DNA of 64,000 nt from an uncultured Spirochaetales bacterium (lineage in GTDB: Bacteria; Myxococcota_A; UBA9160; SMWR01), in NCBI GenBank assembly GCA_964624475.1, contig CAZUYC010000083.1:135792-199791 (forward strand). Direction: 5' to 3'. Positions within the stretch are counted from its first letter, which is position 1, and the number at the start of each line of letters is the position of its first letter. Made by a program: the position numbers and the translations under genes. Below are positions 1-64,000 of the stretch, piece after piece. The notes beneath the pieces were generated by a model that was not told the origin of the DNA, ran no database searches, and was given only the letters and a program-made list of their open reading frames with translations.

Positions 1-2
1 AC

Positions 3-755
3 CGCGAGACGCTGCTGCGCTGGTCGGACGAGCTCCTCGGGGGCGGCGAGCTCGCAGAGATCGCGGACGAGGCGGAGATCCGGGCGCGCCAGGCTGCCGT
101 CGCCATGGAGTACTGGGCCTACGCGCGCCAGGTGATCGCGGACCGCCGCCAGGAACCGCGCGACGACCTGATGTCGATCCTGGTGCACGCCGAGCTCGAC
201 GGCGACAGGCTCAGCGAGGACGAGATCCTCCAGGAGAGCCTGCTGATCCTGATCGGAGGCGACGAGACCACGCGCCACGTGATGACGGGAGGCCTCCTCG
301 AGCTGATCCGCAACCCCGACGAGAAGCGCAAGCTCGTCCGCGAGCCGCGCAAGATCGCCGGCGCCGTGGAGGAGATGCTGCGCTGGGTGAGCCCGATCCA
401 GAACATGAACCGCACGCTGGTCCGCGACACGCTGCTGCGCGGGCAGCGCCTGCGCGAAGGCGACCGCATGCTGCTGCTCTATCCGTCGGGGAACCGCGAC
501 GCGAGCGCCTTCGCCGACCCCGACCGCTTCGACGTCGAGCGCGAGCCGAACCGCCACGTCGCCTTCGGCGGCTTCGGGACGCACCACTGCCTCGGCGCGA
601 CGCTCGCGCGCCTCGAGCTTCGCGTCCTCTTCGAGGAGCTGCTGCTGCGCCTCCCCGACATCGAGCTCGCGACGAGCGAGCCGCTCCCCGTGCGGCCGAG
701 CACCTTCATCGTCGGCCTCGAGTCGATGCCCGTGCGCTTCACGCCCGGCGGCTAG
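3..755 (+). CDS. Cytochrome P450, C-terminal part (5' end upstream of window)
   Basis: Frame is open from base 3. Contains EEMLRW (ExxR) and the heme-thiolate loop FGGFGTHHCLGATLA. Confidence 0.9.
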   Translation, partial: RETLLRWSDELLGGGELAEIADEAEIRARQAAVAMEYWAYARQVIADRRQEPRDDLMSILVHAELDGDRLSEDEILQESLLILIGGDETTRHVMTGGLLELIRNPDEKRKLVREPRKIAGAVEEMLRWVSPIQNMNRTLVRDTLLRGQRLREGDRMLLLYPSGNRDASAFADPDRFDVEREPNRHVAFGGFGTHHCLGATLARLELRVLFEELLLRLPDIELATSEPLPVRPSTFIVGLESMPVRFTPGG

Positions 756-1266
756 GTTCCAGCCTCCCAGAAGCGGCGCCAGCTGGCGAGGCTCTCGGGC
801 AGCGTGCCGCGGCCGGTGTGGCCCTGCGGCCCCTTCGCGGGGGGCTGGAGCAGGGGGCTCTGCGGCTCCTCGACGCCGTACCAGAGCAGGTGCTTGCGCC
901 GCGCGAAGTACCAGCGGCCGCCGCGGCACGCGTAGGAGTCGTCGTAGCGGATCGCCTGGCGGATCCAGCGCTCGCCGTCCTGGATCTGCGCCATGCAGTA
1001 GACGATGCCCCGCGCGTGATCGTCGTCGTCGAAATCGATCACGTGGTTGCCCACGAAGAGGATCGAGACGCCGATCGCGCGCAGCTGCCGCTCGAAGTCG
1101 CGGCGCAGCGCCTCGCGCCGTCCCGCCCGACGCGCACGTCGTCGACGAAGAGCGCCACGAGCGCGTCGAGATCGCGAGAGTCGATCGCGACGGCGTAGCG
1201 GTGCGCGAGCTCGCGGATCTCGTCGCGCGCGAGCAACCTCGCGAGGGCGTCCATGCCTCCCTCCAC
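752..1266 (-). pseudogene. SnoaL-like/NTF2-fold protein with one frame break
   Basis: The N-terminal ORF (1039..1266, MEGGMDALARLLARDEIRELAHRYAVAIDSRDLDALVALFVDDVRVGRDG) continues in another frame. My translation there reads EALRRDFERQLRAIGVSILFVGNHV and runs into ORF 752..1054. The break is near 1111..1122. Confidence 0.7.
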
Positions 1267-1327
1267 GGCCGCGCCGATGGTGTCATATCGGCCCGTCCAG
1301 CGCCTCCCGGAGGAGAGCGATCGCTTG

Positions 1328-2302
1328 CTACGGAGCGGGCCCGGCCGCGGTCGGCACCGGAGCGCGTCGCGGCGGCGAGTCAGCGACGGGCGACCCGAGC
1401 CAGCGGCGGAGGTAGGTCAGGATCCGCCGCCGGTATTCTTCGGGCTCCGCCCCCAGGATCGCTCCGTGCTCGCCGCGCTCGGCGATCCAGAGCTCCTTCG
1501 GCTCGCGCGCCGCCGCGAAGAGCGCCTCGACGGAGGTCGCGACCGCCACGCGATCGCCGGCGCTTCCGATCAGGACGAGCGGCGTCGCGATGCGCCCGAC
1601 GACGTCGATCGGCCGGAGCTCGCCGAGCGCGCCGACGCGCAGCAGCGCGAGCTCGGCCGCCGCGCGCCGGAGCCACTCGGGAGTCCGCGGCAGGCGCGAG
1701 CGCGCGAGCTCGTCGAGGCTCGCCAGGGGGACCTCCGCGAGCACCAGGTCGATGTCGCGGTCGCCGGCGGCCGCCAGCAGGGCGGCGCTCGCGCCGAGCG
1801 AGATCCCGAAGACCGCCACGCCGCGATGGCCTCGATCGCGCTTCAAGTAGCGGACGGCCGCGGAGACGTCGTGGAGCTCGCGGTAGCCGAGCCCGCTGCC
1901 TCGCGCCGCGCCGTCGCTCGCACCGTGGCCGCGCAGGTCGAAGAGCAGGAGCGTGTAGCCCGCCTCGTGGAGGAAGGGCAGGTGGTCCAGGAAGGCGCGC
2001 CGGTCCTGGCCGGCGCCGTGGACGAAGGCGATGGCGTACGGGGCCCCCGGCTCCGCGGGCACGAGCCAGCCGTCGAGCTCGCTCCCGCCCGCGGTCCGGA
2101 AGCGCACCGACTCGAAGGAGAGGCCGGCAGCGGTCTGCGGGTCGAGCCGCGCGCTCGCGCCGGGGGGTCCCTCGCGCGGGTGCGCGGAGCCCTCGGCGTG
2201 GATCAGCCGCTCGGAGCCGCGCCACACGATCGCCGCCGCGCCGAGGCAGCCGAGCAGCGCTGCGAGCGCGAGCCAGCCGAGCGCGCGCAGCGCGAGCCTC
2301 AC
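1328..2302 (-). CDS. Alpha/beta hydrolase with N-terminal membrane anchor
   Basis: Hydrophobic N-terminus LALRALGWLALAALLGCLGAAAIV, HGAGQD, and nucleophile elbow GISLG. GTGA start/stop overlap with the upstream SDR gene. Confidence 0.85.
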   Translation of the reverse strand: MRLALRALGWLALAALLGCLGAAAIVWRGSERLIHAEGSAHPREGPPGASARLDPQTAAGLSFESVRFRTAGGSELDGWLVPAEPGAPYAIAFVHGAGQDRRAFLDHLPFLHEAGYTLLLFDLRGHGASDGAARGSGLGYRELHDVSAAVRYLKRDRGHRGVAVFGISLGASAALLAAAGDRDIDLVLAEVPLASLDELARSRLPRTPEWLRRAAAELALLRVGALGELRPIDVVGRIATPLVLIGSAGDRVAVATSVEALFAAAREPKELWIAERGEHGAILGAEPEEYRRRILTYLRRWLGSPVADSPPRRAPVPTAAGPAP

Positions 2303-3128
2303 GACCCGCCCGCCGGCGCCGAGCTCCGCCGCGGGCGGCCGTGGAGCGGTCCCGCCGGGAGCCGTCCGTCCACGTCGCGGAAGCCGTACTCGAGCGCGAG
2401 GTCGTGGGAGGTCCAGGCGCGTCCGCTGCGCCGCAGCACACCCGGGTCGCAGGCCAGCGCTACGACAGCGCGGCCGGTGAAGGTCTGCGACTCCGCGGAC
2501 TCGAAGTCGAGCGCCGGCATCGCGCCGCGGATCGATTGCACGCGCTCGGTCAGCGCGAGCCCGGGCCAGAGCGAGACGACCGCGACCCGGTGCTCGCGCA
2601 GCTCGTGGCCGCTGTCCGCGGTCAGGCGGTCGAGGGCCGCCTTGCCGACGCCGTAGGCCACGTGCCAGGCGTACTCGGCTGCTCCCGACGAGGAGACGTT
2701 CACGATCAGACCCGACCCCTGCGCCGTCATCGCGCGCGCGGCGAAGACGCTCGCGACGTAGGCCGAGCGGGTCCCCACGTCGATCATGTCGTCCCAGTTC
2801 GAGATCGGGTTGAGCCAGAAGGGGCGGCCCGAGACGAGCTCCTTCGGGATCAGGAAGGCGTTGTTCACGAGCACGTCGAGGCGCCCCTGCTCCTTGTTCA
2901 CCCTCTCGAAGAGCGCCTCGACCTGCGCGTCGTCGCGGTGGTCGCAGGCGACCGCGACGCCGCGGCCGCCGGCGGCCGCGATCTCGGCGGCCGTCGCGGT
3001 GATCGCGCCAGGGTGCGGCCGCTCAGGTACACCGTGGCGCCCGCGGCCGCGAGCTCGAGAGCGCAGCCCTTGCCGATGCCGCGGCTCGCCCCCGTGACGA
3101 CCGCGACCCTCCCGTCGAGGCCCCCCAT
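2299..3128 (-). pseudogene. Short-chain dehydrogenase/reductase (SDR) with a frame break
   Basis: The N-terminal ORF 2898..3128 carries TGASRGIGKG. The remainder (PGAITATAAEIAAAGGRGVAVACDHRDDAQVEALFERVNKEQGRLDVLVNNA ... YGVGKAAL) is in another frame. The junction is near 3005..3020. Confidence 0.75.
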
Positions 3129-3386
3129 GCCTAGGGCTCGCGGGCGGCGCCGCGCGCCGACCTCATCGCTGCGCCGCCGCGAGGACGCCGCGCAGGATCG
3201 CCGCGTCGTCGTGGTATCGCGACGAAGCTCACCTCGGAACCTCCGCGCGCCCGGTCGCGGTCTCCCACCGCGAATCAGCCGGTGTGGCGCCTCGATCTGC
3301 TTGTCGGCTCGCGCACCACTCTAACACACGCGGCGCGACCCTCCGGTCCCGCCGGCGCCGCGCTCGTCGCGTACAATGGCTGCCGC

Positions 3387-4919
3387 GTGGAGCCGATCCT
3401 CGAGACCGATGCCGGCCCCGTGCGAGGCGCGCGGGAGGAGGGCCTCGCGGTATTCCGCGGCATCCCCTATGCCGAGCCGCCGCTCGGGGCCCTGCGCTTC
3501 GAGCCGCCTTGCGGGCCTCGGCGCTGGGACCGCGTGCGCGACGCCACGCGTTTCGGGCCGGCCCCGCCGCAGGTCGCGGAGGCGTGGGTGGAGCGCCTCT
3601 CGCTCCTCGGCGACCTCCCGATCGACGAGGACTGCCTCACGCTCAACGTCTGGACGCCCGGTGCACGCGGCGCCCGGCCGATCCTCGTCTGGATTCCGGG
3701 CGGCGCCTTCGTGAGCGGGACCGGCGCGGCTCCCCTCTACGACGCGCGGCGGCTCGTGCGGCGCGGCGATGTCGTGGTGGTGACGATGAACTACCGTGTC
3801 GGCGCGCTCGGCTTCCTGCACCTCGACGGCACGGGAGGCATCGAGGCGGCGAACCTCGGGCTCCAGGACCAGCTCGCGGCGCTCGCCTGGGTGCGCGCGC
3901 ACGCGACCCGCCTCGGCGGCGACCCCGGGCGGATCGCGGTCTTCGGCGAGTCCGCGGGCGCCGGGAGCATCGCGGCGCTGCTCGCAATGCCGAGCGCGCG
4001 CGGAGCCTTCCGCCGCGCGATCGTGCAGAGCCCCGCCTGCGAGGGGATGATCCGCCCCGACGCGGCCGCGCCCCGCACCGCGAAGCTCCTCGGCAAGCTC
4101 GGCCTGGCGCCCGCCTCCGCCGCGCGCCTGCGCGAGGTCCCCGTCGGGCGCATCCTCGCGGCGCAGGCCGAGTGCCTCGCGGAGGGGCCGTATGCGACGG
4201 GGATGCTCTTCCCGCCGGTGCTCGACGGGAAGATCCTGCCCGAGCTCCCGCTCGAGGCCGTGCGGCGCGGCGCGGCGCGCGAGATCGCGCTCGCGATCGG
4301 CACGACGGCCGACGAGATGATGCTCTACGGCGCGGACGAGCCGGCGGGCATCCCCGACGCGGCGCGGGCGTCGATCCTCGCGGGCCAGCTCCGCGGCGAG
4401 CCCGCGCGGCGCGAGGCGGACGCGAGGCGACTCCTCGACGCCTACCGCGCTGCGCGCGCCGCACGCGGCGCGAGCAGCGCCGAGCGCGACCTCTTCTACG
4501 CGATCCTCTCCGATCTCCACCTGCGCGTCCCGGCCGTGCGCCTCGCCGAGGCGCAGGCGCGCCACCAGCCCGACACCTGGATGTACCTCTTCGCCTGGCG
4601 CTCGCCGCTGCGCGGCGGCGCCTTCGGCTCCTGCCACGCCTTGGACCTCCCCTTCACCTTCGGGAACCTCGACCTCCCCGGCATCGCGGAGTTCGCAGGG
4701 AGCGGGCCGGCGCCGGAGCGGCTCTGCCGCGACTGGATGGATGCCTGGCTCGCCTTCGCGCGGGACGGCGACCCCGCGCACGCCGGGATCGGGCTCTGGC
4801 CTCGTTACACTGAAAAGAGTCGGATCACCATGGTCTTCGGCGAGAAGTCCGGCGCGCTGGACGCGCCGCTCGAGGCGGAGCGCGCCGTCTGGGACGCGCT
4901 CGGGCGCCCGGGCGCGTGA
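3387..4919 (+). CDS. Type B carboxylesterase/lipase (para-nitrobenzyl esterase-like)
   Basis: PILETDAGPVRG, FRGIPYAEPPLGALRF and catalytic-Ser motif FGESAGAGS. The start is uncertain: in-frame GTG at 3387 fits the family N-terminus, while the track ORF opens at GTG 3282. Confidence 0.88.
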   Translation: MEPILETDAGPVRGAREEGLAVFRGIPYAEPPLGALRFEPPCGPRRWDRVRDATRFGPAPPQVAEAWVERLSLLGDLPIDEDCLTLNVWTPGARGARPILVWIPGGAFVSGTGAAPLYDARRLVRRGDVVVVTMNYRVGALGFLHLDGTGGIEAANLGLQDQLAALAWVRAHATRLGGDPGRIAVFGESAGAGSIAALLAMPSARGAFRRAIVQSPACEGMIRPDAAAPRTAKLLGKLGLAPASAARLREVPVGRILAAQAECLAEGPYATGMLFPPVLDGKILPELPLEAVRRGAAREIALAIGTTADEMMLYGADEPAGIPDAARASILAGQLRGEPARREADARRLLDAYRAARAARGASSAERDLFYAILSDLHLRVPAVRLAEAQARHQPDTWMYLFAWRSPLRGGAFGSCHALDLPFTFGNLDLPGIAEFAGSGPAPERLCRDWMDAWLAFARDGDPAHAGIGLWPRYTEKSRITMVFGEKSGALDAPLEAERAVWDALGRPGA

Positions 4920-6538
4920 GGCCCGCTCCCGCCCAGGGCCCCGCGGCGCACGGCCTGCGCCCGCCGGCGGCGCGGCCCGCGATCCCGGGCGGGGGGCCGC
5001 AGGGCGTGGCCGAGGTGCTGGACCGCGCCCTCGCCGAGGACCCGGCGCGCGAGGCGCTGGTCGGCCGCCACGGTCGCCTCGGCTACGCCGCGCTCGACGA
5101 CGCCGCGAACCGGGCCGCCGCGGCGCTCGCGGAGCTCGGCGTCCGGCCCGGCGACCGCGTCGCCGCGTGCCTCCCGAACGACGTCGACCTCGTCGTGGCC
5201 TTCCTCGCCTGCATGCGCATGGGAGCGCTCTGGGTCGGCGTGAACCGCGTGCTGGCGATGCCCGAGAAGGCCTTCCTGCTGCGCGACTCGGGAGCAGCGG
5301 TGCTGCTCGCTGCGCCCGACCTGGCCGGCGCGCTCGCCGCGGAGCGGCGCGACCTCCCCGAGCTCGCCCACGTCGTGGTCGTCGATCCCGGCGGTCCCGG
5401 CGACGCCTGGCAGGCGCGCCTCGCGGGCGCGGCGGGCGCTCGCCGCCCCGAGCTCGCGGTCGATCCCTTCGCCCCCGCCGCGATCGCCTACACGAGCGGC
5501 ACGACCGGGCGGCCGAAGGGGGCCGTCCACAGCCAGCACAACCTGCTCCTGCCGGGGTCCGTCGCGTGCGCGACGGGGCGCTACCCGCCGGGCGTGCGCA
5601 TGGGGGTGGTCCTCCCGCTCACGCTGACGAACCTCGTGGTCCTGGGGCCCCTCGTCGCGTTCCAGCTCGGGAGCTGCTGCGTCGCGATCGACCGCGTCGA
5701 CCCCGAGGGCCTGGCCGAGTGGATCCGCCGCGAGCGCGTCGGGAGCTTCGCGGGCGTCCCGACGATCTTCCACGATCTGCTGACACACCCGGATGTGAAG
5801 CCCGAGGACCTGGCCTCGCTCGTCGCCCCCGAGGTCGGCGGCGCCGAGTGCCCGGAGGAGTTCCGCGCGCTCTACCGCGAGCGCTTCGGCGCCGAGGTGC
5901 GCGTGGGCTACGGCATGACGGAGGCGCCGACGGCGGTGACGTGGTCCGGCGGAGAGGCATCCTCGCAGCCCGGTCTGTGCGGGTGCGCGCAGCCGCAGGT
6001 CGAGATCGCGATCCTCGGCGAGGGCGATCGGCGGCTCGGCCCCGGCGAGGTCGGCGAGATCTGCGTCGGGCCCGCGCGGGAAGGGCCGTGGGCGGGCATC
6101 TACACCCCGATGCTCGGCTACTGGGACCAGCCCGAGGCGACCGCCGAAGCGCTCCGCGGCGGGCTCTATCACACGGGCGACCTCGGCTGCCTCGACGCCG
6201 AGGGAACGCTCTGGATCCGCGGGCGGCGGAGCGACCTCATCCTGCGCGGCGGTGCGAACGTCTACCCGGCCGAGGTCGAGCGCGCGATCCAGGAGATCCC
6301 CGGCGTCGCCGGCTGCGCCGTGCTCGGGATCCCCGACCGCCGCCTCGGCCAGCGCGTGGTCGCGGCCGTCGAGCCCGCGGCCGGAGCAAGGCTCTCCGCC
6401 GAGGAGATCCAGGCCCACCTCGCGCCGCGCCTCGCGCGCTACAAGCTCCCGGAGCGCATCGAGATCGTGGCGAAGCTCCCGCGCAACGCGATGAGCAAGG
6501 TGGTGAAGCGCGAGCTCGAGGGGCTGTTCCGAGGCTGA
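4916..6538 (+). CDS. AMP-dependent acyl-CoA synthetase/ligase
   Basis: AMP-binding motif YTSGTTGRPKGAV plus YGMTE and GDLG motifs. GTGA overlap with the esterase stop. Confidence 0.9.
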   Translation: MRPAPAQGPAAHGLRPPAARPAIPGGGPQGVAEVLDRALAEDPAREALVGRHGRLGYAALDDAANRAAAALAELGVRPGDRVAACLPNDVDLVVAFLACMRMGALWVGVNRVLAMPEKAFLLRDSGAAVLLAAPDLAGALAAERRDLPELAHVVVVDPGGPGDAWQARLAGAAGARRPELAVDPFAPAAIAYTSGTTGRPKGAVHSQHNLLLPGSVACATGRYPPGVRMGVVLPLTLTNLVVLGPLVAFQLGSCCVAIDRVDPEGLAEWIRRERVGSFAGVPTIFHDLLTHPDVKPEDLASLVAPEVGGAECPEEFRALYRERFGAEVRVGYGMTEAPTAVTWSGGEASSQPGLCGCAQPQVEIAILGEGDRRLGPGEVGEICVGPAREGPWAGIYTPMLGYWDQPEATAEALRGGLYHTGDLGCLDAEGTLWIRGRRSDLILRGGANVYPAEVERAIQEIPGVAGCAVLGIPDRRLGQRVVAAVEPAAGARLSAEEIQAHLAPRLARYKLPERIEIVAKLPRNAMSKVVKRELEGLFRG

Positions 6539-6548
6539 AAGCCCCAAG

Positions 6549-7781
6549 CTAACCGGGCTTCAGCTCGATCTCCAGCTTCTTGGGCACGCGGAACAGCGAC
6601 GGCCCCCAGGCGATGCGGCCGGCCGCGCGGGAGAGCTCCTTGGTGCGGGCGGCCAGCGCGCCGAGCGCCTCCTGCGCCTCCATGCGCGCGAGGTGGGCGC
6701 CGAGACACAAGTGCGTGCCGCCGCCGAAGCCGAGGTGCTCGTTGTCGCGCCGCTCGACGTCGAAGCGCTCGGGGTCGAGGAAGCGCTCCGGGTCGCGGTT
6801 CGCCGACCAGATCGAGAGCCAGACCGTGGTGTCCTTCTCGATGCTGCGCCCGTCGAAGACCGCGTCGGCGTGGAGCACGCGCGTGGTCATGCCGACCGGG
6901 CTCTCGTAGCGCAGGCACTCCTCGACCGCGCTCGCAGCCAGCTCCGGCCGCGTGCGGAGCTTTGCGAGCTGGTCGGGGTGGTCGATCAGGTTCCTGGCGC
7001 CGAGCCCGATCAGGCCGACCGTGGTCTCGAAGCCGGCCACGAGCAGCCCGATCGATTGGATCAGGAGCTCCTCGGGCGAGAGCCTGTCCCCCTCTTCTTC
7101 GGCGCGGATCAGCACCGAGAGCAGGTCGTCGCCGAGGCGCCCGCGGCGCTCCGCGATCAGGCCCTGGAAGTAGATCGCGAGCTCGCCCGCGGCCGCTTCG
7201 ACGCGGACGCGCTCTTCGCCCTCGAGGAAGACGCCGCGCAGCAGGTGGGTCGAGACCGCGGTCCACCCGGTGAAGCGCTCGCGATCGGCCGTCGGGACGC
7301 CCAGCATCTCGCAGATCAGCTGGGACGGGAGCGGATGGGCGAGGCCCGCGACCAGGTCGAAGCGGCCGGCCTCGAGCGCGGGCTCGAGCAGCTCCGTCAC
7401 GATCTCCCGCACGCGCGGACGCCAGCGCTCGACGGCGCGCGGCGTGAAGGCCTTCGATACGAGCTTGCGCAGCCGCGTGTGGTTCGGCGGGTCCTGCTGG
7501 AGCATGAACTGCCCCCCGCTCGGGCCCGCGCCGCCCATCGCGGTGCCGGTCGACGATCCGTCGGCCCGCCGCACGCCGCAGGGCAGCTCCTTGAGCACGC
7601 GCACGCAGTCGCGGTAGCGAAACAGCCGCCAGAGACCGGCCGGCGTCTCGTTCACCGGCCAGCGCTCGCGGAGGCGCGCGAGGTGCGGGAAGGGATCGTC
7701 CTGGCGGTCCGCGTCGAATAGCGTCGGATCGTAGTCGTGCCAGGAGGGCTCGGGCTCGTGGGCACGATCGGGGTGGGTCAT
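6549..7781 (-). CDS. Cytochrome P450
   Basis: ECLRYESP (ExxR) and heme loop FGGGTHLCLGAHLA. ATG at 7781 is preceded by GGAGAG, so the track ORF start at 7988 is probably too long. Confidence 0.9.
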   Translation of the reverse strand: MTHPDRAHEPEPSWHDYDPTLFDADRQDDPFPHLARLRERWPVNETPAGLWRLFRYRDCVRVLKELPCGVRRADGSSTGTAMGGAGPSGGQFMLQQDPPNHTRLRKLVSKAFTPRAVERWRPRVREIVTELLEPALEAGRFDLVAGLAHPLPSQLICEMLGVPTADRERFTGWTAVSTHLLRGVFLEGEERVRVEAAAGELAIYFQGLIAERRGRLGDDLLSVLIRAEEEGDRLSPEELLIQSIGLLVAGFETTVGLIGLGARNLIDHPDQLAKLRTRPELAASAVEECLRYESPVGMTTRVLHADAVFDGRSIEKDTTVWLSIWSANRDPERFLDPERFDVERRDNEHLGFGGGTHLCLGAHLARMEAQEALGALAARTKELSRAAGRIAWGPSLFRVPKKLEIELKPG

Positions 7782-8119
7782 GGAGCTCTCCGTGTAGAGG
7801 GAGCGCGCCGCGGGGCGGCGGCGCGCATGCGTCGCTTCCTCGAGTTGCGCGGGTAAGCGCGGCGTATCTCGACTCGTCCTTCCTTCTTGCGATCCTTCTC
7901 GGCGAGCCCCGCGCGCGCTCGCTGCAGTGCCTCCTCGAGCGCTTCGACGAGGGACGCGACACGAGGGGAGTATTCCGGATCTGGTCATGATGGTTCAAGT
8001 ACGACCCGGCGGCTCCCGGTTCCGCGGGCCGGCGCCGCAGCCCATCGGCGGGACGAGGAGATTGACTGGGCCTTGCGCGAGTCGTAGGGTGCCGATGGGG
8101 GGCGTGAACGAGGTGCTCG

Positions 8120-8443
8120 ATGCCCAAGTACTTGCTCGAAGCCGACTACTCGACGGAGGGTACGAAGGGACTGCTCAAGGAGGGCGGGTCGAAGCGACGC
8201 GCGGCCGTGGAGGCATCCGTCAAGAGCCTGGGCGGCAAGGTGGAGGCGTTCTACTTCACCTATGGCGTGCGCGATGCCATTACCATCGTCGACCTGCCCG
8301 ACGGCGTGTCCGCTCTTGCCCTGTCGCTGACGGTCAGCGCCTCGGGCTCGGTCGCCTTCACGACGACGCCCCTCATCACCCCCGAGGAGGTCGATCAGGC
8401 CGCGAAGAAGACCGTGCGCTACCGGGTGCCGGGCGGGAAGTGA
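8120..8443 (+). CDS. GYD domain protein
   Basis: 107 aa. MPKYLLEADYSTEGTKGLLKEGGSKRRAAVEASVKSLGGKVEAFYFTYG matches the GYD family pattern. Confidence 0.85.
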   Translation: MPKYLLEADYSTEGTKGLLKEGGSKRRAAVEASVKSLGGKVEAFYFTYGVRDAITIVDLPDGVSALALSLTVSASGSVAFTTTPLITPEEVDQAAKKTVRYRVPGGK

Positions 8444-8611
8444 TGCCGCGGCGTTCGGCTACGAGCACCTGGGGCACTTCATCGGTGCGCCATGGGCCGC
8501 CACCCGGTCGTCGGGCAGCGGATTCCTCTCGATAGCGAGCTCACCGCTGCGCCGGGCGGGGTGGCGCCATTCCCTGTCAGGGAATCGCCGCCGTTCCCCG
8601 CCCGCGGCATC

Positions 8612-9426
8612 ATGGGGATGTCATCGGGATGGGAGGTCCCCGCCCTGGGCGCCCCGGCCGCGAGCCCCTTCGGAGCGCTGCTGCGCCAGTGGCGCGGGCT
8701 GCGCGGCCTCTCGCAGCTCGCGCTCGCCGGCGAGGCGGCGACGACGACCCGCCACCTCTCGTTCCTCGAGACCGGGCGCGCGAGCCCGAGCCGCGAGATG
8801 GTGCTGCGCCTCGCCGAGGCGCTCGACGTGCCGTTGCGCGAGCGCAACGCGCTGCTCGAGGCGACGCCGTCGAGCTCGGGCCGATCCGGCGCGTGATCGC
8901 GCTGCTCCTCGAGGCGGCCGAGCCCTTCCCGGCCGTGGTGGTGGACCGCGCCTACGACGTCGTGCTCGCGAACGCGGCGATGACGCGCTTCTTCTCGCGC
9001 CTGCTCCCGCCCGGAGAGCTCGCCGCGCTCGGGCGCACGAACCTGATGCGCGCGACCTTCCACCCGCGCGGCCTGCACCGCTTCGTCCTGAACTGGGCGG
9101 AGGTGGCGCCGGTGCTCATCGGCCGCCTCCAGCGCGAGGCGCAGCGCTGCCCGGCGGGCGACCCCGTGCGCCTGCTGGTCGACGAGGTGCTCGCCTACCC
9201 GGGGATCGTGCCCGAGTGGAGGTTCCCGAGCCTCGAGCGACCGCTCCCGCCCGTGATCGCGATGCACTTGAAGCGCGGGGACCTCGAGGCGCGGGTCTTC
9301 GGCGCGATCACCACGCTCGGGACGCCGCAGGACGTGACGCTCCAGGAGCTGCGCATCGAGACCTTCCTGCCCGCCGACGCCGCGACCGAGGAGCTGGCCC
9401 GTCAGCTCGCAGCCCATTCCCTCTGA
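8612..9426 (+). pseudogene. XRE-HTH / MmyB-like transcriptional regulator with a frame break
   Basis: The HTH part (LRQWRGLRGLSQLALAGEAATTTRHLSFLETGRASPSREMVLRLAEAL) is in ORF 8492..8896. The MmyB-like ligand domain (PFPAVVVDRAYDVVLANAAMTRFF...) is in ORF 8629..9426. The junction is near 8861..8872. Confidence 0.75.
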
Positions 9427-9496
9427 GGGAATGGATTCGCGGCGGCTCGCGGCGCATGCTGGCCCCCGCGCGCCCGGCACTCCCGGAGGATCCGCC

Positions 9497-9808
9497 ATGC
9501 GCCTCGCACTCCTCGGTCTCGTGCTGCTCGCCTTCTCCGCCCTGACCGTCCACGCCACGCTCGAGCACGGCTACGTCGGCGTCTTCGAGGCGATGGGGGC
9601 GAACGCGGCCACCCGGCTCGGCTTCGTCGACCTCTCGCTCTCGCTCGGCCTCGTGCTCTTGTGGATGCGGCGCGACGCCGGCGAGCGCGCGCTCCCCTTC
9701 TGGCCCTACGCGCTCGGGACGCTGGCCCTCGGCGTGGCCGGGCCGCTCGCCTACCTGATCCACCGCGAGCTCCAGCACGCACCCGCGGGCGCCGTGCAGC
9801 GCGCCTAG
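9497..9808 (+). CDS. Small integral membrane protein (DUF2834-like)
   Basis: About three hydrophobic helices. ATG at 9497 is preceded by GGAGGA. The family assignment is from recalled pattern only. Confidence 0.55.
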   Translation: MRLALLGLVLLAFSALTVHATLEHGYVGVFEAMGANAATRLGFVDLSLSLGLVLLWMRRDAGERALPFWPYALGTLALGVAGPLAYLIHRELQHAPAGAVQRA

Positions 9809-9854
9809 AGTCCGTGATCCCCGTTCCGCGCGCCCGCTCGAAAGAAGGAGTCCC

Positions 9855-10508
9855 ATGAAGCTCATCACCCACGCACTCTCGCCCTTCTCGGCCAAGGTCC
9901 GGATCGCGCTGCGCGAGAAGGGCCTCCCCTTCGAGGACGAGCAGCTCCCGATCGCCCGCGCCGGCATCGTGCGCAAGCCCGAGGCGCTCCTCGCCGCGAG
10001 CCCGCGCGGCCAGGTCCCGGTCCTCTTCGACGGCGAGGTCGTGCTGCACGACTCGACGGTGATCCTCGAGTACCTGGAGGAGCGCCATCCGCGCCCGCCG
10101 CTCCTCCCGAGCGGCGCCGCCGAGCGCGCGCGGGCGCGGCTCCTCGAGGACGACGCCGACTGGCTCATGAACGGCGCGATCGCGGAGCTGCTCGGCGAGA
10201 CCTACCGCAAGCCCGATCCCGCGACCCGCGACGAGGCGAAGCTCGCGCAGGCCGCCGCGGCGATCCGGGCCGCCTACGCCCGGCTCGAGCGCACGCTCGC
10301 CGACGGCCGCGCCCATCTCGCCGGCGAGGCCTTCACCGTGGCCGACCTGGGCTGGCTCTTCCCGGTGAGCTTCGCCGCCTTCTACGGCGTCCCGCCCGAG
10401 GACGCGCAGCCAGGGCTCCGCGCCTGGCTGCTGCGCGTCTCGTCGCGCCCGAGCGTCGCGGAGGAGACCAAGGAAATGCGCGAGGCGCTGGAGAAGCTGC
10501 CGGACTGA
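9855..10508 (+). CDS. Glutathione S-transferase
   Basis: N-terminal thioredoxin-like GST pattern: LSPFSAKVRIALREKGLPFE, QVPVLFDG, DSTVILEYLEE. Confidence 0.85.
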   Translation: MKLITHALSPFSAKVRIALREKGLPFEDEQLPIARAGIVRKPEALLAASPRGQVPVLFDGEVVLHDSTVILEYLEERHPRPPLLPSGAAERARARLLEDDADWLMNGAIAELLGETYRKPDPATRDEAKLAQAAAAIRAAYARLERTLADGRAHLAGEAFTVADLGWLFPVSFAAFYGVPPEDAQPGLRAWLLRVSSRPSVAEETKEMREALEKLPD

Positions 10509-10534
10509 GCGCGGAGGGCCCCCGACGGACTCGT

Positions 10535-10795
10535 CTATCCGGTCGAATGACCCCGGATCCGGCGATGCCCCCAGAGCAGCAGGACGGCGCCGCCGGTCGC
10601 CAAAGCCAGGCTGCCGAAGTTGAATCCGCTGACGTCCCCGAGGCCGAGGAAGGATCCGAGCATGCCGCCGACGAAGGCGCCGGCCACTCCGAGCAGGATC
10701 GTCAGTATCATGCCGCCTGGGTCCGGACCCGGCATGATCCACTTCGCGAGGGCCCCGACCAGGAGGCCGAGGAGAATCCAGGACAGGATGCCCAT
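10535..10795 (-). CDS. GlsB/YeaQ/YmgE family stress-response membrane protein
   Basis: 86 aa. MGILSWILLGLLVGALAKWIMPG..GGMILTILLGVAGAFVGG is typical of the transglycosylase-associated family. Confidence 0.85.
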   Translation of the reverse strand: MGILSWILLGLLVGALAKWIMPGPDPGGMILTILLGVAGAFVGGMLGSFLGLGDVSGFNFGSLALATGGAVLLLWGHRRIRGHSTG

Positions 10796-10918
10796 GCGCT
10801 CCTCCTTGCGTCCTCGCGCGGCCCGACGGGTGAGACGAGCCTCGACCCGCGCGGCCGCCCGTGGACCGACCCAGTCTGATCCCCGAGAGGCCGACGAGTC
10901 AAGCGAGGCCCGCCGCCG

Positions 10919-11296
10919 CTACGCGGTCGGGTCGCGGACGGAGTGCCGACGGCGCCACGCGAGTAGGTAGATCGCGACGTTGGCGAGCGCGAGTGCGGCG
11001 GCGAGCCCCAGCTGGGCCTCGCGGCCGAGCCCCGCCGGATAGACCACGGGCAGCAGGTAGTGCTCGATGAAGCCACCCCCGTAGCCGGGCTCGCGTGCGC
11101 TCGTACGCAGCCAGTGCTCGAGCGGAGTGAGTGGACAGACCCGCCCCGAGAGCTCGATGCCGACGCCCCAGACGACCGCCGGAAGGTGCAGCCACGCCGC
11201 CCACGGCCAGCGGAGCACGAGCAGACCTCCGAGCGCCGTGAAGACGATGAAGGCGAAATGCACGAGGACGACGACGTCTGCCAGGAGGGAACTCAT
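10919..11296 (-). CDS. DUF2784-like membrane protein
   Basis: Start at internal ATG 11296 (MSSLLADVVVLVHFAFIVF...). Contains CPLTPLEHWLR. The upstream part of the track ORF is not protein-like. Confidence 0.7.
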   Translation of the reverse strand: MSSLLADVVVLVHFAFIVFTALGGLLVLRWPWAAWLHLPAVVWGVGIELSGRVCPLTPLEHWLRTSAREPGYGGGFIEHYLLPVVYPAGLGREAQLGLAAALALANVAIYLLAWRRRHSVRDPTA

Positions 11297-11330
11297 CACT
11301 CGTCGCTCCGGAGATGCGATTCGATGCAGC

Positions 11331-11861
11331 CTACATCGGCACGTATGGAGCGGAGAAGGCGGAGTGATACCGAACCTCTCCGCTACGGCCTCGAAGCGCG
11401 GAGGGCTCGAGCTCGACCAGCATGAACGATGGGTTGGCCCCGGGCCGTTGGAAGTAGAGCCCGAACTCCCACGCGGGCCGAAATCCGAAGCGCGGGTAGT
11501 ACGATGGATGGCCCAGGACCACGACCACGGACTCACCGATCGCTCGGCACGCAGCCAAGCCCGATTTCACGAGCTCCGATCCGACTCCCCGGTTCTGATT
11601 CTCTCTGCGCACGGCCAGCGGAGCGAGCCCGAGAGCCCCCGATAGCTCCGAGGGTGCGCGAATCTCCACGGGGGTGAAGAGAACGTGGCCAATGACTCGG
11701 TCGGCCGGATCGACGGCGACCAGGGAGATCTGAGGCTCAATGATGCCCCGAAGGGTGCTGACGAGTCTCGCTTCGGCGTCCGTCGGGAACGCATCGGCGA
11801 CGACCTCGTGGATGTCCGGCCAATCGGCAGGGCGTTCGCGACGAACGTGGAAGGCGCTCAG
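11331..11861 (-). CDS. GNAT family N-acetyltransferase; candidate CTG start
   Basis: Acetyl-CoA motif RRENQNRGVGSELV. My translation extends the frame upstream of the track ORF: SAFHVRRERPADWPDIHEVVADAFPTDAEARLVSTLRGIIEPQISLVAVDPADRVIGHVLFTP. That extension has no ATG, GTG or TTG. CTG at 11861 follows GAGGT by 6 nt. Confidence 0.72.
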   Translation of the reverse strand: MSAFHVRRERPADWPDIHEVVADAFPTDAEARLVSTLRGIIEPQISLVAVDPADRVIGHVLFTPVEIRAPSELSGALGLAPLAVRRENQNRGVGSELVKSGLAACRAIGESVVVVLGHPSYYPRFGFRPAWEFGLYFQRPGANPSFMLVELEPSALRGRSGEVRYHSAFSAPYVPM

Positions 11862-11924
11862 GAAAGAACCTCATGATGATCGCGCTGCACCGGGATGCGA
11901 AGCGAGGCTCCGCTGCCGCGTTGG

Positions 11925-12425
11925 TTAGGCTTCGCCCTTCTTGCGTCCGAACTCGTCGAAGAAGATCTCGTCGAGCTCGTACGCTGTCACCGAACGAACG
12001 CCGAGTTCGAGCTCCTCGAACATCTCGAGTAGCTTCTGGCCATCGACAAGCTCGATGGGGGTTACGCCGTATCTCCGCCGCGCCCCGTGACCACCACTTG
12101 GACGAAGCCCGCTTCGCGAAGCAGACGCTGGCAAAGACGCTCGAACCCCGCGGGGGGAAGGGCCAATAGGATGCTGAGGAGTTGCTCGCGGTGGCTATCG
12201 GAAGTGGATTGGCCGGCCAGGGGGGCGGGCTGGTCGGCGGAGGCAGGGGCGGCGCCTTTCTGCTTCTGCCGTTCATCGCGGAAGAGCTTGACCCACTTGG
12301 GTCACCTGCTGAACCACCTCGCTTGGGCTACCCGAGCCTCCGAGGGTGCGAAGTGCATCCAGGAGAGGGCCGAAATACCGGACGAATTGCGCGCCTTCGA
12401 TCTGCTCGGTCTGCTTCTTCGACAT
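11925..12425 (-). pseudogene. Mrr-type restriction endonuclease remnant (catalytic core deleted)
   Basis: My translations give three pieces in three frames. Piece 1 is an N-terminal wHTH-like MSKKQTEQIEGAQFVRYFGPLLDALRTLGGSGSPSEVVQQV. Piece 2 is LLALPPAGFERLCQRLLREAGFVQVVVTGRGGD, which ends in a stop. Piece 3 is the C-terminal TPIELVDGQKLLEMFEELELGV. Confidence 0.68.
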
Positions 12426-12552
12426 GGCTTGTGCGCTTCTTGGGCGAGGCCCACAGAGTAGTAGCCCGCGTACCCCGACGACACCCCACGGCGCTCCTCG
12501 AGCGCGCGGGCTACGAGAAGGCCGAGATCAACGAGATCGCCAACATCGTGCA

Positions 12553-12870
12553 TCACCTGTCGAACGAACCGCCGCCTCTCCGCCAGACCTCCCTCTGAGT
12601 ACTCCCCGAAGATTGCCGACCGCGCCCCGGCACCTCCTCGGGGCGGAGGAGGCCGTGGCGCCTCCAGCCCAGGGTGACGTGGCACGGGAAGCGTGGGGCC
12701 AGGGCAGGCCGGCGGCGGTGCGGGTCGCGCGGGCTCGGACCGGGCTTGCGGCCGGCGCCCTTCCGCGGTCCTCCCCAACGGTGCGGGGGTCGGAGGTCGA
12801 GGGTGATCTGCCGAGATCGCGTCGACATGCCGCGCATGCTGACACGCCGATGTGACAGATCAGGACGCAC
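12553..12870 (-). mobile_element. Remnant of an IS200/IS605-type (RayT-like) Y1 transposase, N-terminal fragment only
   Basis: RWGGPRKGAGRKPGPSPRDPHRRRPALAPRFPCHVTLGW matches the N-terminus I recall for IS200-like transposases of high-GC deltaproteobacteria. No HUH or Tyr catalytic region follows. Confidence 0.5.
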
Positions 12871-13136
12871 TCGACGGACCTTGATTGCGCGATCTTCTCA
12901 GAAGCAGGACTCGAGCGCACCCCGGCACGGGTCGCGCGGCCTCGCCGCGATCGCTTTCCGCTGTCGGTGAAGCGGTCGAGCATCCGCGGAGCGGTTGCGC
13001 TGCGGCCGGAACGGCCATGCTGCCGCGGGAACCGTTCTCGCGTTGGGCGCGGGCCCACAGCGGGGCCCTCGCGCGCGCCGGCCGCTCGGGCTAGCTTGCT
13101 CGGTGCGTTCCACGCGCGCCCCGGGAGACGAAACCG

Positions 13137-14138
13137 ATGGCATCGGCGGTGCAGAACTGGGCCGAGATCCTGCGCACGCAGAATCTGTCGGCCGATCGGG
13201 CGATGGACGAGGTCTCGCGCTGGCTGCTGATCACGCGCGCGAGCGTGTTCCCGATGACGATCTTCTCGGGGGTGATCGGGGGACTCTTCGCTGCGCGGGT
13301 GCCCGAGGCGCACTGGGGGTACTTGGCGCTCTGCCTGATCGGGCTCGTGCTCGCGCACGCCGCGAACAACATGATCAACGACTACTTCGATCTCGAGGGC
13401 GGCGTCGACACCGCGAGCTACGTACGCGCGCTGTACGCGCCGCATCCCGTCCTCTCGGGGTTGATCACGAAGACGGGGCTGCTCGTCGCGATCGCGGTCG
13501 TGAACCTGCTCGATCTCGGGATCCTGCTCTACCTGACCGAGCACCGCGGCTGGCCCGTGGCTCTCTTCGCCCTGCTCGGCCTCTTCGTGAGCGTCTTCTA
13601 CGTGGCGCCCCCGCTCCAGCTCAAGCACCGGGGCCTCGGCGAGCCGGGCGTCTTCCTCGTCTGGGGGCCGCTCATGATCGGCGGCACCTACTACGTGACG
13701 ACGGGGAGCTTCGCGCCGTGGGTGATCGTGGCGAGCCTTCCCTACGCGATGCTCGTCGCGGCCGTGCTGATGGGCAAGCACATCGACAAGCTCGAGGCCG
13801 ACTCGGCCAAGGGGATCCACACGCTGCCCGTGATCCTCGGCCGGGAGAAGGCGACCTTCCTGACGCAGGAGCTGCTCGTCGGCTTCTTCGTCTTCGTCGT
13901 CTGCCTGGTCCTGGTCGGCACGCTCGGTGCCTGGACGCTCCTCGTGCTCCTCGCGCTGCCGCGGCTCTGGCAGGTGCTCGGCGTCTACTCGAGGCCCCCG
14001 CCGGCGGAGCCGCCGCCGCGCTATCCGCTCTGGCCGCTCTGGTACGTGTCGTGGTCCTTCCTCGTCACGCGGCGCGCGGGCGGGCTCTTCGTCCTCGGGC
14101 TCCTGCTCGACGCGATCTATCCGGTCCATCTCTCCTGA
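13137..14138 (+). CDS. UbiA-family prenyltransferase (MenA-like)
   Basis: Polytopic membrane protein with Asp-rich motif [16 protein letters not shown]. Confidence 0.85.
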
Positions 14139-14170
14139 GAGCGGGCCGTTGCACGGCGGAGGCGCGAGCC

Positions 14171-15406
14171 ATGGGCGAGGCGTGGATCATCGATGCGGTG
14201 CGGACCCCCCGCGGTCGGGGCAAGGCGGGTGTGGGCGCGCTCTCGGGGATCCACCTCCAGAACCTCCTGTCTCAGTGTCTGAACGCGCTGCGCGAGCGGA
14301 CGGGGATCGATCCCCGCGACGTCGAGGACGTGGTGGCAGGCTGCGTCAGCGCCTTCGGCGATCAGGCCGGCTGCATCGCGCGCATGGCGGTCCTCCACGC
14401 CGGCTGGCCCGGGGATGCGGCGACGGGAGTCACGCTGAACCGCTTCTGCGGCTCGGGCCAGCAGGCCGTGAACTTCGCGGCGCTCGGGGTAATGGCGGGG
14501 CAGCAGGACCTCGTGATCGGCGGCGGCGTCGAGTCGATGTCGCGCGTGCCGATGGGCTCGGACAAGTCCGGTCTCAGCGGCCACAACCAGGAGCTCGACG
14601 CCCTGCACCCGCTCGTGCCGCAGGGGATCTCGGCGGACCTGATCGCGACGCTCGAGGGCTTCGGCCGCGAGGCGCTCGATGCCTTCGCCGTCGAGAGCCA
14701 GCGCCGCGCGCAGCTCGCGCAGAAGGAGGGGCGCTTCGAGAGGAGCCTCGTCCCCGTGCGCGACGCCGGGGGCAAGCTGGTCCTCGACTGCGACGAGCAC
14801 CCGCGCGCCGGCACGACGCTCGAGGGCCTCGCGAAGCTCGAGCCCTCCTTCGCCGGGATCGGGGCCTACAAGCCCAAGGGGTCGTCCCTCAGCATGGACG
14901 CGCGCGCTCTCTCGCGCTACCCGCAGCTCGCGAAGATCGAGCACGTCCACCACGCCGGCAACTCCTCCGGCATCGTCGACGGGGCGAGCGCGGTGCTCGT
15001 CGCGTCGCCGGACTATGCCCGCGCGCACGGCCTCCGCCCGCGGGCGCGCTTCGTCGCCACGGCCACGGCGGCCGCGGAGCCGATCATCATGCTGACGGCG
15101 CCGACGCCGGCCTCCGAGCGCTGCCTCCGGCGGGCCGGAATGAGCGCGCGGGACATCGACCTCGTCGAGATCAACGAGGCCTTCGCGGCGATTCCCCTCC
15201 AGACCACGCGCAACCTCCGGCTCGACCCCGAGCAGGTGAACCCGAACGGGGGTGCGATCGCCTTCGGCCACCCGCTCGGCGCGACCGGCGGCATGCTGAT
15301 CGGGGCGGTCCTCGACGAGCTCGAGCGGCGCGACCTCGCGACCGGCCTCGTCACCATGTGCATCGGCGGGGGGATGGGGATCGCGACGATCCTCGAGCGG
15401 ATCTGA
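14171..15406 (+). CDS. Acetyl-CoA C-acyltransferase (thiolase)
   Basis: [28 protein letters not shown] (active-site Cys) and a C-terminal CIGGGMG. Confidence 0.92.
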
Positions 15407-15497
15407 GCGGGCGCCCGGATCTCCCGATCAGAACGGCGTTTGGATCGGCACCGCCGCGGCCCCGGCGGGGATCGGCCCCCTTTCAGATCCGGGGCGG

Positions 15498-16940
15498 ATG
15501 CGTACACTCCGCGCGGTGGGTGGTGAACCGTCCTACGAGCGCCTCTCCGCTCAGGACGCCTCGTTTGTCCAGTTCGAGAACACGGGCTCGCCGTCCCACG
15601 TGACGGCGGTCGCCGTCTTCGAGGGCGGCGGGCTCGCGGCGGGATCGGGCGGCGCGCTCGACATGGACCTCGTGCGGACGCACGTCGCGTCGCGCCTGCA
15701 CCTGCTCCCGCACTACCGCCAGAAGCTCGCCTTCACTCCGATCCAGGGGCACGCGATCTGGGTCGACGACGCGCGCTTCGACCTCGCCTGCCACGTGCGC
15801 CACGCGGGGCTGCCCGCGCCGGGCGACGCCGCGCGGCTCAAGGAGCTGACCGGAAGGATCGCCTCGCAGCCCCTCGACCGCTCGCGGCCGCTCTGGGAGC
15901 TCTGGTTCGTGGAGGGCCTCGCCGGCGGCGGCTTCGCCGCGATCGCGAAGATCCACCACTGCATGGTGGACGGCGTCTCGGGGGTCGGCGTGCTCCAGGC
16001 GCTCCTTTCGCCCGACAAGGATCAGGCGCTGGAGGAGCCGCGAGCCTGGGCGCCGCGGCCCGCGCCGGGCACCCTCGCCTTCCTGGCGGACGGCGTCAGC
16101 GAGGGCACCGACTTCTCCGTCTCGCTCGTGCGCGAGGCGGCGGGTGCGCTCTTCCGCCCGCGGGACACGGTGAGCCGCGTGCTCGGCGGCGCGGGCGCCG
16201 CCTGGAAGACGCTGCGCATCGGGCTCGTGCCTCCGGCCGAGTCCGCGTTCAACGGCCCGATCGGACAGCAGCGGCGCACCGAGTGGACGACCCTCGACCT
16301 CCGCGAGATCCGCGACCTGTGCAAGCGGCTCGACGGCTCGATCAACGACGTGATCCTCTCGATCGTGGCCGGCGCGATGCGGACCTTCCTGCTGCGCCGC
16401 GGCGAGAAGCTGCGCGGGCGCGAGCTGCGCGTGGTCGTCCCCGTCGACATGCGCACGGGCCCGGTCGACCTCCGCGTCGGCAACCGGGTCTCGTCGTGGT
16501 TCGTGAACCTGCCGCTCGGCGAGTCGCGCCCGATGCGGCGCTTCGAGCGCATCCGCGCCCAGACCCGCGAGCTCAAGCGCAGCGAGGCGGCGCAGGCGAT
16601 CGACGGCTTCATGCGCTTCGCCGACTGGACCGGTTCGTCGAGCCTCACCTTTCTCGGCGTCAACCTGATCTCGGCGATCCGACCCTACAACCTGATCGTG
16701 ACCAACGTGCACGGCCCGCAGCTCCCGCTCTACCTGCTCGGCGCCCGGCTGCGCGAGTTCCACCCGCTGCTGCCGCTCTTCGAGCGCCAGGGCCTCGCCA
16801 TCGCCGCGATGAGCTACCTCGGCCGCCTCTCCTTCGGCCTCTGCGCCGACTGGAACGTCGTCCCCGACGTGCACGCGCTCCCCGCGATCCTCGGCGAATC
16901 CCTCGCCGAAATCCGCGCCGCGGCGGACGCGCGGAAGTAG
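15498..16940 (+). CDS. Wax ester synthase/diacylglycerol acyltransferase (WS/DGAT)
   Basis: Catalytic HHCMVDGVSG (HHxxxDG). 480 aa. Confidence 0.9.
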   Translation: MRTLRAVGGEPSYERLSAQDASFVQFENTGSPSHVTAVAVFEGGGLAAGSGGALDMDLVRTHVASRLHLLPHYRQKLAFTPIQGHAIWVDDARFDLACHVRHAGLPAPGDAARLKELTGRIASQPLDRSRPLWELWFVEGLAGGGFAAIAKIHHCMVDGVSGVGVLQALLSPDKDQALEEPRAWAPRPAPGTLAFLADGVSEGTDFSVSLVREAAGALFRPRDTVSRVLGGAGAAWKTLRIGLVPPAESAFNGPIGQQRRTEWTTLDLREIRDLCKRLDGSINDVILSIVAGAMRTFLLRRGEKLRGRELRVVVPVDMRTGPVDLRVGNRVSSWFVNLPLGESRPMRRFERIRAQTRELKRSEAAQAIDGFMRFADWTGSSSLTFLGVNLISAIRPYNLIVTNVHGPQLPLYLLGARLREFHPLLPLFERQGLAIAAMSYLGRLSFGLCADWNVVPDVHALPAILGESLAEIRAAADARK

Positions 16941-16958
16941 CACCGGGCGCCGGCGCAG

Positions 16959-17747
16959 ATGGCGACCGCGGGCGTCCTCGCCGCCGCCGCGGCGTGGACC
17001 CTGCTCGCGATGGGCCTCCTCTGGCTCTCGAGCCTGCGGCTGCGCGACGCCAGCATCGTCGACGTCTACTGGGGTCCGGGCTTCGCCGCGATCGCCGCGG
17101 TGGGCTACCTCGCGACGGGGGGCGGACACCCGCGGCGCACGCTGATCCTCGGGCTCGCGCTGCTCTGGGGCCTGCGCCTCGGCGGCTATCTCCTGTGGCG
17201 CAACGCCGGCAAGGGCGAGGACTACCGCTACCGCGCCATGCGCCGGCACCACGGCGAGCGCTTCGGCGTGGTGAGCCTCGTCCGCGTCTTCGGCCTCCAG
17301 GGCGCCCTGCAGTGGACCGTGTCGCTCCCGCTCCAGCTCACCCAGGCGGCTCCCGGGCCCGCCCAGCTCGGCGCCCTCGACGCGCTCGGCGTGGCGCTCT
17401 GGTGCACGGGGATGCTCTTCGAGACGGTGGGAGACCTTCAGCTCGCGCGCTTCAAGGCGGACCCCGCCAGCCAGGGCCGGGTCATGGACCGCGGCCTCTG
17501 GTGCTACACGCGCCACCCGAACTACTTCGGCGACTTCCTGGTCTGGTGGGGATTCGGCGCCATCGCCCTCGCCGGCCCTCTCGGCGGATTCGCCCTGATC
17601 GGTCCGGCGCTGATGAGCTTCCTCCTGCTGCGCGTCTCGGGCGTCGCGATGCTCGAACGCACGATCGGCAAGCGGCGCCCCGGCTATCGCGAGTACCAGG
17701 AGCGCACCCACGCGTTCTTCCCGGGGCCTCCGCGGCGTGGCTCGTGA
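16959..17747 (+). CDS. DUF1295 / steroid 5-alpha-reductase-like membrane protein
   Basis: YTRHPNYFGDFLVWWGF motif. Polytopic. Confidence 0.8.
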   Translation: MATAGVLAAAAAWTLLAMGLLWLSSLRLRDASIVDVYWGPGFAAIAAVGYLATGGGHPRRTLILGLALLWGLRLGGYLLWRNAGKGEDYRYRAMRRHHGERFGVVSLVRVFGLQGALQWTVSLPLQLTQAAPGPAQLGALDALGVALWCTGMLFETVGDLQLARFKADPASQGRVMDRGLWCYTRHPNYFGDFLVWWGFGAIALAGPLGGFALIGPALMSFLLLRVSGVAMLERTIGKRRPGYREYQERTHAFFPGPPRRGS

Positions 17748-17761
17748 TTCGGGGCGGTGCG

Positions 17762-19195
17762 CTACTCGGGCGCCGCCCCCGCGCGGAGCGGTGCGGCCGC
17801 GCCCGTGCGGTCGCCCATGCGGGAGAGCAGGGCGCCGAGGCGCAGCTGGAGCGGTGCGGCGCCCGGAGCGAGGGCGAGCCCGCGCTCGTAGTGGGTGCGC
17901 GCGAGATCGAGGCGTCCCGCGTCCTCGTGCGCCTCGCCGAGGTTCAGGAACACGACCGGGTGCTCGCCGGAGACGGCCAGCGCGTTCTCGAAGAGCGCGA
18001 CGCTGTCGCGCCAGGTCGCGAGCTGCGCTCGCGCGAGCACGGCCCACGTCGCGACGAGGGCGATCGCCAAAGCGGCGAGCAGCGGGCGCGCGCGCGGCAT
18101 GCGCGCGGCGAGATCCGCGGCACCCCACGCCGCGGCGATCCCGAGCCCCACCAGCGGGAGATAGGTGTAGCGGTCGGCGATCGCCTGCGAGCCCACCTGC
18201 ACGAGGCCGAGGACGGGGAGCAGCGTCACCGCGTACCAGAGCCAGCCGACCCACAGGTACGGGCAGCGGCGGCGCGCGGCGAGCGCCGCGGCCGTGATGC
18301 CCGCGAGCGCGAGCGCGGCCGCCGCGACCTTCCAGGCGGGAAGCTCGAACTCGAACGGGTAGAAGACGGCGAGATCGACGGGCCAGAGCGCGATCCCGAG
18401 GTAGCGCAGCGCGGCGACCACCGCGTTGGCGGCGCGGCTCGCGAGCGGTACCTGGGCGAGGCTCGCCACGCCGCCGCCCGCGCGCTGCGCCGCGAAGGCG
18501 GCGAGGGCGGCCGCCGCGGCGAGCGCGAAGAGGGGGATCTTCTCGCGCACGAGCGCTCGCCACGGCTGCGTGCGGCCGAGCGGCCAGCGGTCGAGGAGCA
18601 GGAGCACCACCGGGAGCGTCACGAGCATCGGCTTCGCGAGGAGCCCGAGCCCTAGCGAGAGACACACGAACAGGTAGCGGCCGCGGCCGGGCGCGCGCAC
18701 GAAGCGCGCCCAGGCGAGCAGAGCGAGCATCCAGAAGACGGCGGAGAGGGTGTCGCGCCGCTCGGAGACCCAGGCCACCGACTCGACGTGCGCCGGGTGC
18801 ACCGCGAAGAGCGCGGCCGTGAACGCGCTCGGCCCGATCGCGCCGCCGAGCGAGCGGAGCGCCGCGAAGAGGAGCGCGGTCGCGGCCGCGTGCAGGCCTG
18901 CGTTCACCGCGTGGTGCGCGCCCGCGTCGAGACCGAAGATCTCGACATCGAGCATGTGGGCGAGCCAGCTGAGCGGCACGTAGTTGCCCGAGTGCGCGCG
19001 GGTGAAGGCCCACGCGACGCCTTCGGCCGTGAGCCCGCCGGCGACGGGCGGGTTCTCCGTCACGAACTCCTTGTCGTCGTAGACGACGAAGGGGTAGGCG
19101 CGGACCGGCGCGTAGACCGCGCCCACGAGCAGGCACAGCGCGAGGGCGATGCAGGAGGCCGCGCGGCTCGGAGCTCCGGCGGAGCGTCCGCTCAT
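17762..19195 (-). CDS. TMTC/PMT-like membrane protein with C-terminal TPR repeats
   Basis: Start MSGRSAGAP. Contains VVYDDKEFVTENPPV, multiple TM helices and a TPR-like tail (NLGEAHEDAGRLDLARTHYERGLALAP). ATGA overlap with the HAD gene stop. Confidence 0.75.
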   Translation of the reverse strand: MSGRSAGAPSRAASCIALALCLLVGAVYAPVRAYPFVVYDDKEFVTENPPVAGGLTAEGVAWAFTRAHSGNYVPLSWLAHMLDVEIFGLDAGAHHAVNAGLHAAATALLFAALRSLGGAIGPSAFTAALFAVHPAHVESVAWVSERRDTLSAVFWMLALLAWARFVRAPGRGRYLFVCLSLGLGLLAKPMLVTLPVVLLLLDRWPLGRTQPWRALVREKIPLFALAAAAALAAFAAQRAGGGVASLAQVPLASRAANAVVAALRYLGIALWPVDLAVFYPFEFELPAWKVAAAALALAGITAAALAARRRCPYLWVGWLWYAVTLLPVLGLVQVGSQAIADRYTYLPLVGLGIAAAWGAADLAARMPRARPLLAALAIALVATWAVLARAQLATWRDSVALFENALAVSGEHPVVFLNLGEAHEDAGRLDLARTHYERGLALAPGAAPLQLRLGALLSRMGDRTGAAAPLRAGAAPE

Positions 19196-20025
19196 CGCGC
19201 CTGCAGTACCGCCTCGATGGCCTCGGCGACGCCCCCCCGGTCGTTGCCCGCCACGACGAGGTCCGCGGCGTCCCGGACCTCCAGCGCGGCGTTGCCCATG
19301 GCAATCCCGAGCGCAGCCTCGGCCACGAGGTCGAGGTCGTTGCGGTCGTCGCCGACGGCGGCGATCTCGTGGGCGCCGATGCCCTCGGCCTCGGCCACGC
19401 GGTGCAGCGCCGCCCACTTCCCCGTGCCGGGCGCCAGGATCTCGAGGATGTGGGAGCCGAAGCCCCGGTTCTCGAGCCGGTGCGTGCGCACGCGACTCCC
19501 GAGCGCGCGGAGCGCGCGGGCCTCGAGCTCGTCGAGGGTCGCCCGGTCCGCCATCACGCTCATCATCAGCACGTCCTCGCGCCGCGCGGAGCCGAGGCTT
19601 GGGACGAAGCGGCAGTGCTCCGCGTGCTGCTCGAGGTATTCGACCTGGTGCGGGTGGGTGCCGCCGCGCGGCTCGGTCAGGATGTCCTCGTCCGGCCAGC
19701 CGTCCACGTAGACGAGCGGCGGGCCGTTCGGGTGGAGCGCCGCCAGGATCTCCGGATGGAGCGCCGCCGGGAGGTAGGTCGCGGCGAGCGTGCGCCCGCT
19801 CCACGCGTCCTTCACCAGCGCGCCGTTGTGCGCGACGACCGGCCCCGGGAGCCCGAGCTCGCGGGCGATCGGGAGGGTCGAGCGGAAGCGCCGTCCGGTG
19901 CAGAGCACCAGGCGCAGCCCCGCTCGCAGCGCGGCGTGGACCGCGGCGCGGGCGGCGCCCGAGATCTCGCCGCCGGGATCGAGGAGCGTCCCGTCGATGT
20001 CGAGGGCCAGCAGGCGGTAGCGCAT
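19192..20025 (-). CDS. Cof-type HAD-IIB phosphatase
   Basis: LLALDIDGTLLD, CTGR and VGDDRNDLDL motifs. ATG at 20025. Confidence 0.88.
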   Translation of the reverse strand: MRYRLLALDIDGTLLDPGGEISGAARAAVHAALRAGLRLVLCTGRRFRSTLPIARELGLPGPVVAHNGALVKDAWSGRTLAATYLPAALHPEILAALHPNGPPLVYVDGWPDEDILTEPRGGTHPHQVEYLEQHAEHCRFVPSLGSARREDVLMMSVMADRATLDELEARALRALGSRVRTHRLENRGFGSHILEILAPGTGKWAALHRVAEAEGIGAHEIAAVGDDRNDLDLVAEAALGIAMGNAALEVRDAADLVVAGNDRGGVAEAIEAVLQAR

Positions 20026-20156
20026 CAGCCCGGCGCGCTCCGCCGCCGCTCGAGCCTCCGCCCGAGCGTGCGCGGCGCCAGGGCTTCGAGATCGGTCTCG
20101 AGATCCGGGAGCTCCGGCACCCGGAAGTGATAGCATGAGGCGCGGGAGGGCTTTGG

Positions 20157-21416
20157 ATGCCTCGTCGCTCGCGCATCCGGATCGGGGTTCTCGCGGCAGC
20201 ACTCGCGGCCGGCGCCGGCTCCGCCGTCGCCGACGAGACCTGCCAGTCGCCGTACCTGCCGCGCCTCGAGGGCCAGGAGGACTTCGTCTACGTCTGGACG
20301 CTCGGGATCGAGGGGCTCGGGGACGGCTCGGACAAGCTCGTGACGGTCGGAGCCAACCCGGCGCGCGCGGACCATGGGAAGGTCGTGTCGAGCGTCCCGG
20401 TCGGCGGCCGCGACGAGGCCCATCACGCCGGCTTCAGCGACGACCGGCGCCGGCTCTGGGCCGGGGGCCTCGACTCGAGCCGGATCTTCGTCTTCGACGT
20501 GCACAGCGATCCGGCGCGCCCGAAGCTCGTGCGGACGATCGAAGACTTCGTCGCGCGCACGGGCGGCGTCGTGGGTCCCCACACCTTCTACGCGCTTCCC
20601 GGGCGCATGCTGATCACGGGCCTCTCGAACTCGAAGGACTGGGGCGGTCGCACGGCGCTCGTCGAGTACAGCAACGAGGGCGAGTTCATCCGCACCCTCT
20701 GGATGCCCGAAGGCGCGGAGTACGGCTACGACGCGCGCGTGAAGCCGGAGCTGAACCGCATGCTGACCTCCTCCTTCACCGGCCACGCCAACTACATGCG
20801 CAAGCTCGGGGACCTGCTGGGCGACGCCGAGGCGATGAAGCGCTTCGGGAACACCGTGGTGGTGTGGGACTTCCACGCGCGCAAGCCGCTGCAGACGCTC
20901 GCGGTCCCGGGGGCGCCGCTCGAGATCCGCTGGGCCCTCCGCCCCGAGCACCACTACGCTTTCACGAGCACCGCGCTCACCGCGAAGCTCTGGGGGATCT
21001 TCCGCAAGGACGACGGCTCCTTCGAGGCGGTCCCGATCGGCGACGTCGGCGATCCCTCGAAGACGCCGCTCCCGGTCGACATCTCGCTCTCGGCGGACGA
21101 CCGCTTCCTGTTCGTCGACAGCTTCATGGATGGGAAGGTTCGCGTCTACGACGTCTCGGACCCGCGCAAGGCGAAGCTCGTGCACGAGCGCGTGATCGGA
21201 CCCCAGCTCAATATGGTCTCACAGTCCTGGGACGGGAAGCGCGTCTACTTCACGAGCTCGCTGCTCGCCCACTGGGACGGCACCGGCCACGAGGACGCCC
21301 AGTTCCTGCGGGCCTTCGGCTGGGACGGGAAGACGCTCGAGCCCGCCTTCGAGATCGACTTCCGCGGGCAGGCGCTCGGCCGCCCGCACATCATGAACCT
21401 CGGCGCGGGGGGGTAG
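20157..21416 (+). CDS. SBP56-family (selenium-binding protein / methanethiol oxidase-like) protein, secreted
   Basis: N-terminal signal MPRRSRIRIGVLAAALAAGAGSAVA. Family-typical stretches LWAGGLDSSRIFVFDV, GPHTFYALPGRMLI and YFTSSLL. Confidence 0.88.
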   Translation: MPRRSRIRIGVLAAALAAGAGSAVADETCQSPYLPRLEGQEDFVYVWTLGIEGLGDGSDKLVTVGANPARADHGKVVSSVPVGGRDEAHHAGFSDDRRRLWAGGLDSSRIFVFDVHSDPARPKLVRTIEDFVARTGGVVGPHTFYALPGRMLITGLSNSKDWGGRTALVEYSNEGEFIRTLWMPEGAEYGYDARVKPELNRMLTSSFTGHANYMRKLGDLLGDAEAMKRFGNTVVVWDFHARKPLQTLAVPGAPLEIRWALRPEHHYAFTSTALTAKLWGIFRKDDGSFEAVPIGDVGDPSKTPLPVDISLSADDRFLFVDSFMDGKVRVYDVSDPRKAKLVHERVIGPQLNMVSQSWDGKRVYFTSSLLAHWDGTGHEDAQFLRAFGWDGKTLEPAFEIDFRGQALGRPHIMNLGAGG

Positions 21417-22129
21417 TGGGCGCAGTGCCCCGTTCCAGACCTTCGCGGTGGTTCGGAGGCAGCGTGCGCCCGCTCTTCTGTGCGCTCGCCCTTGGCCTCG
21501 CCCCGGACCCCGCACGGGGGCACGGGACTCCGCACGCCGCGGCGGCCGATGAGGGGGCGCCGCCCCTCGCCTACGAGCTCCCGGCCGCGGGGAGCTACGA
21601 GCTCCCGCCGATCCTGCGCGTCTCGGACCACGAGCTGCTGGGCTCCGACGGGGCGCGCGCCCGGATCCTCGACCTCGCTCCCGGCGAGCTGGCCTTCGTC
21701 TCCTTCGTCTACCTCGGCTGCCACGACGCGAGCGGCTGCCCGCTCGCGCTCGCGACGCTGCTGCGCCTCGATCGCGCGCTCGCGGCGCGCCCCGAGCTCG
21801 CCGGCCGCGTGCGGCTCGCGACGGTGAGCTTCGACCCCGCGCGGGATCGCCCGGACGACCTCGCGCGCCTGCGCGAGGGGCTCGGTCCCCGCTCCGAGTG
21901 GCGCTTCCTGACCGCGACCGGCGAGGCCGATCTCGCCCCCGTGCTCGCGGACTTCGGCCAGGACCGCGACGTGCTCCCCGCCGGCGCCGGCGACACGGCC
22001 CGCCTCGGCCACGTGCTCAAGGTCTTCCTCGTCGATTCGCGCGGCGACGTCCGCAACGTCTACAGCACGGGCTTCCTCGACCACCGGCTCCTCGTGCGCG
22101 ACGCCGAGACGCTGCTGCTCGAGCCCTGA
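21416..22129 (+). CDS. SCO1/SenC-family thioredoxin-fold copper chaperone
   Basis: FVYLGCHDASGCPL Cys pair, VSFDPARD and VFLVD patterns. Start is GTG at 21416 (overlapping the SBP56 stop) or 21425. Confidence 0.75.
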   Translation: MGAVPRSRPSRWFGGSVRPLFCALALGLAPDPARGHGTPHAAAADEGAPPLAYELPAAGSYELPPILRVSDHELLGSDGARARILDLAPGELAFVSFVYLGCHDASGCPLALATLLRLDRALAARPELAGRVRLATVSFDPARDRPDDLARLREGLGPRSEWRFLTATGEADLAPVLADFGQDRDVLPAGAGDTARLGHVLKVFLVDSRGDVRNVYSTGFLDHRLLVRDAETLLLEP

Positions 22130-22167
22130 AGCCCCGTGAGGAGCACGCGCGCCATCGCGCGCTGGCC

Positions 22168-22800
22168 TCAACGCCACGCGAAGACCGGCTGGTCGTAGTG
22201 CGACACGCGCATGGCGCGGCCCCACAAGGCGACCTCGCGGAGCTGGTAGAGGAAGGCCCCCGTCGGCGCGTGGATGTGCGCGCCGAGCAGCGGCACGGAG
22301 ATCACCGGGCGCTCGCTCTCGGGGATCCGCCGCAGGCGCGGCACGTCGGGCCGCTCGAGCTCGCAGAGCGCGACCCGATACGCGGCCGCGACCTCGACCG
22401 GGTTCGGGCGCAGATCGCCGGCGCCCTCGGCCCAGACGACGACCGGCGTGATCGCATAGCCGGAGCGCGTCGCGTAGTCGTCGAGGAGCCCGAGCACCGG
22501 GTCGCCGGAGGGCTCGAGCCCGACCTCCTCGGCGAGCTCGCGGAGCGCCGCCGCAGGGGCGCTCTCGCCCGCGTCGACGCGCCCGCCCGGGAGCGCCCAC
22601 TGCCCGCCGTGCGAGCGCAGGCGCGGGGCGCGGCGCGTGAGCACGAAGCAGGCGCGACCCTCGGCGTCGGGGACGAGCGCGATGGCGACGGCCGCGCGCC
22701 GCAGGCCCGCGTCGCTCACGACCTCGCGCTCGAAGGCCGCGAGATTCGCGCGCACCCGCTCGCGCAGCGCGGGCCCGAAGCCGAGGCCGGGGTCGGACAC
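22168..22800 (-). CDS. NUDIX hydrolase (CoA pyrophosphatase-like)
   Basis: Nudix box LPGGRVDAGESAPAAALRELAEEVGL. Confidence 0.85.
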   Translation of the reverse strand: MSDPGLGFGPALRERVRANLAAFEREVVSDAGLRRAAVAIALVPDAEGRACFVLTRRAPRLRSHGGQWALPGGRVDAGESAPAAALRELAEEVGLEPSGDPVLGLLDDYATRSGYAITPVVVWAEGAGDLRPNPVEVAAAYRVALCELERPDVPRLRRIPESERPVISVPLLGAHIHAPTGAFLYQLREVALWGRAMRVSHYDQPVFAWR

Positions 22801-22862
22801 GCCGGGAGGATACCCGAAGCCCGGCTGGACGCGGGCGCCCCGCGCCGCGAGACTCCGCGCCC

Positions 22863-23792
22863 GTGCTCGCCGAAGTCCGCCGCCGCAGGGTCTCGCTCCC
22901 GGGTCGAGGCGTCGAGCTCGCGCTCCTCGACTGGGGCGGCGAGGGGCCCCTCGCGCTGCTGCACCACGCGAACGGGTTCTGCGCGGCGGTGTGGGGCCCC
23001 GTAGCCGAAGGCCTGCGCGGGAGCTTCCGCGTCGTCGCCGTCGACGCGCGCGGCCACGGCGACTCCTCCAAGCCCGAGGACGCCGAAAGCTATCACTGGG
23101 CGGAGTTCGGCCGCGACCTCGCGGCGCTCGCGGCGACCCTGGCCGCCGAGTCGGGCCCCGTGGCGGTCGGCCTCGGCCACTCCTTCGGCGGCACGGCGAC
23201 GCTGCTCGCCGCGGTGGAGCGCCCGGAGCTCTTCGAGCGCGTGGTCCTCGTCGACCCGGTGATCTTTCCGGCGCACGCCTTCGAGGCCGACCCGGAGCGA
23301 CGCGCCCGCGCCGGCGGCATGGCCGAGGGCGCGCGCCGCCGCCGCCACGTCTTTCCGGATCGCGCCGCCGCCGGCGCGAGCTGGCGGACCCGCGACACCT
23401 TCGCGCGCTGGGATCCGCGCGTGCTCGAGCTCTATCTGGCCGAGGGGCTCGCGGAGCGCCCGGGCGGCGGCGTCGAGCTCAAGTGCCCCGGGGAGGTCGA
23501 GGCGGCCATCTTCGAGCGCGGCGCGAGCGTGGACGCGATGGCCGCGGCGCGGCGGCTGCGCGTTCCCGCGCTCGTCCTCGCCGCGCGGCGGGGGAACTTC
23601 CCGCGCGCGCACTTCGAGGAGCTCGCGCGCGGCATGTCCGACGGGCGGGTGCGCGAGGTCGACACGGGGCACTTCGTCCCGATGGAGGACCCGGAGCTCG
23701 TCGTGCGCGAGACGCTCGCCTTCAGCGCTCGACCGGAAAGCCCCGCCGCTGCCAGCCCGAGAAGCCCTCCGCCAGCGACACGACGCTCGTGA
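22863..23792 (+). CDS. Alpha/beta hydrolase
   Basis: LLHHANGF, nucleophile elbow GHSFGG, and C-terminal HFVPMEDP. Confidence 0.8.
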   Translation: MLAEVRRRRVSLPGRGVELALLDWGGEGPLALLHHANGFCAAVWGPVAEGLRGSFRVVAVDARGHGDSSKPEDAESYHWAEFGRDLAALAATLAAESGPVAVGLGHSFGGTATLLAAVERPELFERVVLVDPVIFPAHAFEADPERRARAGGMAEGARRRRHVFPDRAAAGASWRTRDTFARWDPRVLELYLAEGLAERPGGGVELKCPGEVEAAIFERGASVDAMAAARRLRVPALVLAARRGNFPRAHFEELARGMSDGRVREVDTGHFVPMEDPELVVRETLAFSARPESPAAASPRSPPPATRRS

Positions 23793-24111
23793 AGCCCATC
23801 TCGTGGAGCGTCCGAGCCGCGAGCGCGCTCCGGTGCCCTCCACCGCAGTAGAGCACGAGCCTCCGCTCGCGATCGGCGAGCCACGCGTCGCGCTTCGGAT
23901 GCGAGAGGTCGGCGCGCACCTCGAGGAAGCCGCGCGGGAAGCTCCGCGCCCCGGGGATCCGCCCCGCGTCCCACTCGTCGGGCTCGCGCACGTCGACGAA
24001 GTGCCAGCCGTCGCACTCCGTTGCCTCGAGCAGGCTCCGCGCCTCCTCCGGCGAGATCTCGCTCACCACGGCGAGCGCCGAGCGCACGAAGTCCGCCAGG
24101 GCCTTCGCCAA
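23722..24111 (-). CDS. Rhodanese-domain sulfurtransferase
   Basis: FVDVREPDEWDAGRIPGA and active-site loop YCGGGHRS. Confidence 0.88.
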   Translation of the reverse strand: MAKALADFVRSALAVVSEISPEEARSLLEATECDGWHFVDVREPDEWDAGRIPGARSFPRGFLEVRADLSHPKRDAWLADRERRLVLYCGGGHRSALAARTLHEMGFTSVVSLAEGFSGWQRRGFPVER

Positions 24112-24112
24112 C

Positions 24113-24976
24113 TCATCCCCCCCAGTAGAAGGCGGCGAGCGCCACCGCGACGAAGCCGCCGAGGCTCGCGAGCAGGGCGCCGTCCTTCAGCACGGCCTCC
24201 TCCGGCTTCTCCCCGAGCGCCCCGCGTTCCGCGAGCAGCTGGTAGCGGAAGATCACGAAGATCACGAAGGGAACGGTGAACGGCAGCAGCTCCTGGGCGG
24301 GGCCGGCCTTCTCGTGCACGTCCTGCACGTAGAGCGAGTAGCTGATCACGGCGGCGGCCATCGACGCCGCGGTGAAGGCGGCGAGCGAACGCTCCGAGTA
24401 GAGCGCGAGCACCGGGCGCGAGCGCGCGGCGCCGTTTCCGACCGCGACGAGCTCGGCCCGGCGCTTCGAGAACGCGATGAACATGGCGAGGAAGAACGTG
24501 CAGAGGACGAACCAGTCGGAGTAGGGCACGTCGATCGCGAGGGCTCCCGCGACCGCGCGGATCACGAAGCCCGCCGCGACGAGCATGACGTCGAGCACGA
24601 CCACGTTCTTGCCCGCGAGCGAGTAGAAGTGGCTCGCGCCCAGGTAGACGACCACCGCCGCCCCGAAGCCACGCCCGATCCAGAAAGCCGCGCCCAGGGA
24701 CGCCGCCGTCAGCAGCGCCGCGAGGAGCGCGGCGCTGCGCGGCGCGACCTCGCCGGCGGCCAGCGGCCGGGCGCGCTTCTCGGGGTGGTAGCGGTCGCGC
24801 TCCACGTCTACCAGGTCGTTCACGACGTACACGGAGGACGAGGCGAGACAGAAGGCGACGAAGGCGAGGCAGGCCATCCCCACGGAGCGCGGCACGAAGA
24901 GCTGGCGCGCGAAGACGAGGGCCGCGAAGAGCAGCCCGTTCTTGATCCACTGCCGCGGGCGGAGCAGGCGCAGCAC
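24113..24976 (-). CDS. UbiA-family decaprenyl-phosphate phosphoribosyltransferase-like enzyme
   Basis: LRPRQWIKNGLLFAALVF and VNDLVDVERDRYHPEKRARPLAAG. Confidence 0.8.
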   Translation of the reverse strand: MLRLLRPRQWIKNGLLFAALVFARQLFVPRSVGMACLAFVAFCLASSSVYVVNDLVDVERDRYHPEKRARPLAAGEVAPRSAALLAALLTAASLGAAFWIGRGFGAAVVVYLGASHFYSLAGKNVVVLDVMLVAAGFVIRAVAGALAIDVPYSDWFVLCTFFLAMFIAFSKRRAELVAVGNGAARSRPVLALYSERSLAAFTAASMAAAVISYSLYVQDVHEKAGPAQELLPFTVPFVIFVIFRYQLLAERGALGEKPEEAVLKDGALLASLGGFVAVALAAFYWGG

Positions 24977-25040
24977 CGCGCGATTCTACTCTGCGTCGCT
25001 CCGATCGCTATAGTCGCAGGCGCACGGAGGTCCTGGCGAC

Positions 25041-25367
25041 ATGGAGCATCCGAGCGCGATCCGGCCCGAGGCGCACGCGGTCTTCGATCCGGCGAAGATG
25101 GGCAAGGCCACGCTCTTCCGCTCGGAGCGGATCATGGTCGGGCTCAACTGCTTCGAGCCCGGCCAGGAGCACGCGCTCCACGCGCACGCGGGAATGGACA
25201 AGGTCTACCTCGTCGTCTCCGGCCGGGGGCGCTTCGTCCTCGAGGGCCGCGAGCTGCCGATGGAGGCGGGCGCGATGCTGGTGGCGCCGGAGGGGGTGCC
25301 GCACGGCATCCGCAACCCGGGCGGCGATCGGCTGGTCGTTCTCGCGATCCTCGCGCCCGCGCCGTAG
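25041..25367 (+). CDS. Cupin domain protein
   Basis: 108 aa. GQEHALHAHAGMDKVY ... PEGVPHGIRN has the cupin His pattern. Confidence 0.8.
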   Translation: MEHPSAIRPEAHAVFDPAKMGKATLFRSERIMVGLNCFEPGQEHALHAHAGMDKVYLVVSGRGRFVLEGRELPMEAGAMLVAPEGVPHGIRNPGGDRLVVLAILAPAP

Positions 25368-25448
25368 GGGGCTCGAGTCGCTCTGGGGTGCGGCCGATGG
25401 CCTCGGTATGGTCTGCGGCCCTGGGATCGGGAGGGGAGGAGGAGCGGC

Positions 25449-28286
25449 TTGAGCCGGCACGTCGAGCCGAAGCCTGCGCCGCGCGGCGCCGACGGGGGAG
25501 AGCCCGAGCCCGAGCCCGAGCTCGACCGGATCGGGCGCTTCGGAGTGAACGCGGCTCTCGTCGAGGAGATCCGCCAGCGCTACGAGGTGGACCCGACGTC
25601 GGTCGACGCCGGCTGGGCCGATCTCTTCGAGGCGGAGGACGAGGCCCCTGGCGAGCCGAAGCCTGCGCCGGACGCGGAGACGCCGCCCGGGCTCGCGGCG
25701 CAGGCGGCCGACCGCCACGCGCGCGTCCTGCGGCTGATCCACTCCTACCGGGCGCGGGGCCACCGGATCGCGAACACCGACCCGCTCGGCTCCCATCCCT
25801 CCTACTTCCCCGAGCTCGATCCCGCGCACTACGGCTTCGGGAACGAGGACATGGGTCGCCGCTACATCGCGGGCGACCTGCCCGGCGGTCCGCTCCAGAC
25901 GCTGGGCCAGATCCTCGAGCGCCTGCGCCATACCTACTGCCGCACGATCGGCGTCGAGTTCACGCACGTGCAGGACCCCGGCCGGAAGCTCTGGCTCCAG
26001 CGCCAGCTCGAGGAGCCCGAGAACGAGAGCCGCCCTACCACGCCGGAGCGCCTGCGCATCCTCGAGAAGCTCGCCGCGGCGGAGATCTTCGAGCGCTTCC
26101 TGCACACGAAGTTCGTGGGGCAGAAGCGCTTCTCCCTCGAGGGCTCCGAGTCGCTGATCCCGGCGCTCGACACGCTCGTCGAGGACGCCCCGCGGCACGG
26201 GATCCGCGAGCTCGTGATCGGCATGGCCCACCGCGGCCGCCTGAACGTGCTCTCCAACGTGATCGGGAAGTCGATCGCGTCGATCTTCTCCGAGTTCGAG
26301 GATAGCCCCCTGATCGACAGCCCCTTCGGCTCGGGGGACGTCAAGTACCACAAGGGCTTCACGGCCGACCGCCGCGTGGCGACCGGCGAGAGCGTGCACC
26401 TCTCCCTCACGGGCAACCCGTCGCACCTCGAGGCGGTGGACCCGGTGGTCGAGGGGCGCGCGCGCGCCAAGCAGCGCCGCGCCGGCGATCTGCAGGGCGA
26501 GACGATCGTGCCCGTCCTGATCCACGGCGACGCGGCCTTCGCGGGGCAGGGGATCGTCGCCGAGACGCTGAACCTCTCGCAGCTCGCGGGCTACTGCACC
26601 GGCGGCACGCTCCACTTCGTGGTGAACAACCAGATCGGCTTCACCACGACGCCCGCCGAGGCGCGCTCCACGCTCTACTGCACGGACGTCGCCAAGATGA
26701 TCCAGGTGCCGATCTTCCACGTGAACGGCGACGACCCCGAGGCCGTCGTTGGCTGCACGCGCCTCGCCCTCGCCTACCGGCAACGCTTCCACGAGGACGT
26801 GGTGATCGACATCGTCTGCTATCGCCGCCACGGGCACAACGAGGGCGACGAGCCGAGCTTCACCCAGCCGCTGCTCTACGAGAAGATCCGCGGGCGCAAG
26901 AGCACGCGCACGCTCTACGAGGAGAGGCTCCTCGAGCTCGGCGTGCTCGAGCCCGCCGACCTCCGGCGCATCGACGAGGACCTCGACCGGCAGCTCGAGC
27001 ACGCGCTGCGGGTGATCGAGACGCGGCCGCCGGGGCCCGACGAGCCCTACGAGCCGCGGGGACCGTGGTCGGGTTTCTCGCGCACGCCACCCGAGGCGGA
27101 CCCGGAGACCGGGGTGCCCGTCGAGCAGCTCGCGATGATCGCCGAGCGGATCTCGACCGTGCCCGCCGGCTTCGCCCTGCACCCGAAGCTCGCGGCGCTG
27201 CTCGAGCGCCGGCGCAAGGTGATCGCGGAGGACGGCGCGGTGGACTGGGGGATGGCCGAGGCGCTGGCCTTCGGGTCGCTCGTGGCCGAGGGCACGCCGC
27301 TCCGGCTCTCGGGCCAGGACTCCTGCCGCGGCACCTTCAGCCAGCGCCACGCGGCGCTCGTGGACCAGCGCAGCGGCGAGGAGTACCTGCCGCTCGCCCA
27401 CGTCTCGCCGACCCAGGCGCGCTTCGAGTGCTACGACTCCCTGCTCTCGGAGGCCGCGGTGCTCGGCTTCGAGTACGGCCACAGCCTCGCGGACCCGTCG
27501 GTGCTCACGATCTGGGAGGCGCAGTTCGGCGACTTCGCGAACGGGGCGCAGGTGATCATCGACCAGTTCATCACCTCCGCGCACGTGAAGTGGGGCCGCA
27601 TGAGCGGGCTCGTGATGCTGCTCCCGCACGGCTACGAGGGCCAGGGGCCCGAGCACTCGAGCGCGCGCATGGAGCGCTTCCTCCAGGCGTGCGCCGACGA
27701 CAACATCCAGCTGGTGAACTGCTCCACCTCCGCGAACTACTTCCACGTGCTGCGCCGCCAGATGCGCCGCCCCTTCCGGGCGCCGCTCGTCGTCTTCACG
27801 CCGAAGAGCCTGCTGCGCCTCCCGCGCGCGACCTCGCGACCGCGGGACCTGGCGAGCGGGCGCTTCCGGCGCCTGATCCCCGACGAGGCCGCGCTCGCCG
27901 CGCCGGAGGGCGTGCGCCGCGTGGTCCTGTGCAGCGGCAAGGTCTACTACGACCTTCTGGAGGAGCGCGGGCGGCGCTTCGGCGCCTCGGTCCCGGCCGC
28001 GCTCGTGCGCGTGGAGCAGCTCCATCCCTGGCCCGCGGCAGAGATCGCGGCCGCCGTCCACGCCCTCCCCGCGGCCACCCGGGTCGTCTGGGCGCAGGAG
28101 GAGCCCGCGAACATGGGCGCCTGGACCTTCGTGCGCGAGCGGATCCACGACGCGCTGCTCCCGCACCAGGCGCTCGCCTACGCCGGACGTCGCGCGGCCG
28201 CGAGCCCCGCCGCCGGCTCGCTCCGCATCCACCGGCAGGAGCAGGCCGCGGTGCTCGACGCCGCCTTCGTGGGTCTCGACCGCTGA
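25449..28286 (+). CDS. sucA: 2-oxoglutarate dehydrogenase E1 component
   Basis: 945 aa. SLEGSESLIP, MAHRGRLNVL, GDVKYHKG and HGDAAFAGQG motifs. TTG start follows GGGAGGGGAGGAGGAG. Confidence 0.95.
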   Translation: MSRHVEPKPAPRGADGGEPEPEPELDRIGRFGVNAALVEEIRQRYEVDPTSVDAGWADLFEAEDEAPGEPKPAPDAETPPGLAAQAADRHARVLRLIHSYRARGHRIANTDPLGSHPSYFPELDPAHYGFGNEDMGRRYIAGDLPGGPLQTLGQILERLRHTYCRTIGVEFTHVQDPGRKLWLQRQLEEPENESRPTTPERLRILEKLAAAEIFERFLHTKFVGQKRFSLEGSESLIPALDTLVEDAPRHGIRELVIGMAHRGRLNVLSNVIGKSIASIFSEFEDSPLIDSPFGSGDVKYHKGFTADRRVATGESVHLSLTGNPSHLEAVDPVVEGRARAKQRRAGDLQGETIVPVLIHGDAAFAGQGIVAETLNLSQLAGYCTGGTLHFVVNNQIGFTTTPAEARSTLYCTDVAKMIQVPIFHVNGDDPEAVVGCTRLALAYRQRFHEDVVIDIVCYRRHGHNEGDEPSFTQPLLYEKIRGRKSTRTLYEERLLELGVLEPADLRRIDEDLDRQLEHALRVIETRPPGPDEPYEPRGPWSGFSRTPPEADPETGVPVEQLAMIAERISTVPAGFALHPKLAALLERRRKVIAEDGAVDWGMAEALAFGSLVAEGTPLRLSGQDSCRGTFSQRHAALVDQRSGEEYLPLAHVSPTQARFECYDSLLSEAAVLGFEYGHSLADPSVLTIWEAQFGDFANGAQVIIDQFITSAHVKWGRMSGLVMLLPHGYEGQGPEHSSARMERFLQACADDNIQLVNCSTSANYFHVLRRQMRRPFRAPLVVFTPKSLLRLPRATSRPRDLASGRFRRLIPDEAALAAPEGVRRVVLCSGKVYYDLLEERGRRFGASVPAALVRVEQLHPWPAAEIAAAVHALPAATRVVWAQEEPANMGAWTFVRERIHDALLPHQALAYAGRRAAASPAAGSLRIHRQEQAAVLDAAFVGLDR

Positions 28287-28336
28287 TCCCGCGCGCTAGC
28301 TTTCGCCGGTATCCTCCGGCCCTCGAGGAGAGCCCC

Positions 28337-29551
28337 ATGGACCTCCGCTACGGCGAGGAGTACGAGGCCTGGCGCGGCGAGGTGCGCGCCTTCCTCGAGG
28401 GCCACTGGCCGCCGCGCGGCGAGCTCGCGAAGCTCCCGCGCAAAGCAGCTGCCGCGCGCTTCCGCGAGCTCGCCACTGAGCGCGGCTACCTGCGCCGCTC
28501 CGTGCCGAGCAAGTACGGCGGCTCCGAGCAGCCGCCGGACCCGATCCGCGCGCGCATCCTCCAGGAGGAGTTCCTGCGCGTGCGGGCGCCGATGGACGTG
28601 CGCGGCATCGGCACGATGATGCTCGTCCCGACGCTGCTCGAGAAGGGCGAGGAGTGGCAGAAGGAGCGCTTCGTGCCCCCGACCGTCCGGGGCGAGATCA
28701 CCTGGTGCCAGGGCTACAGCGAGCCGGGCTCCGGCAGCGACCTCGCGTCGCTCAAGACGCGCGCCGAGCTCGTCGGCGACGAGTGGGTCGTGAACGGGCA
28801 GAAGATCTGGACCACCCAGGCCCACGAGGCCGACTTCATGTTCTGCCTGGCGCGCAGCGAGGCGGACGCGCCCAAGCACGCCGGGATCTCGTACCTGCTG
28901 ATCCCGATGAAGCAGCCGGGGATCGAGGTCCGCCCGCTGCGCCAGATGACCGGCGGCGCCGACTTCAACCAGGTCTTCCTGAGCGACGCGCGCACCCCGA
29001 AGGACTGGATCGTGGGCAAGCGCGGCGAGGGCTGGCAGGTCTCGCGCGCGACGCTCAAGCACGAGCGCAACTCGATCGGCGCCGCGGCGCAGACCAATGC
29101 GCTCTTCCAGGGGCTCGTGCACCTGGCCCAGACGACGCGGCGCGGCGGGAAGCGGGCGATCGAAGACGCGACGATCCGCGATCGGCTGGTCGCGATCGAG
29201 GGTTACGTCCGCGCCCACGAGTACTCGAGCTACGTCCAGCTCACGCGCGATGCCCGCGGCGAGGACCCCGGGATCCTCCAGCTCATGAGCAAGCTCCACT
29301 CGACCGACATCGGGAGCCGGGTCGCCAGGCTCGCGCTCGAGATCCTCGGCGACGATGCGCTCCTCGACCCCACGGTGCAGGACGAGATGGTGCACCTCCC
29401 GAACGCGAACCGATCCTGGATCACGCAGTACATGTACTCGCTCGGGATCGCGATCGCGGGAGGGAGCGCGAACGTGCAGCGCAACGTCATCGCCGAGCGC
29501 GGCCTCGGCCTGCCGCGCGACTGGTGGGCGCAGCGGAGCTCGGGCAAGTGA
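28337..29551 (+). CDS. Acyl-CoA dehydrogenase family protein
   Basis: ITWCQGYSEPGSGSDLASL, WVVNGQKIWTT. ATG at 28337 follows GAGGAG. Confidence 0.88.
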   Translation: MDLRYGEEYEAWRGEVRAFLEGHWPPRGELAKLPRKAAAARFRELATERGYLRRSVPSKYGGSEQPPDPIRARILQEEFLRVRAPMDVRGIGTMMLVPTLLEKGEEWQKERFVPPTVRGEITWCQGYSEPGSGSDLASLKTRAELVGDEWVVNGQKIWTTQAHEADFMFCLARSEADAPKHAGISYLLIPMKQPGIEVRPLRQMTGGADFNQVFLSDARTPKDWIVGKRGEGWQVSRATLKHERNSIGAAAQTNALFQGLVHLAQTTRRGGKRAIEDATIRDRLVAIEGYVRAHEYSSYVQLTRDARGEDPGILQLMSKLHSTDIGSRVARLALEILGDDALLDPTVQDEMVHLPNANRSWITQYMYSLGIAIAGGSANVQRNVIAERGLGLPRDWWAQRSSGK

Positions 29552-30621
29552 ACTTCGACCTCTCCGACGAGCAGCGCCTGCTCCAGGAGACGGTCCGGAG
29601 CTTCCTGGCCAAGGAGTGCCCGCCGGGCCACCTGCGGGCGATCTTCGAGGGGGAGGGCCACGACCCTTCGCTCTGGAAGGGGATGATCGAGCTCGGCCTC
29701 GGCGGGCTCCACCTCTCGGAGGAGTTCGGCGGGGCCGGGCTCGAGCTCGTCGATCTCGCGCTCGCGGCCGAGGTGCTCGGCCACGCGGGAGCGCCGGGGC
29801 CCTTCCTCGGCCACGCGCTCGCGGGCCTCGCGATCGCGCTCGCCGGGAGCCCCGAGCAGCGCGAGGCGTGGCTGCCGCGGCTCGCCTCGGGCGAAGCGCT
29901 CGCGACGGTCGCCCTCGGCGAGCCGGGTGGGCTCTGGCAGCCCGAGGAGTGGACGCTCGAGCCCGGCGAGCGCCTGACGGGGACGAAGACGAACGTCCCC
30001 TTTGCTTCGCTCGCGGACCTGCTCGTGGTGGGCCTCGCGGGCGGGCGCATGGCGCTCGTCCTGCGCGGCGCGCAGGGCATGGCCGTGGCGCCGATCGAGG
30101 CCGTCGACCGCGCGCGCCGTATCGACGCGGTCGTCTTCCAGGGGACGCCCTGCGAGATCCTGCCGGCGGGCGAGAGCGCCGCGGGTCGCGTGCGCGACGC
30201 CGGCCTCGTGCTGCTCGCGGCGGATGCCTTCGGCGCGGGCTCGCGGCTCGTCGAGATGTCGGTCGAGTACGCGAAGACGCGCGAGCAGTTCGGCGTCACG
30301 ATCGGGCACTTCCAGGCGCTCAAGCACCAGCTCGCGAACATGGCGCTCGAGATCGAGCCGGCGCGGGCGCTCGTCTGGTACGCCGCCTACGCGTTCGACC
30401 ACCTCCCCGAGGAGGCCTCGCGCTCCGCCGCGCTGGCCAAGGCGCACATCACCGAGCGCGCCATGCAGGTCGCTCGCGACGCCGTCGAGTGTCACGGAGG
30501 GATCGGCTTCACCTGGGAGTGCGACGTGCAGCTCTGGTTCAAGCGCTGCATGTTCGACCGCGCCTTCCTCGGTCCCCCCTCCCTCCAGCGCGAGCGCGCC
30601 GCCCGCCTCGCCGGCTGGTAG
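29548..30621 (+). CDS. Acyl-CoA dehydrogenase family protein (shorter partner subunit)
   Basis: VNFDLSDEQRLLQETVRSF, REQFGVTIGHFQALKH, HGGIGFTWE. GTGA overlap with the upstream ACAD. Confidence 0.85.
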   Translation: MNFDLSDEQRLLQETVRSFLAKECPPGHLRAIFEGEGHDPSLWKGMIELGLGGLHLSEEFGGAGLELVDLALAAEVLGHAGAPGPFLGHALAGLAIALAGSPEQREAWLPRLASGEALATVALGEPGGLWQPEEWTLEPGERLTGTKTNVPFASLADLLVVGLAGGRMALVLRGAQGMAVAPIEAVDRARRIDAVVFQGTPCEILPAGESAAGRVRDAGLVLLAADAFGAGSRLVEMSVEYAKTREQFGVTIGHFQALKHQLANMALEIEPARALVWYAAYAFDHLPEEASRSAALAKAHITERAMQVARDAVECHGGIGFTWECDVQLWFKRCMFDRAFLGPPSLQRERAARLAGW

Positions 30622-30668
30622 GCGCGAAGTTCGGGGACGTTCTTTTCCGGCATGAGGGAGGGGAAGAC

Positions 30669-30845
30669 ATGCGGCGATCGAGGTCGGTCCGGCTCGTCCT
30701 CGGGCTCGCGGCGCTCGTCGGTTCGACCGGCTTCGCGACCTGCGGGGGCGCGGTGCCCGAGGCGGAGACCGCGGCGGAGGAGAGCGACGCCGAAGCGACG
30801 ATCGAGGAGGAGCAGGAGGACATGTACCGGGACATCGACCGCTGA
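30669..30845 (+). CDS. Small acidic putative lipoprotein (58 aa)
   Basis: Strong RBS GAGGGAGGGG. Signal with lipobox-like LVGSTGFATC, followed by an Asp/Glu-rich tail. Confidence 0.5.
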   Translation: MRRSRSVRLVLGLAALVGSTGFATCGGAVPEAETAAEESDAEATIEEEQEDMYRDIDR

Positions 30846-30902
30846 ACGGCCGGCCGTCCCGCTCCCGGCCACCTGGAGGCCCTGAGCACGAGGAGGAGGG
30901 AG

Positions 30903-31121
30903 ATGCGCATCTCCATCGTCTACTGCGTGGAGTGAGACTACCGACCCCGAGCCGCCGGTCTGGCGGCCAGGATCGAGCAGGAGCTCGGCGTCGCGCCCGA
31001 GCTCGTCCGGGGCAAGGGCGGCGTCTTCGACGTGAGCGTCGACGGCCGGCGCATCTTCTCGAAGCACGAAGCCGGCCGCTTCCCCGAGGAGGAGGAGATC
31101 CTCGCCCGGCTGCGGCGCTGA
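30903..31121 (+). CDS. SelW-like Rdx-family selenoprotein (in-frame UGA at 30933..30935 read as Sec)
   Basis: My translation is MRISIVYCVE-U-DYRPRAAGLAARIEQELGVAPELVRGKGGVFDVSVDGRRIFSKHEAGRFPEEEEILARLRR. The CxxU lies at the family CxxC/CxxU position. RBS AGGAGGAGGGAG sits directly upstream and a hairpin directly downstream of the UGA. Confidence 0.8.
30951..30967 (+). promoter_or_regulatory. Candidate bacterial SECIS hairpin
   Basis: GCCGCC-GGUCU-GGCGGC starts 15 nt after the UGA. The GGUC-containing apical loop resembles the E. coli fdhF SECIS loop. Confidence 0.55.
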
Positions 31122-31200
31122 TCCGCGCGCGAGGATCCCCGGGAGCGGGGCCGTCGCCGGGGCTTTACAAGCCCGGGGCGCCGAGCCCATCATCGGGGCC

Positions 31201-32970
31201 ATGCCGGAGATCCCCGGCGTCGATCCGGTGACCGCGGAGGTGATCCGCGGGGCGATGGAGACGGTCGCCTACGAGATGGCGACCCACGTCTCGCTCACGG
31301 CGACGACGCCGATCCTGAACCAGTCGAACGAGCGCAACGCGACGATCCTCGACGGGCGCGGTCGCCTCGCGGCGCTCTCGGTCGGGATCCCGCAGTTCAT
31401 GCTCTCCTCGACCCTCCCGGTGCGCTTCGCGCTCGATTTCTTCCGCGCGGAGGGCCTGAACGAAGGCGACGTGCTCGTCGCGAACGACCCCTACCACGGC
31501 GGCGGGCACCTGCCCGACTACAACGTCTTCGCCCCGCTCGTCGTGGACGGAGAGCTGCTGCTGATCGCCTCGATCCAGTGCCACCACGCCGACACGGGCG
31601 GCGGCATGCCGGGCGGCTACAACGTCCAGGCGGTCGACGTCTGGGCCGAGGGCGTGCGCTACCCGGCGCTCAAGATCTTCGACCGGGGGCGCGAGCGGCG
31701 CGATCTCGTCTACATGATGGCGGTGAACAACCGCACGCCGACCTTCCTCGGCGACCTGCGCGCGCAGATCGGGGCCGCCCAGCTCGGCGTGCGCCGGCTG
31801 CGCGAGATCGCGGAGCGCTTCGGGGCCGAGTCGGTGCGCGCGGCCGTGGACCACTCGATCGCCTACGCCGCCCGCCGCTTCCGCGAGGAGGTCTCCGCCT
31901 GGCCCGACGGCGAGTACGAAGCCGACGTGTACGTCGACCACGATCCGAAGGGCAACCCGGACATCCACGTCCACTGCGAGGTCCGCGTGCAGGGCGATCG
32001 CCTGCGCGTCGACTTCACCGGCTCGGACACGCGCCCGGAGCTGCAGGCCTGGTCCACCTTCGGGAACACGCGCGGCTACGTCGTGGCGCAGCTCGCGAGC
32101 ATGATGGACCCCGCGATCCCGAAGAACGAGGGCTTCTTCGACTCGATCGAGCTCGTCGTGCCGGAGGGCTGCTGTCTCAACCCGAAGCCCGGGCGTTCGG
32201 TCGCCGCGGGGACGCACCACCCGGGCGTCGAGGTCGGCGAGGCGGTCTGCCTGGCGCTGGCCCGGGTGATCCCGGAGCGGGCCTGCCCGCAGATCTACAA
32301 GGCCGGGATGCCGGCGATCCTCTACGGCGTCCACCCCGAGACGGGGCGCGTCTTCGTCGACCACTCGGTGGACTGCACCGCGGCCTACTGCGGCGCCGTG
32401 CACGGAGTGGATGGCTGGGGCTCGGCCAACGCCTGCTTCGGCAACCTGATCAAGGCCACGGCCGAGATCAACGAGTCGATCTTCCCGACGCGCCACGAGC
32501 ATCTCGACTATCTCGTCGACAGCGGCGGGCCCGGGAAGTGGCGCGGCTGCCCCGGCTCGAGGTACGTGAAGCGCGTGACGGCGCCGTGCTCGGTCTTCAC
32601 CTACCAGGTGGGGATGAAGTACCCGATGCCGGGCGTCGCGGGCGGGCGGCCGGGCGGGCCGAACCGCTTCACGCTGCGCTTCGGCAGCGAGCGCGCGGAG
32701 GTCGTGAAGCACACCGCCGCGATGGTGCCGCTCGCGGCCGGCGAGGCCGTCGAGTACGTCCTCGGCGGCGGGGGCGGCTGGGGCGATCCCCTCGAGCGCG
32801 ACCCGGACCGGGTGCGCGAGGACGTGCTCGACGAGTACGTCTCGATCGAGGGCGCGCGGCGCGATTACGGCGTGGCGCTCACGGGGCGCATCGAGGACCT
32901 GAGCCTCGCCGTCGACGGGGACGAGACGAAGCGCCTGCGCTCGGCGGCCCGGGGCGCCGCCGCGAGGTGA
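31201..32970 (+). CDS. Hydantoinase B / oxoprolinase family protein (HyuB-like)
   Basis: DPVTAEVIRGAMETVAYEM, NDPYHGGGHLPD. 589 aa. Confidence 0.88.
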   Translation: MPEIPGVDPVTAEVIRGAMETVAYEMATHVSLTATTPILNQSNERNATILDGRGRLAALSVGIPQFMLSSTLPVRFALDFFRAEGLNEGDVLVANDPYHGGGHLPDYNVFAPLVVDGELLLIASIQCHHADTGGGMPGGYNVQAVDVWAEGVRYPALKIFDRGRERRDLVYMMAVNNRTPTFLGDLRAQIGAAQLGVRRLREIAERFGAESVRAAVDHSIAYAARRFREEVSAWPDGEYEADVYVDHDPKGNPDIHVHCEVRVQGDRLRVDFTGSDTRPELQAWSTFGNTRGYVVAQLASMMDPAIPKNEGFFDSIELVVPEGCCLNPKPGRSVAAGTHHPGVEVGEAVCLALARVIPERACPQIYKAGMPAILYGVHPETGRVFVDHSVDCTAAYCGAVHGVDGWGSANACFGNLIKATAEINESIFPTRHEHLDYLVDSGGPGKWRGCPGSRYVKRVTAPCSVFTYQVGMKYPMPGVAGGRPGGPNRFTLRFGSERAEVVKHTAAMVPLAAGEAVEYVLGGGGGWGDPLERDPDRVREDVLDEYVSIEGARRDYGVALTGRIEDLSLAVDGDETKRLRSAARGAAAR

Positions 32971-33806
32971 AGGTCGGCATCGCGCTCGCGCGCCTCCACC
33001 CCGCCTACCACGTCGCCGCGGCGCTCGAGGCGGAGCGGCTCGGCTTCGAATCGGTCTGGATGTCCGAGCACCTGGTCTTCCCGCTCGACATGTCGGGCTC
33101 GCCTCACCCGGGCGAGGACTCGCCGCCGGTGCCGCCGACGACGCCGGTCTACGACGCCTTCGCGTACCTCGCCTTCCTCGCGGCGAAGACCTCACGCGTG
33201 CGGCTCGGGACGAACGTGTATCTGCTCGGGCTGCGGCATCCCTTCGTCGCCGCACGCGCGGTCGCGACCCTCGACATCCTCTCGGGCGGCCGCGCGGAAG
33301 TCGGGATTGGCGCCGGCTGGCTCCGCCAGGAGTGGAGCGCCGCGGGCCTCGACCCGCGCACGCGCGGGCGCCGCCTCGACGAGGCCCTCGCCGTCTGCAA
33401 GCGGCTGTGGAGCGAGCCCGTCGTCGAGCACCGGGGCGAGTTCTTCGCCTTCCCGCCCGTCGCCTTCGAGCCGAAGCCCGTGCAGAAACCCTGGCCGCCG
33501 ATCCACGTCGGAGGCGAGTCGGAGGCGGCGCTCCGCCGCGCGGCGGCCGCCGCCGACGGCTGGTACGGGCTCGTGCACGATCTCGACTCGGCGGCAGCCC
33601 GGGTGCGTCGCCTGCGGGAGCTCCGTCGCGACGCCGGGCGGGAGCACGACCGCTTCGAGGTCACCCTCGGGGGAGAGCTCCGCGACCCCGACGAGCGGAA
33701 GCGCTGGGAGGACGCCGGCGTCGACCGCCTGGTCGTCGCGCCGTGGCGCCGCTCCAGCGAGGCCCTGGAGGGGCTGCGGCGCTTCGCGGACCTCGTCCTG
33801 CGATAG
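32967..33806 (+). CDS. Luciferase-like (LLM-class, probably F420-dependent) oxidoreductase
   Basis: AERLGFESVWMSEHL, LDILSGGRAEVGIGAGW. GTGA overlap with the hyuB-like stop. Confidence 0.85.
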   Translation: MKVGIALARLHPAYHVAAALEAERLGFESVWMSEHLVFPLDMSGSPHPGEDSPPVPPTTPVYDAFAYLAFLAAKTSRVRLGTNVYLLGLRHPFVAARAVATLDILSGGRAEVGIGAGWLRQEWSAAGLDPRTRGRRLDEALAVCKRLWSEPVVEHRGEFFAFPPVAFEPKPVQKPWPPIHVGGESEAALRRAAAAADGWYGLVHDLDSAAARVRRLRELRRDAGREHDRFEVTLGGELRDPDERKRWEDAGVDRLVVAPWRRSSEALEGLRRFADLVLR

Positions 33807-33935
33807 CCCGCTGTCTCCATTGCCCCCCCACGGGGCAGAAAATGTTTTCTCACGAGCACGCGGCATTTTTTTTCTCACAATTGCGATGTGCCGGAGAGTA
33901 GGGTGGAGCGGCAACGGACCTTGGAAGGGGATCCC

Positions 33936-34454
33936 ATGCGCCAGATCGTCCTGCTCGCAGCCGCCGCTTTCCTGCTCCTTGCTCCGTCGAGCGCGCTCGC
34001 GACCTCGGCCACCTACACCGTCAACATGAGTGGAGCGCAGGAGGTGGGTGTTGGCGACGCGGACGGCACCGCCTCGGGCACGATCATGCTCGACGATGTG
34101 AGCGGCCTGATCTCGTGGAGCTTCGTCTACGCCAACATCGCGGCGCCGACCTTGATGCACATCCACGGCCCCGCCGCTCCGGCGGGCGTCAACGCGGGCG
34201 TCTTCATCGGCCTCGGCGTGGTCACCTCCGGTGGGGCGGGAACGCTGATCGACTCGTTCGTGCACGGGAACCTCGCGCAGATCACGCAGATCCTGAGCTC
34301 CCCGACCACTTTCTACGTGAACATCCACAACGGGCCCTTCGGGGGCGGCGCCGTGCGAGGGCAGGTTCCCGAGCCCGCGACCGCGCTGCTCCTCGGCGCA
34401 GGGCTCGCGGGCCTCGGTGTGGCCTCCCGTCGCGCGGGACGCCGCAGCTCCTGA
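33936..34454 (+). CDS. CHRD-domain protein with PEP-CTERM sorting signal
   Basis: Signal peptide MRQIVLLAAAAFLLLAPSSALA, CHRD-like HIHGPA...YVNIHN...GGAVRGQV, and C-terminal VPEPATALLLGAGLAGLGVASRR. Confidence 0.8.
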   Translation: MRQIVLLAAAAFLLLAPSSALATSATYTVNMSGAQEVGVGDADGTASGTIMLDDVSGLISWSFVYANIAAPTLMHIHGPAAPAGVNAGVFIGLGVVTSGGAGTLIDSFVHGNLAQITQILSSPTTFYVNIHNGPFGGGAVRGQVPEPATALLLGAGLAGLGVASRRAGRRSS

Positions 34455-34540
34455 ACGCACTCGGCTGCTCCCCCTTCTTGCGCGCGCGAGCGTCGCGCGC
34501 CCCTTGACCGACCGGAGATATTTCGCTTTACTTTCGCCTC

Positions 34541-35584
34541 ATGCGCGCCCGCGGCACGAGCGGCAATCCCCCGAACCGATTCGAGACCCTGCGCAGCGTC
34601 CCGTCGCCTGAGGAGGCCGCCGAGCTCGAGGAGCGCAATCCCGATACGCAGCTCCTGCGGGACCCGTCGCGCAGCATCGTCGCCACCAACGAGAGCCCCG
34701 ACGTCGGCTTCGACGCGAGCCTCAATCCCTATCGCGGCTGTGAACACGGTTGTGTGTACTGCTACGCGCGCCCCACGCACGAGTATCTCGGCTTCTCGGC
34801 CGGGCTCGACTTCGAGACGCGGATCCTGGTGAAGGAGCGCGCGCCCGAGCTCCTGCGCGCGCGGCTCTCGGCGCGGAGCTGGAGGCCGCAGGTCGTGGCG
34901 CTCTCGGGCGTGACGGACGCCTACCAGCCGGCCGAGCGGCGGCTCGGGATCACGCGGCGCTGCCTCGAGGTGCTGCTCGAGTTCCGCAACCCCGTGACCG
35001 TCGTGACCAAGAGCTTCCTCGTCTCGCGCGACGCCGACCTCCTGCGCGAGCTCGCGGGCTTCGGCGCCGCGAGCGTCTGCGTGTCGATCACGACCCTCGA
35101 CCCCGAGCTGCAGCGGCGGATGGAGCCGCGCGCGGCCCCGCCGGGCCGGCGCCTCGCGGCGATCGAGATCCTCGCCGCCGCGGGCGTGCCGGTGGGCGTG
35201 ATGGTGGCGCCGATCGTCCCCGGGCTCACCGACCACGAGGCTCCGAAGATCCTCGCGGCGGCCGCCGCCGCGGGGGCGCGCTTCGCCGGGCGCGTCGTGC
35301 TGCGCCTCCCGCACGGCGTGGCGGAGCTCTTCGACGCCTGGCTGGCGGCGCACTACCCGGAGCGCCGCGCGCGGGTGCTCTCGCGCGTGCGCGCGCTGCG
35401 CGGCGGGCGCCTCTACGACTCGCGCTTCGGTGTGCGCCAGCGCGGCACCGGACCCTGGGCCGACGAGATGGAGGCGCTCTTCGACCTCGCGCGCCGCCGC
35501 GCGGGCCTCGCCGCGCGCGGGCCGGAGCTCTCGGTCGCGCTCTTCCGCCGCCCGGCGCGAGACGGACAGCTCGCGCTCTTGTGA
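34541..35584 (+). CDS. PA0069-family radical SAM protein (SplB-like)
   Basis: NRFE near the N-terminus and CEHGCVYCYARP (CxxxCxxC). Confidence 0.88.
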   Translation: MRARGTSGNPPNRFETLRSVPSPEEAAELEERNPDTQLLRDPSRSIVATNESPDVGFDASLNPYRGCEHGCVYCYARPTHEYLGFSAGLDFETRILVKERAPELLRARLSARSWRPQVVALSGVTDAYQPAERRLGITRRCLEVLLEFRNPVTVVTKSFLVSRDADLLRELAGFGAASVCVSITTLDPELQRRMEPRAAPPGRRLAAIEILAAAGVPVGVMVAPIVPGLTDHEAPKILAAAAAAGARFAGRVVLRLPHGVAELFDAWLAAHYPERRARVLSRVRALRGGRLYDSRFGVRQRGTGPWADEMEALFDLARRRAGLAARGPELSVALFRRPARDGQLALL

Positions 35585-35599
35585 GCGAGGGACGCCCGC

Positions 35600-36784
35600 C
35601 TACGCGCGCTGCGGCGTCACGAGCCGCCACTGGTTCTCGCGCATGATCCGGCGGACCTCGTCGGCGGAGAAGCCCGCGAGCTCGTCGGCGAAGCTCGTGG
35701 GGTCGGCGAGGCCCTCGGCGTGCGGCCAGTCGGAGCCGAAGAGGATGTTGTCGATGCCGATCAGGCCGGCGAGCTCGCGGATGTCGTCCTCGTAGTAGGG
35801 AGCGACGAAGACGTGACGCCGGATGGTGTCGTCTACCGGTTCGTGGAAGAGCTGCGGAAACTGGCCCTGACACTTGCGGAGCTTGCGCAGGAGCGGTCCC
35901 ACCCACTCCGAGCCGTTCTCGATGCTGCACACGCGCACGTTCGGGTGGCGCTGGAAGACGCCGTGCACGACGAGCGCCGCGATCCCGTCGTAGATCGCCC
36001 GGTCGGCCTGCGTGACGCTGCCGAAGGCGTAGCCGCGGAAGGCCTCCATGGAGCGCTGCCCCTCCCAGGCCGCGGCGTACCTCCCGTAGCCCGAGTCGCT
36101 GGCGTGGAGGGCGACGGGGATGCCCGCCTCGGCGACGCGCGCCCAGAAGGGGTCGCAGACGCGGTCGCCGGGGGAGAAGCTCCCGGTGGCGCCGGGCACC
36201 GGGGCCGGCCGCACGTGGACCATGCGGGCGCCGCGCGAGAGCGCCCACTCGAGCTCGCGCGCCGCGCGCGCCGGGTCCATCAGCGAGATCATCGGCACCG
36301 CGAAGAGCCGCTCGCGCCAGGCGAAGCCCCAGTCCTCGTCGAGCCAGCGGTTGAAGGCCTCGAGGCTTCCGTGGGTGAGCTCGGCGTCGTGGCGCATCGG
36401 CTGCTCCACGCCCACGGCGAGCGTCGGGAAGAGCAGGATCGCCTCGAGGTCCTGGCGGTCCATCGCCGCCAGGCGAGCCTCGCGGTCCCGGTACTCGGCG
36501 CGGATCGGCTCGAGCCGGCCGAAGAGCTCCACCATGCTCCGCCCCTCGGGGTTCTTGCCGCGGAAGAAGGGGTCGAGGCTTCCCGGCAGCGCCACCGGGT
36601 CGAAGGTCGGGTTCGGGATGAACCGGTCGAGCTTGCCGTCGATCAGGATCCTCTGCTTGCCCCGGATCTCCACCCAGGTGACGCCGCGCTTGCGCAGCTT
36701 CGGATCCATGTGGCGCTGGAAGGCGTCCTGGGCCTCGTAGTAGTGGTTGTCGCCATCGAACGCCTTGTACCCGAGTGCGCCCAT
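35600..36784 (-). CDS. Amidohydrolase-2 family metal-dependent hydrolase
   Basis: Start MGALGYKAFDGDNHYYE. C-terminal FGSDWPHAEG. The track ORF extends further upstream in non-coding-like sequence. Confidence 0.85.
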   Translation of the reverse strand: MGALGYKAFDGDNHYYEAQDAFQRHMDPKLRKRGVTWVEIRGKQRILIDGKLDRFIPNPTFDPVALPGSLDPFFRGKNPEGRSMVELFGRLEPIRAEYRDREARLAAMDRQDLEAILLFPTLAVGVEQPMRHDAELTHGSLEAFNRWLDEDWGFAWRERLFAVPMISLMDPARAARELEWALSRGARMVHVRPAPVPGATGSFSPGDRVCDPFWARVAEAGIPVALHASDSGYGRYAAAWEGQRSMEAFRGYAFGSVTQADRAIYDGIAALVVHGVFQRHPNVRVCSIENGSEWVGPLLRKLRKCQGQFPQLFHEPVDDTIRRHVFVAPYYEDDIRELAGLIGIDNILFGSDWPHAEGLADPTSFADELAGFSADEVRRIMRENQWRLVTPQRA

Positions 36785-36791
36785 GACGGGA

Positions 36792-39521
36792 TTATAGGGA
36801 AGGTCGGCGGGCCGCGAGCCAGCGGGCGAGGTCCCGGGCGGCGGGGCGGCGGAAGCGGCGGTACCAGTCGAAACGCTCGAGCGACTGCCGGAGCGCGCGC
36901 TCGCCACTCGGGAGCGGGTTCGCGGCGAAGAAGCGCGCGACGGCGCGCCGATGCGCGGGCGTGAGCAGCCGCCAGGTCGACTCGACGAGCCGCCCGGCGA
37001 GCAGCGGCGGCACGCGTCGGCGCAGGCGCGGCCAGCGCCGCTCGACGAAGTCCCAGGTCGCCTCCCGCGCCGCCGGGTTGGCGAGCATGCGGACGAGGAG
37101 CGGCACGACGTCCTGCATGGGGACCGCGTCGCCGAGGGCGAGCGCGAGGCTCCGCGCGACGAGCCGCGGCTGGTGGAAGGCGCCGAGGCCGAGCAGGAAG
37201 CGGCGGGCCTCCTGCGGCGTCGCCGCATCGCGCATCGCGGCGACGAAGCGGCGGTGGAGCGCCGCATCGCCGGCGCGGGCCGCGAGGGCGACCACGCCGT
37301 CGGCGAGGTTCGGGTCGATCGAGCGCGGGTCGGCGAGATAGTCCCCGCAGAGCGCCGTCGCCCTCGCGATGGCGTCCGGGTCGCCGGCGATCCCGCCCAC
37401 GAGGTCGAGGAGCGCCGCGCGCCGCAGCCGCGCGGGCTGGGCCTCGTTGCGCTCGGGCGCGAGGCCCATCGCCGCGAGCTCGGGGGCGAAACGCGCGGAG
37501 AGGAAGGCGCGCAGCGCGGCCGAGCTTTGCGGCGCCGCGTCGGGGACGAGCGAGTCGGCGAGGAAGGCGAGCGGGCGCGCGAGCGCCAGGAGTACGTCGG
37601 CGTCGCGCTCCCCCGTGAGGCTCCCGGCGAGCTCGAGGAGCGCCCCGGCGGGCACCCGCCCCGCGCGCACGAGCGCCCACTGGTGGTCCACGAGGCCCAT
37701 GCGCTCGATGGCCGGCAGGTCGGCGAGCGCCGCCAGGAGCGCGCGGAGCTCGCGCGGCGCGTGCGCCGGGCGGAAGAAGCCCGCTTCCTCCGCATTGCCG
37801 TAGACGAAGCGGGGCGCGGGCCCGCGCCCGAGCGGGATACGCGCGCTCCGCTTCGCGACGAGGGCGCGCAGCGTGCGCCCGCGCCCGCGCCCCGGCCCGC
37901 CGACCCGCGCGACCCACGGGATGGGCCAGGTCTCTCGGCTCCGCTCGGCTGCGGCCCTTTGCGCCGCCGCAGCCCGGTCGACTCCGCTCGCCTGCGCCTC
38001 GCTGCGCGGCTCCAGCCCGGTCGACTCCGCTCGCCTGCGGCTCGCTGCGCGGCCGCTTGCGGCCTTGCTGCTGCGGCCTGGGGTCTCGCGGAAGCGCTCC
38101 TGGCGCACGAGCAGTTCCGTCCGTCCGCCCGCGCGCCGGCTGCGGATCTCGAGCACCGGGTGGCCCGGCTGTTCGGTCCACGCGCGGGCCAGGGGCTCCA
38201 CGGGCTCCCCGGAGGCCTCGCGTAGCGCCCGCCAGAGATCGGCCGCGACGGCGTTGCCCTCGCGGTGGCGGCGGATGTAGCGGCGCACGCCGCGCCGGAA
38301 GGCGGTGGGACCGAGGTAGCGCTCCAGCATGCGCACCACGGCGGCGCCCTTCTCGTAGGTGATGAGATCGAAGTTCTCGCTCGCCTCGGCCGGAGTGCGC
38401 ACCTCGCACCAGATCGGATGGGTGTGGCGCAGCGCGTCGAGATCGAGCGCGGCGGCCCGCCCGTGCTGGAACTCGTGCCACATGCGCCACTCGGGCCGCC
38501 AGTGGTCGACGACGCTGAAGGCCATCCAGGTGGCGAAGGCCTCGTTGAGCCACAGGTCGTCCCACCAGGCCATCGTGACGAGGTCGCCGAACCACATGTG
38601 GGCGAGCTCGTGCGCGATCACCTCGGCGGCGCGCTTCTGCTCGGCGAGGGTCGCCCGGCGCGGATCGAGCAGCAGCAGCGTCTCGCGGAAGAAGACCGCC
38701 CCCGCGTTCTCCATCGCGCCGAATTCGAAGTCGGGTACGGCCACGAGGTCGAGCTTCGGGTAGGGGTAGGGGAGGCCGAAGTAGCGCTCGAGCCGCGAGA
38801 GGCTCTCGCGCGCCGCCTCGAGCGCGAAGCCGGTGAGACGCTCCTTCCCCGGCACGTGCCATACGCGAATCGGCGTCGGACCGACGAAGACCCGACGCGA
38901 GCCCTGGAGCGGCCCCACGGCGAGGGCGACGAGGTAGGTCGAGAGCGGCGGCGTCTCGGCGAAGACCACGGTCTTGCGGCCCGGACCCGCGCTGCGGCTG
39001 GCGACGGCCGGCGCGTTCGAGAGCACGGAGTGCGCTGCCGCGGTGGTGACCGAGAGCCGGAAGCGGGCCTTCATCGCCGGCTCGTCGAAGCACGGGAAGA
39101 ACTTGCGCGCCTCGCTGGCCTCGAGCTGGGTGAAGGCGAAGCGGCGGCGCCCGGAGGCCGCGCGATAGAGGCCGCAGAGGTCCCGGCGCAGGCGGCCCGC
39201 GAAGGCGAGGCGCAGGGTCGCCGGCCCGGCGGGGACGGCCTCCGGGAAGCGCACCTCGATCATCTCGGAGGCGGGCCGGGGAACGACCGTGCCCGCGCGG
39301 CTCGCTCCGTCGACCTCGAGCCGCGCGCGGGAGACGCGCAGGTCCACGGCGTGGAGGCGCAACGCGCGCTTCGGGCGCGCGAGGCGCAGCTCGATCGCGA
39401 CCTCGCCCCGGTAGACGTCGCTGCGCGCGGGGTCGAGCTCGATCCGGAGCTCCACCCGCTCGGGGCGCAGCTCCGGGTCGAGCCGCTCGGCCGGCCGCCG
39501 CCGCGGGCGGGGCTCCGCCAA
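36792..39521 (-). CDS. M1-family zinc aminopeptidase (aminopeptidase N-like) carrying an internal repeat insertion
   Basis: GAMEN, and HELAHMWFGDLVTMAWWDDLWLNEAFA (HExxH-18-E). 909 aa. Confidence 0.92.
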   Translation of the reverse strand: MAEPRPRRRPAERLDPELRPERVELRIELDPARSDVYRGEVAIELRLARPKRALRLHAVDLRVSRARLEVDGASRAGTVVPRPASEMIEVRFPEAVPAGPATLRLAFAGRLRRDLCGLYRAASGRRRFAFTQLEASEARKFFPCFDEPAMKARFRLSVTTAAAHSVLSNAPAVASRSAGPGRKTVVFAETPPLSTYLVALAVGPLQGSRRVFVGPTPIRVWHVPGKERLTGFALEAARESLSRLERYFGLPYPYPKLDLVAVPDFEFGAMENAGAVFFRETLLLLDPRRATLAEQKRAAEVIAHELAHMWFGDLVTMAWWDDLWLNEAFATWMAFSVVDHWRPEWRMWHEFQHGRAAALDLDALRHTHPIWCEVRTPAEASENFDLITYEKGAAVVRMLERYLGPTAFRRGVRRYIRRHREGNAVAADLWRALREASGEPVEPLARAWTEQPGHPVLEIRSRRAGGRTELLVRQERFRETPGRSSKAASGRAASRRRAESTGLEPRSEAQASGVDRAAAAQRAAAERSRETWPIPWVARVGGPGRGRGRTLRALVAKRSARIPLGRGPAPRFVYGNAEEAGFFRPAHAPRELRALLAALADLPAIERMGLVDHQWALVRAGRVPAGALLELAGSLTGERDADVLLALARPLAFLADSLVPDAAPQSSAALRAFLSARFAPELAAMGLAPERNEAQPARLRRAALLDLVGGIAGDPDAIARATALCGDYLADPRSIDPNLADGVVALAARAGDAALHRRFVAAMRDAATPQEARRFLLGLGAFHQPRLVARSLALALGDAVPMQDVVPLLVRMLANPAAREATWDFVERRWPRLRRRVPPLLAGRLVESTWRLLTPAHRRAVARFFAANPLPSGERALRQSLERFDWYRRFRRPAARDLARWLAARRPSL
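37935..38064 (-). repeat. Three tandem REP-like units inside the aminopeptidase ORF
   Basis: Two 43-nt direct copies (37971..38013 and 38014..38056, one substitution) plus a partial unit. The terminal hairpin is GGCCGC-TT-GCGGCC. Same family as the repeats at 48354, 56438 and 61599. Confidence 0.85.
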
Positions 39522-39530
39522 GGGCTCGCT

Positions 39531-40550
39531 CTACCGAGCCTCGGCGCCGGGTGCCGGCGGCGGGTAGACGATGTAGTGCTCGATGATCGCGAGCGCGAGC
39601 TCGGCGTCGGGGGGGCGTGCGTGACCGAAGCGGCCGCGCCGGCGCAGATCGTCGAGCAGGGTCTCGATCACCTGGTCGCGGTGGAGGTCGTCGGCGTGCT
39701 CCTCCACCCTGCGGCGCTCCGCCTCGTCGGCGAAGCAGTAGGCCTTCCAGGAGATGGAGAAGCGGAGGTCGTCCCAGACGTAGCGGGCGAGCACCTCGTC
39801 GCCCTGCTCGAGCTGCCAGCGCCCGTCGCCGGAGAAGACCAGCAGGGCACCAGGGCGGAGATCGGGGAGCGGTGCAGCGTCCTCGCGGACCCGGTCCACG
39901 CCGTGGAAGACCGAGTCGGTGTCGAGCAGGATCGCGGTATTGTGCCGCACCGGGAGTGCGACGGGCGGGCCCAGGGGTCCGCCGGGGTAGAACACGAACT
40001 CCCCGCCGCGGGGATTCCCGAACCAGGCGACCCCGGTCGCGATGGGTATGCGCCAGCGCTCGAAGAGCTTTGAATGGTGCATCGCGACGATCAGCCACTG
40101 CGGGTCGCGCTTGCGCGAGATGCCGCGGAACTCCGGCACGTCGGTGTGCACGGCGAGCTCCTGCCCCGGAACGAGCAGGTTCGCGTAGACGATGTTCGGC
40201 GCCACGATCGCGCGCCCGTGCACCTTCCGGGCCGCGTCGACGAAGCCCTCGTGGTTCAGGAAGGGCTCGATCCCGGGGATCAGGGGCCGATCGTAGGCGT
40301 AGGTCTCGCGGAAGTAGTTGGTGCGCGCGGCGAGCCGCGCCACCGGCTCGCGCCGGCCGAAGCGCCCGCCCGTGCGCACGAAGTGGATCGCGGCGTCGTA
40401 GCGCTGCGGGAGCCCGTCGCCGAAGTCGTCCGCGATCGCCTCCTCGGCGTAGGTGCCGTAGCGCCCGAATTGCTCGCAGAGGCGCAGCATCGCTTCCGCC
40501 CCCGCCTCGGGGAGCAGGGGATCGAAGCGCGCGTACTCGGCGTCGCCCAT
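39531..40550 (-). CDS. Conserved hypothetical protein, possible Fe(II)/2OG-dioxygenase-like fold
   Basis: ATG at 40550 follows GGAGGT. HTD...FHGV (HxD...H) spacing is suggestive only. 9 nt upstream of the aminopeptidase gene. Confidence 0.6.
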   Translation of the reverse strand: MGDAEYARFDPLLPEAGAEAMLRLCEQFGRYGTYAEEAIADDFGDGLPQRYDAAIHFVRTGGRFGRREPVARLAARTNYFRETYAYDRPLIPGIEPFLNHEGFVDAARKVHGRAIVAPNIVYANLLVPGQELAVHTDVPEFRGISRKRDPQWLIVAMHHSKLFERWRIPIATGVAWFGNPRGGEFVFYPGGPLGPPVALPVRHNTAILLDTDSVFHGVDRVREDAAPLPDLRPGALLVFSGDGRWQLEQGDEVLARYVWDDLRFSISWKAYCFADEAERRRVEEHADDLHRDQVIETLLDDLRRRGRFGHARPPDAELALAIIEHYIVYPPPAPGAEAR

Positions 40551-40611
40551 GGCCACCTCCGTGGGACCCCGCATCCTACCACTTCCCGGCAGCCGGGATT
40601 CCTCCCTCGAG

Positions 40612-42996
40612 CTACGGGATCAGCCCCGCGCGGCGGCTCGCGGCGAGGGCGTCGATCGCCTCGACGCGGCGGATCGCGGCGCGCACCTCGGCGGCGAAGG
40701 TGCGCCGGCGCGCCGCGAGCTCCGGGCCGCCCGGGTCGAGGAGCTCGCGGTTGCGCGCGAGCTCGAGCGCCGAGCGGAAGATCGCCTGCGAGACCGACGC
40801 GGCGCTGTGGATGCGGCGCTGGAGGTGGTACTGGCGGCCGAGGCCCAGGCATTGCTCGACCAGGTGTGCCTCGTCCACGGGCTCCCCGGGATCCAGGCGC
40901 GCGAGCAGGTCCGCCACCAGGCCGTAGGCCTCGACGAAGGGGCGCAGCACGCGGTGCGACGAGAACGGGCGGAAGCTCTGGATCAGCGCGCGGATCGAGT
41001 CGCCGCCGGCGCGCACGCGAGCCTCCCACTCGGGATCGGTGTGCCGCAGCTCGCGCGCGATCTCGCCGCGGAAGGCCTCCTTCTCCGGGAAGAAGAACTC
41101 GAACTTGAACAGATCGCGCACCCGCAGCGTCTCCTCCCAGAACTCGGCGAGCGGCTCGACGACGCCGTCCTCGGCCGCGCGCAAGAGCGCGAGCTCGGCG
41201 ACCGCGGCGCTCACGAAGAAGTGGATCACGGTGTTGCGGTAGTAGGCGGCTGCGAGCTGCTGCTCCGGTCCGATCCGGTAGACCGGCTCCGGCCCCTCGC
41301 GGAAGCAGGTGACGACGCCGTTCTCGACCAGCAGGTCGAGCTGCCGGCGCACCTCCGCGGGGTCGTCGAGGCGGAGCTCCTCGGTCGTGGGGAGCCCCCG
41401 CGAGCGCACGAAGTGGAGCAGGTTGCGGAGCGCCGCCACGGTCTCGTCGACCGAGAGCGCGCGGAAGCCGCTCCCGATCATCGCCAGCGCGACGAGGGAG
41501 CAGGGCGTGATCGGCGTCGCCCGGTTGATGCGGACGCACACCTCGAAGGCGAGCTTGCGCACGGCGAGGCTCTGCTCGTCGGGCGCGGGCTCGTGGGCCT
41601 CGGCGCCGCGGCCGAGCGACTTCGCGAGCGAGAGGGGCTCGCCGAAGCGGATGTGGATCTCGCCCGAGCGGCGCCGCAGGCGCCGCACCATGCCCACGAA
41701 CCAGCCGAAGCTCTCGCGCTGCTTCGGCGCGCCGCCCTGCTCGGCGGCGTAGGCGCCCACGTCCTGGATCTGGTCGTAGGCGATCGAGACCGGGACGAGC
41801 ATCACCTCCTCGGCCTTGCCGCGCCGGAAGGCGTCCACCACGTAGGCCAGCATGCCGAAGCGCGGCGGCAGGAGCTTCCCGGTCCGGGAACGGCCGCCCT
41901 CGATGTACCACTCGAGCGTGAAGCGCTTCTCGACCAGGTAGTCGACGTAGTGCTGGAGCACGAGCTTGTAGACCGGGTCGTCCTTGAAGCTCCTGCGGAT
42001 GAAGAAGACGCCGCTGCGGCGCACGAGGGGCCCCACCGGGAAGAAGTTCATGTTGATCCCGCCCGCGGTGTGGTTCGGCGGGTGCCCGTTCTCGTGCAGC
42101 GCGTACTGGAGCACGAGGTGGTCGAGGTTCGACTTGTGGCTGGGCAGGAAGACGACCGGGTGCTGCTGCGCGAGGGCCTTGATCTCCGCCAGCTGCGCGC
42201 GGTCGTAGTGGAGCGCCTCGGCGTAGCCGCGCGTGTAGAGCAGGCGGATCCCGTGCGCGACGAGGTCGATCACGAAGGGGCTGTGCGTCGCGGCGACCTC
42301 GCGCAGGTCGCGCGAGGCCTCGCGGGCGACGCGGGCGGGATCGCGCCCGAGTTCGCGCGCGAGCTTCGCGATTCCCCCGCGGAAGGCGGGGCGGGAGAGG
42401 ATGTCGTCGTGCACGAGGCGCGGCACCTTGTAGCGGGCGCCGCGCAGGCGCCGCTCGGCGCGCTCGAGCGCGAGCGCGGCCTGGCGCGCCACGAACTCGG
42501 CGAGGCCTGTGGTCTGCTCGAGGTCGGAGCCGGCGCCGAGCCGCCAGCGCTGGCGCAGCTCCGAGACCGGCGCCGGCTCGCCGGCCACGATCCGGCAGCG
42601 GTCGCGCGCGCGAAGCCAGACCGCGCGCTGGCGCAGCGCCCCGGGGTCGCGAGGGTCGCCCACGTACAGCAGGTCCGCGAGCACGGCGGCGCGCTGGCCG
42701 CCGCGCTCCTTCGGGAGCCAGGCCACGCGCAGCGGCGCCAGCAGCGCGTCGTCGCCCGAGGCGAGGGTCGCTTCCAGACGCGCGAGCGACACGCGGCGGC
42801 GGCGGCGGGTCGGCGGGATGCGGATCGCCTCGCAGCCGCCCGCTCCGAGCTGCGCCGGGCGATGCCGCTCGATCCAGCCCTCGAGCAGCCGCGCCTCGAG
42901 CTCGCTCGAGGCGTCGAGCAGGAAGGCGACGCGCCGGCCGTTCGCGAGCGGCCAGTCGGGCTCGCCCTCGAGCGCGCGGCGCAGGGCGGAGGCCAT
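40612..42996 (-). CDS. plsB: Glycerol-3-phosphate acyltransferase
   Basis: HKSNLDHLVL (HxxxxD) and FFIRRSF. About 794 aa from ATG 42996. The upstream 169 codons of the track ORF are not protein-like. Confidence 0.88.
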   Translation of the reverse strand: MASALRRALEGEPDWPLANGRRVAFLLDASSELEARLLEGWIERHRPAQLGAGGCEAIRIPPTRRRRRVSLARLEATLASGDDALLAPLRVAWLPKERGGQRAAVLADLLYVGDPRDPGALRQRAVWLRARDRCRIVAGEPAPVSELRQRWRLGAGSDLEQTTGLAEFVARQAALALERAERRLRGARYKVPRLVHDDILSRPAFRGGIAKLARELGRDPARVAREASRDLREVAATHSPFVIDLVAHGIRLLYTRGYAEALHYDRAQLAEIKALAQQHPVVFLPSHKSNLDHLVLQYALHENGHPPNHTAGGINMNFFPVGPLVRRSGVFFIRRSFKDDPVYKLVLQHYVDYLVEKRFTLEWYIEGGRSRTGKLLPPRFGMLAYVVDAFRRGKAEEVMLVPVSIAYDQIQDVGAYAAEQGGAPKQRESFGWFVGMVRRLRRRSGEIHIRFGEPLSLAKSLGRGAEAHEPAPDEQSLAVRKLAFEVCVRINRATPITPCSLVALAMIGSGFRALSVDETVAALRNLLHFVRSRGLPTTEELRLDDPAEVRRQLDLLVENGVVTCFREGPEPVYRIGPEQQLAAAYYRNTVIHFFVSAAVAELALLRAAEDGVVEPLAEFWEETLRVRDLFKFEFFFPEKEAFRGEIARELRHTDPEWEARVRAGGDSIRALIQSFRPFSSHRVLRPFVEAYGLVADLLARLDPGEPVDEAHLVEQCLGLGRQYHLQRRIHSAASVSQAIFRSALELARNRELLDPGGPELAARRRTFAAEVRAAIRRVEAIDALAASRRAGLIP

Positions 42997-43021
42997 CCCG
43001 TCCCATGATATCCCGGTTGCT

Positions 43022-44461
43022 ATGGTCTGGCCCACGAGGAGGACCCAAGTGCGCGAGCCGACGCGCTGGCCCCGCGAGGCGTGGATCCCGCTGCTCGCGG
43101 GCGTGGTCTGGCTGTGGCGCGCGCCCGAGCACGGGCTCACGGGCTTCCTGTTCTCGATCGTGCCGGGGTGCCTCCTGCTCGGTTCCGGCGTCTCGATGCT
43201 GCTCATGCCCGGCGACCGGCGCATCGCGCACTTCGCGGCCGCCGGCGGCGTGCTCGGCGTGCTCTTCGCGCTGCCCGCCTTCGTCCAGGTGGGGTTCTTC
43301 GGAGGCCTCTTCCTCCTCGGCGCCTCGGCGGCTGGCTTCGTCGCGGCGGGCGTCCACTCGGTGCGGCTCGAGCCGGACCAGGAGGAGGTTCCCGAGCCGA
43401 TCCCCTCGCTCTGGCTCGCGACGCAGGTGGCCGCCGACGAAGCGATGCTCGCCTGGATGCTGGGGCGCCTCGCGCTCCCGAGCCGCGACGACCACGTGCG
43501 CATCGAGCGCGAGGTCGCGGCCGCGCGCGAGCTCTTCGAGGCCCGCGGCTGGCTCGAAAAGCCGGTTTCCTACCACGCGCCTCCGCCGCCGCTCGAGCGC
43601 GTCGGCCTGCGCCCGTCCCGCGCGCGCGGGATCGCCTTCGAGCACCTGTGGTTCGAGAGCGGCTACGAGCCGCATCCGGGCGAGCCGGGGCGGGAGCGCT
43701 GGCTCTCCTACGCGGCCAACCGCCAGGCGCACGCCTGGGTGCTGCGCCACGCGGGCGCGGACCGACCCTGGCTCGTGTGCGTCCACGGCTACGTGATGGG
43801 CTGGCCGCTCCTCGACCTCTCGCTCTTCCGACCCGAGCTCTTCCACCAGCGCCTCGGGCTCAACATGATCGTGCCCACGCTGCCGCTCCACGGGCGCCGT
43901 TCGCTCGGGCGGCAGAGCGGCGAGGGCTACCTCCGCGGCGACGTGCTGGACACGATCCACGCCGAGGCGCAGGCGATCTGGGACCTGCGCCGGCTCCTCG
44001 CCTGGGTGCGCGCCCAGGGCGACGCACCCGTCGGGGTCTACGGGATCTCCCTCGGCGGCTACAACGCGGCGCTGCTCGCCTGCCTCGACGAGGAGCTCGC
44101 CTGCGTGATCGCGGGCGTACCGGTCGCCGACTTCGCGCGCATCGTCTTCCAGCACGCGCCGCCGCTGCACCTGCGCGACGCGATCGACGCTGGCCTCGTC
44201 GAGGAGCGCATGCGCGCCTTGAAGCGCGTGGTCTCGCCCCTCGTGCTCGAGCCGCGCGTCGCACCGGAGCGGCGCTGGCTCTTCGCAGCGGTCGCGGACC
44301 GCATCGTGCCCCCCGACCACGCGCGCGACCTCTGGCGCCACTGGGGCCGCCCGCCGATCGCCTGGTACCAGGGCTCGCACCTCTCCTTCCGCGCCCACCC
44401 CGAGGTGGGCGCCTTCGTCGAGCGCGCGCTGCGCGAGTCGGGGCTCGCGGTCCCGGCCTGA
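43022..44461 (+). CDS. Alpha/beta hydrolase with N-terminal multi-TM domain
   Basis: Four hydrophobic segments, then GISLGG nucleophile elbow and a late HL. Divergent from plsB. Confidence 0.75.
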   Translation: MVWPTRRTQVREPTRWPREAWIPLLAGVVWLWRAPEHGLTGFLFSIVPGCLLLGSGVSMLLMPGDRRIAHFAAAGGVLGVLFALPAFVQVGFFGGLFLLGASAAGFVAAGVHSVRLEPDQEEVPEPIPSLWLATQVAADEAMLAWMLGRLALPSRDDHVRIEREVAAARELFEARGWLEKPVSYHAPPPPLERVGLRPSRARGIAFEHLWFESGYEPHPGEPGRERWLSYAANRQAHAWVLRHAGADRPWLVCVHGYVMGWPLLDLSLFRPELFHQRLGLNMIVPTLPLHGRRSLGRQSGEGYLRGDVLDTIHAEAQAIWDLRRLLAWVRAQGDAPVGVYGISLGGYNAALLACLDEELACVIAGVPVADFARIVFQHAPPLHLRDAIDAGLVEERMRALKRVVSPLVLEPRVAPERRWLFAAVADRIVPPDHARDLWRHWGRPPIAWYQGSHLSFRAHPEVGAFVERALRESGLAVPA

Positions 44462-44473
44462 AGCCGGCGAGCC

Positions 44474-45031
44474 TCAGCGCGGGCCCGTTTTGCGAGCGCC
44501 TCCCTCGGCGAGCCGCTTCAGGTTGAGCAGCTGGCGCCGCATCATCACGAGATCTCCCCAGGGCAGGAGCGCGCGCAGCAGCGCAGCGGAGATTCCGCGC
44601 CGGTAGGCGACGCGAAGCTTCGCCAGGAGCCGCGTGCGGTCGGGTCCGACCGAGCGCGCCCAGTAGGTGACGTTCACGATCCCGAAGAGCCGCGCCCCGG
44701 AGGATCCGGGAGGCGTCTCGAGCGTCAGCGCGATGCCGGGCTCGAACGCCAGCAGGCGGAAGATCTTCATGAAGGTCTGCCCCGCGCAGAGCGCTTCGAG
44801 CCCGGGCACAAGCGCGCGCGGGCTGCGGCGGCCGAGATTGTCGATCCAGTCGTAGCTGTAGGGCGCGACGCGCAGCTGGCAGAGCCAGCGGAACACCAGG
44901 GAGGCGGGAGCTCCGACGTCGACGCCCCGCCAGAGCCGATCGCGAGCGCCGTCGTCGGCGCGGTCGCCCGGGAAGGGGAGCGCGCGCTCGGCGGCGGTGG
45001 TCCCCCAGCTGCGAGCGACCTCGAATCCCAT
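44474..45031 (-). CDS. Hypothetical protein (SRPBCC/START-like fold suspected)
   Basis: 185 aa from ATG 45031, 11 nt downstream of the thiolase stop. The fold call comes from a weak pattern only. Confidence 0.45.
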   Translation of the reverse strand: MGFEVARSWGTTAAERALPFPGDRADDGARDRLWRGVDVGAPASLVFRWLCQLRVAPYSYDWIDNLGRRSPRALVPGLEALCAGQTFMKIFRLLAFEPGIALTLETPPGSSGARLFGIVNVTYWARSVGPDRTRLLAKLRVAYRRGISAALLRALLPWGDLVMMRRQLLNLKRLAEGGARKTGPR

Positions 45032-45042
45032 TCGCTCGCGGG

Positions 45043-46239
45043 CTACGCGAGGCGGGCCTTGCGATAGAGCGCCACGACCGCCGCGCCGCCGAGGCCGAGG
45101 TTGTGCTGGAGGGCGAGCTTCGCGTCCGGGACCTGGCGCTTGCCGGCCTCGCCGCGCAGCTGCCAGTTGAGCTCGGCGCACTGCGCGAGGCCGGTGGCGC
45201 CGAGCGGGTGGCCCTTCGAGATGAGGCCGCCCGAGGGGTTCACCACGACCTCGCCGCCGTAGGTCTGCGCGCCGGAGTCGACGAAGTCGCCGGCCTTGCC
45301 CTCCGGGCAGAGGCCGAGCGCCTCGTAGGTGATGAGCTCGTTGCAGGAGAAGCAGTCGTGGAGCTCGACCACGTCGAGCTGCTCGGGGCCCACCCCCGAC
45401 TGCTCGTAGACGCGCTGCGCGGCCTTGCGCGTCATGTCCGAGCCGACGAGCTTGATCGAGCTCTTCTCCTCGAAGGAGGACGGGAAGTCGGTCGTCATCG
45501 CCATGCCGGCGATCTCGACCGCCTTGCCGGCGAGCCCGTGCCGGCGCACGAAGTCCTCGCTCGCCAGGATCGCGGCGCCCGCGCCGTCGGAGGTCGGGCA
45601 GCACTGGAGCCTGGTCAGCGGCTCGTAGACCATCGGCGCGGACTGGATCTGCTCCAGGGTGTACTCGTCCTGGAACTGCGAGTAGGGATTGTTTACCGAG
45701 TGCTTGTGGTTCTTCCAGCCGATCTTGGCGAAGTGCAGGGGCTTCGTTCCGTAGCGTTCCATGTGCTCGCGGCCGGCGTTGCCGAAGAACTGCGGTGCCG
45801 GCGGCGCCTTCGCGAAGCCGCGCATCTCGATCATGAGCTTCGCGTGCCGGTCCATCGGGTTCGTGCGGTCGGTGAACTTGATGCCGAGCGAGCCCTTCTC
45901 CATCTTCTCGAAGCCGAGCGCCAGCACGCACTCGGCGAGGCCGCCCTCGACGAACTGCTTGGCCATGAAGAGCGCCGTCGAGCCCGTCGCGCAGTTGTTG
46001 TTCACGTTGTAGATCGGGATGCCGGTCATGCCGAGCGTGTAGACGGCGCGCTCGCCGCAGGTCGAGTCGCCGTAGCAGTAGCCGACGCAGGCCTGCTGCA
46101 CCTCCGCGAAGGGGATGCCCGCATCCTCGAGGGCCTTCGTCCCGGCCTCGCGGGCCATGTCCGGGTAGTCCCACTCCCGCGACCCGGGCTTCTCGAACTT
46201 CGTCATGCCGACGCCGACGACGTAGACCTTCCTGCCCAT
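45043..46239 (-). CDS. SCP2/SCPx-type thiolase (lipid-transfer-protein thiolase)
   Basis: [36 protein letters not shown]. Confidence 0.9.
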
Positions 46240-46375
46240 CGCTCGAATCCTCTCGTGGATCGGGAGAACTCAGTCTAGCACGGCGGCAGGAGGCCGACTC
46301 GAGCGACTGCGTGCGGGCAGACGATCGAGGCGCTGCGCGCCCCGAGCCGCGCGCGGGTGCGCGATCCGCTCGCCT

Positions 46376-46735
46376 TCAATCGACCGCGAGGTCGAGGGCG
46401 CGAGCGGCGGCCTGCATGCGGCGATCGAACGTCCAGATGGGAGCTCGCGAGAGCCTCGACGAGGCCAGCAGGTGCGCGTCGATCCAGCCGATGCCGCTGC
46501 CGGGCACTCCGCTCGCTTCCACGAAGCCCAGGACCTCGTCGTGGTCTGCCACCACGGCCCGGGGAAGCCTTGCCAACCACGCGAGGATCTCGCGCCTTCG
46601 CCGTAGCTGCCCGCACGCCAGCTCCCCGATCACGAACGGGTGGCACGCCACGTCGCCCGCCTCGAGTTTCGCGCCGAGGCGGGCGTCTCCGTGCCGCAGG
46701 TGGTGCACCCAGACGGAGGTATCGACGAGGATCAC
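46376..46735 (-). CDS. vapC: PIN-domain toxin VapC
   Basis: MILVDTSVWVHHLR (PIN Asp), GIGWIDAHLLASS. 4-nt overlap with vapB. Confidence 0.88.
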   Translation of the reverse strand: MILVDTSVWVHHLRHGDARLGAKLEAGDVACHPFVIGELACGQLRRRREILAWLARLPRAVVADHDEVLGFVEASGVPGSGIGWIDAHLLASSRLSRAPIWTFDRRMQAAARALDLAVD

Positions 46736-46938
46736 CCGGACGCCGCCGGGCGCCGGCGGCGGATCGGGCGCAGCCCCTTCTCGGTCCCGCCGAGCGCCGC
46801 GAGGCGTCTCGCGCTCGCTCGCGCGATCAGCGCTTCGAGCCCCGCGTGGACGAGGGCCGTCTTCTCGCGGATTCCCGAGAGCCGGCGGGCTTCGTCGAGC
46901 AGTCGGTCGTCGAGGTTCAGCGTGGTTCTAATATGCAT
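46732..46938 (-). CDS. vapB: VapB-family antitoxin
   Basis: 68 aa. MHIRTTLNLDDRLLDEARRLSGIREKTALVHAGLEALI. Confidence 0.8.
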   Translation of the reverse strand: MHIRTTLNLDDRLLDEARRLSGIREKTALVHAGLEALIARASARRLAALGGTEKGLRPIRRRRPAASG

Positions 46939-46960
46939 GAATATGCATCAATCATGCAGA
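46931..46960 (-). promoter_or_regulatory. Three 10-bp tandem units (ATATGCATGA / ATATGCATCA / ATCATGCAGA) spanning the vapB start
   Basis: The 8-bp palindrome ATATGCAT occurs twice at 10-bp phasing, in an AT-rich patch of a high-GC genome. Candidate VapB operator. Confidence 0.45.
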
Positions 46961-47007
46961 TGCCGCCAGCCCCCTGGCCCTCCGCCGGCGCAGGGCGGCC
47001 CGACCTT

Positions 47008-47808
47008 CTAGATCCCGAAGTGGGAGCGGATCAGGCGCAGGCTCCAGGCGTCCGGCAGCAGGCGCCGGCCGAGCGGCACGAGCCGGGCGTCGGCGCCGGC
47101 CGTGTAGCGCGCGCGGGGGCGCCGCGCGGTGAGCGCCCGGTGCACCTGGCGCGCCACGCCCTCGGGCCCGGGTGCGCGCGGGAGCGACTCGCGCACGACC
47201 TGCTCGACGCGCCGCAGGCGCTCGCCGTAGGCCGAGGCCGCTGGATCGCCCCAGTGCATGGCGTCGTTGAAGGGGGTCGCGACGTCCCCGGGCTCGACCA
47301 GGCTCGCGAGTACCCCCGTCCCGTGGAGCTCGTTGCGGAGCGAGAGCACGAGCGCGTCGAGCGCGGCCTTGCTCGCGGAGTAGTGCGCCTGAAAGGGGAT
47401 CGGCGCGCGCCCGGCCAGCGAGCCGACTACGACCACGCGCCCGCTCCCCTGGGCGCGCATGGATGGGAGCACGGCGCGCAGGGTGCGCAGCGTGCCGAAG
47501 AAGTTCGTCTCGAAGAGCTCGCGGGCGAGCTCGATCGGGACCTCCTCGACGCTGCCGAAGATCCCGGTCCCGGCGTTGCACACCGCTCCGGCGAGGCGGC
47601 CGGCCTCCGCGAGGACCTTCGCCACCGCGTCGCGCACCGACGCCTCGTCGCGGACGTCCATGGCGACCCAGCGCACGCCGGGCGGCGCGTCCCGGCCCCC
47701 GCCGCGGCGGCTCGCGCCCCAGACGCGAAACCCGCGCCGCGCGAGCAGCTCCGCCGTCGCCGCGCCGATCCCCGAAGACGCGCCGGTGACGAGGACCGCG
47801 GGACCCAT
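47008..47808 (-). CDS. SDR family oxidoreductase
   Basis: VLVTGASSGIGAATA, NAG, YSASKAAL. Confidence 0.88.
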   Translation of the reverse strand: MGPAVLVTGASSGIGAATAELLARRGFRVWGASRRGGGRDAPPGVRWVAMDVRDEASVRDAVAKVLAEAGRLAGAVCNAGTGIFGSVEEVPIELARELFETNFFGTLRTLRAVLPSMRAQGSGRVVVVGSLAGRAPIPFQAHYSASKAALDALVLSLRNELHGTGVLASLVEPGDVATPFNDAMHWGDPAASAYGERLRRVEQVVRESLPRAPGPEGVARQVHRALTARRPRARYTAGADARLVPLGRRLLPDAWSLRLIRSHFGI

Positions 47809-47843
47809 GGGCCCGCGATGCTACACGTTCGCCCGGAGAAGTC

Positions 47844-48347
47844 GTGCGCAACGCGCAACGCATCCTGGCGCTCCTCGTCGCCGCCTGCGGCGCGCCCGAT
47901 CCGCCGGTCTCGGCAATGGGCGCGCGCGAGGTCGCGTTCGTCGCCCTCGGCGGCGAGGCGTTCACGCTTGAGCTCGCCCTCGACCCGGCGGCGCGCCAGC
48001 GCGGCCTCTCCGGCCGGGGCCAGATCCCGCGCAACGCCGGCATGCTCTTCGTGCTCCCGCGGCCAGAGCCCTTCGCGATGGTGATGCGCGACTGTCCGGC
48101 GCCGATCGACGTCGCTTTCCTCGATGCAGGGGGTCGCGTCGTCGCCGTCCACGAGATGGCGGTCGAGCCGCCGCGCGCGCCCGGCGAGACCCCCTTCGCC
48201 TACGAGTCGCGCCTCCCGCCCTACTCGAGCGGGAGCCCGGTGCTCTTCGCGATCGAGACGGCCGGCGGCCGCCTGCGCGAGCTCGGCCTCGCGGTGGGCG
48301 ACCGCGTCGCGTTCGACGCGAAGGCGCTCGTCGCCCGCGCTCGCTGA
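47844..48347 (+). CDS. DUF192 domain protein (secreted/lipoprotein-like)
   Basis: LALLVAACG lipobox-like signal, GMLFV, PIDVAFLDAGGRVV. Confidence 0.8.
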   Translation: MRNAQRILALLVAACGAPDPPVSAMGAREVAFVALGGEAFTLELALDPAARQRGLSGRGQIPRNAGMLFVLPRPEPFAMVMRDCPAPIDVAFLDAGGRVVAVHEMAVEPPRAPGETPFAYESRLPPYSSGSPVLFAIETAGGRLRELGLAVGDRVAFDAKALVARAR

Positions 48348-48353
48348 GCGCAA

Positions 48354-48458
48354 GGCCGCGAAGCGGCCGCGCAGCGAGGCGAAGCCGAGCGGAGCCCCAT
48401 TGAGGCTGCCGGCGCACGGCCGCGAAGCGGCCGCGCAGCGAGGCGAAGCCGAGCGGAG
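48354..48458 (+). repeat. Two identical 41-nt REP-like units (48354..48394 and 48418..48458)
   Basis: GGCCGCGAAGCGGCCGCGCAGCGAGGCGAAGCCGAGCGGAG occurs twice, each time starting with the hairpin GGCCGC-GAA-GCGGCC. Confidence 0.9.
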
Positions 48459-48470
48459 TGATCTGAGGGA

Positions 48471-48500
48471 TAGTCAGAAACTCCGGGGTCGCCGTATAAT
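48471..48500 (+). promoter_or_regulatory. Putative promoter of the MarR gene (TAGTCA-N18-TATAAT)
   Basis: A perfect TATAAT about 40 nt upstream of GTG 48539, which is rare in this GC context. Confidence 0.35.
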
Positions 48501-48538
48501 CGAATCGTTCGGGGTGACAGGGACCCAGAGGGGCGAGC

Positions 48539-48970
48539 GTGGGCGAGCGGGAGCGTCCGGGCCAGGACGCGCAGTTCACCTCCGGGATCCGGCTGCTCGC
48601 GCGCCTCGCGAGGGTCGCGGAGCTCGTCTGCCAGCAGACGGGGATCAGCCTTTCGCAGTATCGGCTGCTCGTCTCGATCACCGGGCGCCCGCAGCGCGCG
48701 AGCGAGCTCGCCACGCACGTCGGCGTGAGCCGGCCCGCCTTGACCTCCCTCGTCGACGGCCTCGAGCACTCGGGCTGCCTTCGCCGAGTGCCGGTGGCGA
48801 GCGACGGGCGCGGGATCCAGCTCGTCGTGACGGATGCCGGCCGCGAGGCCGTCGAGCGCGCGGACGCCGCGCTGACGCGGCGCCTCGCCGAGCTCGCCGG
48901 GCCGGATGCAGCCCGAGTCGTCGGCGAGGTGGTCGCGGCGATCGACGCCGCTCTCGACCGCGAGATCTGA
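48539..48970 (+). CDS. MarR family transcriptional regulator
   Basis: LSQYRLLVSITGRPQRASELATHVGVSRPALTSLVDGLEHSGCLRRV...DGRG winged helix. Confidence 0.85.
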   Translation: MGERERPGQDAQFTSGIRLLARLARVAELVCQQTGISLSQYRLLVSITGRPQRASELATHVGVSRPALTSLVDGLEHSGCLRRVPVASDGRGIQLVVTDAGREAVERADAALTRRLAELAGPDAARVVGEVVAAIDAALDREI

Positions 48971-48977
48971 ACCGGGA

Positions 48978-49133
48978 ACGGCAGCTCCCGACTGTTGGGA
49001 AATCACAACACATCACGGGACATGCGCTAGTCACCGGGGTTCGGGGTGTTGTATCGTCGGCGACCGCTGGACCCGAGGCGCCTGGGGGGGCACGGGAATG
49101 CTCCCTCCGGCGGTCCCAACGAGGAGCTGCCGT
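48978..49133 (+). promoter_or_regulatory. Structured leader upstream of the desaturase gene
   Basis: An 11-nt perfect inverted repeat: ACGGCAGCTCC (48978..48988) and GGAGCTGCCGT (49123..49133). The second arm contains the GGAG Shine-Dalgarno. Internal TGTTG/CAACA repeats. Confidence 0.35.
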
Positions 49134-49138
49134 AAGCG

Positions 49139-50197
49139 ATGGATGACGTCGCCCCGTCGATGTGGAGCTCCCTGCCAGCCGAGGCCACCCGCAGCGAGAT
49201 CCGGCGCCGCTACGCGGGCGCCTTCCGCCTCCGCCCGTGGATCTACTGGGCCGACATGCTCGCGTCGGCTGCGATCGGCTGGACGCTATTCCTCGCGGCG
49301 CTCGCCGCTCCACCCGGGTCGCTCGGGCATCTGCTGGCGACGGTCGGGGCGGTCTTCGCCCTGCTGCGGGCGGCGCTCTTCATCCACGAGCTCGCGCACG
49401 TCCGCAGCGGGGACCTGCCCGGGTTCGAGGCGGTGTGGAACCTCCTGGTGGGGATCCCCGTCGCCGTGCCGAGCCTGATGTATGTGGGCTCGCACGCCGA
49501 CCATCACAAGCGCACGGGCTTCGGGACGGACGAGGATCCGGAGTACGCGCCGATCGCCCACTGGAGCCGGGTGCGGATCGCGCTCTTCGTGCTCACGGTC
49601 GCTTTCGTCCCATTCCTCCTGGTGCTGCGCTGGGGCGTGGTGGGCCCCCTCTCGCGCGCGATCCCGCCGCTGCGCGGCTTCGTCGTGCGGCACTGCTCGA
49701 CGCTGATCATCAACGTCCACTACCGGCGGCCGGAGCCGCGCGGTCGGACCGCCGAGCGCTGGGCCTGGCAGGAGGCCGGCGCGGCGCTCGGGGTCTGGAG
49801 CGCGGCCGCCGGATGCGCGCTCGGCTGGATCCCGGTGCACGCGGTCGCCCAATGGTTCACCGTCGCCGCCGGAATCCTGATCGTGAACCAGGTGCGCACG
49901 CTCACCGCGCACCGCTACGAGAACGCCGGCGAGCCGGTCGACAGTCAGGGGCAGCTCCTCGACTCGATCAACCTCACGGGCTGGTCGCCGCTGACCGCGC
50001 TGCTCGCGCCGGTCGGCCTGCGCTACCACGCGCTGCACCATTTCCTGCCGAGCCTGCCCTACCACAGCCTCGGCTTCGTGCACCGCAAGCTCCTCGCCGA
50101 GCTCCCGGACGACGCCCCCTACCGCCAGACGGTGCACGAGAGCGTGCTCGCCCCGCTCCAGAAGCTGTGGCAAAAGGACGCCGTCCGGACGGCCTGA
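49139..50197 (+). CDS. Membrane fatty acid desaturase
   Basis: Three His boxes: HELAHV, HADHHKR, HALHHF. Confidence 0.88.
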   Translation: MDDVAPSMWSSLPAEATRSEIRRRYAGAFRLRPWIYWADMLASAAIGWTLFLAALAAPPGSLGHLLATVGAVFALLRAALFIHELAHVRSGDLPGFEAVWNLLVGIPVAVPSLMYVGSHADHHKRTGFGTDEDPEYAPIAHWSRVRIALFVLTVAFVPFLLVLRWGVVGPLSRAIPPLRGFVVRHCSTLIINVHYRRPEPRGRTAERWAWQEAGAALGVWSAAAGCALGWIPVHAVAQWFTVAAGILIVNQVRTLTAHRYENAGEPVDSQGQLLDSINLTGWSPLTALLAPVGLRYHALHHFLPSLPYHSLGFVHRKLLAELPDDAPYRQTVHESVLAPLQKLWQKDAVRTA

Positions 50198-50198
50198 C

Positions 50199-50328
50199 GG
50201 GGACGACGGGGACGGTGTTTAGATTTTAAGGATATTCAGATTCTCCTTCCACCGGGAGGCATGCTGGGGCTCTCTCGGGAGAATCTGAATATCCTTAAGA
50301 TCTGAACACCGTCCCCTTCACCGTCCCC
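50199..50328. repeat. 130-bp AT-rich long inverted repeat (MITE-like or giant hairpin)
   Basis: Arms of about 48 nt. The core TAAGGATATTCAGATTCTCC (50227..50246) is perfectly complementary to 50278..50297. The loop is 30 nt. Confidence 0.8.
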
Positions 50329-50362
50329 TTCTCGCTCGGCTTCGCCTTGCTGCGCGGCCTCG
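50329..50362 (-). repeat. Degenerate REP-like unit
   Basis: TTCTCGCTCGGCTTCGCCTTGCTGCGCGGCC resembles the reverse complement of the 48354 unit. Confidence 0.6.
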
Positions 50363-51337
50363 CTACCGGAGCTCGCGGCGGGCGAGGACGCGCCAGAGGA
50401 TCGGCCAGCCGAAGATCAGCGGGTAGCGCCGCTGGCGCTCGCTCGGCTCGATGCGCGTTCCGGTGTGGCGCTCGAGCTTCCAGAGGGCGTACGGGAGCCA
50501 CTCCCCGAAGGTGAACGCGGTCTTCACGAGCTGCGCGGCGTAGGCGGCCTTCGCGGCGGGCCGGCGCAGCCGCCAGCCGGCGCGGGCGCGGCGCCGCGCG
50601 GGGGTCCAGGCGCGGAAGCCCCCGTCCAAGGTTTCGACGCGGAGCTCGCCGCGGCTGCGCTCGGCGAGCTCGCGCAGCGCGCTCGCTCCGGCCCGGTCGT
50701 AGCGGCCGGGGTCGGCCGCGTAGAGCTTCTCGATCGCCGCGTCGGCCTCGGGTCGCATCTCGCCGGCGTAGGTCTCGCGGAAGACGCGCTGCCAGAGCTC
50801 CTCGAAGGCGACGCGCTCGCCCACGGGCAGGAGCGGGAGGACGCGTCGCACGGCGGTCAGGTGCGCCTCCACGACGGCGGCGACCAGCGCCTCGCGGGAG
50901 CTCGCGTCGCGCAGCTGGACCGCGAGCGCGGGCTGGCAGAAGCGCGCCCAGATCCCCGTGCGCAGCCCGCGTCCGGAGGCTCCGCGGGCGAAGTCGGCGA
51001 GCGAGACCACCGCGTACTTGGCGCGCACCGGCTCGCCACCGCGCCGGTCCTCCAGGTAGAAGACGTTCGGCGGCAGGATCGCGTTCGCCAGCGCGAGGCG
51101 GCGCGAGGCGTAGGCCGCGCGGTAGGAATCGACGAGCGCGTAGAAGTCGAGCACACCCTCGGGCGTCGCGCGGCGCAGGCAGGAGCCGTAGAAGACCACG
51201 GCCGCCGTGGTCTCGCCGTGGCGAGCGCGGATCCGGTCGGCGAGGAGCCGAGCCGCCGGAGGCGCCGGGCGAGCCAGCTCGGCCAGCGCGAGCGCGGCGA
51301 GGTCGCGGGCCCCGGCGCCCATCGGCCCGGCCCGCAT
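50363..51337 (-). CDS. Tam41/Mmp37-like protein (putative phosphatidate cytidylyltransferase)
   Basis: Ordered matches to yeast Tam41 blocks as I recall them. VVFYGSCL ~ FGYGSGVF; VLDFYALV ~ QIDIILGV; PPNVFYLE...VRAKYAVVSLADF ~ GVYFNPF...VKYGVVS; IWARFCQPALAV ~ YLAGRLQKPVKI. Confidence 0.6.
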   Translation of the reverse strand: MRAGPMGAGARDLAALALAELARPAPPAARLLADRIRARHGETTAAVVFYGSCLRRATPEGVLDFYALVDSYRAAYASRRLALANAILPPNVFYLEDRRGGEPVRAKYAVVSLADFARGASGRGLRTGIWARFCQPALAVQLRDASSREALVAAVVEAHLTAVRRVLPLLPVGERVAFEELWQRVFRETYAGEMRPEADAAIEKLYAADPGRYDRAGASALRELAERSRGELRVETLDGGFRAWTPARRRARAGWRLRRPAAKAAYAAQLVKTAFTFGEWLPYALWKLERHTGTRIEPSERQRRYPLIFGWPILWRVLARRELR

Positions 51338-51338
51338 C

Positions 51339-52307
51339 CTACGCGCGCAGGAAGGTGAGCCGCCGGTCTCCGCCGAGCGTCACCACCTCGTCGGGGCGGC
51401 TCGCGAAGATCTCGCCGTCGATGGTGAACCCGCTGTCGAAGAGCAGCTGCGCGCGCTCGACCCGCCGGCTCGTGTAGCCGTTCTCGGGGCGCGCGATCGA
51501 TCCCACCCGACCCCGCAGCAGTCCCGGCGCGGCCGCGAGGAAGCGGCGCGCGTCGCTCGCGATGCAGGTGAAGCGCACCGGGCCGGTGCCCGGCCCCCAG
51601 AACGGGTTGATCCGCCAGAAGAGGCGCTCGAGCGAGGTGGCGATCGCCACGTAGAACTCGCCGGCCGCGACGCCCTCGCCGTCGAGCCGGATCTGGATCT
51701 TGTCCGGCTGGACCACGCCCTGGCGCGGGCGAAAGGCCACTCTCGCCATGAGCGCCAGCGTGACGAGGCCCGCCCCGAAGCCGCCCTGGCTGCGTCCGTC
51801 CGGGAAGAGACCGAGCGTCAGGGCGATTGCGCGGCGGATCACGCCCACGCCGAAGAACATCCCGTATTCGCAGCGCCGGCCGCGATCGAGCTCGACCCGC
51901 AGCACCGGCCGCCGGGTGATGCGCGGGGCGAGCCGTCCCGCCCGGGCGTCCTCGATCAGCTCCCGCAGCCCCTTCACCGAGTCGCGCTGGGCGCCGAGGT
52001 CGAGCGCCGTCATGTTGGTACGCCCGCCGCGCAGCGGGGCGATCAACGGCAGCCGGGAGAAGGGCCGCCGCTCCAGGATTTCGGTCAGCGCGTGCTGAAG
52101 CGTTCCATCGCCGCCGTTCACGACCAGGAGGTCGAGGTCGCGCCGCGCCAGCCGGCGGATCGCGGCCGGCAGCAGTACGGCGGAATCCGTCTCCTCGTGC
52201 GCCACCTCGGGGTAGTCGCGCAGGAGCTCGACGACGTCGTCCACCCGGCTCCCCTGCCGGCCCGCGCGCAAGTTGTTCAGGACGCCGATGCGAGGAACGT
52301 CACGCAA
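51339..52307 (-). CDS. Diacylglycerol-kinase-catalytic-domain lipid kinase (YegS/LCB5-like)
   Basis: LLVVNGGDGTLQ and PLRGGRTN motifs. Confidence 0.8.
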   Translation of the reverse strand: MRDVPRIGVLNNLRAGRQGSRVDDVVELLRDYPEVAHEETDSAVLLPAAIRRLARRDLDLLVVNGGDGTLQHALTEILERRPFSRLPLIAPLRGGRTNMTALDLGAQRDSVKGLRELIEDARAGRLAPRITRRPVLRVELDRGRRCEYGMFFGVGVIRRAIALTLGLFPDGRSQGGFGAGLVTLALMARVAFRPRQGVVQPDKIQIRLDGEGVAAGEFYVAIATSLERLFWRINPFWGPGTGPVRFTCIASDARRFLAAAPGLLRGRVGSIARPENGYTSRRVERAQLLFDSGFTIDGEIFASRPDEVVTLGGDRRLTFLRA

Positions 52308-52335
52308 TCGTCGATGGGCTCCCGGGGGTCGGGTT

Positions 52336-53403
52336 CTAGGATCCGGACGCCGATGACGCGAGGGGATTGAGAAAAGTCACCGACGCGATGCCGCTTCCTT
52401 CGAGGTCGAGCGCTGCACGACCCGGCACGGCCTCGAGCCGAAGCAAGAACGACGACTCCGTCCAGACCCTCCTTGGACGCATCGCGAACGATAGCAGGAA
52501 TCGAAACGGCTGCGGTAGAGCCCCGAGGGGATCGTGCGCGAGGAGCTCGCGGCCGAGCGTCAGCCTGCCGGAGAGCCCGGGGCCGCGCAGGCGCAACGCG
52601 GCGGGCACGGGGTAGCCGCGCTCGGGGGTCCCGGGGCGGGCCTCCAGGTCCGCGTGCAGGTCGCTCGTCTCGACGAGCACGCGGCCGTCGTGCACGATGA
52701 TGAGCCACTGATGGCGTTCCCCCCCAGGAGTCGTCACGTCGCGAAGATGGACCTGCGCGCCGGGGTCGAGCGACGAGAAGTCGATCCGGCGCAGGACGAG
52801 ATCGGACTCGCTCCGATCCATCCAGCTGTGGACGAAGGCGGCGCGGCCCTTCATCTCGAGGGGCTCGGCCATGCCCGGAAGCAGCACCGTCCCCTCGATG
52901 GGGGCCGCGAGGTCGAGGAGGTCGACGTGGTACTCCGGCGGTTCTCCGGCGCGTGAGAAGCGCGCCGACGCGTCGGCCTGCAGGCGCAGGCGGATCTCGA
53001 TCCCGCGGCGATTGTTGTCGTACTCGAACGTGCGCACGGGAGCGCGGAGATCGAGCTCGGTCGAGCCGATGCGGAGGCTGCGTCCGCCGTCGCCGACGCT
53101 CCAGCGCCCCTCGAGCCGCCCGTTGCGGAACTCGACGGTCTCCCCGTCGGGCGGGATCAGGTGACCGACGCCGACGGCGGTGCGCTCGCCCGGACCCTCG
53201 TTGGTCACGAGCACGCGCGCGACGAGCCGGTGCCCCTGCTCGAAGCGCGCCACGAGGTCCCAGTACTCGAGCGCCGCGTCGACCCGCGAGAGGCGCGCGC
53301 GAGGGTCGCCGCGCTCGGGCGCCGCTGCGGCGAGCCCGACGGCGAGCGCCGCGAGCAGGAGCGTCCCGCGCGAGGCGAGCTTCGAGCGCCGGTCGTGGCT
53401 CAG
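52336..53403 (-). CDS. Secreted hypothetical protein; candidate CTG start in a CTGA overlap
   Basis: My translation upstream of the track start (GTG 53253) gives an in-frame signal peptide, SHDRRSKLASRGTLLLAALAVGLAAAAPE. That stretch has no ATG, GTG or TTG. CTG 53403..53401 overlaps the TGA of the upstream gene. Confidence 0.55.
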   Translation of the reverse strand: MSHDRRSKLASRGTLLLAALAVGLAAAAPERGDPRARLSRVDAALEYWDLVARFEQGHRLVARVLVTNEGPGERTAVGVGHLIPPDGETVEFRNGRLEGRWSVGDGGRSLRIGSTELDLRAPVRTFEYDNNRRGIEIRLRLQADASARFSRAGEPPEYHVDLLDLAAPIEGTVLLPGMAEPLEMKGRAAFVHSWMDRSESDLVLRRIDFSSLDPGAQVHLRDVTTPGGERHQWLIIVHDGRVLVETSDLHADLEARPGTPERGYPVPAALRLRGPGLSGRLTLGRELLAHDPLGALPQPFRFLLSFAMRPRRVWTESSFLLRLEAVPGRAALDLEGSGIASVTFLNPLASSASGS

Positions 53404-54614
53404 GCAGGTCCCCCGGGTCGCGCCCCGCTCGGACGCGCGGCGGCGGGCGCGTATTCATCGAAGGGGCGCACCCGCTCGCCGCGCGAACGCGCCGCGAAGG
53501 CCTGGCCGATGCGCAGGGCGTGGAAGCCGAGCGAGACCACGGTCCAGAGCGCGACCATCCCGAGGCCGAGATCCGGCCGTCCCCCGACGGTGCCGACGCT
53601 CAAGAGCAGGAGGTTCGGGTTGCGCCGCGCCGTGATCGTGCGGAAGAGCGCGTCGATCGGCCGCCAGCAGTGCATCTCCATGTCGAAGGCGAGCAGGAAG
53701 AGACCCTCCGCGAGACGGCCGACCAGGTAGCCCGCGACGACGATCCACGTCTCCGGGGCGAACGGCGCGCCGAGGCCGAAGCCCCAGGCGAGCCACCAGA
53801 AGGGCGGGTGCAGCAGATCGAGGCTGTGGTCGAGGATGTGGCCGAAGCGGCTCGAGCGCAGCGTCACGCGGGCGAGCTTGCCGTCGACCGTGTCGAGGAA
53901 GGTCATGAGCCAGGCGACGACGAGCCCCGCGCCGAACGAGCCCAGCACGAAGAGCCAGCCGGCCGCGATCGCGAGCACCCAGCTCGCGATCGTGACGGTG
54001 TTCGGCTGGACCCCGCGCTCGGCGAGCCAGCGGGTCGCCGCGCGGGCGGGTCGCGGCCAGACCCACTTCGTCACGAGGTCCGTCGCGCCCTTGTAGGCGG
54101 CGTCGAAGGTGAGCTCCTCGACGCGACGCGCCGTCTCGGGGCGCGCCGGAAGGAGATAGGCGGCCTGATACTTGCGCAGCAGGGCGATGTAGCCGGAGCC
54201 GAGCGCATCGGGCAGGGTGGCGCGCAGGCCGGGGGGAGCGCCGACGCGGCGCTCCCGGATCCACTCGAAGACCTCCGCGAGGCGCCCGGCCTCGACGCAG
54301 GCCGCGACCGGCTCCCCCGGCGCCGCGCCGTTCGCCGCGTCGACGAGCATCGTCCCCGGCGCCTTCGCGAGCGCCTCGACGAGCCGCTCGTCGTAGATCC
54401 GATCCGCGCGCGCGAGCACGCACAGGCCTTCCCCGGGGGCCTCGAGCGCGTCGTCCGGTCCGAGCGTGCGGATCGTGCTGCAGCCGGCGCGGTCGAGCGA
54501 GCGCCGCAGCCGCTCCGTCGGCGAGAGCCCCCAGATCTCGATCGCCGAAGACCCCGGGGTGGTCAGGATCCAGGCGCGGGGGACGCGGCTGCCCGTCGGG
54601 CCAGGGTTCGACAT
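53400..54614 (-). CDS. CDP-alcohol phosphatidyltransferase with an N-terminal nucleotidyltransferase-like domain
   Basis: DTVDGKLARVTLRSSRFGHILDHSLDLL (DG..AR...G...D...D), preceded by a soluble domain of about 130 aa (ILTTPGSSAIEIWGLSPTERLRRSL). Confidence 0.85.
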   Translation of the reverse strand: MSNPGPTGSRVPRAWILTTPGSSAIEIWGLSPTERLRRSLDRAGCSTIRTLGPDDALEAPGEGLCVLARADRIYDERLVEALAKAPGTMLVDAANGAAPGEPVAACVEAGRLAEVFEWIRERRVGAPPGLRATLPDALGSGYIALLRKYQAAYLLPARPETARRVEELTFDAAYKGATDLVTKWVWPRPARAATRWLAERGVQPNTVTIASWVLAIAAGWLFVLGSFGAGLVVAWLMTFLDTVDGKLARVTLRSSRFGHILDHSLDLLHPPFWWLAWGFGLGAPFAPETWIVVAGYLVGRLAEGLFLLAFDMEMHCWRPIDALFRTITARRNPNLLLLSVGTVGGRPDLGLGMVALWTVVSLGFHALRIGQAFAARSRGERVRPFDEYAPAAARPSGARPGGPA

Positions 54615-54704
54615 GCGGTCCGGAGTTCTCGGGAGGGAGCCGCAAGGTATCACAGGCACCCCGCCTGGGTTAGCCTTCGCGGCCTCCCCCGGGGTGAAAC
54701 TCCC

Positions 54705-55655
54705 ATGTTCCGCGTGGCGCACCTCACGGATCTGCATGCGACCCCCGCGCGGCCGGCGATCGCCGCCCTGCTCGGCAAGCGCTTCTTCGGCTGGCTCTCC
54801 TGGCAGATCCGACGCCGGCACGCGCACCAGGAGCGCGTGCTCGACGCCCTGGTCGCCGATCTGCAGCGCCAGGCTCCGGATCAGATCGTCGTGACGGGCG
54901 ACCTCACGAACGTGGCGGGGGAGGAGGAGTTCCCGGCCGCCCGCGCCTGGCTCGAGCGCCTCGGTCCCCCGGCGCGCGTCTCGGTCGTGCCGGGCAATCA
55001 CGACGCCTACGTCTTTGTCCCGGCGGAGCGCGGCGTGGCGCTCTGGGGCGACTACATGGAGTCCGACGCCGCCGGCCACGAGGCGCCGCCGCCGGGCGAG
55101 TTCCCGACACTGCGCGTGCGCGGCCCGCTCGCCGTGGTCGGCGTGAGCTCCGCCGTCCCGACGCCGCTCTTCCAGGCCGCGGGCCGCGTCGGCGCGCCCC
55201 AGCTCGCGCGGCTCGAGGCGCTGCTCGCGCGGCTCGGCCGCGCGGGGCTCTTCCGGATGGTCCTGATCCACCATCCGCCGGAGCCCGGGGTCGTGTCGCG
55301 CCGGCGCGAGCTGCGCGACGCCTCGCAGCTGCGCGACGTCTTCGCGCGCGTCGGCGCGGAGCTCGTGCTCCACGGCCACACGCACCGCGCGCGCGTCGGC
55401 GCGCTCGCCGGGCCCGATGGTCCGATCCCCGTGGTCGGCGCCCGCTCCGCGTCGGACGTCGGGCTCCGCCCCGAGAAGCGCGCGCAGTACCACCTCTACG
55501 AGGTTGCCCCCTACGAGGTCGCCCCCTACGAGGTCGAGCCCGGCGCCGCGCAGCCCCCGGGCACGCCCGGCCCGCGCTTCCGGATCCGGATGCGCGTGCG
55601 CGGCTACGACCCGGAGGCGGGTGGGTTCACCGCCGAGGACGAGCGCAGCCTCTGA
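54705..55655 (+). CDS. Calcineurin-like metallophosphoesterase
   Basis: HLTDLH, TGDLTN, GNHD, HHPP, HGHTH motifs. Confidence 0.85.
   Translation: MFRVAHLTDLHATPARPAIAALLGKRFFGWLSWQIRRRHAHQERVLDALVADLQRQAPDQIVVTGDLTNVAGEEEFPAARAWLERLGPPARVSVVPGNHDAYVFVPAERGVALWGDYMESDAAGHEAPPPGEFPTLRVRGPLAVVGVSSAVPTPLFQAAGRVGAPQLARLEALLARLGRAGLFRMVLIHHPPEPGVVSRRRELRDASQLRDVFARVGAELVLHGHTHRARVGALAGPDGPIPVVGARSASDVGLRPEKRAQYHLYEVAPYEVAPYEVEPGAAQPPGTPGPRFRIRMRVRGYDPEAGGFTAEDERSL
55497..55538 (+). repeat. In-frame 15-bp tandem repeat (about 2.8 copies)
   Basis: TACGAGGTYGCCCCC repeats, encoding YEVAPYEVAPYEVEP. Confidence 0.85.
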
Positions 55656-56437
55656 TCCGCGGCGACCAGCTCGCGCGCGAGCGCGAGGTCGTCGGGCTTG
55701 TCCACGTCGACCGCGGCCTCCGGGTAGGGCAGGCGGACGGCCGCGATGCGCGCGCCGATCGCACGCGAGGCGCGCGCGAGCGCAGCGTCGAGCTCGAGCC
55801 GGCGCAGCAGGAAGAGGGCGAGCGCGACCGGCCCGAACGCGGAGACGAGCCGCCACGGGCGCTTGCGGAAGCGCTCGACCCGCACCCAGAACGCAGCGGC
55901 GCGCTGCGCCTCCCGCGTGCGGAAGAGGAAGAGATTCGCCCCCGAGTAGGCGTCGTCGCGGAACGGGATGTAGGTGCGCTTCGATTCGGGGAAGCGCGCG
56001 CGCAGGATGCGCGCGGCGACGAGCCCGACCGCGAGGTCGGCGCCGCTCGCCTCGGCGTCGGCGAGGAATCGCGCGACGATCTGCGGGCGCAGCAGGGCGT
56101 GGTCGGCCGTCGTGACGAGGAGCCTGCGCCCGGGCGGCAGACCCTGGAGCGCGTCGAGGACGCTCCGGCTCGGCGAGGGCAGGCTCCGCTGCACCGCCAG
56201 CTCTCCCTCGCGCACGAGCCCCGCGAGTTCCGGGACCGCCGCGAGCGCCGTCGGCTCCTCGATGCTCACGGTGATCCGGCCCATCCCTGGCGTCGCGCGC
56301 AGCGCGCGCACCACGCGCAGGAGCATCGCCTGCCCGCCCACCTCGAGCAGCGCGCGGTGGCGGGCGCCCTCGGCGCTCGCGAGCGGATCCGCGGGCCCGC
56401 GGCTGCCGGCGAGGACGAGGGCGTCGAGGGGAGGCAA
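55604..56437 (-). CDS. MobA-like nucleotidyltransferase (NTP_transf_3-type)
   Basis: LDALVLAGSRGPADPLA ... TTADHALL. The start is ambiguous. TTG 56437 lies just after the repeats, while GTG 56608 would translate both REP units (SLASGSLRGGSAA twice). Confidence 0.68.
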   Translation of the reverse strand: MPPLDALVLAGSRGPADPLASAEGARHRALLEVGGQAMLLRVVRALRATPGMGRITVSIEEPTALAAVPELAGLVREGELAVQRSLPSPSRSVLDALQGLPPGRRLLVTTADHALLRPQIVARFLADAEASGADLAVGLVAARILRARFPESKRTYIPFRDDAYSGANLFLFRTREAQRAAAFWVRVERFRKRPWRLVSAFGPVALALFLLRRLELDAALARASRAIGARIAAVRLPYPEAAVDVDKPDDLALARELVAADQRLRSSSAVNPPASGS

Positions 56438-56562
56438 GGCGGCGGAGCCGCCGCGCAGCGAGCCGGAGGCGAGCGAAGACCTGCCGGCCTGCTCGTCGTC
56501 GACCGGCCGCCCGCCAGACGAGGCGGCGGAGCCGCCGCGCAGCGAGCCGGAGGCGAGCGAAG
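56438..56562 (+). repeat. Two 41-nt REP-like units (56438..56478 and 56522..56562; period 84)
   Basis: GGCGGCGGAGCCGCCGCGCAGCGAGCCGGAGGCGAGCGAAG occurs twice. Hairpin GGCGGC-GGA-GCCGCC. Confidence 0.88.
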
Positions 56563-56604
56563 GCGGGCCCCCGCTGGGGTGGGTTGCGTTGCGGCCGTTC
56601 GACG

Positions 56605-58317
56605 TCACGCCGAGGCGACCGGCTCGACCCGCGTCGCGTGGTGCTTCTCGATCCGGTAGGTGCGGTCGGCCACGCCGAGGAGCGCCGGCTGGTGCGAGAT
56701 CGCGACGACCGTGGTCTTGCCGCGCAGCTCGGCCACGGTGGCCCAGACGGCGGCCTCCGCCTCGGGGTCGAGCGCGGCGGTGGCCTCGTCGAGGATCAGG
56801 AGCTTCGGGCGGTGCACCAGCGCGCGCGCAATCGCGATGCGCTGGCGCTGCCCCCCGGAGAGGAGCGCGCCGCGCTCTCCGACCGCAGCGGCGAGGCCCT
56901 CGGACCGGGCGGCCACGAAGTCGAGGGCGCCCGCGTCGCGCAGCGCCCGCTCCACGTCCGCGTCGTCGAGCGTCGGGTCGCCGAGCGTCACGTTGGTCCG
57001 GATCGTGTCGTTGAAGAGCAGCGTCTCCTGGGTCACGTAGCCGACCGAGCGCCGCCAGCGGCGCAGGTCGAGCCCCTCGAGCGGGACTCCGTCGACGAAG
57101 ACCCGGCCCGCGTCGGGCCGCACGAGGCCCGTCACGAGGTCCACGATCGTCGTCTTGCCGGCCCCGGACGCGCCGACGATCGCGGTGATCGAGCCGCGCG
57201 GGATCTCGAGGTCGAGCCCATCGAAGACCGGGGTGCCGTCGTAGGCGAGGCGCACGTCGCGCAGCTCGATCGAGCGCTCGAGCGTCGGCTCGCGACCCCC
57301 GCCCGCCACCTCGACTTCACGCTCCGCGCTCTCGATCATGCGCCGCATCGCCTCGAGCGCGCTCTCGTCGACGGCGAGATCCTGCACCTTGCGCTGCATC
57401 TTGTGGATCGCGAGGAGCATGCGCGCGAAGAGCAGGACGAGCACGATCAGCGACGCGGGCGGGATCGCGAGCATCCGGTGTCCGATCCACAGCCCGGTCA
57501 TGCCGAAGAGGACCAGGACGGGCTCCTGGAGCGCGCGCAGCGACTCCTTGGAGAGCACCTGCTTGCGCAGGGCCTTGTTGAGGCGCTGCGCGTCCTTCTC
57601 GAGCAGCGGCCCGACGAGCGTGTCCCGCCCGGTCGCCTTGAGGAGCTTGAGCGCCTGCAGCGCGTCGGTGAGCTGGCGCACGAGCGAGCGCAGCACGGTG
57701 GTCTGCTTCAGGCCGGCGCGCTTCGTCATGCGCACGAAGACGTTCAGCACGGCGATCGTGAACGCCCCGGCCGCCGAGGCTGCGAGCGTCACCCGCCAGG
57801 AGATGGCGCTGGCGATGACCATCGCGAAGAGCACCTCGAAGGCGCCGGAGAGGACCTGGGCGAGGTAGTGGTAGGCCTGTGCCGCGCGCGTGGCCTCGGA
57901 GGCCATCGCGTTGGGCGCGAGCCCGAGGGGCAACCGCGCGTAGTAGCTCCAGCGTGAGGCGAGTAGCGCGCGCAAAAGGCCGAGGCGCAGGTCGGTCGCC
58001 ACCTGGGCCACCATGTACCCGACGCGCCGGTTCGAGAGCAGGAGCAGACCGGCCTTGATCGGGAAGACCAGGCACACGAAGGCGACCAGCACCTCGACCG
58101 TCGGCTCCAGGCCGACGAGTGCGAAGGCCTCGGCGACGCGGGACTCGAATCCGCCGGCCGCGGCGGGGCCGGCCCCGTCGCCGCGCAGCACGAGGCCGAG
58201 GAGCGGGACGACGGCGCTGAGCCCGAGCCCCTCGAGGAGCCCGGCGGCGAAGAGGCAGCAGAGGACGGTGACGCTCTGCCAGGGATAGCGGCGTGTGAAG
58301 TAGCGAAGGGTTTCCAT
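56605..58317 (-). CDS. ABC transporter, fused permease/ATPase (MsbA-like exporter)
   Basis: Six-TM N-terminal half. Walker A GASGAGKTT, signature LSGGQRQRIAIARAL, Walker B LLILDEAT. Confidence 0.92.
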   Translation of the reverse strand: METLRYFTRRYPWQSVTVLCCLFAAGLLEGLGLSAVVPLLGLVLRGDGAGPAAAGGFESRVAEAFALVGLEPTVEVLVAFVCLVFPIKAGLLLLSNRRVGYMVAQVATDLRLGLLRALLASRWSYYARLPLGLAPNAMASEATRAAQAYHYLAQVLSGAFEVLFAMVIASAISWRVTLAASAAGAFTIAVLNVFVRMTKRAGLKQTTVLRSLVRQLTDALQALKLLKATGRDTLVGPLLEKDAQRLNKALRKQVLSKESLRALQEPVLVLFGMTGLWIGHRMLAIPPASLIVLVLLFARMLLAIHKMQRKVQDLAVDESALEAMRRMIESAEREVEVAGGGREPTLERSIELRDVRLAYDGTPVFDGLDLEIPRGSITAIVGASGAGKTTIVDLVTGLVRPDAGRVFVDGVPLEGLDLRRWRRSVGYVTQETLLFNDTIRTNVTLGDPTLDDADVERALRDAGALDFVAARSEGLAAAVGERGALLSGGQRQRIAIARALVHRPKLLILDEATAALDPEAEAAVWATVAELRGKTTVVAISHQPALLGVADRTYRIEKHHATRVEPVASA

Positions 58318-58416
58318 CGACCTGCTTCGGAGGGGATCGGTCGCCCCGAGGCCGGGGTCAAGAGGCTAGCCCACCCAGGCCTCGATCAGCGCGAAGTCCC
58401 CGCGGGGCCGGATCTC

Positions 58417-60603
58417 CTAGGCCACTCCTCCCGGCTCCGGTATCCCCAGTAGCGCCCGCACGCGGCTCGCCACGGCGAGCGCGTCGCGCAGCGGCTCCTG
58501 GCTCCCGCTGGAGCCGGGCGTCGCGCTCACACCCATCCCGGGGGTCCCGAACGCGGGGGTCCCGAACGCCTGCGCGAGCCCGCGACGCGCGAGCTCTGCG
58601 TGGAGCAGGCGGAGATCGCGCGCGGGCCGGACGAAGCCCCGCTCGACGAGGCGTCCGCACAGGCGTTCGAGCCCGCGCTGCGGCCCGGGGGTCCCGCGCG
58701 GCCCCGCGGGTCGCTTCTCGGCGCGCGCGCGGACGAGGTCGCGCGGCCAGCGCAGGACCCCGAAGCTCCGGCGCTCGGCCAGCGGGTAGACCAGGACCGG
58801 CTTCCCGGTCGACGCCGCCTCGGCGAGCATCGACTCGGAGTCGGCCGTGACCACGATCCGGTCGGCCCAGGCGAGGAGCCCCAGATACGGGTTCTCCCCG
58901 GGATCGCCGGCCCGGTAGACGAGGGCGTGCGGGCCGAGCGCGGCGCAGAAGGCAAGGACGGCGGCGCGCCCGGTGCGCCGGCTCGTCGTCGCGAGGAGCG
59001 ATCCGCCGAGCTCGTGCGCCATGCGGGCCACGTCGGCGCCGAGGCGCCCCGCCTGCACGGCGTCGATCCGGTACTGGCCCGAGCTTCCCCCGACCAGGAT
59101 CGCGATCCGCGGCGCGGCGAGCGAGGCGAAGCGCGCGCGCCAGCGTTCGCGGGCCTCGGCGATCCGGGCAGGCGTCACGGAGTGAAGGGGTGCGCAGGTC
59201 TCGATCCGCCGCGGGTGGGGGAAGAGCCGGCAGTAGGCGGGGGTCGCGACGAGGTCGAAGAGCTCCGCCGCGTCGCCGCCTTTGCGGCCGAGCTGGACCA
59301 CGCGCGTGCGGCCGCGGCTGCGCACGCGGATCCACAGCGCAGCGGGGGCGGTGCGCCTGCCCGCCGCGATCACCAGGTCGGGCCACGGGGGCTCGAGCGC
59401 GTCGGAGCCCGCCCGGCCGAACCCCGCCCGGCTCGCGCCGAGGATCCGATTGTGGACCAGGGAGAGCGGCCCCGGCCGGAGGGACTTGCGCTCGTAGGGC
59501 CAGCCCAGCGCCTCGGCCAGGCCGATCGACTGGGTCGAGTTCCCGCCGCGATCGTCGGTCAGGATCCAGACGCGAGGCGGGGATCCGTCGGGCCGGGGGC
59601 CGCCCGCGCGCTCGCTGCGGGCGCCGTCGGCCGACGTGAGGATCGCCTCCCAGCGCGCGCCGGTGTGCGCCCGCGCGACCGCCTCGATCCGCTCGATCCA
59701 CCACTCGGGCGTCCGCGCGGGCTCCACGGCCGCGTTCCGCGGTCGCGCCGCTTCGCACGCGATCTCGATCCGCACGCCGGGGCCCGGGCTGCGGAAGATC
59801 TCGTCGAGCCGCCAGGGCAGGTCGTCCGTGGGGGTCGCCTCGAGGCGAGGCTCGGCTGCGCCCCCGCGGTAGCGGGGGCTCGGCTGCTCGCGCGTGAAGA
59901 CCCGGTACCCCCGAAGGTCGGCCTCTGCCTCGAGCCCGAGCCACAGCGGCGCATGGGGGTTCGGCTGGTAGACGAAGCGTTCGGGAAAGGGCCGCCACGG
60001 CTGGGTGTGGAGCGTCGTGTAGTGGAGGCACTTCGAGAGGCCGGGGACGTACTCCTCGTCGCGCGCGTTCCACTCCGGGGGGAGGCGGCCGCGGAGGCCG
60101 GGGACGCCGAGCGCGCGCCGGACGAGCTCGGCCTTGGACTCCCGCCGGGCGGCGTCTAGCGTCCAGACCGAGGTCATCCGGGCGCAGTCGAGGAGCATCA
60201 CCGAGGGGTCGTCCGGGGCCACGCTCAGGAACCCGTGGCCCCCGAGGTCGGCGTCGAAGAGCTCCGCGGGGTCGGCCAGGTAGATCTGGTCGACGTCGTT
60301 GTAGAGGGCGCGACCGGATCCCCCGGCGAAGTGGGGAATCGCGAAGCGGTAGTTGGTGAATCCGGTGGTCCAGCCGCGGCGCTGGAATCCCGATAGGCCC
60401 TTCAGGAGCCAGATCTCGTAGCGGCGGGAGGGGTTTCGGACGCGCTCGACGGACCAGAAGAAGACGCGCTCGGCGCGCTGCTGCGCCGCCTCGGAACCGA
60501 GGAAGATGCGCACGGGAGGACGGGAATCGGGGCGGGAGCCCGGGCGGACCTCGAGCACGACCCGCTCTGGTTCGGAGCGATCCTCGCCGCCTGTGGCCCT
60601 CAT
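58417..60603 (-). CDS. Fusion of a GT8-like glycosyltransferase domain and an ELM1/DUF1022-like domain
   Basis: N-terminal part: RALYNDVDQIYLADP (DxD), HYTTLHTQPW. C-terminal part: VWILTDDRGGNSTQSIGLAEALGWP, AILVGGSSG, VTADSESMLAEA. The start (ATG 60603 or TTG 60666) is uncertain. Confidence 0.7.
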   Translation of the reverse strand: MRATGGEDRSEPERVVLEVRPGSRPDSRPPVRIFLGSEAAQQRAERVFFWSVERVRNPSRRYEIWLLKGLSGFQRRGWTTGFTNYRFAIPHFAGGSGRALYNDVDQIYLADPAELFDADLGGHGFLSVAPDDPSVMLLDCARMTSVWTLDAARRESKAELVRRALGVPGLRGRLPPEWNARDEEYVPGLSKCLHYTTLHTQPWRPFPERFVYQPNPHAPLWLGLEAEADLRGYRVFTREQPSPRYRGGAAEPRLEATPTDDLPWRLDEIFRSPGPGVRIEIACEAARPRNAAVEPARTPEWWIERIEAVARAHTGARWEAILTSADGARSERAGGPRPDGSPPRVWILTDDRGGNSTQSIGLAEALGWPYERKSLRPGPLSLVHNRILGASRAGFGRAGSDALEPPWPDLVIAAGRRTAPAALWIRVRSRGRTRVVQLGRKGGDAAELFDLVATPAYCRLFPHPRRIETCAPLHSVTPARIAEARERWRARFASLAAPRIAILVGGSSGQYRIDAVQAGRLGADVARMAHELGGSLLATTSRRTGRAAVLAFCAALGPHALVYRAGDPGENPYLGLLAWADRIVVTADSESMLAEAASTGKPVLVYPLAERRSFGVLRWPRDLVRARAEKRPAGPRGTPGPQRGLERLCGRLVERGFVRPARDLRLLHAELARRGLAQAFGTPAFGTPGMGVSATPGSSGSQEPLRDALAVASRVRALLGIPEPGGVA

Positions 60604-60730
60604 CTCGCGCGGCGATTCTACCGACCCGCAGGCAAAGGGGATGCGCAGGGTGTCGAGCGCCGGCAACGGCGGTGACCGGGGTCACAGAAACGTGTGTGGT
60701 GAAAAAACCTCGCCCAAAAGGGGGAGGGGC

Positions 60731-60759
60731 TAGTCAGGCGCTCCAGTTCTCGCTATCTA
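60731..60759 (+). promoter_or_regulatory. Putative kdsA promoter (TAGTCA-N17-TATCTA)
   Basis: Same -35-like hexamer as upstream of the MarR gene. Followed by RBS GGAGGGAGG. Confidence 0.3.
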
Positions 60760-60781
60760 GCCCGCGCGTAGGAGGGAGGCC

Positions 60782-61585
60782 ATGCGAGTCGGTGAGATTG
60801 CCATCGGACGGGGTGAGCCCCTGGTCCTGATCTCCGGGCTCAACGTGATCGAGACGCTCGATGCGACCCTCGACTGCGCGGAGGCGGTGCAGGGCGTCGC
60901 CGATCGCCACGGGTTGCCGGTGATCTTCAAGGCGTCCTTCGACAAGGCGAACCGGTCGAGCCAGCGCTCGTATCGCGGTCCGGGCCTCGACGAGGGCATG
61001 CGAATCCTCGCGCGCGTGAAGCGGGAGACGGGGCTTGCGGTCGTGACCGACGTGCACGAGCCCGGCCAGGCGAAGCTCGTGGCCGAGGTGGCGGACTGCC
61101 TGCAGATCCCGGCCTTCCTGTGCCGCCAGACCGACCTGATCGCCGCCGCGGCCGCCACCGGCCGCCCGCTCAACATCAAGAAGGGGCAGTTCATGTCGCC
61201 CCTCGACATGCAGCGGGTGGCGGAGAAGGCCGAGAGCTTCGGGGCGCCCGGGGTCCTGCTGACCGAGCGCGGCACGAGCTTCGGCTACAACGAGCTCGTG
61301 GTCGACATGCGCGGCCTCGTCCAGATGCGGGAGTTCGCGCCGGTCTGCTTCGACGCCTCCCATTCGGTGCAGCACCCGGGCGCGGGAGAGCTCGCGAGCC
61401 AGGGCGACCGCCGTTTCGTGGCGCCGCTCGCGCGCGCCGCGGCCGCGATCGGGATCGACGCCCTCTTCGTCGAGGTCCATGCCGACCCCGAGCGGGCGCC
61501 CTGCGATGGGCTGTGCCAGATCCGGCCGGACGAGCTGGACCGGCTCGTCACCGAGGTCTGCGCGATCCGCGCCGCCCTGCCTTAG
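60782..61585 (+). CDS. kdsA: 3-deoxy-8-phosphooctulonate (KDO-8-P) synthase
   Basis: LISGLNVIE, VIFKASFDKANRSS, DVHE, FDASHSVQ. Confidence 0.93.
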   Translation: MRVGEIAIGRGEPLVLISGLNVIETLDATLDCAEAVQGVADRHGLPVIFKASFDKANRSSQRSYRGPGLDEGMRILARVKRETGLAVVTDVHEPGQAKLVAEVADCLQIPAFLCRQTDLIAAAAATGRPLNIKKGQFMSPLDMQRVAEKAESFGAPGVLLTERGTSFGYNELVVDMRGLVQMREFAPVCFDASHSVQHPGAGELASQGDRRFVAPLARAAAAIGIDALFVEVHADPERAPCDGLCQIRPDELDRLVTEVCAIRAALP

Positions 61586-61598
61586 CGGGGGAGCCGCA

Positions 61599-61683
61599 CT
61601 TCGCTCGGCTTCGCCTCGCTGCGCGGCCGCGGCTTGATCGAACTCCGCTCGCCTGCGGCTCGCTGCGCGCGCCCTGCGGGCGC
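61599..61683 (-). repeat. Two REP-like units between convergent genes (61599..61633 and 61643..61683)
   Basis: CTTCGCTCGGCTTCGCCTCGCTGCGCGGCCGC and CTCCGCTCGCCTGCGGCTCGCTGCGCGCGCCCTGCGGGCGC (hairpin GCGCCC-TGC-GGGCGC). Confidence 0.85.
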
Positions 61684-61728
61684 TTGCCTCGGGTCTCGGG
61701 GCGGGTCGGGTGGGAGTCGGAGCCTCGC

Positions 61729-62496
61729 TCAGCGCCCCGCGACCGCCCGCGGCTGCCGCAGGGCGACTGGACCGCGCAGGCTCTCCCGAGCCTCCTCGAG
61801 GTCCTCGCGGGAGTCGATCTCGCGCCACCACATGCCGCGGATCGAGGCGGTCTCGACGCCGCCCTCGGCTGCCAGGCCGTCGATGACTGAGAGATACCAG
61901 GCGCGGAGCGCCTCCGGCCGGCGCATCGCGTGCTCGACGGCGCTCCGGAAGCGGCGCACGCCGGGGCCGCGGAAGAGCAGGACCCCGATCGACTCGCCGT
62001 GCACGACCTCGGGCTTGAGCGTCTTGCTGATCGCGAGCAGGCGCCCATCGTCGTCGAGCGACACCTTCATGTCGTCGTCGTCGTAGGCGGGCTTGTGATC
62101 GATCGTCACGGTGACCGGGGCGGCGGGCGACCCGAGCAGTCGGCGCAGCACCGTCGGCTCGAAGAGGGTGTCGCCGTTCAGCAGCACGAAGTCCTCGCTC
62201 ATGGCCTCGCGTACGACCCAGCAGGTCGCGAGGTTGTCGCTCGCGGCGTAGAAGGGGTTGAAGACGAGGTCCACCGCGAGCCCCGGCAGCGCTGCCCCCG
62301 CGAGGAAGCGCTCGACCCGGTCCACGCCGAAGCCCGAGACGACGCTCACCCGGGTGATCCCGCAGCGCGCGAGTGTGGCGAGTTGGTACTCGAGCACCGA
62401 TTTCTCCCCGTCGACGGCGAGCAGGCACTTCGGGATCTCGGCGGTCAGGGGCAGCAGCCGCTTGCCCTGGCCGGCGCTCAGCACGATGGCTCTCAT
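61729..62496 (-). CDS. Nucleotidyltransferase (LicC/COG1213-type cytidylyltransferase-like)
   Basis: MRAIVLSAGQGKRLLPLTAEIPKCLL, LLNGDTLF. Confidence 0.8.
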   Translation of the reverse strand: MRAIVLSAGQGKRLLPLTAEIPKCLLAVDGEKSVLEYQLATLARCGITRVSVVSGFGVDRVERFLAGAALPGLAVDLVFNPFYAASDNLATCWVVREAMSEDFVLLNGDTLFEPTVLRRLLGSPAAPVTVTIDHKPAYDDDDMKVSLDDDGRLLAISKTLKPEVVHGESIGVLLFRGPGVRRFRSAVEHAMRRPEALRAWYLSVIDGLAAEGGVETASIRGMWWREIDSREDLEEARESLRGPVALRQPRAVAGR

Positions 62497-62563
62497 GGGC
62501 TCCCTTCTCGGCGCCGGCGCGCTCCCGCCGTTGCTCGGGGTCGCGGGGGCGACCTAGGATCTC

Positions 62564-62605
62564 GGCGGGGGCCCGCCTTCGCTCGCCTGCGGCTGCTGGC
62601 GGGGG
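62564..62605. repeat. Degenerate REP-like copy
   Basis: GGCGGG-GG-CCCGCC hairpin followed by TTCGCTCGCCTGCGGCTGCTGGCG. Confidence 0.5.
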
Positions 62606-62701
62606 AGGCCAGACCATAGTGAAGCTCCCCGGGCGGCGACAGCCGGCCCGCCCCACACCCGGATTCCCTGCGGGGCACGCCCGTTCCTCCCGAGGAGACC
62701 G

Positions 62702-64000
62702 ATGAGCGCGGCGGCACTCGCCCATCCCGGTCCCAGGCATCGCCGGCCGCGGCGCACGCTCTACCGCTACGTGACCCGCGAGGCCCTGCGGCCGACGGCG
62801 TTCGCGCTCTTCGGGCTCACGGCCGTGGTGCTCACGACCAAGGTGCTCGAGTTCTCGGAGCTGGTGATCAACCGGGGGGTCGAGGCGAGCTCCGTCGCCG
62901 CGATCCTCTTCTACGAGGCCGTTCCGGTGGCGGCCCGCATGCTGCCCTTCTCGGTGCTCGTGGGGGCCCTCTTCGCGCTCGGCCGCATGGGCGCGGACCG
63001 CGAGATCCTGGCGCTCGAGGCGTCGGGGATCGCGCCCGCGCGACTCACCTGGCCCGTGGTCTCGTTCGCCGGGGTGGCCGCGGCCGCCGCGCTCGCGATG
63101 GCGATCGTGGCCACGCCGTGGTCGAGCGCCAGCCTCGACGCCCAGCTCCTGGCGATCTCCCGCGAGAAGCCGTGGGCGAACCTGCGGCCCGGCGTCGTCC
63201 AGCGCTTCGGCGGCTGGCAGCTCGAGGCCCGCGAGGTCGCGCCGAGCGGCGACCGGCTGGGCGGGGTCATGCTCTGGACCCCCGAGATCGGGCAGACGAT
63301 CTTCGCCGAGGGCGGCCGCCTCAGCGCCGCCGAGGGCGACCTCGGGATCGCGCTCGACGCCGGCGCCGCGGTGCTCGCGCGCGATGGGGGCGCGCAGTTC
63401 CTGCGCTTCGACGTCCTCGAGACGAGGCTCCCGGGCGGCAAGATCCTCGAGCGCGACGAGCGCGATCGCATCCTCGGCCTCCCGCTCGGCGAGCTCGCGG
63501 CGCAGGCCCTGGCCTTCGCGCCGAGCGAAGGCAACCGCCTCTCGCCGGCCGCCCTCGAGCTCCAGCGCCGCTTCGCCTATCCGACCGCCACGCTCGTCTT
63601 CGGCTTCCTCGCCGTTCCGCTCTTCCTGACCCGCGCGCACGCGTCGCGCTCGGCGGGCGGGGTGATGGGCCTGCTGTGCACGCTCGCCTACTACGGCCTC
63701 GTGCAGCTCTCCGAGGGCCTGGTGCAGGGAGGAACGCTCGGGCCGGGGCTCGGCGCGTGGCTCCCGAACCTGATCCTCGCCGCGCTCGCGCTCGGGCTGC
63801 TCGGGCGCGCGCTGCGCGAGCGCGCGCTCGGTCATCCCTTCGACCGCCACCTGGCGCGCCGGCTGCGCCGGCGCGCCGCGGACCCCGAGGCGCGGGCCCG
63901 CGCAGCGGGCCGCGAGCCGCGCCTGCACCGCCACGCGCTCCCGCGCTACGTGGCGGGCCGCTTCGTCCAGCTCTCGGCGCTCACCTTCTCCGCGCTCTTC
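62702..64000 (+). CDS. LptF/LptG-family LPS export permease; apparent LptF-LptG fusion (3' end beyond window)
   Basis: My translation has no stop from ATG 62702 (RBS GAGGAG) to base 64000. It reads LYRYVTREALRPTAF...GRMGADREILALEASGI, and after about 375 aa a second family N-terminus begins, LPRYVAGRFVQLSALTF. Confidence 0.8.
   Translation, partial: MSAAALAHPGPRHRRPRRTLYRYVTREALRPTAFALFGLTAVVLTTKVLEFSELVINRGVEASSVAAILFYEAVPVAARMLPFSVLVGALFALGRMGADREILALEASGIAPARLTWPVVSFAGVAAAAALAMAIVATPWSSASLDAQLLAISREKPWANLRPGVVQRFGGWQLEAREVAPSGDRLGGVMLWTPEIGQTIFAEGGRLSAAEGDLGIALDAGAAVLARDGGAQFLRFDVLETRLPGGKILERDERDRILGLPLGELAAQALAFAPSEGNRLSPAALELQRRFAYPTATLVFGFLAVPLFLTRAHASRSAGGVMGLLCTLAYYGLVQLSEGLVQGGTLGPGLGAWLPNLILAALALGLLGRALRERALGHPFDRHLARRLRRRAADPEARARAAGREPRLHRHALPRYVAGRFVQLSALTFSALF

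What the first reader, a model, noticed from the sequence alone, without database searches (positions are those of the whole stretch)
30903..31121. Unannotated SelW/Rdx-family selenoprotein gene with in-frame UGA and fdhF-like SECIS
The ORF track has no ORF for this gene and instead offers a 99-aa Arg-rich ORF (30932..31231) in another frame.

Sequence evidence:
- Reading from ATG 30903 gives a 72-residue Rdx-family protein if TGA 30933..30935 is decoded. The ATG is preceded by AGGAGGAGGGAG.
- The motif becomes YCVE-U, which is the CxxC/CxxU redox motif position of SelW/SelT/SelH-like proteins.
- The downstream sequence (GGVFDVSVDGRRIFSKHEAGRFPEEEEI) follows the family pattern.
- Fifteen nt after the UGA lies GCCGCC-GGUCU-GGCGGC. 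Its GGUC-containing loop resembles the apical loop of the E. coli fdhF SECIS.

Implication: the organism would have a Sec-decoding trait, and the gene may head an operon with the hyuB-like and LLM genes.
Basis: partly seen in the sequence, partly recalled or inferred. Interest (0 to 1): 0.7.

Follow-up and report, generated by a model that had tools for sequence, protein, structure and literature searches.

The report
Unannotated SelW-like selenoprotein gene
A small redox-protein gene was missed by ORF finding because its active-site selenocysteine is encoded by a UGA "stop" codon followed by the usual bacterial recoding hairpin; the gene is real, but it belongs to a selenoprotein family that is already well known and very common.

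Summary
ATG 30903 to TGA 31121 encodes a 72-residue protein if TGA 30933-30935 is decoded.

- With U written as C, it matches Pfam Rdx end to end (67 bits) and NCBIfam TIGR02174 CXXU_selWTH (56 bits, cutoff 34.2).
- The coding signature (GC3 0.92) runs through the TGA. The rival 99-aa ORF has none.
- All 85 relatives recovered from metagenomes and reference genomes of many phyla carry TGA at the same codon, Cys three codons upstream, and a hairpin at the same offset.
- That hairpin meets all four published bacterial SECIS criteria. It covaries at synonymous third codon positions, and two of three Cys-form homologues have lost it.
- A covariance model built without the window hits 30933-30977 at 52 bits. 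The next best hit scores 13.

[quoted passage not shown] It is a new member of a known kind and an annotation fix, not a discovery.

No selA, selB, selD or tRNA-Sec lies in the 64 kb, which is uninformative. Conserved synteny does not support the proposed operon with hyuB and LLM.

The parts
30891..30902 (+). Shine-Dalgarno-like purine run AGGAGGAGGGAG, with a GGAGG core 6 nt upstream of the ATG
   Evidence: Read directly from the sequence.
30903..31121 (+). SelW-like (Rdx family) selenoprotein coding sequence: 72 residues with Sec at residue 11, terminal TGA included
   Evidence: Pfam PF10262 covers 1-73 of 74 profile positions at 67.3 bits. TIGR02174 scores 56 bits against a cutoff of 34.2. 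GC3 is 0.92 on both sides of the TGA. Solved Rdx structures align across residues 2-72.
30924..30935 (+). CxxU redox motif: Cys8 (TGC 30924-30926), Val, Glu, then Sec11 (TGA 30933-30935)
   Evidence: TGA at codon 11 and TGC or TGT at codon 8 in 85 of 85 relatives. The motif aligns to CxxC in Cys homologues and in PDB entries 2LJK and 2FA8.
30942..30975 (+). Full predicted SECIS stem-loop, comprising the lower stem 30942-30944/30973-30975 and the upper hairpin
   Evidence: RNAfold gives -17.8 kcal/mol for UGA plus 40 nt. The covariance model hit spans 30933-30977 at 52.4 bits.
30951..30967 (+). SECIS upper stem GCCGCC/GGCGGC (6 bp) with apical loop GGUCU (30957-30961); the loop starts 21 nt after the UGA
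   Evidence: All four bSECIS criteria of PMC13188914 are met. The helix is 86% paired across 81 distinct relatives, and 4 of 7 pairs show compensatory changes. Loop G32 and U35 are invariant.
30932..31231 (+). Spurious 99-aa Arg-rich ORF offered by mechanical ORF finding; not a gene
   Evidence: GC3 is 0.59 against 0.81 at codon positions 1 and 2. It has no Pfam family.

Best explanation
This is a genuine gene for a bacterial SelW-like (Rdx family, thioredoxin-like) selenoprotein of 72 residues with a Cys8-x-x-Sec11 redox centre.

Shown here:
- The reading frame continues through TGA 30933.
- The protein matches the family end to end, with the TGA at the redox Cys/Sec column.
- Relatives across many phyla keep the TGA and a covarying hairpin 21 nt downstream.

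Inferred from the established bacterial mechanism, as worked out for E. coli fdhF:
- SelB-GTP carrying Sec-tRNA(Sec) binds the apical loop (GGUCU) of the hairpin in the mRNA.
- When the ribosome reaches the UGA, SelB delivers selenocysteine and release factor 2 does not terminate.
- The mature protein then cycles between a selenol/thiol and a selenenylsulfide form as a small oxidoreductase. Its physiological substrate is unknown for the whole family.

ORF finders miss the gene because they read UGA as stop.
For: - Family: Pfam Rdx scores 67.3 bits and covers 1-73 of 74 profile positions. With X at the Sec site it still scores 60 bits. TIGR02174 scores 56 bits against a cutoff of 34.2. PDB Rdx proteins align with their CxxC over the CxxU.
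- Coding signal: GC3 is 1.0 before the TGA and 0.92 after it. It is the only TGA in the window flanked by coding signal on both sides. Differences from the closest relative, L007, are biased toward third codon positions (7, 10 and 18 by position).
- Conservation: TGA is at codon 11 in 85 of 85 relatives from at least 10 phyla. All close database homologues are N-truncated fragments. 18 of the 150 best representatives read 'CxxW', and the DNA of one of them has TGA.
- SECIS: all four published criteria are met. The helix is 86% paired, against 23-55% when the partners are slid. It has 35 compensatory cells, and 0 of 500 shuffles reach that. Covariation falls on synonymous Ala third positions: GCC/GCG in 64, GCG/GCC in 4, GCU/GCA in 3. 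The loop consensus is RGUYU, with G32 and U35 invariant.
- Leave-out model: a covariance model built without the window scores 52.4 bits (E about 1e-13) at exactly 30933-30977. The next best hit scores 13.3 bits.
- Cys-form controls: two of three have only 4 of 7 pairs and loops without GU, although they keep the same peptide.
- Sec machinery next to the homologous gene: selB in L033 and selD in L046.
- TGA is an ordinary stop in this genome: 20 of 36 confident ORFs end in it.
Against: - No selA, selB, selD or tRNA-Sec is in the 64-kb window, so the organism's Sec trait is unverified.
- No Rfam family matched, even at E <= 10.
- The hairpin's stability is not significant against shuffles.
- RNAalifold's own consensus was a weak 3-bp alternative register with no covariation.
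- One Cys-form homologue (L090) keeps 6 of 7 helix pairs and an AGUUU loop, so part of the helix can persist without Sec. The Cys control has only three genes.
- The covariance model score includes conserved coding sequence, not structure alone.
- There is no expression or protein evidence.
Confidence: 0.9

Rival explanations
1. The hairpin is only a by-product of coding an Ala-rich helix (R-A-A-G-L-A-A) in a 73% GC genome and is not a SECIS. The UGA would then be passed by some other means or not at all.
For: Folding energy is not better than shuffles (z = -0.8 to -1.8). The Cys-form homologue L090 keeps 6 of 7 pairs and an AGUUU loop. RNAalifold did not recover the helix on its own.
Against: Covariation lies at synonymous third positions of two Ala codons, which protein selection cannot explain. 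Loop positions G32 and U35 are invariant in 81 of 81. Two of three Cys forms with the same peptide motif have lost the helix and the GU loop. The slid-partner controls collapse to 23-55% pairing.
Confidence: 0.05
2. It is a pseudogene or a split gene. TGA 30933 terminates a 10-residue peptide, and at most an N-truncated fragment is made from an internal start, as gene callers annotate the homologues.
For: Gene callers produce 39-54 aa fragments for every close homologue. No Sec machinery is visible in the window.
Against: The TGA is at the identical codon in 85 of 85 relatives across many phyla, with a conserved N-terminal beta-strand MKISITYC upstream of it. A disabling mutation would not be shared in this way. 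Coding composition and a synonymous bias persist on both sides of the TGA. A strong Shine-Dalgarno sequence precedes ATG 30903. The fragment would lack the CxxU active site.
Confidence: 0.03
3. UGA is reassigned to a standard amino acid, Trp or Gly, in this organism (genetic code 4 or 25), so the residue is not Sec.
For: Some database entries of the family read CxxW.
Against: 20 of 36 confident ORFs in the window end in TGA, and no other gene has an internal TGA with coding signal on both sides. The aligned column is the redox Cys of the family. 73% GC is the opposite of known code-4 and code-25 lineages (this last point rests on general knowledge).
Confidence: 0.01

Closest known systems
Bacterial SelW-like selenoprotein family (CxxU; Pfam Rdx PF10262, NCBIfam TIGR02174 CXXU_selWTH), described by Zhang, Gladyshev and colleagues (PMC1088965, PMC1794560, PMC2398784)
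   Same: Size of about 70-80 aa, an N-terminal CxxU motif, Sec encoded by UGA with a SECIS immediately downstream, far more Sec forms than Cys forms, and full-length profile matches above the curated cutoffs.
   Different: Nothing essential differs. After U the window has DYRP where most members have NYLP. Its SECIS has a perfect G-C at the stem position that is a mismatch in 46 of 81 members. Its genomic context is not shared with relatives.
E. coli fdhF SECIS and SelB-dependent Sec insertion
   Same: The hairpin lies within the coding region just after the UGA, with a small apical loop that begins GGUC. The string GGUCUG is shared. Spacing from UGA to loop is 18 nt in fdhF and 21 nt here.
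   Different: The loop is 5 nt closed by C-G here, against 4 nt closed by A-U in fdhF. The window has no bulged U in the upper stem. The stem sequence and the host protein (formate dehydrogenase H) are unrelated. SelB binding was not tested.
Solved Rdx-family proteins: human MIEN1/C17orf37 (2LJK), Agrobacterium Atu0228 (2FA8), 2OBK, 2P0G, 2OJL, 2OKA, 3DEX
   Same: They align across residues 2-72 with E values from 4.5e-8 to 6e-4, and their CxxC lies over the window's CxxU.
   Different: All are Cys forms of 103-117 residues with extra termini. Identity is modest. The fold of the window protein was not predicted here.
NCBIfam NF041051 SelTWH_Campy (equivalog)
   Same: It is the best-scoring NCBIfam model (87.5 bits over profile positions 1-69 of 70).
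   Different: The score falls 0.5 bit below the curated cutoff of 88, so the protein is not filed as this equivalog.

Membership tests
Rdx / SelW-like (PF10262, TIGR02174) | Full-length profile match above the curated cutoff | tested here: met
   PF10262 scores 67.3 bits against a cutoff of 22.6 and covers 1-73 of 74 profile positions. TIGR02174 scores 56 bits against 34.2 and covers 1-73 of 74.
Rdx / SelW-like (PF10262, TIGR02174) | CxxC or CxxU redox motif near the N-terminus, with U in the column of the second Cys | tested here: met
   YCVE-U aligns to YCEPC (2LJK) and YCTQC (2FA8), and to CxxC homologues P0018, P0027 and P0053.
Rdx / SelW-like (PF10262, TIGR02174) | Thioredoxin-like fold | not tested
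The fold is inferred from sequence homology to solved Rdx structures.
Rdx / SelW-like (PF10262, TIGR02174) | Thiol/selenol oxidoreductase activity | not testable with these tools
   This needs biochemistry.
Bacterial SECIS (bSECIS consensus model, PMC13188914 Fig. 2) | Apical loop of 3-9 nt and upper stem of 4-16 bp | tested here: met
   The loop GGUCU is 5 nt and the stem GCCGCC/GGCGGC is 6 bp.
Bacterial SECIS (bSECIS consensus model, PMC13188914 Fig. 2) | At least one G in the first two loop positions, usually followed by G or U | tested here: met
   The loop begins G-G-U. Across the family, G32 is invariant and U33 is present in 73 of 81.
Bacterial SECIS (bSECIS consensus model, PMC13188914 Fig. 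2) | [quoted passage not shown] | tested here: met
   The spacing is 21 nt. The offset is identical in all 85 relatives, whose alignment is gap-free.
Bacterial SECIS (bSECIS consensus model, PMC13188914 Fig. 2) | Minimum free energy of -7.5 kcal/mol or lower | tested here: met
   -17.8 kcal/mol for UGA plus 40 nt, and -11.6 kcal/mol for the 17-nt hairpin alone.
Bacterial SECIS (bSECIS consensus model, PMC13188914 Fig. 2) | Structure conserved with compensatory changes among homologues | tested here: met
   86% of cells are paired, 4 of 7 pairs are compensatory, 0 of 500 shuffles reach this, and the slid controls reach 23-55%. The covariation is synonymous. RNAalifold alone did not recover the helix.
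Bacterial SECIS (bSECIS consensus model, PMC13188914 Fig. 2) | Binding by SelB and SECIS-dependent UGA read-through | not testable with these tools
   This needs a reporter assay or a binding assay.
Rfam SECIS families | Covariance model match | tested here: not met
   No Rfam family reached its gathering score in the window. No SECIS family appeared at E <= 10 in 30850-31150. Short bacterial SECIS hairpins may simply not be well covered by Rfam; that is my own reading and was not tested.
Sec-decoding organism | selA, selB, selD and tRNA-Sec (selC) present in the genome | tested here: inconclusive
   None is in the 64-kb window: ARAGORN found no tRNA, tblastn with E. coli SelA, SelB and SelD found no hit, and Pfam scans of all confident ORFs found none. 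The rest of the genome is not available. Relatives L033 and L046 have selB or selD next to their SelW gene.
NF041051 SelTWH_Campy equivalog | Score at or above the curated cutoff of 88 bits | tested here: not met
   87.5 bits.
   HyuB is found in 1 of 88 loci, about 5 kb from SelW. A promoter-like site, TTTACA-18-CATCAT, lies at 31164-31193 in the 79-nt gap, and no terminator was found. The genes are co-directional, so co-transcription is not excluded.

The most novel reading that the evidence does not exclude
In this organism the SelW-like selenoprotein may be functionally tied to its co-directional neighbours: two acyl-CoA dehydrogenases, a lone hydantoinase-B/oxoprolinase subunit with no HyuA partner, a luciferase-like monooxygenase, a CHRD/PEP-CTERM protein and a radical SAM enzyme. 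It could serve, for example, as the redox partner of that cluster. That would give a first physiological context for a family whose substrate is unknown. The recurrence of CHRD-domain genes within a few kb of SelW in several unrelated loci would then be a real association and not chance.
Probability: 0.07. Interest if true: 0.4.

Novelty: new member of a known kind. Interest (0 to 1): 0.15.

Why it matters
Practically, this is an annotation correction. A real 72-residue gene should replace a spurious 99-aa ORF. Its presence also predicts that the source organism has the selenocysteine-decoding machinery (selA, selB, selC and selD) and needs selenium.

More broadly, it illustrates a persistent database problem. 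Of the 150 nearest representative proteins of this family, 108 are N-truncated fragments and 18 have the Sec codon mistranslated as Trp. Automated pipelines therefore still hide one of the commonest bacterial selenoproteins.

It does not change what is known about selenoproteins or recoding.

Tried and rejected
- **Rfam:** the gathering-threshold scan of the whole window and the permissive scan of 30850-31150 gave no SECIS family, only noise hits.
- **RNAalifold:** on the 85-sequence alignment it gave only a weak 3-bp alternative register with no covariation. The helix had to be named explicitly and tested with pair counts.
- **Hairpin stability:** comparison with shuffles was not significant, so stability was dropped as an argument.
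- **Representative search:** The exact 61-aa post-TGA fragment was used in its place.
- **tRNA-Sec:** a search in 60 related loci found none, which is uninformative.
- **Source genome:** an exact lookup of the HyuB protein found no record, and the window's genome was not among the GTDB hits (best identity 70%). The organism stays unidentified beyond being a 73% GC diderm (it has LptF/G and a PEP-CTERM motif).
- **Synteny:** a test of the operon idea found no conserved neighbours.
- **Small upstream ORF:** a first translation and Pfam scan used the wrong frame. This was corrected.
- **Rejected readings:** the 99-aa ORF 30932..31231 and the minus-strand ORF 30492..31202 were rejected as genes on composition.

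Full report
**1. The observation**

- A purine-rich Shine-Dalgarno run AGGAGGAGGGAG (30891-30902) precedes ATG 30903.
- The frame reads MRISIVYCVE, then TGA (30933-30935), then 61 more sense codons to TGA 31119-31121.
- Fifteen nucleotides after the in-frame TGA lie GCCGCC (30951-30956), GGUCU (30957-30961) and GGCGGC (30962-30967).
- Mechanical ORF finding lists only a 99-aa ORF, 30932..31231, in another frame.

The window is 73% GC, so third-position GC is a strong frame indicator.
- The candidate frame has GC1/GC2/GC3 of 0.73/0.47/0.92. GC3 is 1.0 before the TGA and 0.92 after it.
- The 99-aa ORF has 0.81/0.81/0.59 and is therefore not coding.
- A scan for TGAs flanked by coding signal on both sides, on both strands of the whole window, found only this one.

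**2. What the protein is**

With U written as C, the 72-residue product matches two family models end to end.
- Pfam Rdx (PF10262) scores 67.3 bits (E = 1.4e-18) over profile positions 1-73 of 74. With X at the Sec site it still scores 60 bits.
- NCBIfam TIGR02174 'CXXU_selWTH' scores 56 bits against a cutoff of 34.2.
- The equivalog NF041051 SelTWH_Campy scores 87.5 bits, 0.5 bit below its cutoff of 88.

Seven solved Rdx-family structures align across residues 2-72, with their CxxC exactly over the window's CxxU. They include human MIEN1 (2LJK), Agrobacterium Atu0228 (2FA8), 2OBK and 2P0G.

**3. Relatives**

The word-indexed protein search returned 13 close homologues. All are 39-54 aa long and cover only the C-terminal 31-74% of the query. 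Gene callers produce exactly this when they stop at a Sec codon.

The DNA around four of these fragments (eight loci, L001-L008) shows an upstream ATG, a conserved MKISITYC strand and an in-frame TGA at the same codon.

A scan of one genome per GTDB species returned 80 more loci. They come from Myxococcota, Planctomycetota, Vicinamibacteria and other Acidobacteriota, Desulfobacterota, Nitrospirota, Gemmatimonadota, Verrucomicrobiota, Spirochaetota and Beta- and Gammaproteobacteria.

In all 85 distinct genes, codon 11 is TGA and codon 8 is TGC or TGT.

The closest relative (L007/L008, 85% identity) has an identical hairpin. Its differences from the window are concentrated at third codon positions (7, 10 and 18 differences by position).

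**4. Cys homologues**

An exhaustive HMMER search with the exact 61-aa post-TGA fragment found 523 representatives at E <= 0.001. The best 150 break down as follows.
- 108 are N-truncated fragments.
- 18 are full length with 'CxxW'.
- 16 are true CxxC forms.
- 8 are miscellaneous.

The DNA of one CxxW entry (P0014, locus L092) has TGA at that codon, so these entries are Sec codons translated under genetic code 4. Cys homologues therefore exist, and their Cys aligns with the TGA. They are the minority.

**5. The SECIS**

The 60-nt region around the TGA aligns without gaps in all 85 genes. The helix pairs columns 24-30 with 36-42, and the loop is columns 31-35. Its pair counts are as follows.
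- 86% of cells are paired, against 23-55% when the 3' partners are slid by 1-3 columns.
- 4 of 7 pairs show changes on both sides, amounting to 35 cells.
- 0 of 500 shuffles reach the observed values.

The covarying columns 27/39 and 24/42 are third positions of codons that mostly encode Ala. The codon pairs switch in a complementary way: GCC/GCG in 64, GCG/GCC in 4 and GCU/GCA in 3. Selection on the peptide cannot explain that.

The loop consensus is RGUYU, with G32 and U35 invariant in 81 of 81 and U33 present in 73 of 81. The window's GGUCU is carried by 18 of 81.

The window meets all four published bSECIS constraints (PMC13188914, Fig. 2).

| Criterion | Requirement | Window |
|---|---|---|
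| Apical loop | 3-9 nt | 5 nt |
| Upper stem | 4-16 bp | 6 bp |
| UGA-to-loop spacing | 16-37 nt | 21 nt |
| Minimum free energy | <= -7.5 kcal/mol | -17.8 (UGA plus 40 nt); -11.6 (hairpin alone) |

A covariance model was built from the 80 GTDB relatives only, leaving out the window and its closest kin. With filters off, it hit 30933-30977 over its full length at 52.4 bits (E about 1e-13). The next best hit in both strands of the window scored 13.3 bits.

A direct comparison with E. coli fdhF supports the 'fdhF-like loop' remark. In fdhF, the UGA at codon 140 is followed 18 nt later by a GGUC loop, and the string GGUCUG is shared.

As a control, two of three true Cys-form genes that keep the A-x-x-L-A peptide have only 4 of 7 helix pairs, and their loops (AGCCU, GCGCU) lack GU. 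The third (L090) keeps 6 of 7 pairs and an AGUUU loop, and may be a recent Sec-to-Cys conversion.

**6. Weak points**

- The hairpin's stability alone is not better than shuffled sequence (z = -0.8 to -1.8).
- RNAalifold unaided proposed only a weak 3-bp alternative.
- No Rfam family matched.
- The covariance model score mixes coding conservation with structure.
- The Cys control has n = 3.
- There is no expression evidence.

**7. The Sec trait and context**

No tRNA gene and no SelA, SelB or SelD homologue (tblastn with the E. coli proteins) is present in the window. Pfam scans of essentially all confident ORFs show none either. For 64 kb of a genome of several Mb, this is uninformative.

In two relatives the SelW gene sits beside Sec machinery. 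L033 has selB about 1 kb away, and L046 has selD about 270 nt away.

TGA is an ordinary stop here: 20 of 36 confident ORFs end in it. Genome-wide reassignment of the codon is therefore excluded.

The gene lies in a co-directional run.

| Gene | Coordinates |
|---|---|
| cupin | 25041-25364 |
| 2-oxoglutarate dehydrogenase E1 | 25449-28283 |
| acyl-CoA dehydrogenase 1 | 28289-29548 |
| acyl-CoA dehydrogenase 2 | ~29560-30618 |
| small acidic putative lipoprotein | 30669-30845 |
| SelW | 30903-31121 |
| hydantoinase B | 31201-32967 |
| luciferase-like monooxygenase | 32973-33803 |
| CHRD/PEP-CTERM protein | 33888-34451 |
| radical SAM enzyme | 34541-35581 |

None of these neighbours is conserved beside SelW in the 88 related loci, apart from an occasional CHRD gene and one distant HyuB. 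A promoter-like site lies in the 79-nt gap before hyuB, and no terminator was predicted. The operon suggestion is therefore neither supported nor excluded.

**8. Comparison with what is known, and verdict**

Bacterial 'SelW-like' CxxU selenoproteins have been described since 2005.
- They were also the most abundant in the GOS data: 427 Sec forms against 56 Cys forms (PMC2398784).
- They are noted for having few Cys homologues (PMC1794560).

The gene here passes every membership feature that could be tested. It is a new, unannotated member of a well-known family with the canonical recoding mechanism.

The finding is correct and well argued, but of low novelty. Interest is 0.15. Its value lies in fixing the annotation and in predicting a Sec-decoding trait for the source organism.

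Noticed in passing
window 20157-22099 and 23725-24111: A homologue of the 56-kDa 'selenium-binding protein' SBP56 (20157-21413) is followed directly by a SCO1/SenC gene (21416-22099). A rhodanese lies nearby on the minus strand. From general knowledge, SBP56 next to SCO1 resembles bacterial methanethiol oxidase clusters. Any link to the selenoprotein is probably in the name only.
   Followed up: no
window 33888-34451; L002 5247-5795; L017 8346-8702; L042 5828-6139: A CHRD-domain gene lies within 2-4 kb of the SelW-like gene in the window and in several unrelated loci. In the window the protein also carries a PEP-CTERM motif. Whether this exceeds chance was not quantified.
   Followed up: partly
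L047, L053, L056, L059, L061, L068, L069, L071, L072 (about 9830-9950 in the 20-kb loci): In the Vicinamibacteria and other Acidobacteriota loci, a tRNA-Asp(GTC) gene ends 50-130 nt upstream of the SelW-like ATG. The arrangement is conserved.
   Followed up: no
L033 7102-8946 (-); L046 151-1062 (-): Sec machinery sits next to the homologous selenoprotein gene: selB about 1 kb from SelW in a Nitrospirota MAG, and selD about 270 nt from SelW in a Desulforhabdus MAG.
   Followed up: partly
Protein database entries P0014-P0163: The family is systematically misannotated. Of the 150 best representatives, 108 are N-truncated fragments, 18 carry 'CxxW' (TGA translated as Trp; DNA confirmed for P0014/L092) and only 16 are true CxxC forms.
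   Followed up: yes
L090 501-743: A true Cys-form homologue (TGC at the Sec column) still has 6 of 7 pairs of the SECIS helix and an AGUUU loop. It may be a 'fossil' SECIS left by a recent Sec-to-Cys conversion.
   Followed up: no
Alignment A2 columns 28/38 (window 30954/30964): The fourth pair of the SECIS upper stem is a U-C or A-C mismatch in 46 of 81 family members. In the window it is a G-C pair. The mismatch corresponds to Ser or Thr replacing Ala in the peptide, and its significance for SelB binding is unknown.
   Followed up: no
window 31201-32967: A full-length hydantoinase B/oxoprolinase gene (425 bits) has no hydantoinase A partner anywhere among the scanned window proteins. From general knowledge, the two subunits are usually adjacent.
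   Followed up: no
window 30669-30845: A small ORF 57 nt upstream of SelW encodes MRRSRSVRLVLGLAALVGSTGFATCGG... followed by a very acidic tail. It looks like a lipoprotein signal peptide with a lipobox-like FATC. My earlier Pfam scan of this ORF used the wrong frame, so it has not been scanned in the correct frame.
   Followed up: partly
window 10508-13095: The third-position GC signal is much weaker here (about 0.66-0.88) than in the rest of the window (about 0.93-0.97). Only a DUF2784 protein and a weak GNAT hit were found. The stretch could be foreign or poorly coding.
   Followed up: no
window 1-64000: The window is rich in lipid and acyl-CoA metabolism: two P450s, a carboxylesterase, an acyl-CoA ligase, WS/DGAT, two thiolases, two acyl-CoA dehydrogenases, GPAT, a fatty-acid desaturase and a CDP-alcohol phosphatidyltransferase. 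It also has LptF/G, which marks a diderm organism.
   Followed up: partly

What the first reader, a model, noticed from the sequence alone, without database searches (positions are those of the whole stretch)
50363..54614. Four-gene operon pairing a Tam41/Mmp37-like protein with a DAGK-like lipid kinase and a CDP-alcohol phosphatidyltransferase
Four minus-strand genes are packed with a CTGA overlap, a 28-nt gap and a 1-nt gap:
- A CDP-alcohol phosphatidyltransferase carrying an extra N-terminal nucleotidyltransferase-like domain.
- A secreted protein of unknown function.
- A DAGK-catalytic-domain lipid kinase (NGGDGT).
- A protein whose conserved blocks line up in order with eukaryotic mitochondrial Tam41, the non-CdsA CDP-diacylglycerol synthase.

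Inferred pathway: lipid kinase makes phosphatidate, the Tam41-like enzyme makes CDP-DAG, and the CDP-alcohol transferase adds the head group. This would be a self-contained phospholipid route independent of CdsA. To my knowledge bacterial Tam41 homologues in such an operon are not functionally described.

The neighbours fit a dedicated envelope-lipid locus: metallophosphoesterase, MobA-like and LicC-like nucleotidyltransferases, MsbA-like exporter, GT8-ELM1 fusion, kdsA and lptFG.
Basis: partly seen in the sequence, partly recalled or inferred. Interest (0 to 1): 0.65.

Follow-up and report, generated by a model that had tools for sequence, protein, structure and literature searches.

The report
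Sphingolipid head-group operon (cpgABC-like)
The four genes are real and the last one is a distant Tam41 relative, but the operon is most likely the Myxococcota version of the Caulobacter cpgABC genes that build anionic phospho-sphingolipids for the outer membrane, so it is a new member of a recently described system and not an unknown phospholipid pathway.

Summary
Four tightly packed minus-strand genes encode a CDP-alcohol phosphotransferase, an exported protein, a DAGK-family lipid kinase and a Tam41-like protein.

The Tam41 link is real but remote:
- The window protein has no direct Pfam hit.
- Its five best matches among solved structures are all Tam41.
- 29 of 128 family members hit PF09139.
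- The family profile's top PDB hit is S. pombe Tam41.

The kinase-Tam41-like gene pair is conserved in 73 of 76 related loci.

- Gene order and families match Caulobacter cpgA-cpgB-cpgC. CpgB is a proven ceramide kinase. CpgC (CC_1161) was already reported to carry the Tam41/Mmp37 domain.
- Nine genes here match one-to-one a Pseudomonas plasmid cluster that also holds spt, acpR, cerR and an acyl-AMP ligase.
- 29 of 82 related loci have spt and cerR next door, including Binatia loci with the identical four-gene order.

New points: the lineage (Myxococcota/Binatia), an inserted exported AttH-like protein, and natural kinase-CpgC fusions. CpgC's chemistry (CDP-ceramide?) is still untested anywhere. 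No spt lies in this window.

The parts
50363..51337 (-). g1: Tam41/Mmp37-like nucleotidyltransferase of the CpgC (CC_1161) family. 324 aa, or 319 aa from the ATG at 51322.
   Evidence: No direct Pfam hit. The AF2 model has pLDDT 88 and its top five PDB hits are Tam41. 29 of 128 family members hit PF09139. The family profile's top PDB hit is Tam41 6ig2 at 1.5e-4. 36% identity (E 1.8e-55) to the protein that follows the kinase gene in the Pseudomonas pPNP1 sphingolipid cluster.
51339..52307 (-). g2: DAGK_cat/LCB5-family lipid kinase, CpgB-like (probably a ceramide kinase).
   Evidence: DAGK_cat 7.2e-9. NGGDGT motif. Lies immediately upstream of g1 homologues in 73 of 76 loci. 31% identity (E 1.3e-24) to the kinase of the pPNP1 cluster. 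A natural kinase-g1 fusion exists, P0218.
52336..53403 (-). g3: exported AttH/CrtC-like double beta-barrel protein. 355 aa if it starts at the CTG at 53403; annotated elsewhere as 305 aa from the GTG at 53253.
   Evidence: The signal peptide and invariant residues lie upstream of the GTG and are conserved in 38 homologues. AF2 pLDDT 91. Foldseek top hits are AttH 2ich (3e-12), Diels-Alderases, kievitone hydratase and 25-phosphosteroid lyase. Present in 29 of 68 related loci.
53400..54614 (-). g4: CDP-alcohol phosphotransferase, CpgA-like, with a cytoplasmic N-terminal domain of about 190 aa.
   Evidence: CDP-OH_P_transf 4.5e-10. Signature motif intact. Closest PDB sequences are PIP synthase, AF2299 and IPCT-DIPPS. 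45% identity (E 2.6e-89) to the pPNP1 CDP-alcohol transferase. The N-terminal domain is only weakly NTase-like.
54705..55655 (+). Divergent metallophosphoesterase, CC_1158-like. 90-bp intergenic region shared with g4.
   Evidence: Metallophos 4.8e-14. Start read from the sequence. Present near g1 homologues in 60 of 68 loci. 31% identity to the pPNP1 metallophosphoesterase.
55604..56608 (-). MobA/CofC-like nucleotidyltransferase, CC_1153-like.
   Evidence: NTP_transf_3 4.6e-12. CofC 1.3e-5. 41% identity (E 5e-54) to the pPNP1 nucleotidyltransferase. A natural fusion with g1 exists, P0132.
56605..58317 (-). MsbA/HepA-like ABC exporter; candidate lipid flippase.
   Evidence: NCBIfam HepA 5.7e-78 and MsbA 2.2e-66, both below their family cut-offs. 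40% identity (E 3e-97) to the pPNP1 ABC transporter.
58417..60666 (-). ELM1/GtrOC1-family putative glycosyltransferase with an unassigned N-terminal half of 370 aa.
   Evidence: Mito_fiss_Elm1 1.3e-65 at residues 375-632. The N-terminal half has no Pfam or PDB hit. 40% identity over 709 aa to the pPNP1 ELM1 protein.
61729..62496 (-). LicC/IMPCT-like cytidylyltransferase, CpgD-like (CTP:phosphoglycerate cytidylyltransferase in Caulobacter).
   Evidence: NCBIfam NTP-transferase hits, including the IPCT domain. PDB LicC 4.5e-11 and IMPCT 4jd0 3e-8. 49% identity (E 2e-76) to the pPNP1 'phosphocholine cytidylyltransferase family protein'. CpgD biochemistry: PMC12275187.
62702..64000 (+). LptF/LptG-family permease; runs off the end of the window. 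Possibly the sphingolipid-transport counterpart of LptF2/G2.
   Evidence: LptF_LptG 1.4e-59. A fused LptFG of about 760 aa sits at the same place in relatives. LptF2/G2 role: bioRxiv 10.64898/2026.04.12.717747.
49139..50197 (+). Fatty-acid-desaturase-family membrane protein, convergent with g1. Possibly a ceramide desaturase or hydroxylase.
   Evidence: FA_desaturase 3e-27. Sits in the same position in Myxococcota and Binatia loci, and in L010 lies between g1 and the cerR/spt/GNAT genes.

Best explanation
The operon is the Myxococcota counterpart of Caulobacter cpgA-cpgB-cpgC, with an extra exported AttH-like gene inserted between cpgA and cpgB. Together with its neighbours it builds and exports an anionic phosphosphingolipid of the ceramide phosphoglycerate (CPG/CPG2) type.

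Proposed steps:
1. [quoted passage not shown] This activity is shown for CpgB in Caulobacter and inferred here.
2. The Tam41-like g1 activates ceramide-1-phosphate with CTP to a CDP-ceramide-type intermediate. That intermediate is resolved to ceramide-phospho-glycerate. This is inferred from the fold and motifs, was proposed in 2024, and has never been shown.
3. The LicC-like enzyme makes CDP-glycerate. This is shown for CpgD and inferred here.
4. The CDP-alcohol transferase g4 uses CDP-glycerate to add a further phosphoglycerate. This rests on genetics in Caulobacter and is inferred here.
5. The MobA-like nucleotidyltransferase and the metallophosphoesterase assist the second step. The ABC exporter and LptFG move the lipid to the outer membrane. 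The exported AttH-like protein binds or modifies it in the periplasm. This last role is speculative.

The identity of the head group in this lineage is not established.
For: Same families in the same order as cpgA-cpgB-cpgC:
- The published descriptions are a PgsA-type CDP-alcohol transferase, an LCB5/DAGK kinase, and a protein with the Tam41/Mmp37 InterPro domain (PMC9393093; PMC11324152 and its S1 text).
- The order in A. vinelandii and P. luteola is given in S2 of that paper.

All six Caulobacter head-group genes have a counterpart of the same family within 12 kb here (CC_1161, 1160, 1159, 1158, 1153, 1152), as do the ABC-type and LptFG transport genes.

Nine window proteins match one-to-one, at 24-49% identity, the genes of the Pseudomonas sp. 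JS425 plasmid cluster. That cluster also encodes Spt, AcpR, CerR and an acyl-AMP ligase.

Spt-like and CerR-like genes lie within 8 kb of the g1 homologue in 29 of 82 loci. These include:
- cultured Dongia soli;
- Binatia L010, which has the identical order g4-g3-g2-g1-desaturase followed by CerR-like, Spt-like and GNAT genes.

The kinase-g1 adjacency holds in 73 of 76 loci, and natural kinase-g1 and MobA-g1 fusions exist.

g1 has the Tam41 fold and the Tam41 motifs YGS...D, KYxV, RFxQP and YxxExR..E.
Against: - No spt, acpR, cerR or bcerS homologue lies in the 64-kb window, or within about 10 kb of the operon in the closest Myxococcota relatives. Ceramide supply in this organism is therefore assumed.
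- I could not compare directly with the Caulobacter protein sequences. The link runs through published family descriptions and through Pseudomonas-plasmid and Sphingomonadales homologues.
- A PlsB-like GPAT and a WS/DGAT lie in the window, so a glycerolipid substrate is not excluded.
- The closest characterised relatives of g4 are inositol-phosphate-using enzymes, so the head group may differ.
- A 2026 preprint states that Myxococci carry a single lptFG.
Confidence: 0.72

Rival explanations
1. This is a CdsA-independent glycerophospholipid route: the kinase makes phosphatidate from diacylglycerol, the Tam41-like enzyme makes CDP-diacylglycerol, and the CDP-alcohol transferase adds a head group.
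For: - Tam41 enzymes, including a bacterial one, make CDP-DAG from phosphatidate (PMC7018664; PMC11646218).
- The DAGK_cat family includes true DAG kinases.
- The best characterised relatives of g4 are PIP synthases, which consume CDP-DAG.
- No spt lies in the window.
- A PlsB-like GPAT and a WS/DGAT are nearby.
Against: - The locus corresponds one-to-one to clusters that embed spt, acpR and cerR.
- spt/cerR adjacency occurs in 29 of 82 loci.
- In Caulobacter, the cpgB mutant keeps ceramide but loses ceramide phosphate, and CpgB is a proven ceramide kinase (PMC9393093; PMC12275187).
- 24 of 68 loci lack the CDP-alcohol transferase that this model needs.
Confidence: 0.12
2. Same sphingolipid logic but a different head group. 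The LicC-like enzyme makes CDP-inositol or another CDP-alcohol, and g4 builds a ceramide-phospho-inositol-type or glycosylated lipid. The ELM1-family protein then extends it.
For: - g4's best family matches are archaetidylinositol-phosphate and PIP synthases, and IPCT-DIPPS.
- The LicC-like protein matches the IPCT domain and IMPCT 4jd0.
- A large ELM1-family putative glycosyltransferase is conserved in the cluster.
Against: - All these matches fall far below the family cut-offs.
- Caulobacter CpgD also has IMPCT as its nearest structure, yet it makes CDP-glycerate (PMC12275187).
- No inositol-1-phosphate synthase was found among the window genes that were scanned.
Confidence: 0.12
3. The operon modifies LPS or lipid A, or a Kdo-containing glycolipid, and not a separate membrane lipid.
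For: - kdsA and lptFG are adjacent.
- An MsbA-like exporter is present.
- LpxH is a metallophosphoesterase (my own knowledge).
Against: - kdsA adjacency is limited to a minority of loci, mostly Myxococcota.
- LptFG paralogues and ABC exporters are documented parts of sphingolipid loci (PMC11324152).
- No lipid A biosynthesis gene was detected in the cluster.
Confidence: 0.03

Closest known systems
Caulobacter crescentus phosphosphingolipid locus: cpgA/B/C (CCNA_01217-01219 = CC_1159-1161) plus CC_1158, CC_1153, CpgD (CC_1152), LptF2/G2 and CC_1166
   Same: The order is the same: CDP-alcohol transferase, then DAGK/LCB5 kinase, then Tam41-domain protein. The accessory set is the same: phosphoesterase, MobA/CofC-like and LicC/IMPCT-like nucleotidyltransferases, ABC exporter and LptFG.
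   Different: - The lineage is Myxococcota. Published comparisons covered alpha-, beta- and gamma-proteobacteria, with delta only mentioned.
- An exported AttH-like gene is inserted between cpgA and cpgB.
- An ELM1-family protein is present, whereas Caulobacter has the TagF-like CC_1167.
- kdsA lies inside the locus.
- No spt, acpR, cerR or bcerS lies within 64 kb.
- No HIT protein or LptC2 was seen.
Tam41/TAMM41 (PF09139), the mitochondrial CDP-diacylglycerol synthase, and Firmicutes Tam41 (PDB 6IG2/6IG4, 7ECD)
   Same: - It is the nearest solved fold: a nucleotidyltransferase domain plus a winged-helix domain.
- The motifs are shared.
- As reported for Tam41, a single acidic residue of the nucleotidyltransferase core is invariant.
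- A helical C-terminal extension is present.
(PMC7018664; PMC11646218)
   Different: - Identity is only 10-14%, and the window protein itself misses the Pfam model.
- A very strongly conserved C-terminal block (TFGDWLPYALWKLERHTG) is specific to this family.
- The genomic context points to ceramide-1-phosphate as substrate, not phosphatidate.
AF2299 and IPCT-DIPPS (PDB 4O6M, 4MND): CDP-alcohol phosphotransferases with an N-terminal cytidylyltransferase-like domain
   Same: g4 has a soluble N-terminal domain followed by the transmembrane CDP-alcohol transferase domain with an intact signature motif. Sequence matches are at 6e-7 and 5e-4.
   Different: The N-terminal domain of g4 has no Pfam hit. 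It lacks the GxGxR motif when read by eye. Its profile match to LicC-like enzymes is weak.
AttH / CrtC-type double lipocalin-like beta-barrel proteins (PDB 2ICH, kievitone hydratase, 25-phosphosteroid lyase)
   Same: The predicted fold of g3 matches these proteins (E 3e-12, TM about 0.6). The characterised members act on or bind hydrophobic substrates.
   Different: g3 has no sequence-family match. It carries a signal peptide. It is embedded in a sphingolipid head-group operon, and no function is known in that context.

Membership tests
Tam41/Mmp37 (PF09139 / IPR015222) | Significant match of the protein itself to the Pfam model | tested here: not met
   No hit at E <= 0.1 for window 50363-51337.
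Tam41/Mmp37 (PF09139 / IPR015222) | Homology detectable through the family (transitive or profile level) | tested here: met
   29 of 128 members hit PF09139 at E <= 0.1. The best is P0163 at 2.1e-8 and 34.3 bits, above the cut-off of 24. The family profile's top PDB hit is Tam41 6ig2 at E 1.5e-4.
Tam41/Mmp37 (PF09139 / IPR015222) | Nucleotidyltransferase plus winged-helix fold resembling solved Tam41 | tested here: met
   The Foldseek top five hits are all Tam41 (E 3.5e-7 to 4.5e-6, TM 0.51-0.60 normalised to the target). The next-best family has TM about 0.3.
Tam41/Mmp37 (PF09139 / IPR015222) | Conserved Tam41 motifs (YGS...D, KYGV, GRFQKP, YxGDxR..AE) | tested here: met
   These motifs align with invariant G51/S52, D64, K107, R132, Q135, E193, R195 and E197 of the family.
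Tam41/Mmp37 (PF09139 / IPR015222) | CTP:phosphatidate cytidylyltransferase activity | not testable with these tools
   Needs an enzyme assay or complementation.
CpgC (CC_1161/CCNA_01219) phosphosphingolipid family | Gene lies directly downstream of a DAGK/LCB5-family kinase gene (cpgB) | tested here: met
   1-nt gap in the window. 73 of 76 related loci.
CpgC (CC_1161/CCNA_01219) phosphosphingolipid family | Carries the Tam41/Mmp37 domain and no other known domain; about 290-320 aa | tested here: met
   See the Tam41 rows above. The published description of CC_1161 is in PMC11324152 S1 text.
CpgC (CC_1161/CCNA_01219) phosphosphingolipid family | Genomic linkage to ceramide synthesis genes (spt, cerR, acpR, aasR, bcerS) | tested here: inconclusive
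   Absent from the 64-kb window and from the closest Myxococcota loci. Present in 29 of 82 related loci and in the pPNP1 cluster.
CpgC (CC_1161/CCNA_01219) phosphosphingolipid family | Direct sequence similarity to Caulobacter CC_1161 | not tested
Indirect links are 36% identity to the pPNP1 homologue and 32.5% to a Sphingomonadales homologue.
CpgC (CC_1161/CCNA_01219) phosphosphingolipid family | Required to convert ceramide-1-phosphate to ceramide phosphoglycerate | not testable with these tools
   Needs genetics and lipidomics.
CpgB / DAGK_cat lipid kinases | DAGK catalytic domain with the GGDGT motif | tested here: met
   PF00781 7.2e-9. VVNGGDGTL in the translation.
CpgB / DAGK_cat lipid kinases | Ceramide (as opposed to DAG) specificity | not testable with these tools
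   Only context is available: 31% identity to the kinase of a cluster that contains spt.
CpgA / CDP-alcohol phosphotransferases (PF01066) | Pfam match and the D(x)2DG(x)2AR(x)8G(x)3D(x)3D signature | tested here: met
   PF01066 4.5e-10. The motif is LDTVDGKLARVTLRSSRFGHILDHSLD.
   No Pfam hit at E <= 1. hhalign against the LicC-like family gives probability 45% and E 2.2e-4 over 26 columns. A sub-threshold local match to the AF2299 N-terminal domain was seen.
AttH/CrtC-like lipocalin-type beta-barrel proteins | Double beta-barrel fold | tested here: met
   Foldseek 2ich 3.1e-12, TM 0.61/0.66. Model pLDDT 90.8.
AttH/CrtC-like lipocalin-type beta-barrel proteins | Sequence-family membership (Pfam CrtC/Lipocalin_9) | tested here: not met
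   No family is recurrently hit among 39 members.

The most novel reading that the evidence does not exclude
CpgC-family Tam41-like enzymes make CDP-ceramide, a liponucleotide not mentioned in any paper of the searched library. This would found a sphingolipid counterpart of the CDP-diacylglycerol pathway.

The module is far more widespread than reported. It was confirmed at 583 places in a collection holding one genome per species. These span Myxococcota, Binatia, Desulfobacterota, Neomarinimicrobiota, and alpha- and gammaproteobacteria.

In Myxococcota and Binatia the module has recruited an exported AttH-like protein as a new periplasmic handling or modifying step.
Probability: 0.35. Interest if true: 0.65.

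Novelty: new member of a known kind. Interest (0 to 1): 0.3.

Why it matters
Anionic phosphosphingolipids can partly replace LPS in the Caulobacter outer membrane and determine its polymyxin and colistin sensitivity.

This analysis shows that the same head-group module, with its kinase-CpgC core, exists in Myxococcota, Binatia and several other phyla. That widens the range of bacteria expected to make such lipids.

It also sharpens the one open biochemical step, which is how ceramide-1-phosphate becomes ceramide phosphoglycerate. Support comes from the fold, the motifs and the natural fusions, all pointing to a Tam41-type cytidylyl transfer.

The practical gain is modest, because both the gene family and the hypothesis are already published.

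Tried and rejected
Searches that found nothing or were not informative:
- Direct Pfam and NCBIfam searches of g1 and g3 found nothing.
- The narrow profile A1 found no Tam41 in the PDB. The broader profile A2 did.
- L001 (CP070734.1) showed no conserved neighbourhood. Its gene calls are fragmentary and spaced about 100 nt apart, so I set it aside as uninformative.

Ideas considered and dropped:
- That the divergent metallophosphoesterase is a PlcP-type phospholipase C feeding DAG into a head-group exchange. I had no PlcP sequence to test this, and the CC_1158 correspondence explains the gene better.
- An inositol route. No inositol-1-phosphate synthase was found among the scanned window genes.

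Attempts that failed:
- Extending beyond the window to look for spt. The source assembly's own g1 protein (P0001) is not on record, and the LicC-like protein is found only on contigs under 2 kb.
- Reaching a Caulobacter homologue through a Sphingomonadales query. Only close Erythrobacteraceae were listed.
- The Tam41 structure papers (Jiao 2019, Kimura 2022) are not held. Residue-level roles in Tam41 could therefore not be cited.

Full report
**1. Observation**

The window has about 73% G+C.

Four minus-strand ORFs sit where the finding says:
- g4 runs from 53400 to 54614.
- g3 runs from 52336 to 53253 if it starts at the first canonical start codon, a GTG.
- g2 runs from 51339 to 52307 and starts at a TTG.
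- g1 runs from 50363 to 51337.

The junctions are as described:
- The TGA of g4 (53402-53400) overlaps a CTG at 53403.
- 28 nt separate g3 and g2.
- 1 nt separates g2 and g1.

Family checks:
- Pfam gives CDP-OH_P_transf for g4 (4.5e-10). Its signature motif is intact.
- Pfam gives DAGK_cat for g2 (7.2e-9), and the translation contains NGGDGT.

g3 needs the non-canonical start.
- Its 38 aligned homologues are 333-404 aa long (most 340-385).
- All carry an N-terminal hydrophobic signal sequence, followed by a conserved PERGDPxARLS...EYWD block.
- That block lies upstream of the GTG in the window.
- No ATG, GTG or TTG exists between it and the previous stop.
- The public annotation of 305 aa (P0271) is therefore probably truncated.

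**2. Is g1 Tam41-like?**

The window protein has no Pfam, NCBIfam or PDB sequence hit. Four lines of evidence nevertheless establish a remote relationship.

- Structure.
  - An AlphaFold model built on 41 homologues has pLDDT 88.4 and pTM 0.85.
  - It shows a nucleotidyltransferase core, a helical domain with a beta-hairpin, and C-terminal helices.
  - Its five best Foldseek matches in the PDB are all Tam41: S. pombe 6IG4/6IG2 and Firmicutes 7ECD.
  - These score E 3.5e-7 to 4.5e-6, with TM 0.51-0.60 normalised to the target.
  - Aminoglycoside nucleotidyltransferases follow at TM about 0.3.
- Pfam across the family.
  - Of 128 diverse family members, 29 hit PF09139 Tam41_Mmp37 at E <= 0.1.
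  - No other family recurs beyond four weak hits to the generic Polbeta nucleotidyltransferase domain.
  - One member exceeds the gathering score (2.1e-8, 34.3 bits).
- Profile search. The 128-sequence profile has S. pombe Tam41 as its top PDB hit (E 1.5e-4).
- Motifs.
  - The aligned motifs are KYaV~KYGV, WARFaQP~LAGRFQKPV and tYraElR..aE~SYLGDIRMSFAAEN. A sub-threshold stretch of the same alignment also pairs YGS...D with YGS...D.
  - These coincide with the family's invariant residues: G51, D64, K107, R132, Q135, E193, R195 and E197.

**3. Size and spread of the family**

- A profile search of 1.84 billion representative proteins found 1519 clusters at E <= 0.001.
- The hosts include Myxococcota, Candidatus Binatia, Dongiaceae (including cultured Dongia soli D78), Rhodospirillaceae, Kiloniellaceae, several Gammaproteobacteria, Desulfobacterota and Neomarinimicrobiota.

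**4. Neighbourhood conservation**

I compared 82 loci by tblastn. Each denominator counts only loci with enough flanking sequence to judge.

| Neighbour of the g1 homologue | Loci |
|---|---|
| DAGK-like gene immediately upstream, same strand | 73 of 76 |
| Metallophosphoesterase nearby | 60 of 68 |
| CDP-alcohol transferase within 3 kb upstream | 44 of 68 |
| g3 | 29 of 68 |
| MobA-like nucleotidyltransferase | 35 of 52 |

- The core is the kinase-g1 pair with the phosphoesterase. g4 and g3 are accessory.
- Natural fusions exist:
  - P0218 joins DAGK_cat to a g1-like domain (662 aa).
  - P0132 joins a MobA-like NTP_transf_3 domain to a g1-like domain (594 aa).

**5. What the locus really corresponds to**

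The turning point was Dongia soli (L061). There the cluster phosphoesterase / CDP-alcohol transferase / kinase / g1 is followed by three further genes:
- a class I/II aminotransferase;
- an NAD-dependent epimerase-family reductase;
- an AMP-binding enzyme.

This trio resembles bacterial Spt, CerR and the acyl-ACP synthetase.

Related loci show the same link:
- Spt-like and CerR-like genes lie within 8 kb of the g1 homologue in 29 of 82 loci.
- In the Binatia chromosome locus L010 the order is CDP-OH / g3-like / DAGK / g1-like / FA_desaturase. This is the order found in the window.
- In L010 that block is followed directly by a sphingomyelinase-type Exo_endo_phos gene, an Epimerase (CerR-like), an Aminotran_1_2 (Spt-like) and a GNAT (bCerS-like).

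The literature describes this system in Caulobacter crescentus:
- CCNA_01217 (CpgA) has a PgsA-type CDP-alcohol transferase domain and is needed for CPG to CPG2.
- CCNA_01218 (CpgB) is an LCB5/DAGK-type kinase, later shown to be a ceramide kinase.
- CCNA_01219 (CpgC) had 'no conserved domains' and is needed for ceramide-1-phosphate to CPG (PMC9393093; PMC12275187).

Olea-Ozuna et al. 2024 (PMC11324152) added:
- CC_1161 (CpgC) carries InterPro IPR015222 (Tam41/Mmp37). [quoted passage not shown]
- CC_1158 is a phosphoesterase.
- CC_1153 is a MobA/CofC-like nucleotidyltransferase.
- CC_1152 is a second nucleotidyltransferase.
- LptC2/F2/G2 and a flippase are proposed to export the lipid.

Later work:
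- CC_1152 (CpgD) was shown to make CDP-glycerate (PMC12275187).
- LptF2/G2 were shown to be required when CPG2 is made (bioRxiv 10.64898/2026.04.12.717747).

Every one of these roles has a same-family counterpart in the window within 12 kb. The order cpgA-cpgB-cpgC equals g4-(g3)-g2-g1.

**6. Direct sequence support**

The Pseudomonas sp. JS425 plasmid pPNP1 carries a cluster (L086) annotated with:
- an aminotransferase (Spt);
- a phosphopantetheine-binding protein;
- an NAD-dependent epimerase/dehydratase;
- a fatty acyl-AMP ligase;
- a nucleotidyltransferase;
- LptF and LptG;
- an acylglycerol kinase family protein;
- a hypothetical protein;
- a metallophosphoesterase;
- an ELM1/GtrOC1 glycosyltransferase;
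- a CDP-alcohol phosphatidyltransferase;
- a phosphocholine cytidylyltransferase family protein.

BLASTP pairs the window proteins with them one-to-one:

| Window protein | Identity | E-value |
|---|---|---|
| g1 | 36% | 1.8e-55 |
| g2 | 31% | 1.3e-24 |
| g4 | 45% | 2.6e-89 |
| Metallophosphoesterase | 31% | 2e-15 |
| MobA-like | 41% | 5e-54 |
| ABC exporter | 40% | 3e-97 |
| ELM1 protein | 40% | 2.9e-137 |
| LicC-like | 49% | 2e-76 |
| LptF (weak) | 24% | 2e-8 |

I could not obtain the Caulobacter sequences themselves. Orthology to CC_1161 is therefore inferred through these intermediates and through the published family descriptions.

**7. The other two parts of the operon**

g3:
- Its model has pLDDT 90.8.
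- It has the AttH/CrtC-type double beta-barrel fold. The top hit is AttH 2ICH at 3e-12.
- Decalin-forming Diels-Alderases, kievitone hydratase and 25-phosphosteroid lyase follow.
- With its signal peptide, it is an exported protein with a fold typical of proteins that bind or act on hydrophobic substrates.
- Its role here is unknown. A periplasmic carrier or modifier is my speculation.

g4:
- Its closest solved relatives by sequence are PIP synthases, AF2299 and IPCT-DIPPS.
- The claimed nucleotidyltransferase nature of its N-terminal 190 residues is only weakly supported.

**8. Mechanism, and what is shown versus inferred**

Shown elsewhere:
- CpgB is a ceramide kinase.
- CpgD makes CDP-glycerate.
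- Genetics places CpgC between ceramide-1-phosphate and CPG, and places CpgA, CC_1153 and CpgD between CPG and CPG2.

Shown here:
- g1 has the Tam41 fold and motifs.
- The kinase-g1 pair is the conserved core and is sometimes fused.
- The module is physically linked to ceramide synthesis genes in many lineages.

Inferred:
- g1 transfers CMP from CTP to the phosphate of ceramide-1-phosphate, giving a CDP-ceramide.
- This intermediate appears in no paper of the searched library.
- CpgC's mechanism was still called 'unidentified' in May 2026.

Open question:
- It is not known which enzyme resolves such an intermediate with glycerate.
- The CDP-alcohol transferase is the obvious chemical candidate. 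However, Caulobacter genetics, and its absence from 24 of 68 loci, argue that it is not required for that step.

**9. Caveats**

- The window and the nearest Myxococcota loci contain no spt, acpR or cerR.
- The window holds glycerolipid genes: a PlsB-like GPAT and a WS/DGAT.
- The head group is not established.

**10. Verdict**

The enzymology is of the right type, the lipid is probably wrong, and the system is not undescribed.
- This is a new member of a known kind. Modest variant features are the AttH-like insertion, the ELM1 protein and the Myxococcota/Binatia lineage.

Noticed in passing
window 56432-56485 and 56516-56569: A 54-nt direct repeat (91% identical, 84 nt start to start) lies inside the 5' end of the MobA-like ORF. 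It encodes SLASGSLRGGSAA twice. The ORF here is 334 aa against 278-286 aa in relatives, so this looks like a recent local duplication or an over-extended start.
   Followed up: partly
window 52336-53403: g3 appears to need a CTG start that overlaps the g4 stop. The public annotation (P0271, 305 aa from the GTG at 53253) cuts off the conserved signal peptide and several invariant residues. A close homologue (P0272) is also called with a Leu start.
   Followed up: yes
window 58417-60666: The N-terminal 370 aa of the ELM1-family protein match no Pfam family (E <= 1) and no PDB sequence. This half is nevertheless conserved at 40% identity in the Pseudomonas plasmid homologue. The 'GT8' label rests only on DxD-like and HxxxxxxPW-like motifs read by eye.
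   Followed up: partly
P0218 (662 aa) and P0132 (594 aa), from the representative-protein search: Natural fusions of the g1 family exist: one with a DAGK_cat kinase and one with a MobA-like NTP_transf_3 domain. Longer proteins with unassigned extra regions also occur (P0270 at 751 aa, P0204 at 505 aa).
   Followed up: partly
L086 (Pseudomonas sp. JS425 plasmid pPNP1, NZ_CP073662.1 60820-85626): A nearly complete sphingolipid synthesis, head-group and LptFG cluster sits on an IncP plasmid. An IS5 transposase lies inside the cluster, and a class 1 integron with sul1 lies next to it. This suggests the module moves horizontally. Homologues also occur on Roseomonas, Diaphorobacter and Qipengyuania plasmids.
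   Followed up: partly
L069 1671-8799 (uncultured gammaproteobacterium); also L055, L059, L068: A variant cluster lacks any CDP-alcohol transferase. Its order is MobA-like / metallophosphoesterase / kinase / g1-like / ELM1 / GT2 / FkbM methyltransferase / SGNH hydrolase. The product there may be a different, glycosylated lipid.
   Followed up: partly
L010 10115-11155 (Candidatus Binatia OZ246887.1): An Exo_endo_phos (neutral-sphingomyelinase-type) gene sits between the desaturase and the cerR/spt/GNAT genes. It is a possible phosphosphingolipid turnover enzyme.
   Followed up: no
window 40612-44461: A PlsB-like GPAT ORF of 963 aa has its acyltransferase domain starting only at residue 442. On the opposite strand it overlaps a 650-aa ORF whose ABHD18-like hydrolase domain also starts late. 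At least one of the two starts is over-extended. The GPAT is syntenic in relatives (794 aa in L004).
   Followed up: no
window 3282-24976: The left part of the window is rich in lipid and isoprenoid genes: a carboxylesterase, an acyl-CoA ligase, a P450, two UbiA prenyltransferases, a WS/DGAT wax-ester/triacylglycerol synthase and a DUF1295 steroid-reductase-like protein.
   Followed up: no
window 33888-34454: A small CHRD-domain protein has a C-terminal PEP-CTERM sorting signal. This implies an exosortase system in this organism.
   Followed up: no
L001 (CP070734.1, 1780293-1801261): Gene calls are short fragments of unrelated genes, spaced about 100 nt apart. The 'chromosome' looks like concatenated contigs, and the g1 homologue there shows no conserved context.
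   Followed up: no
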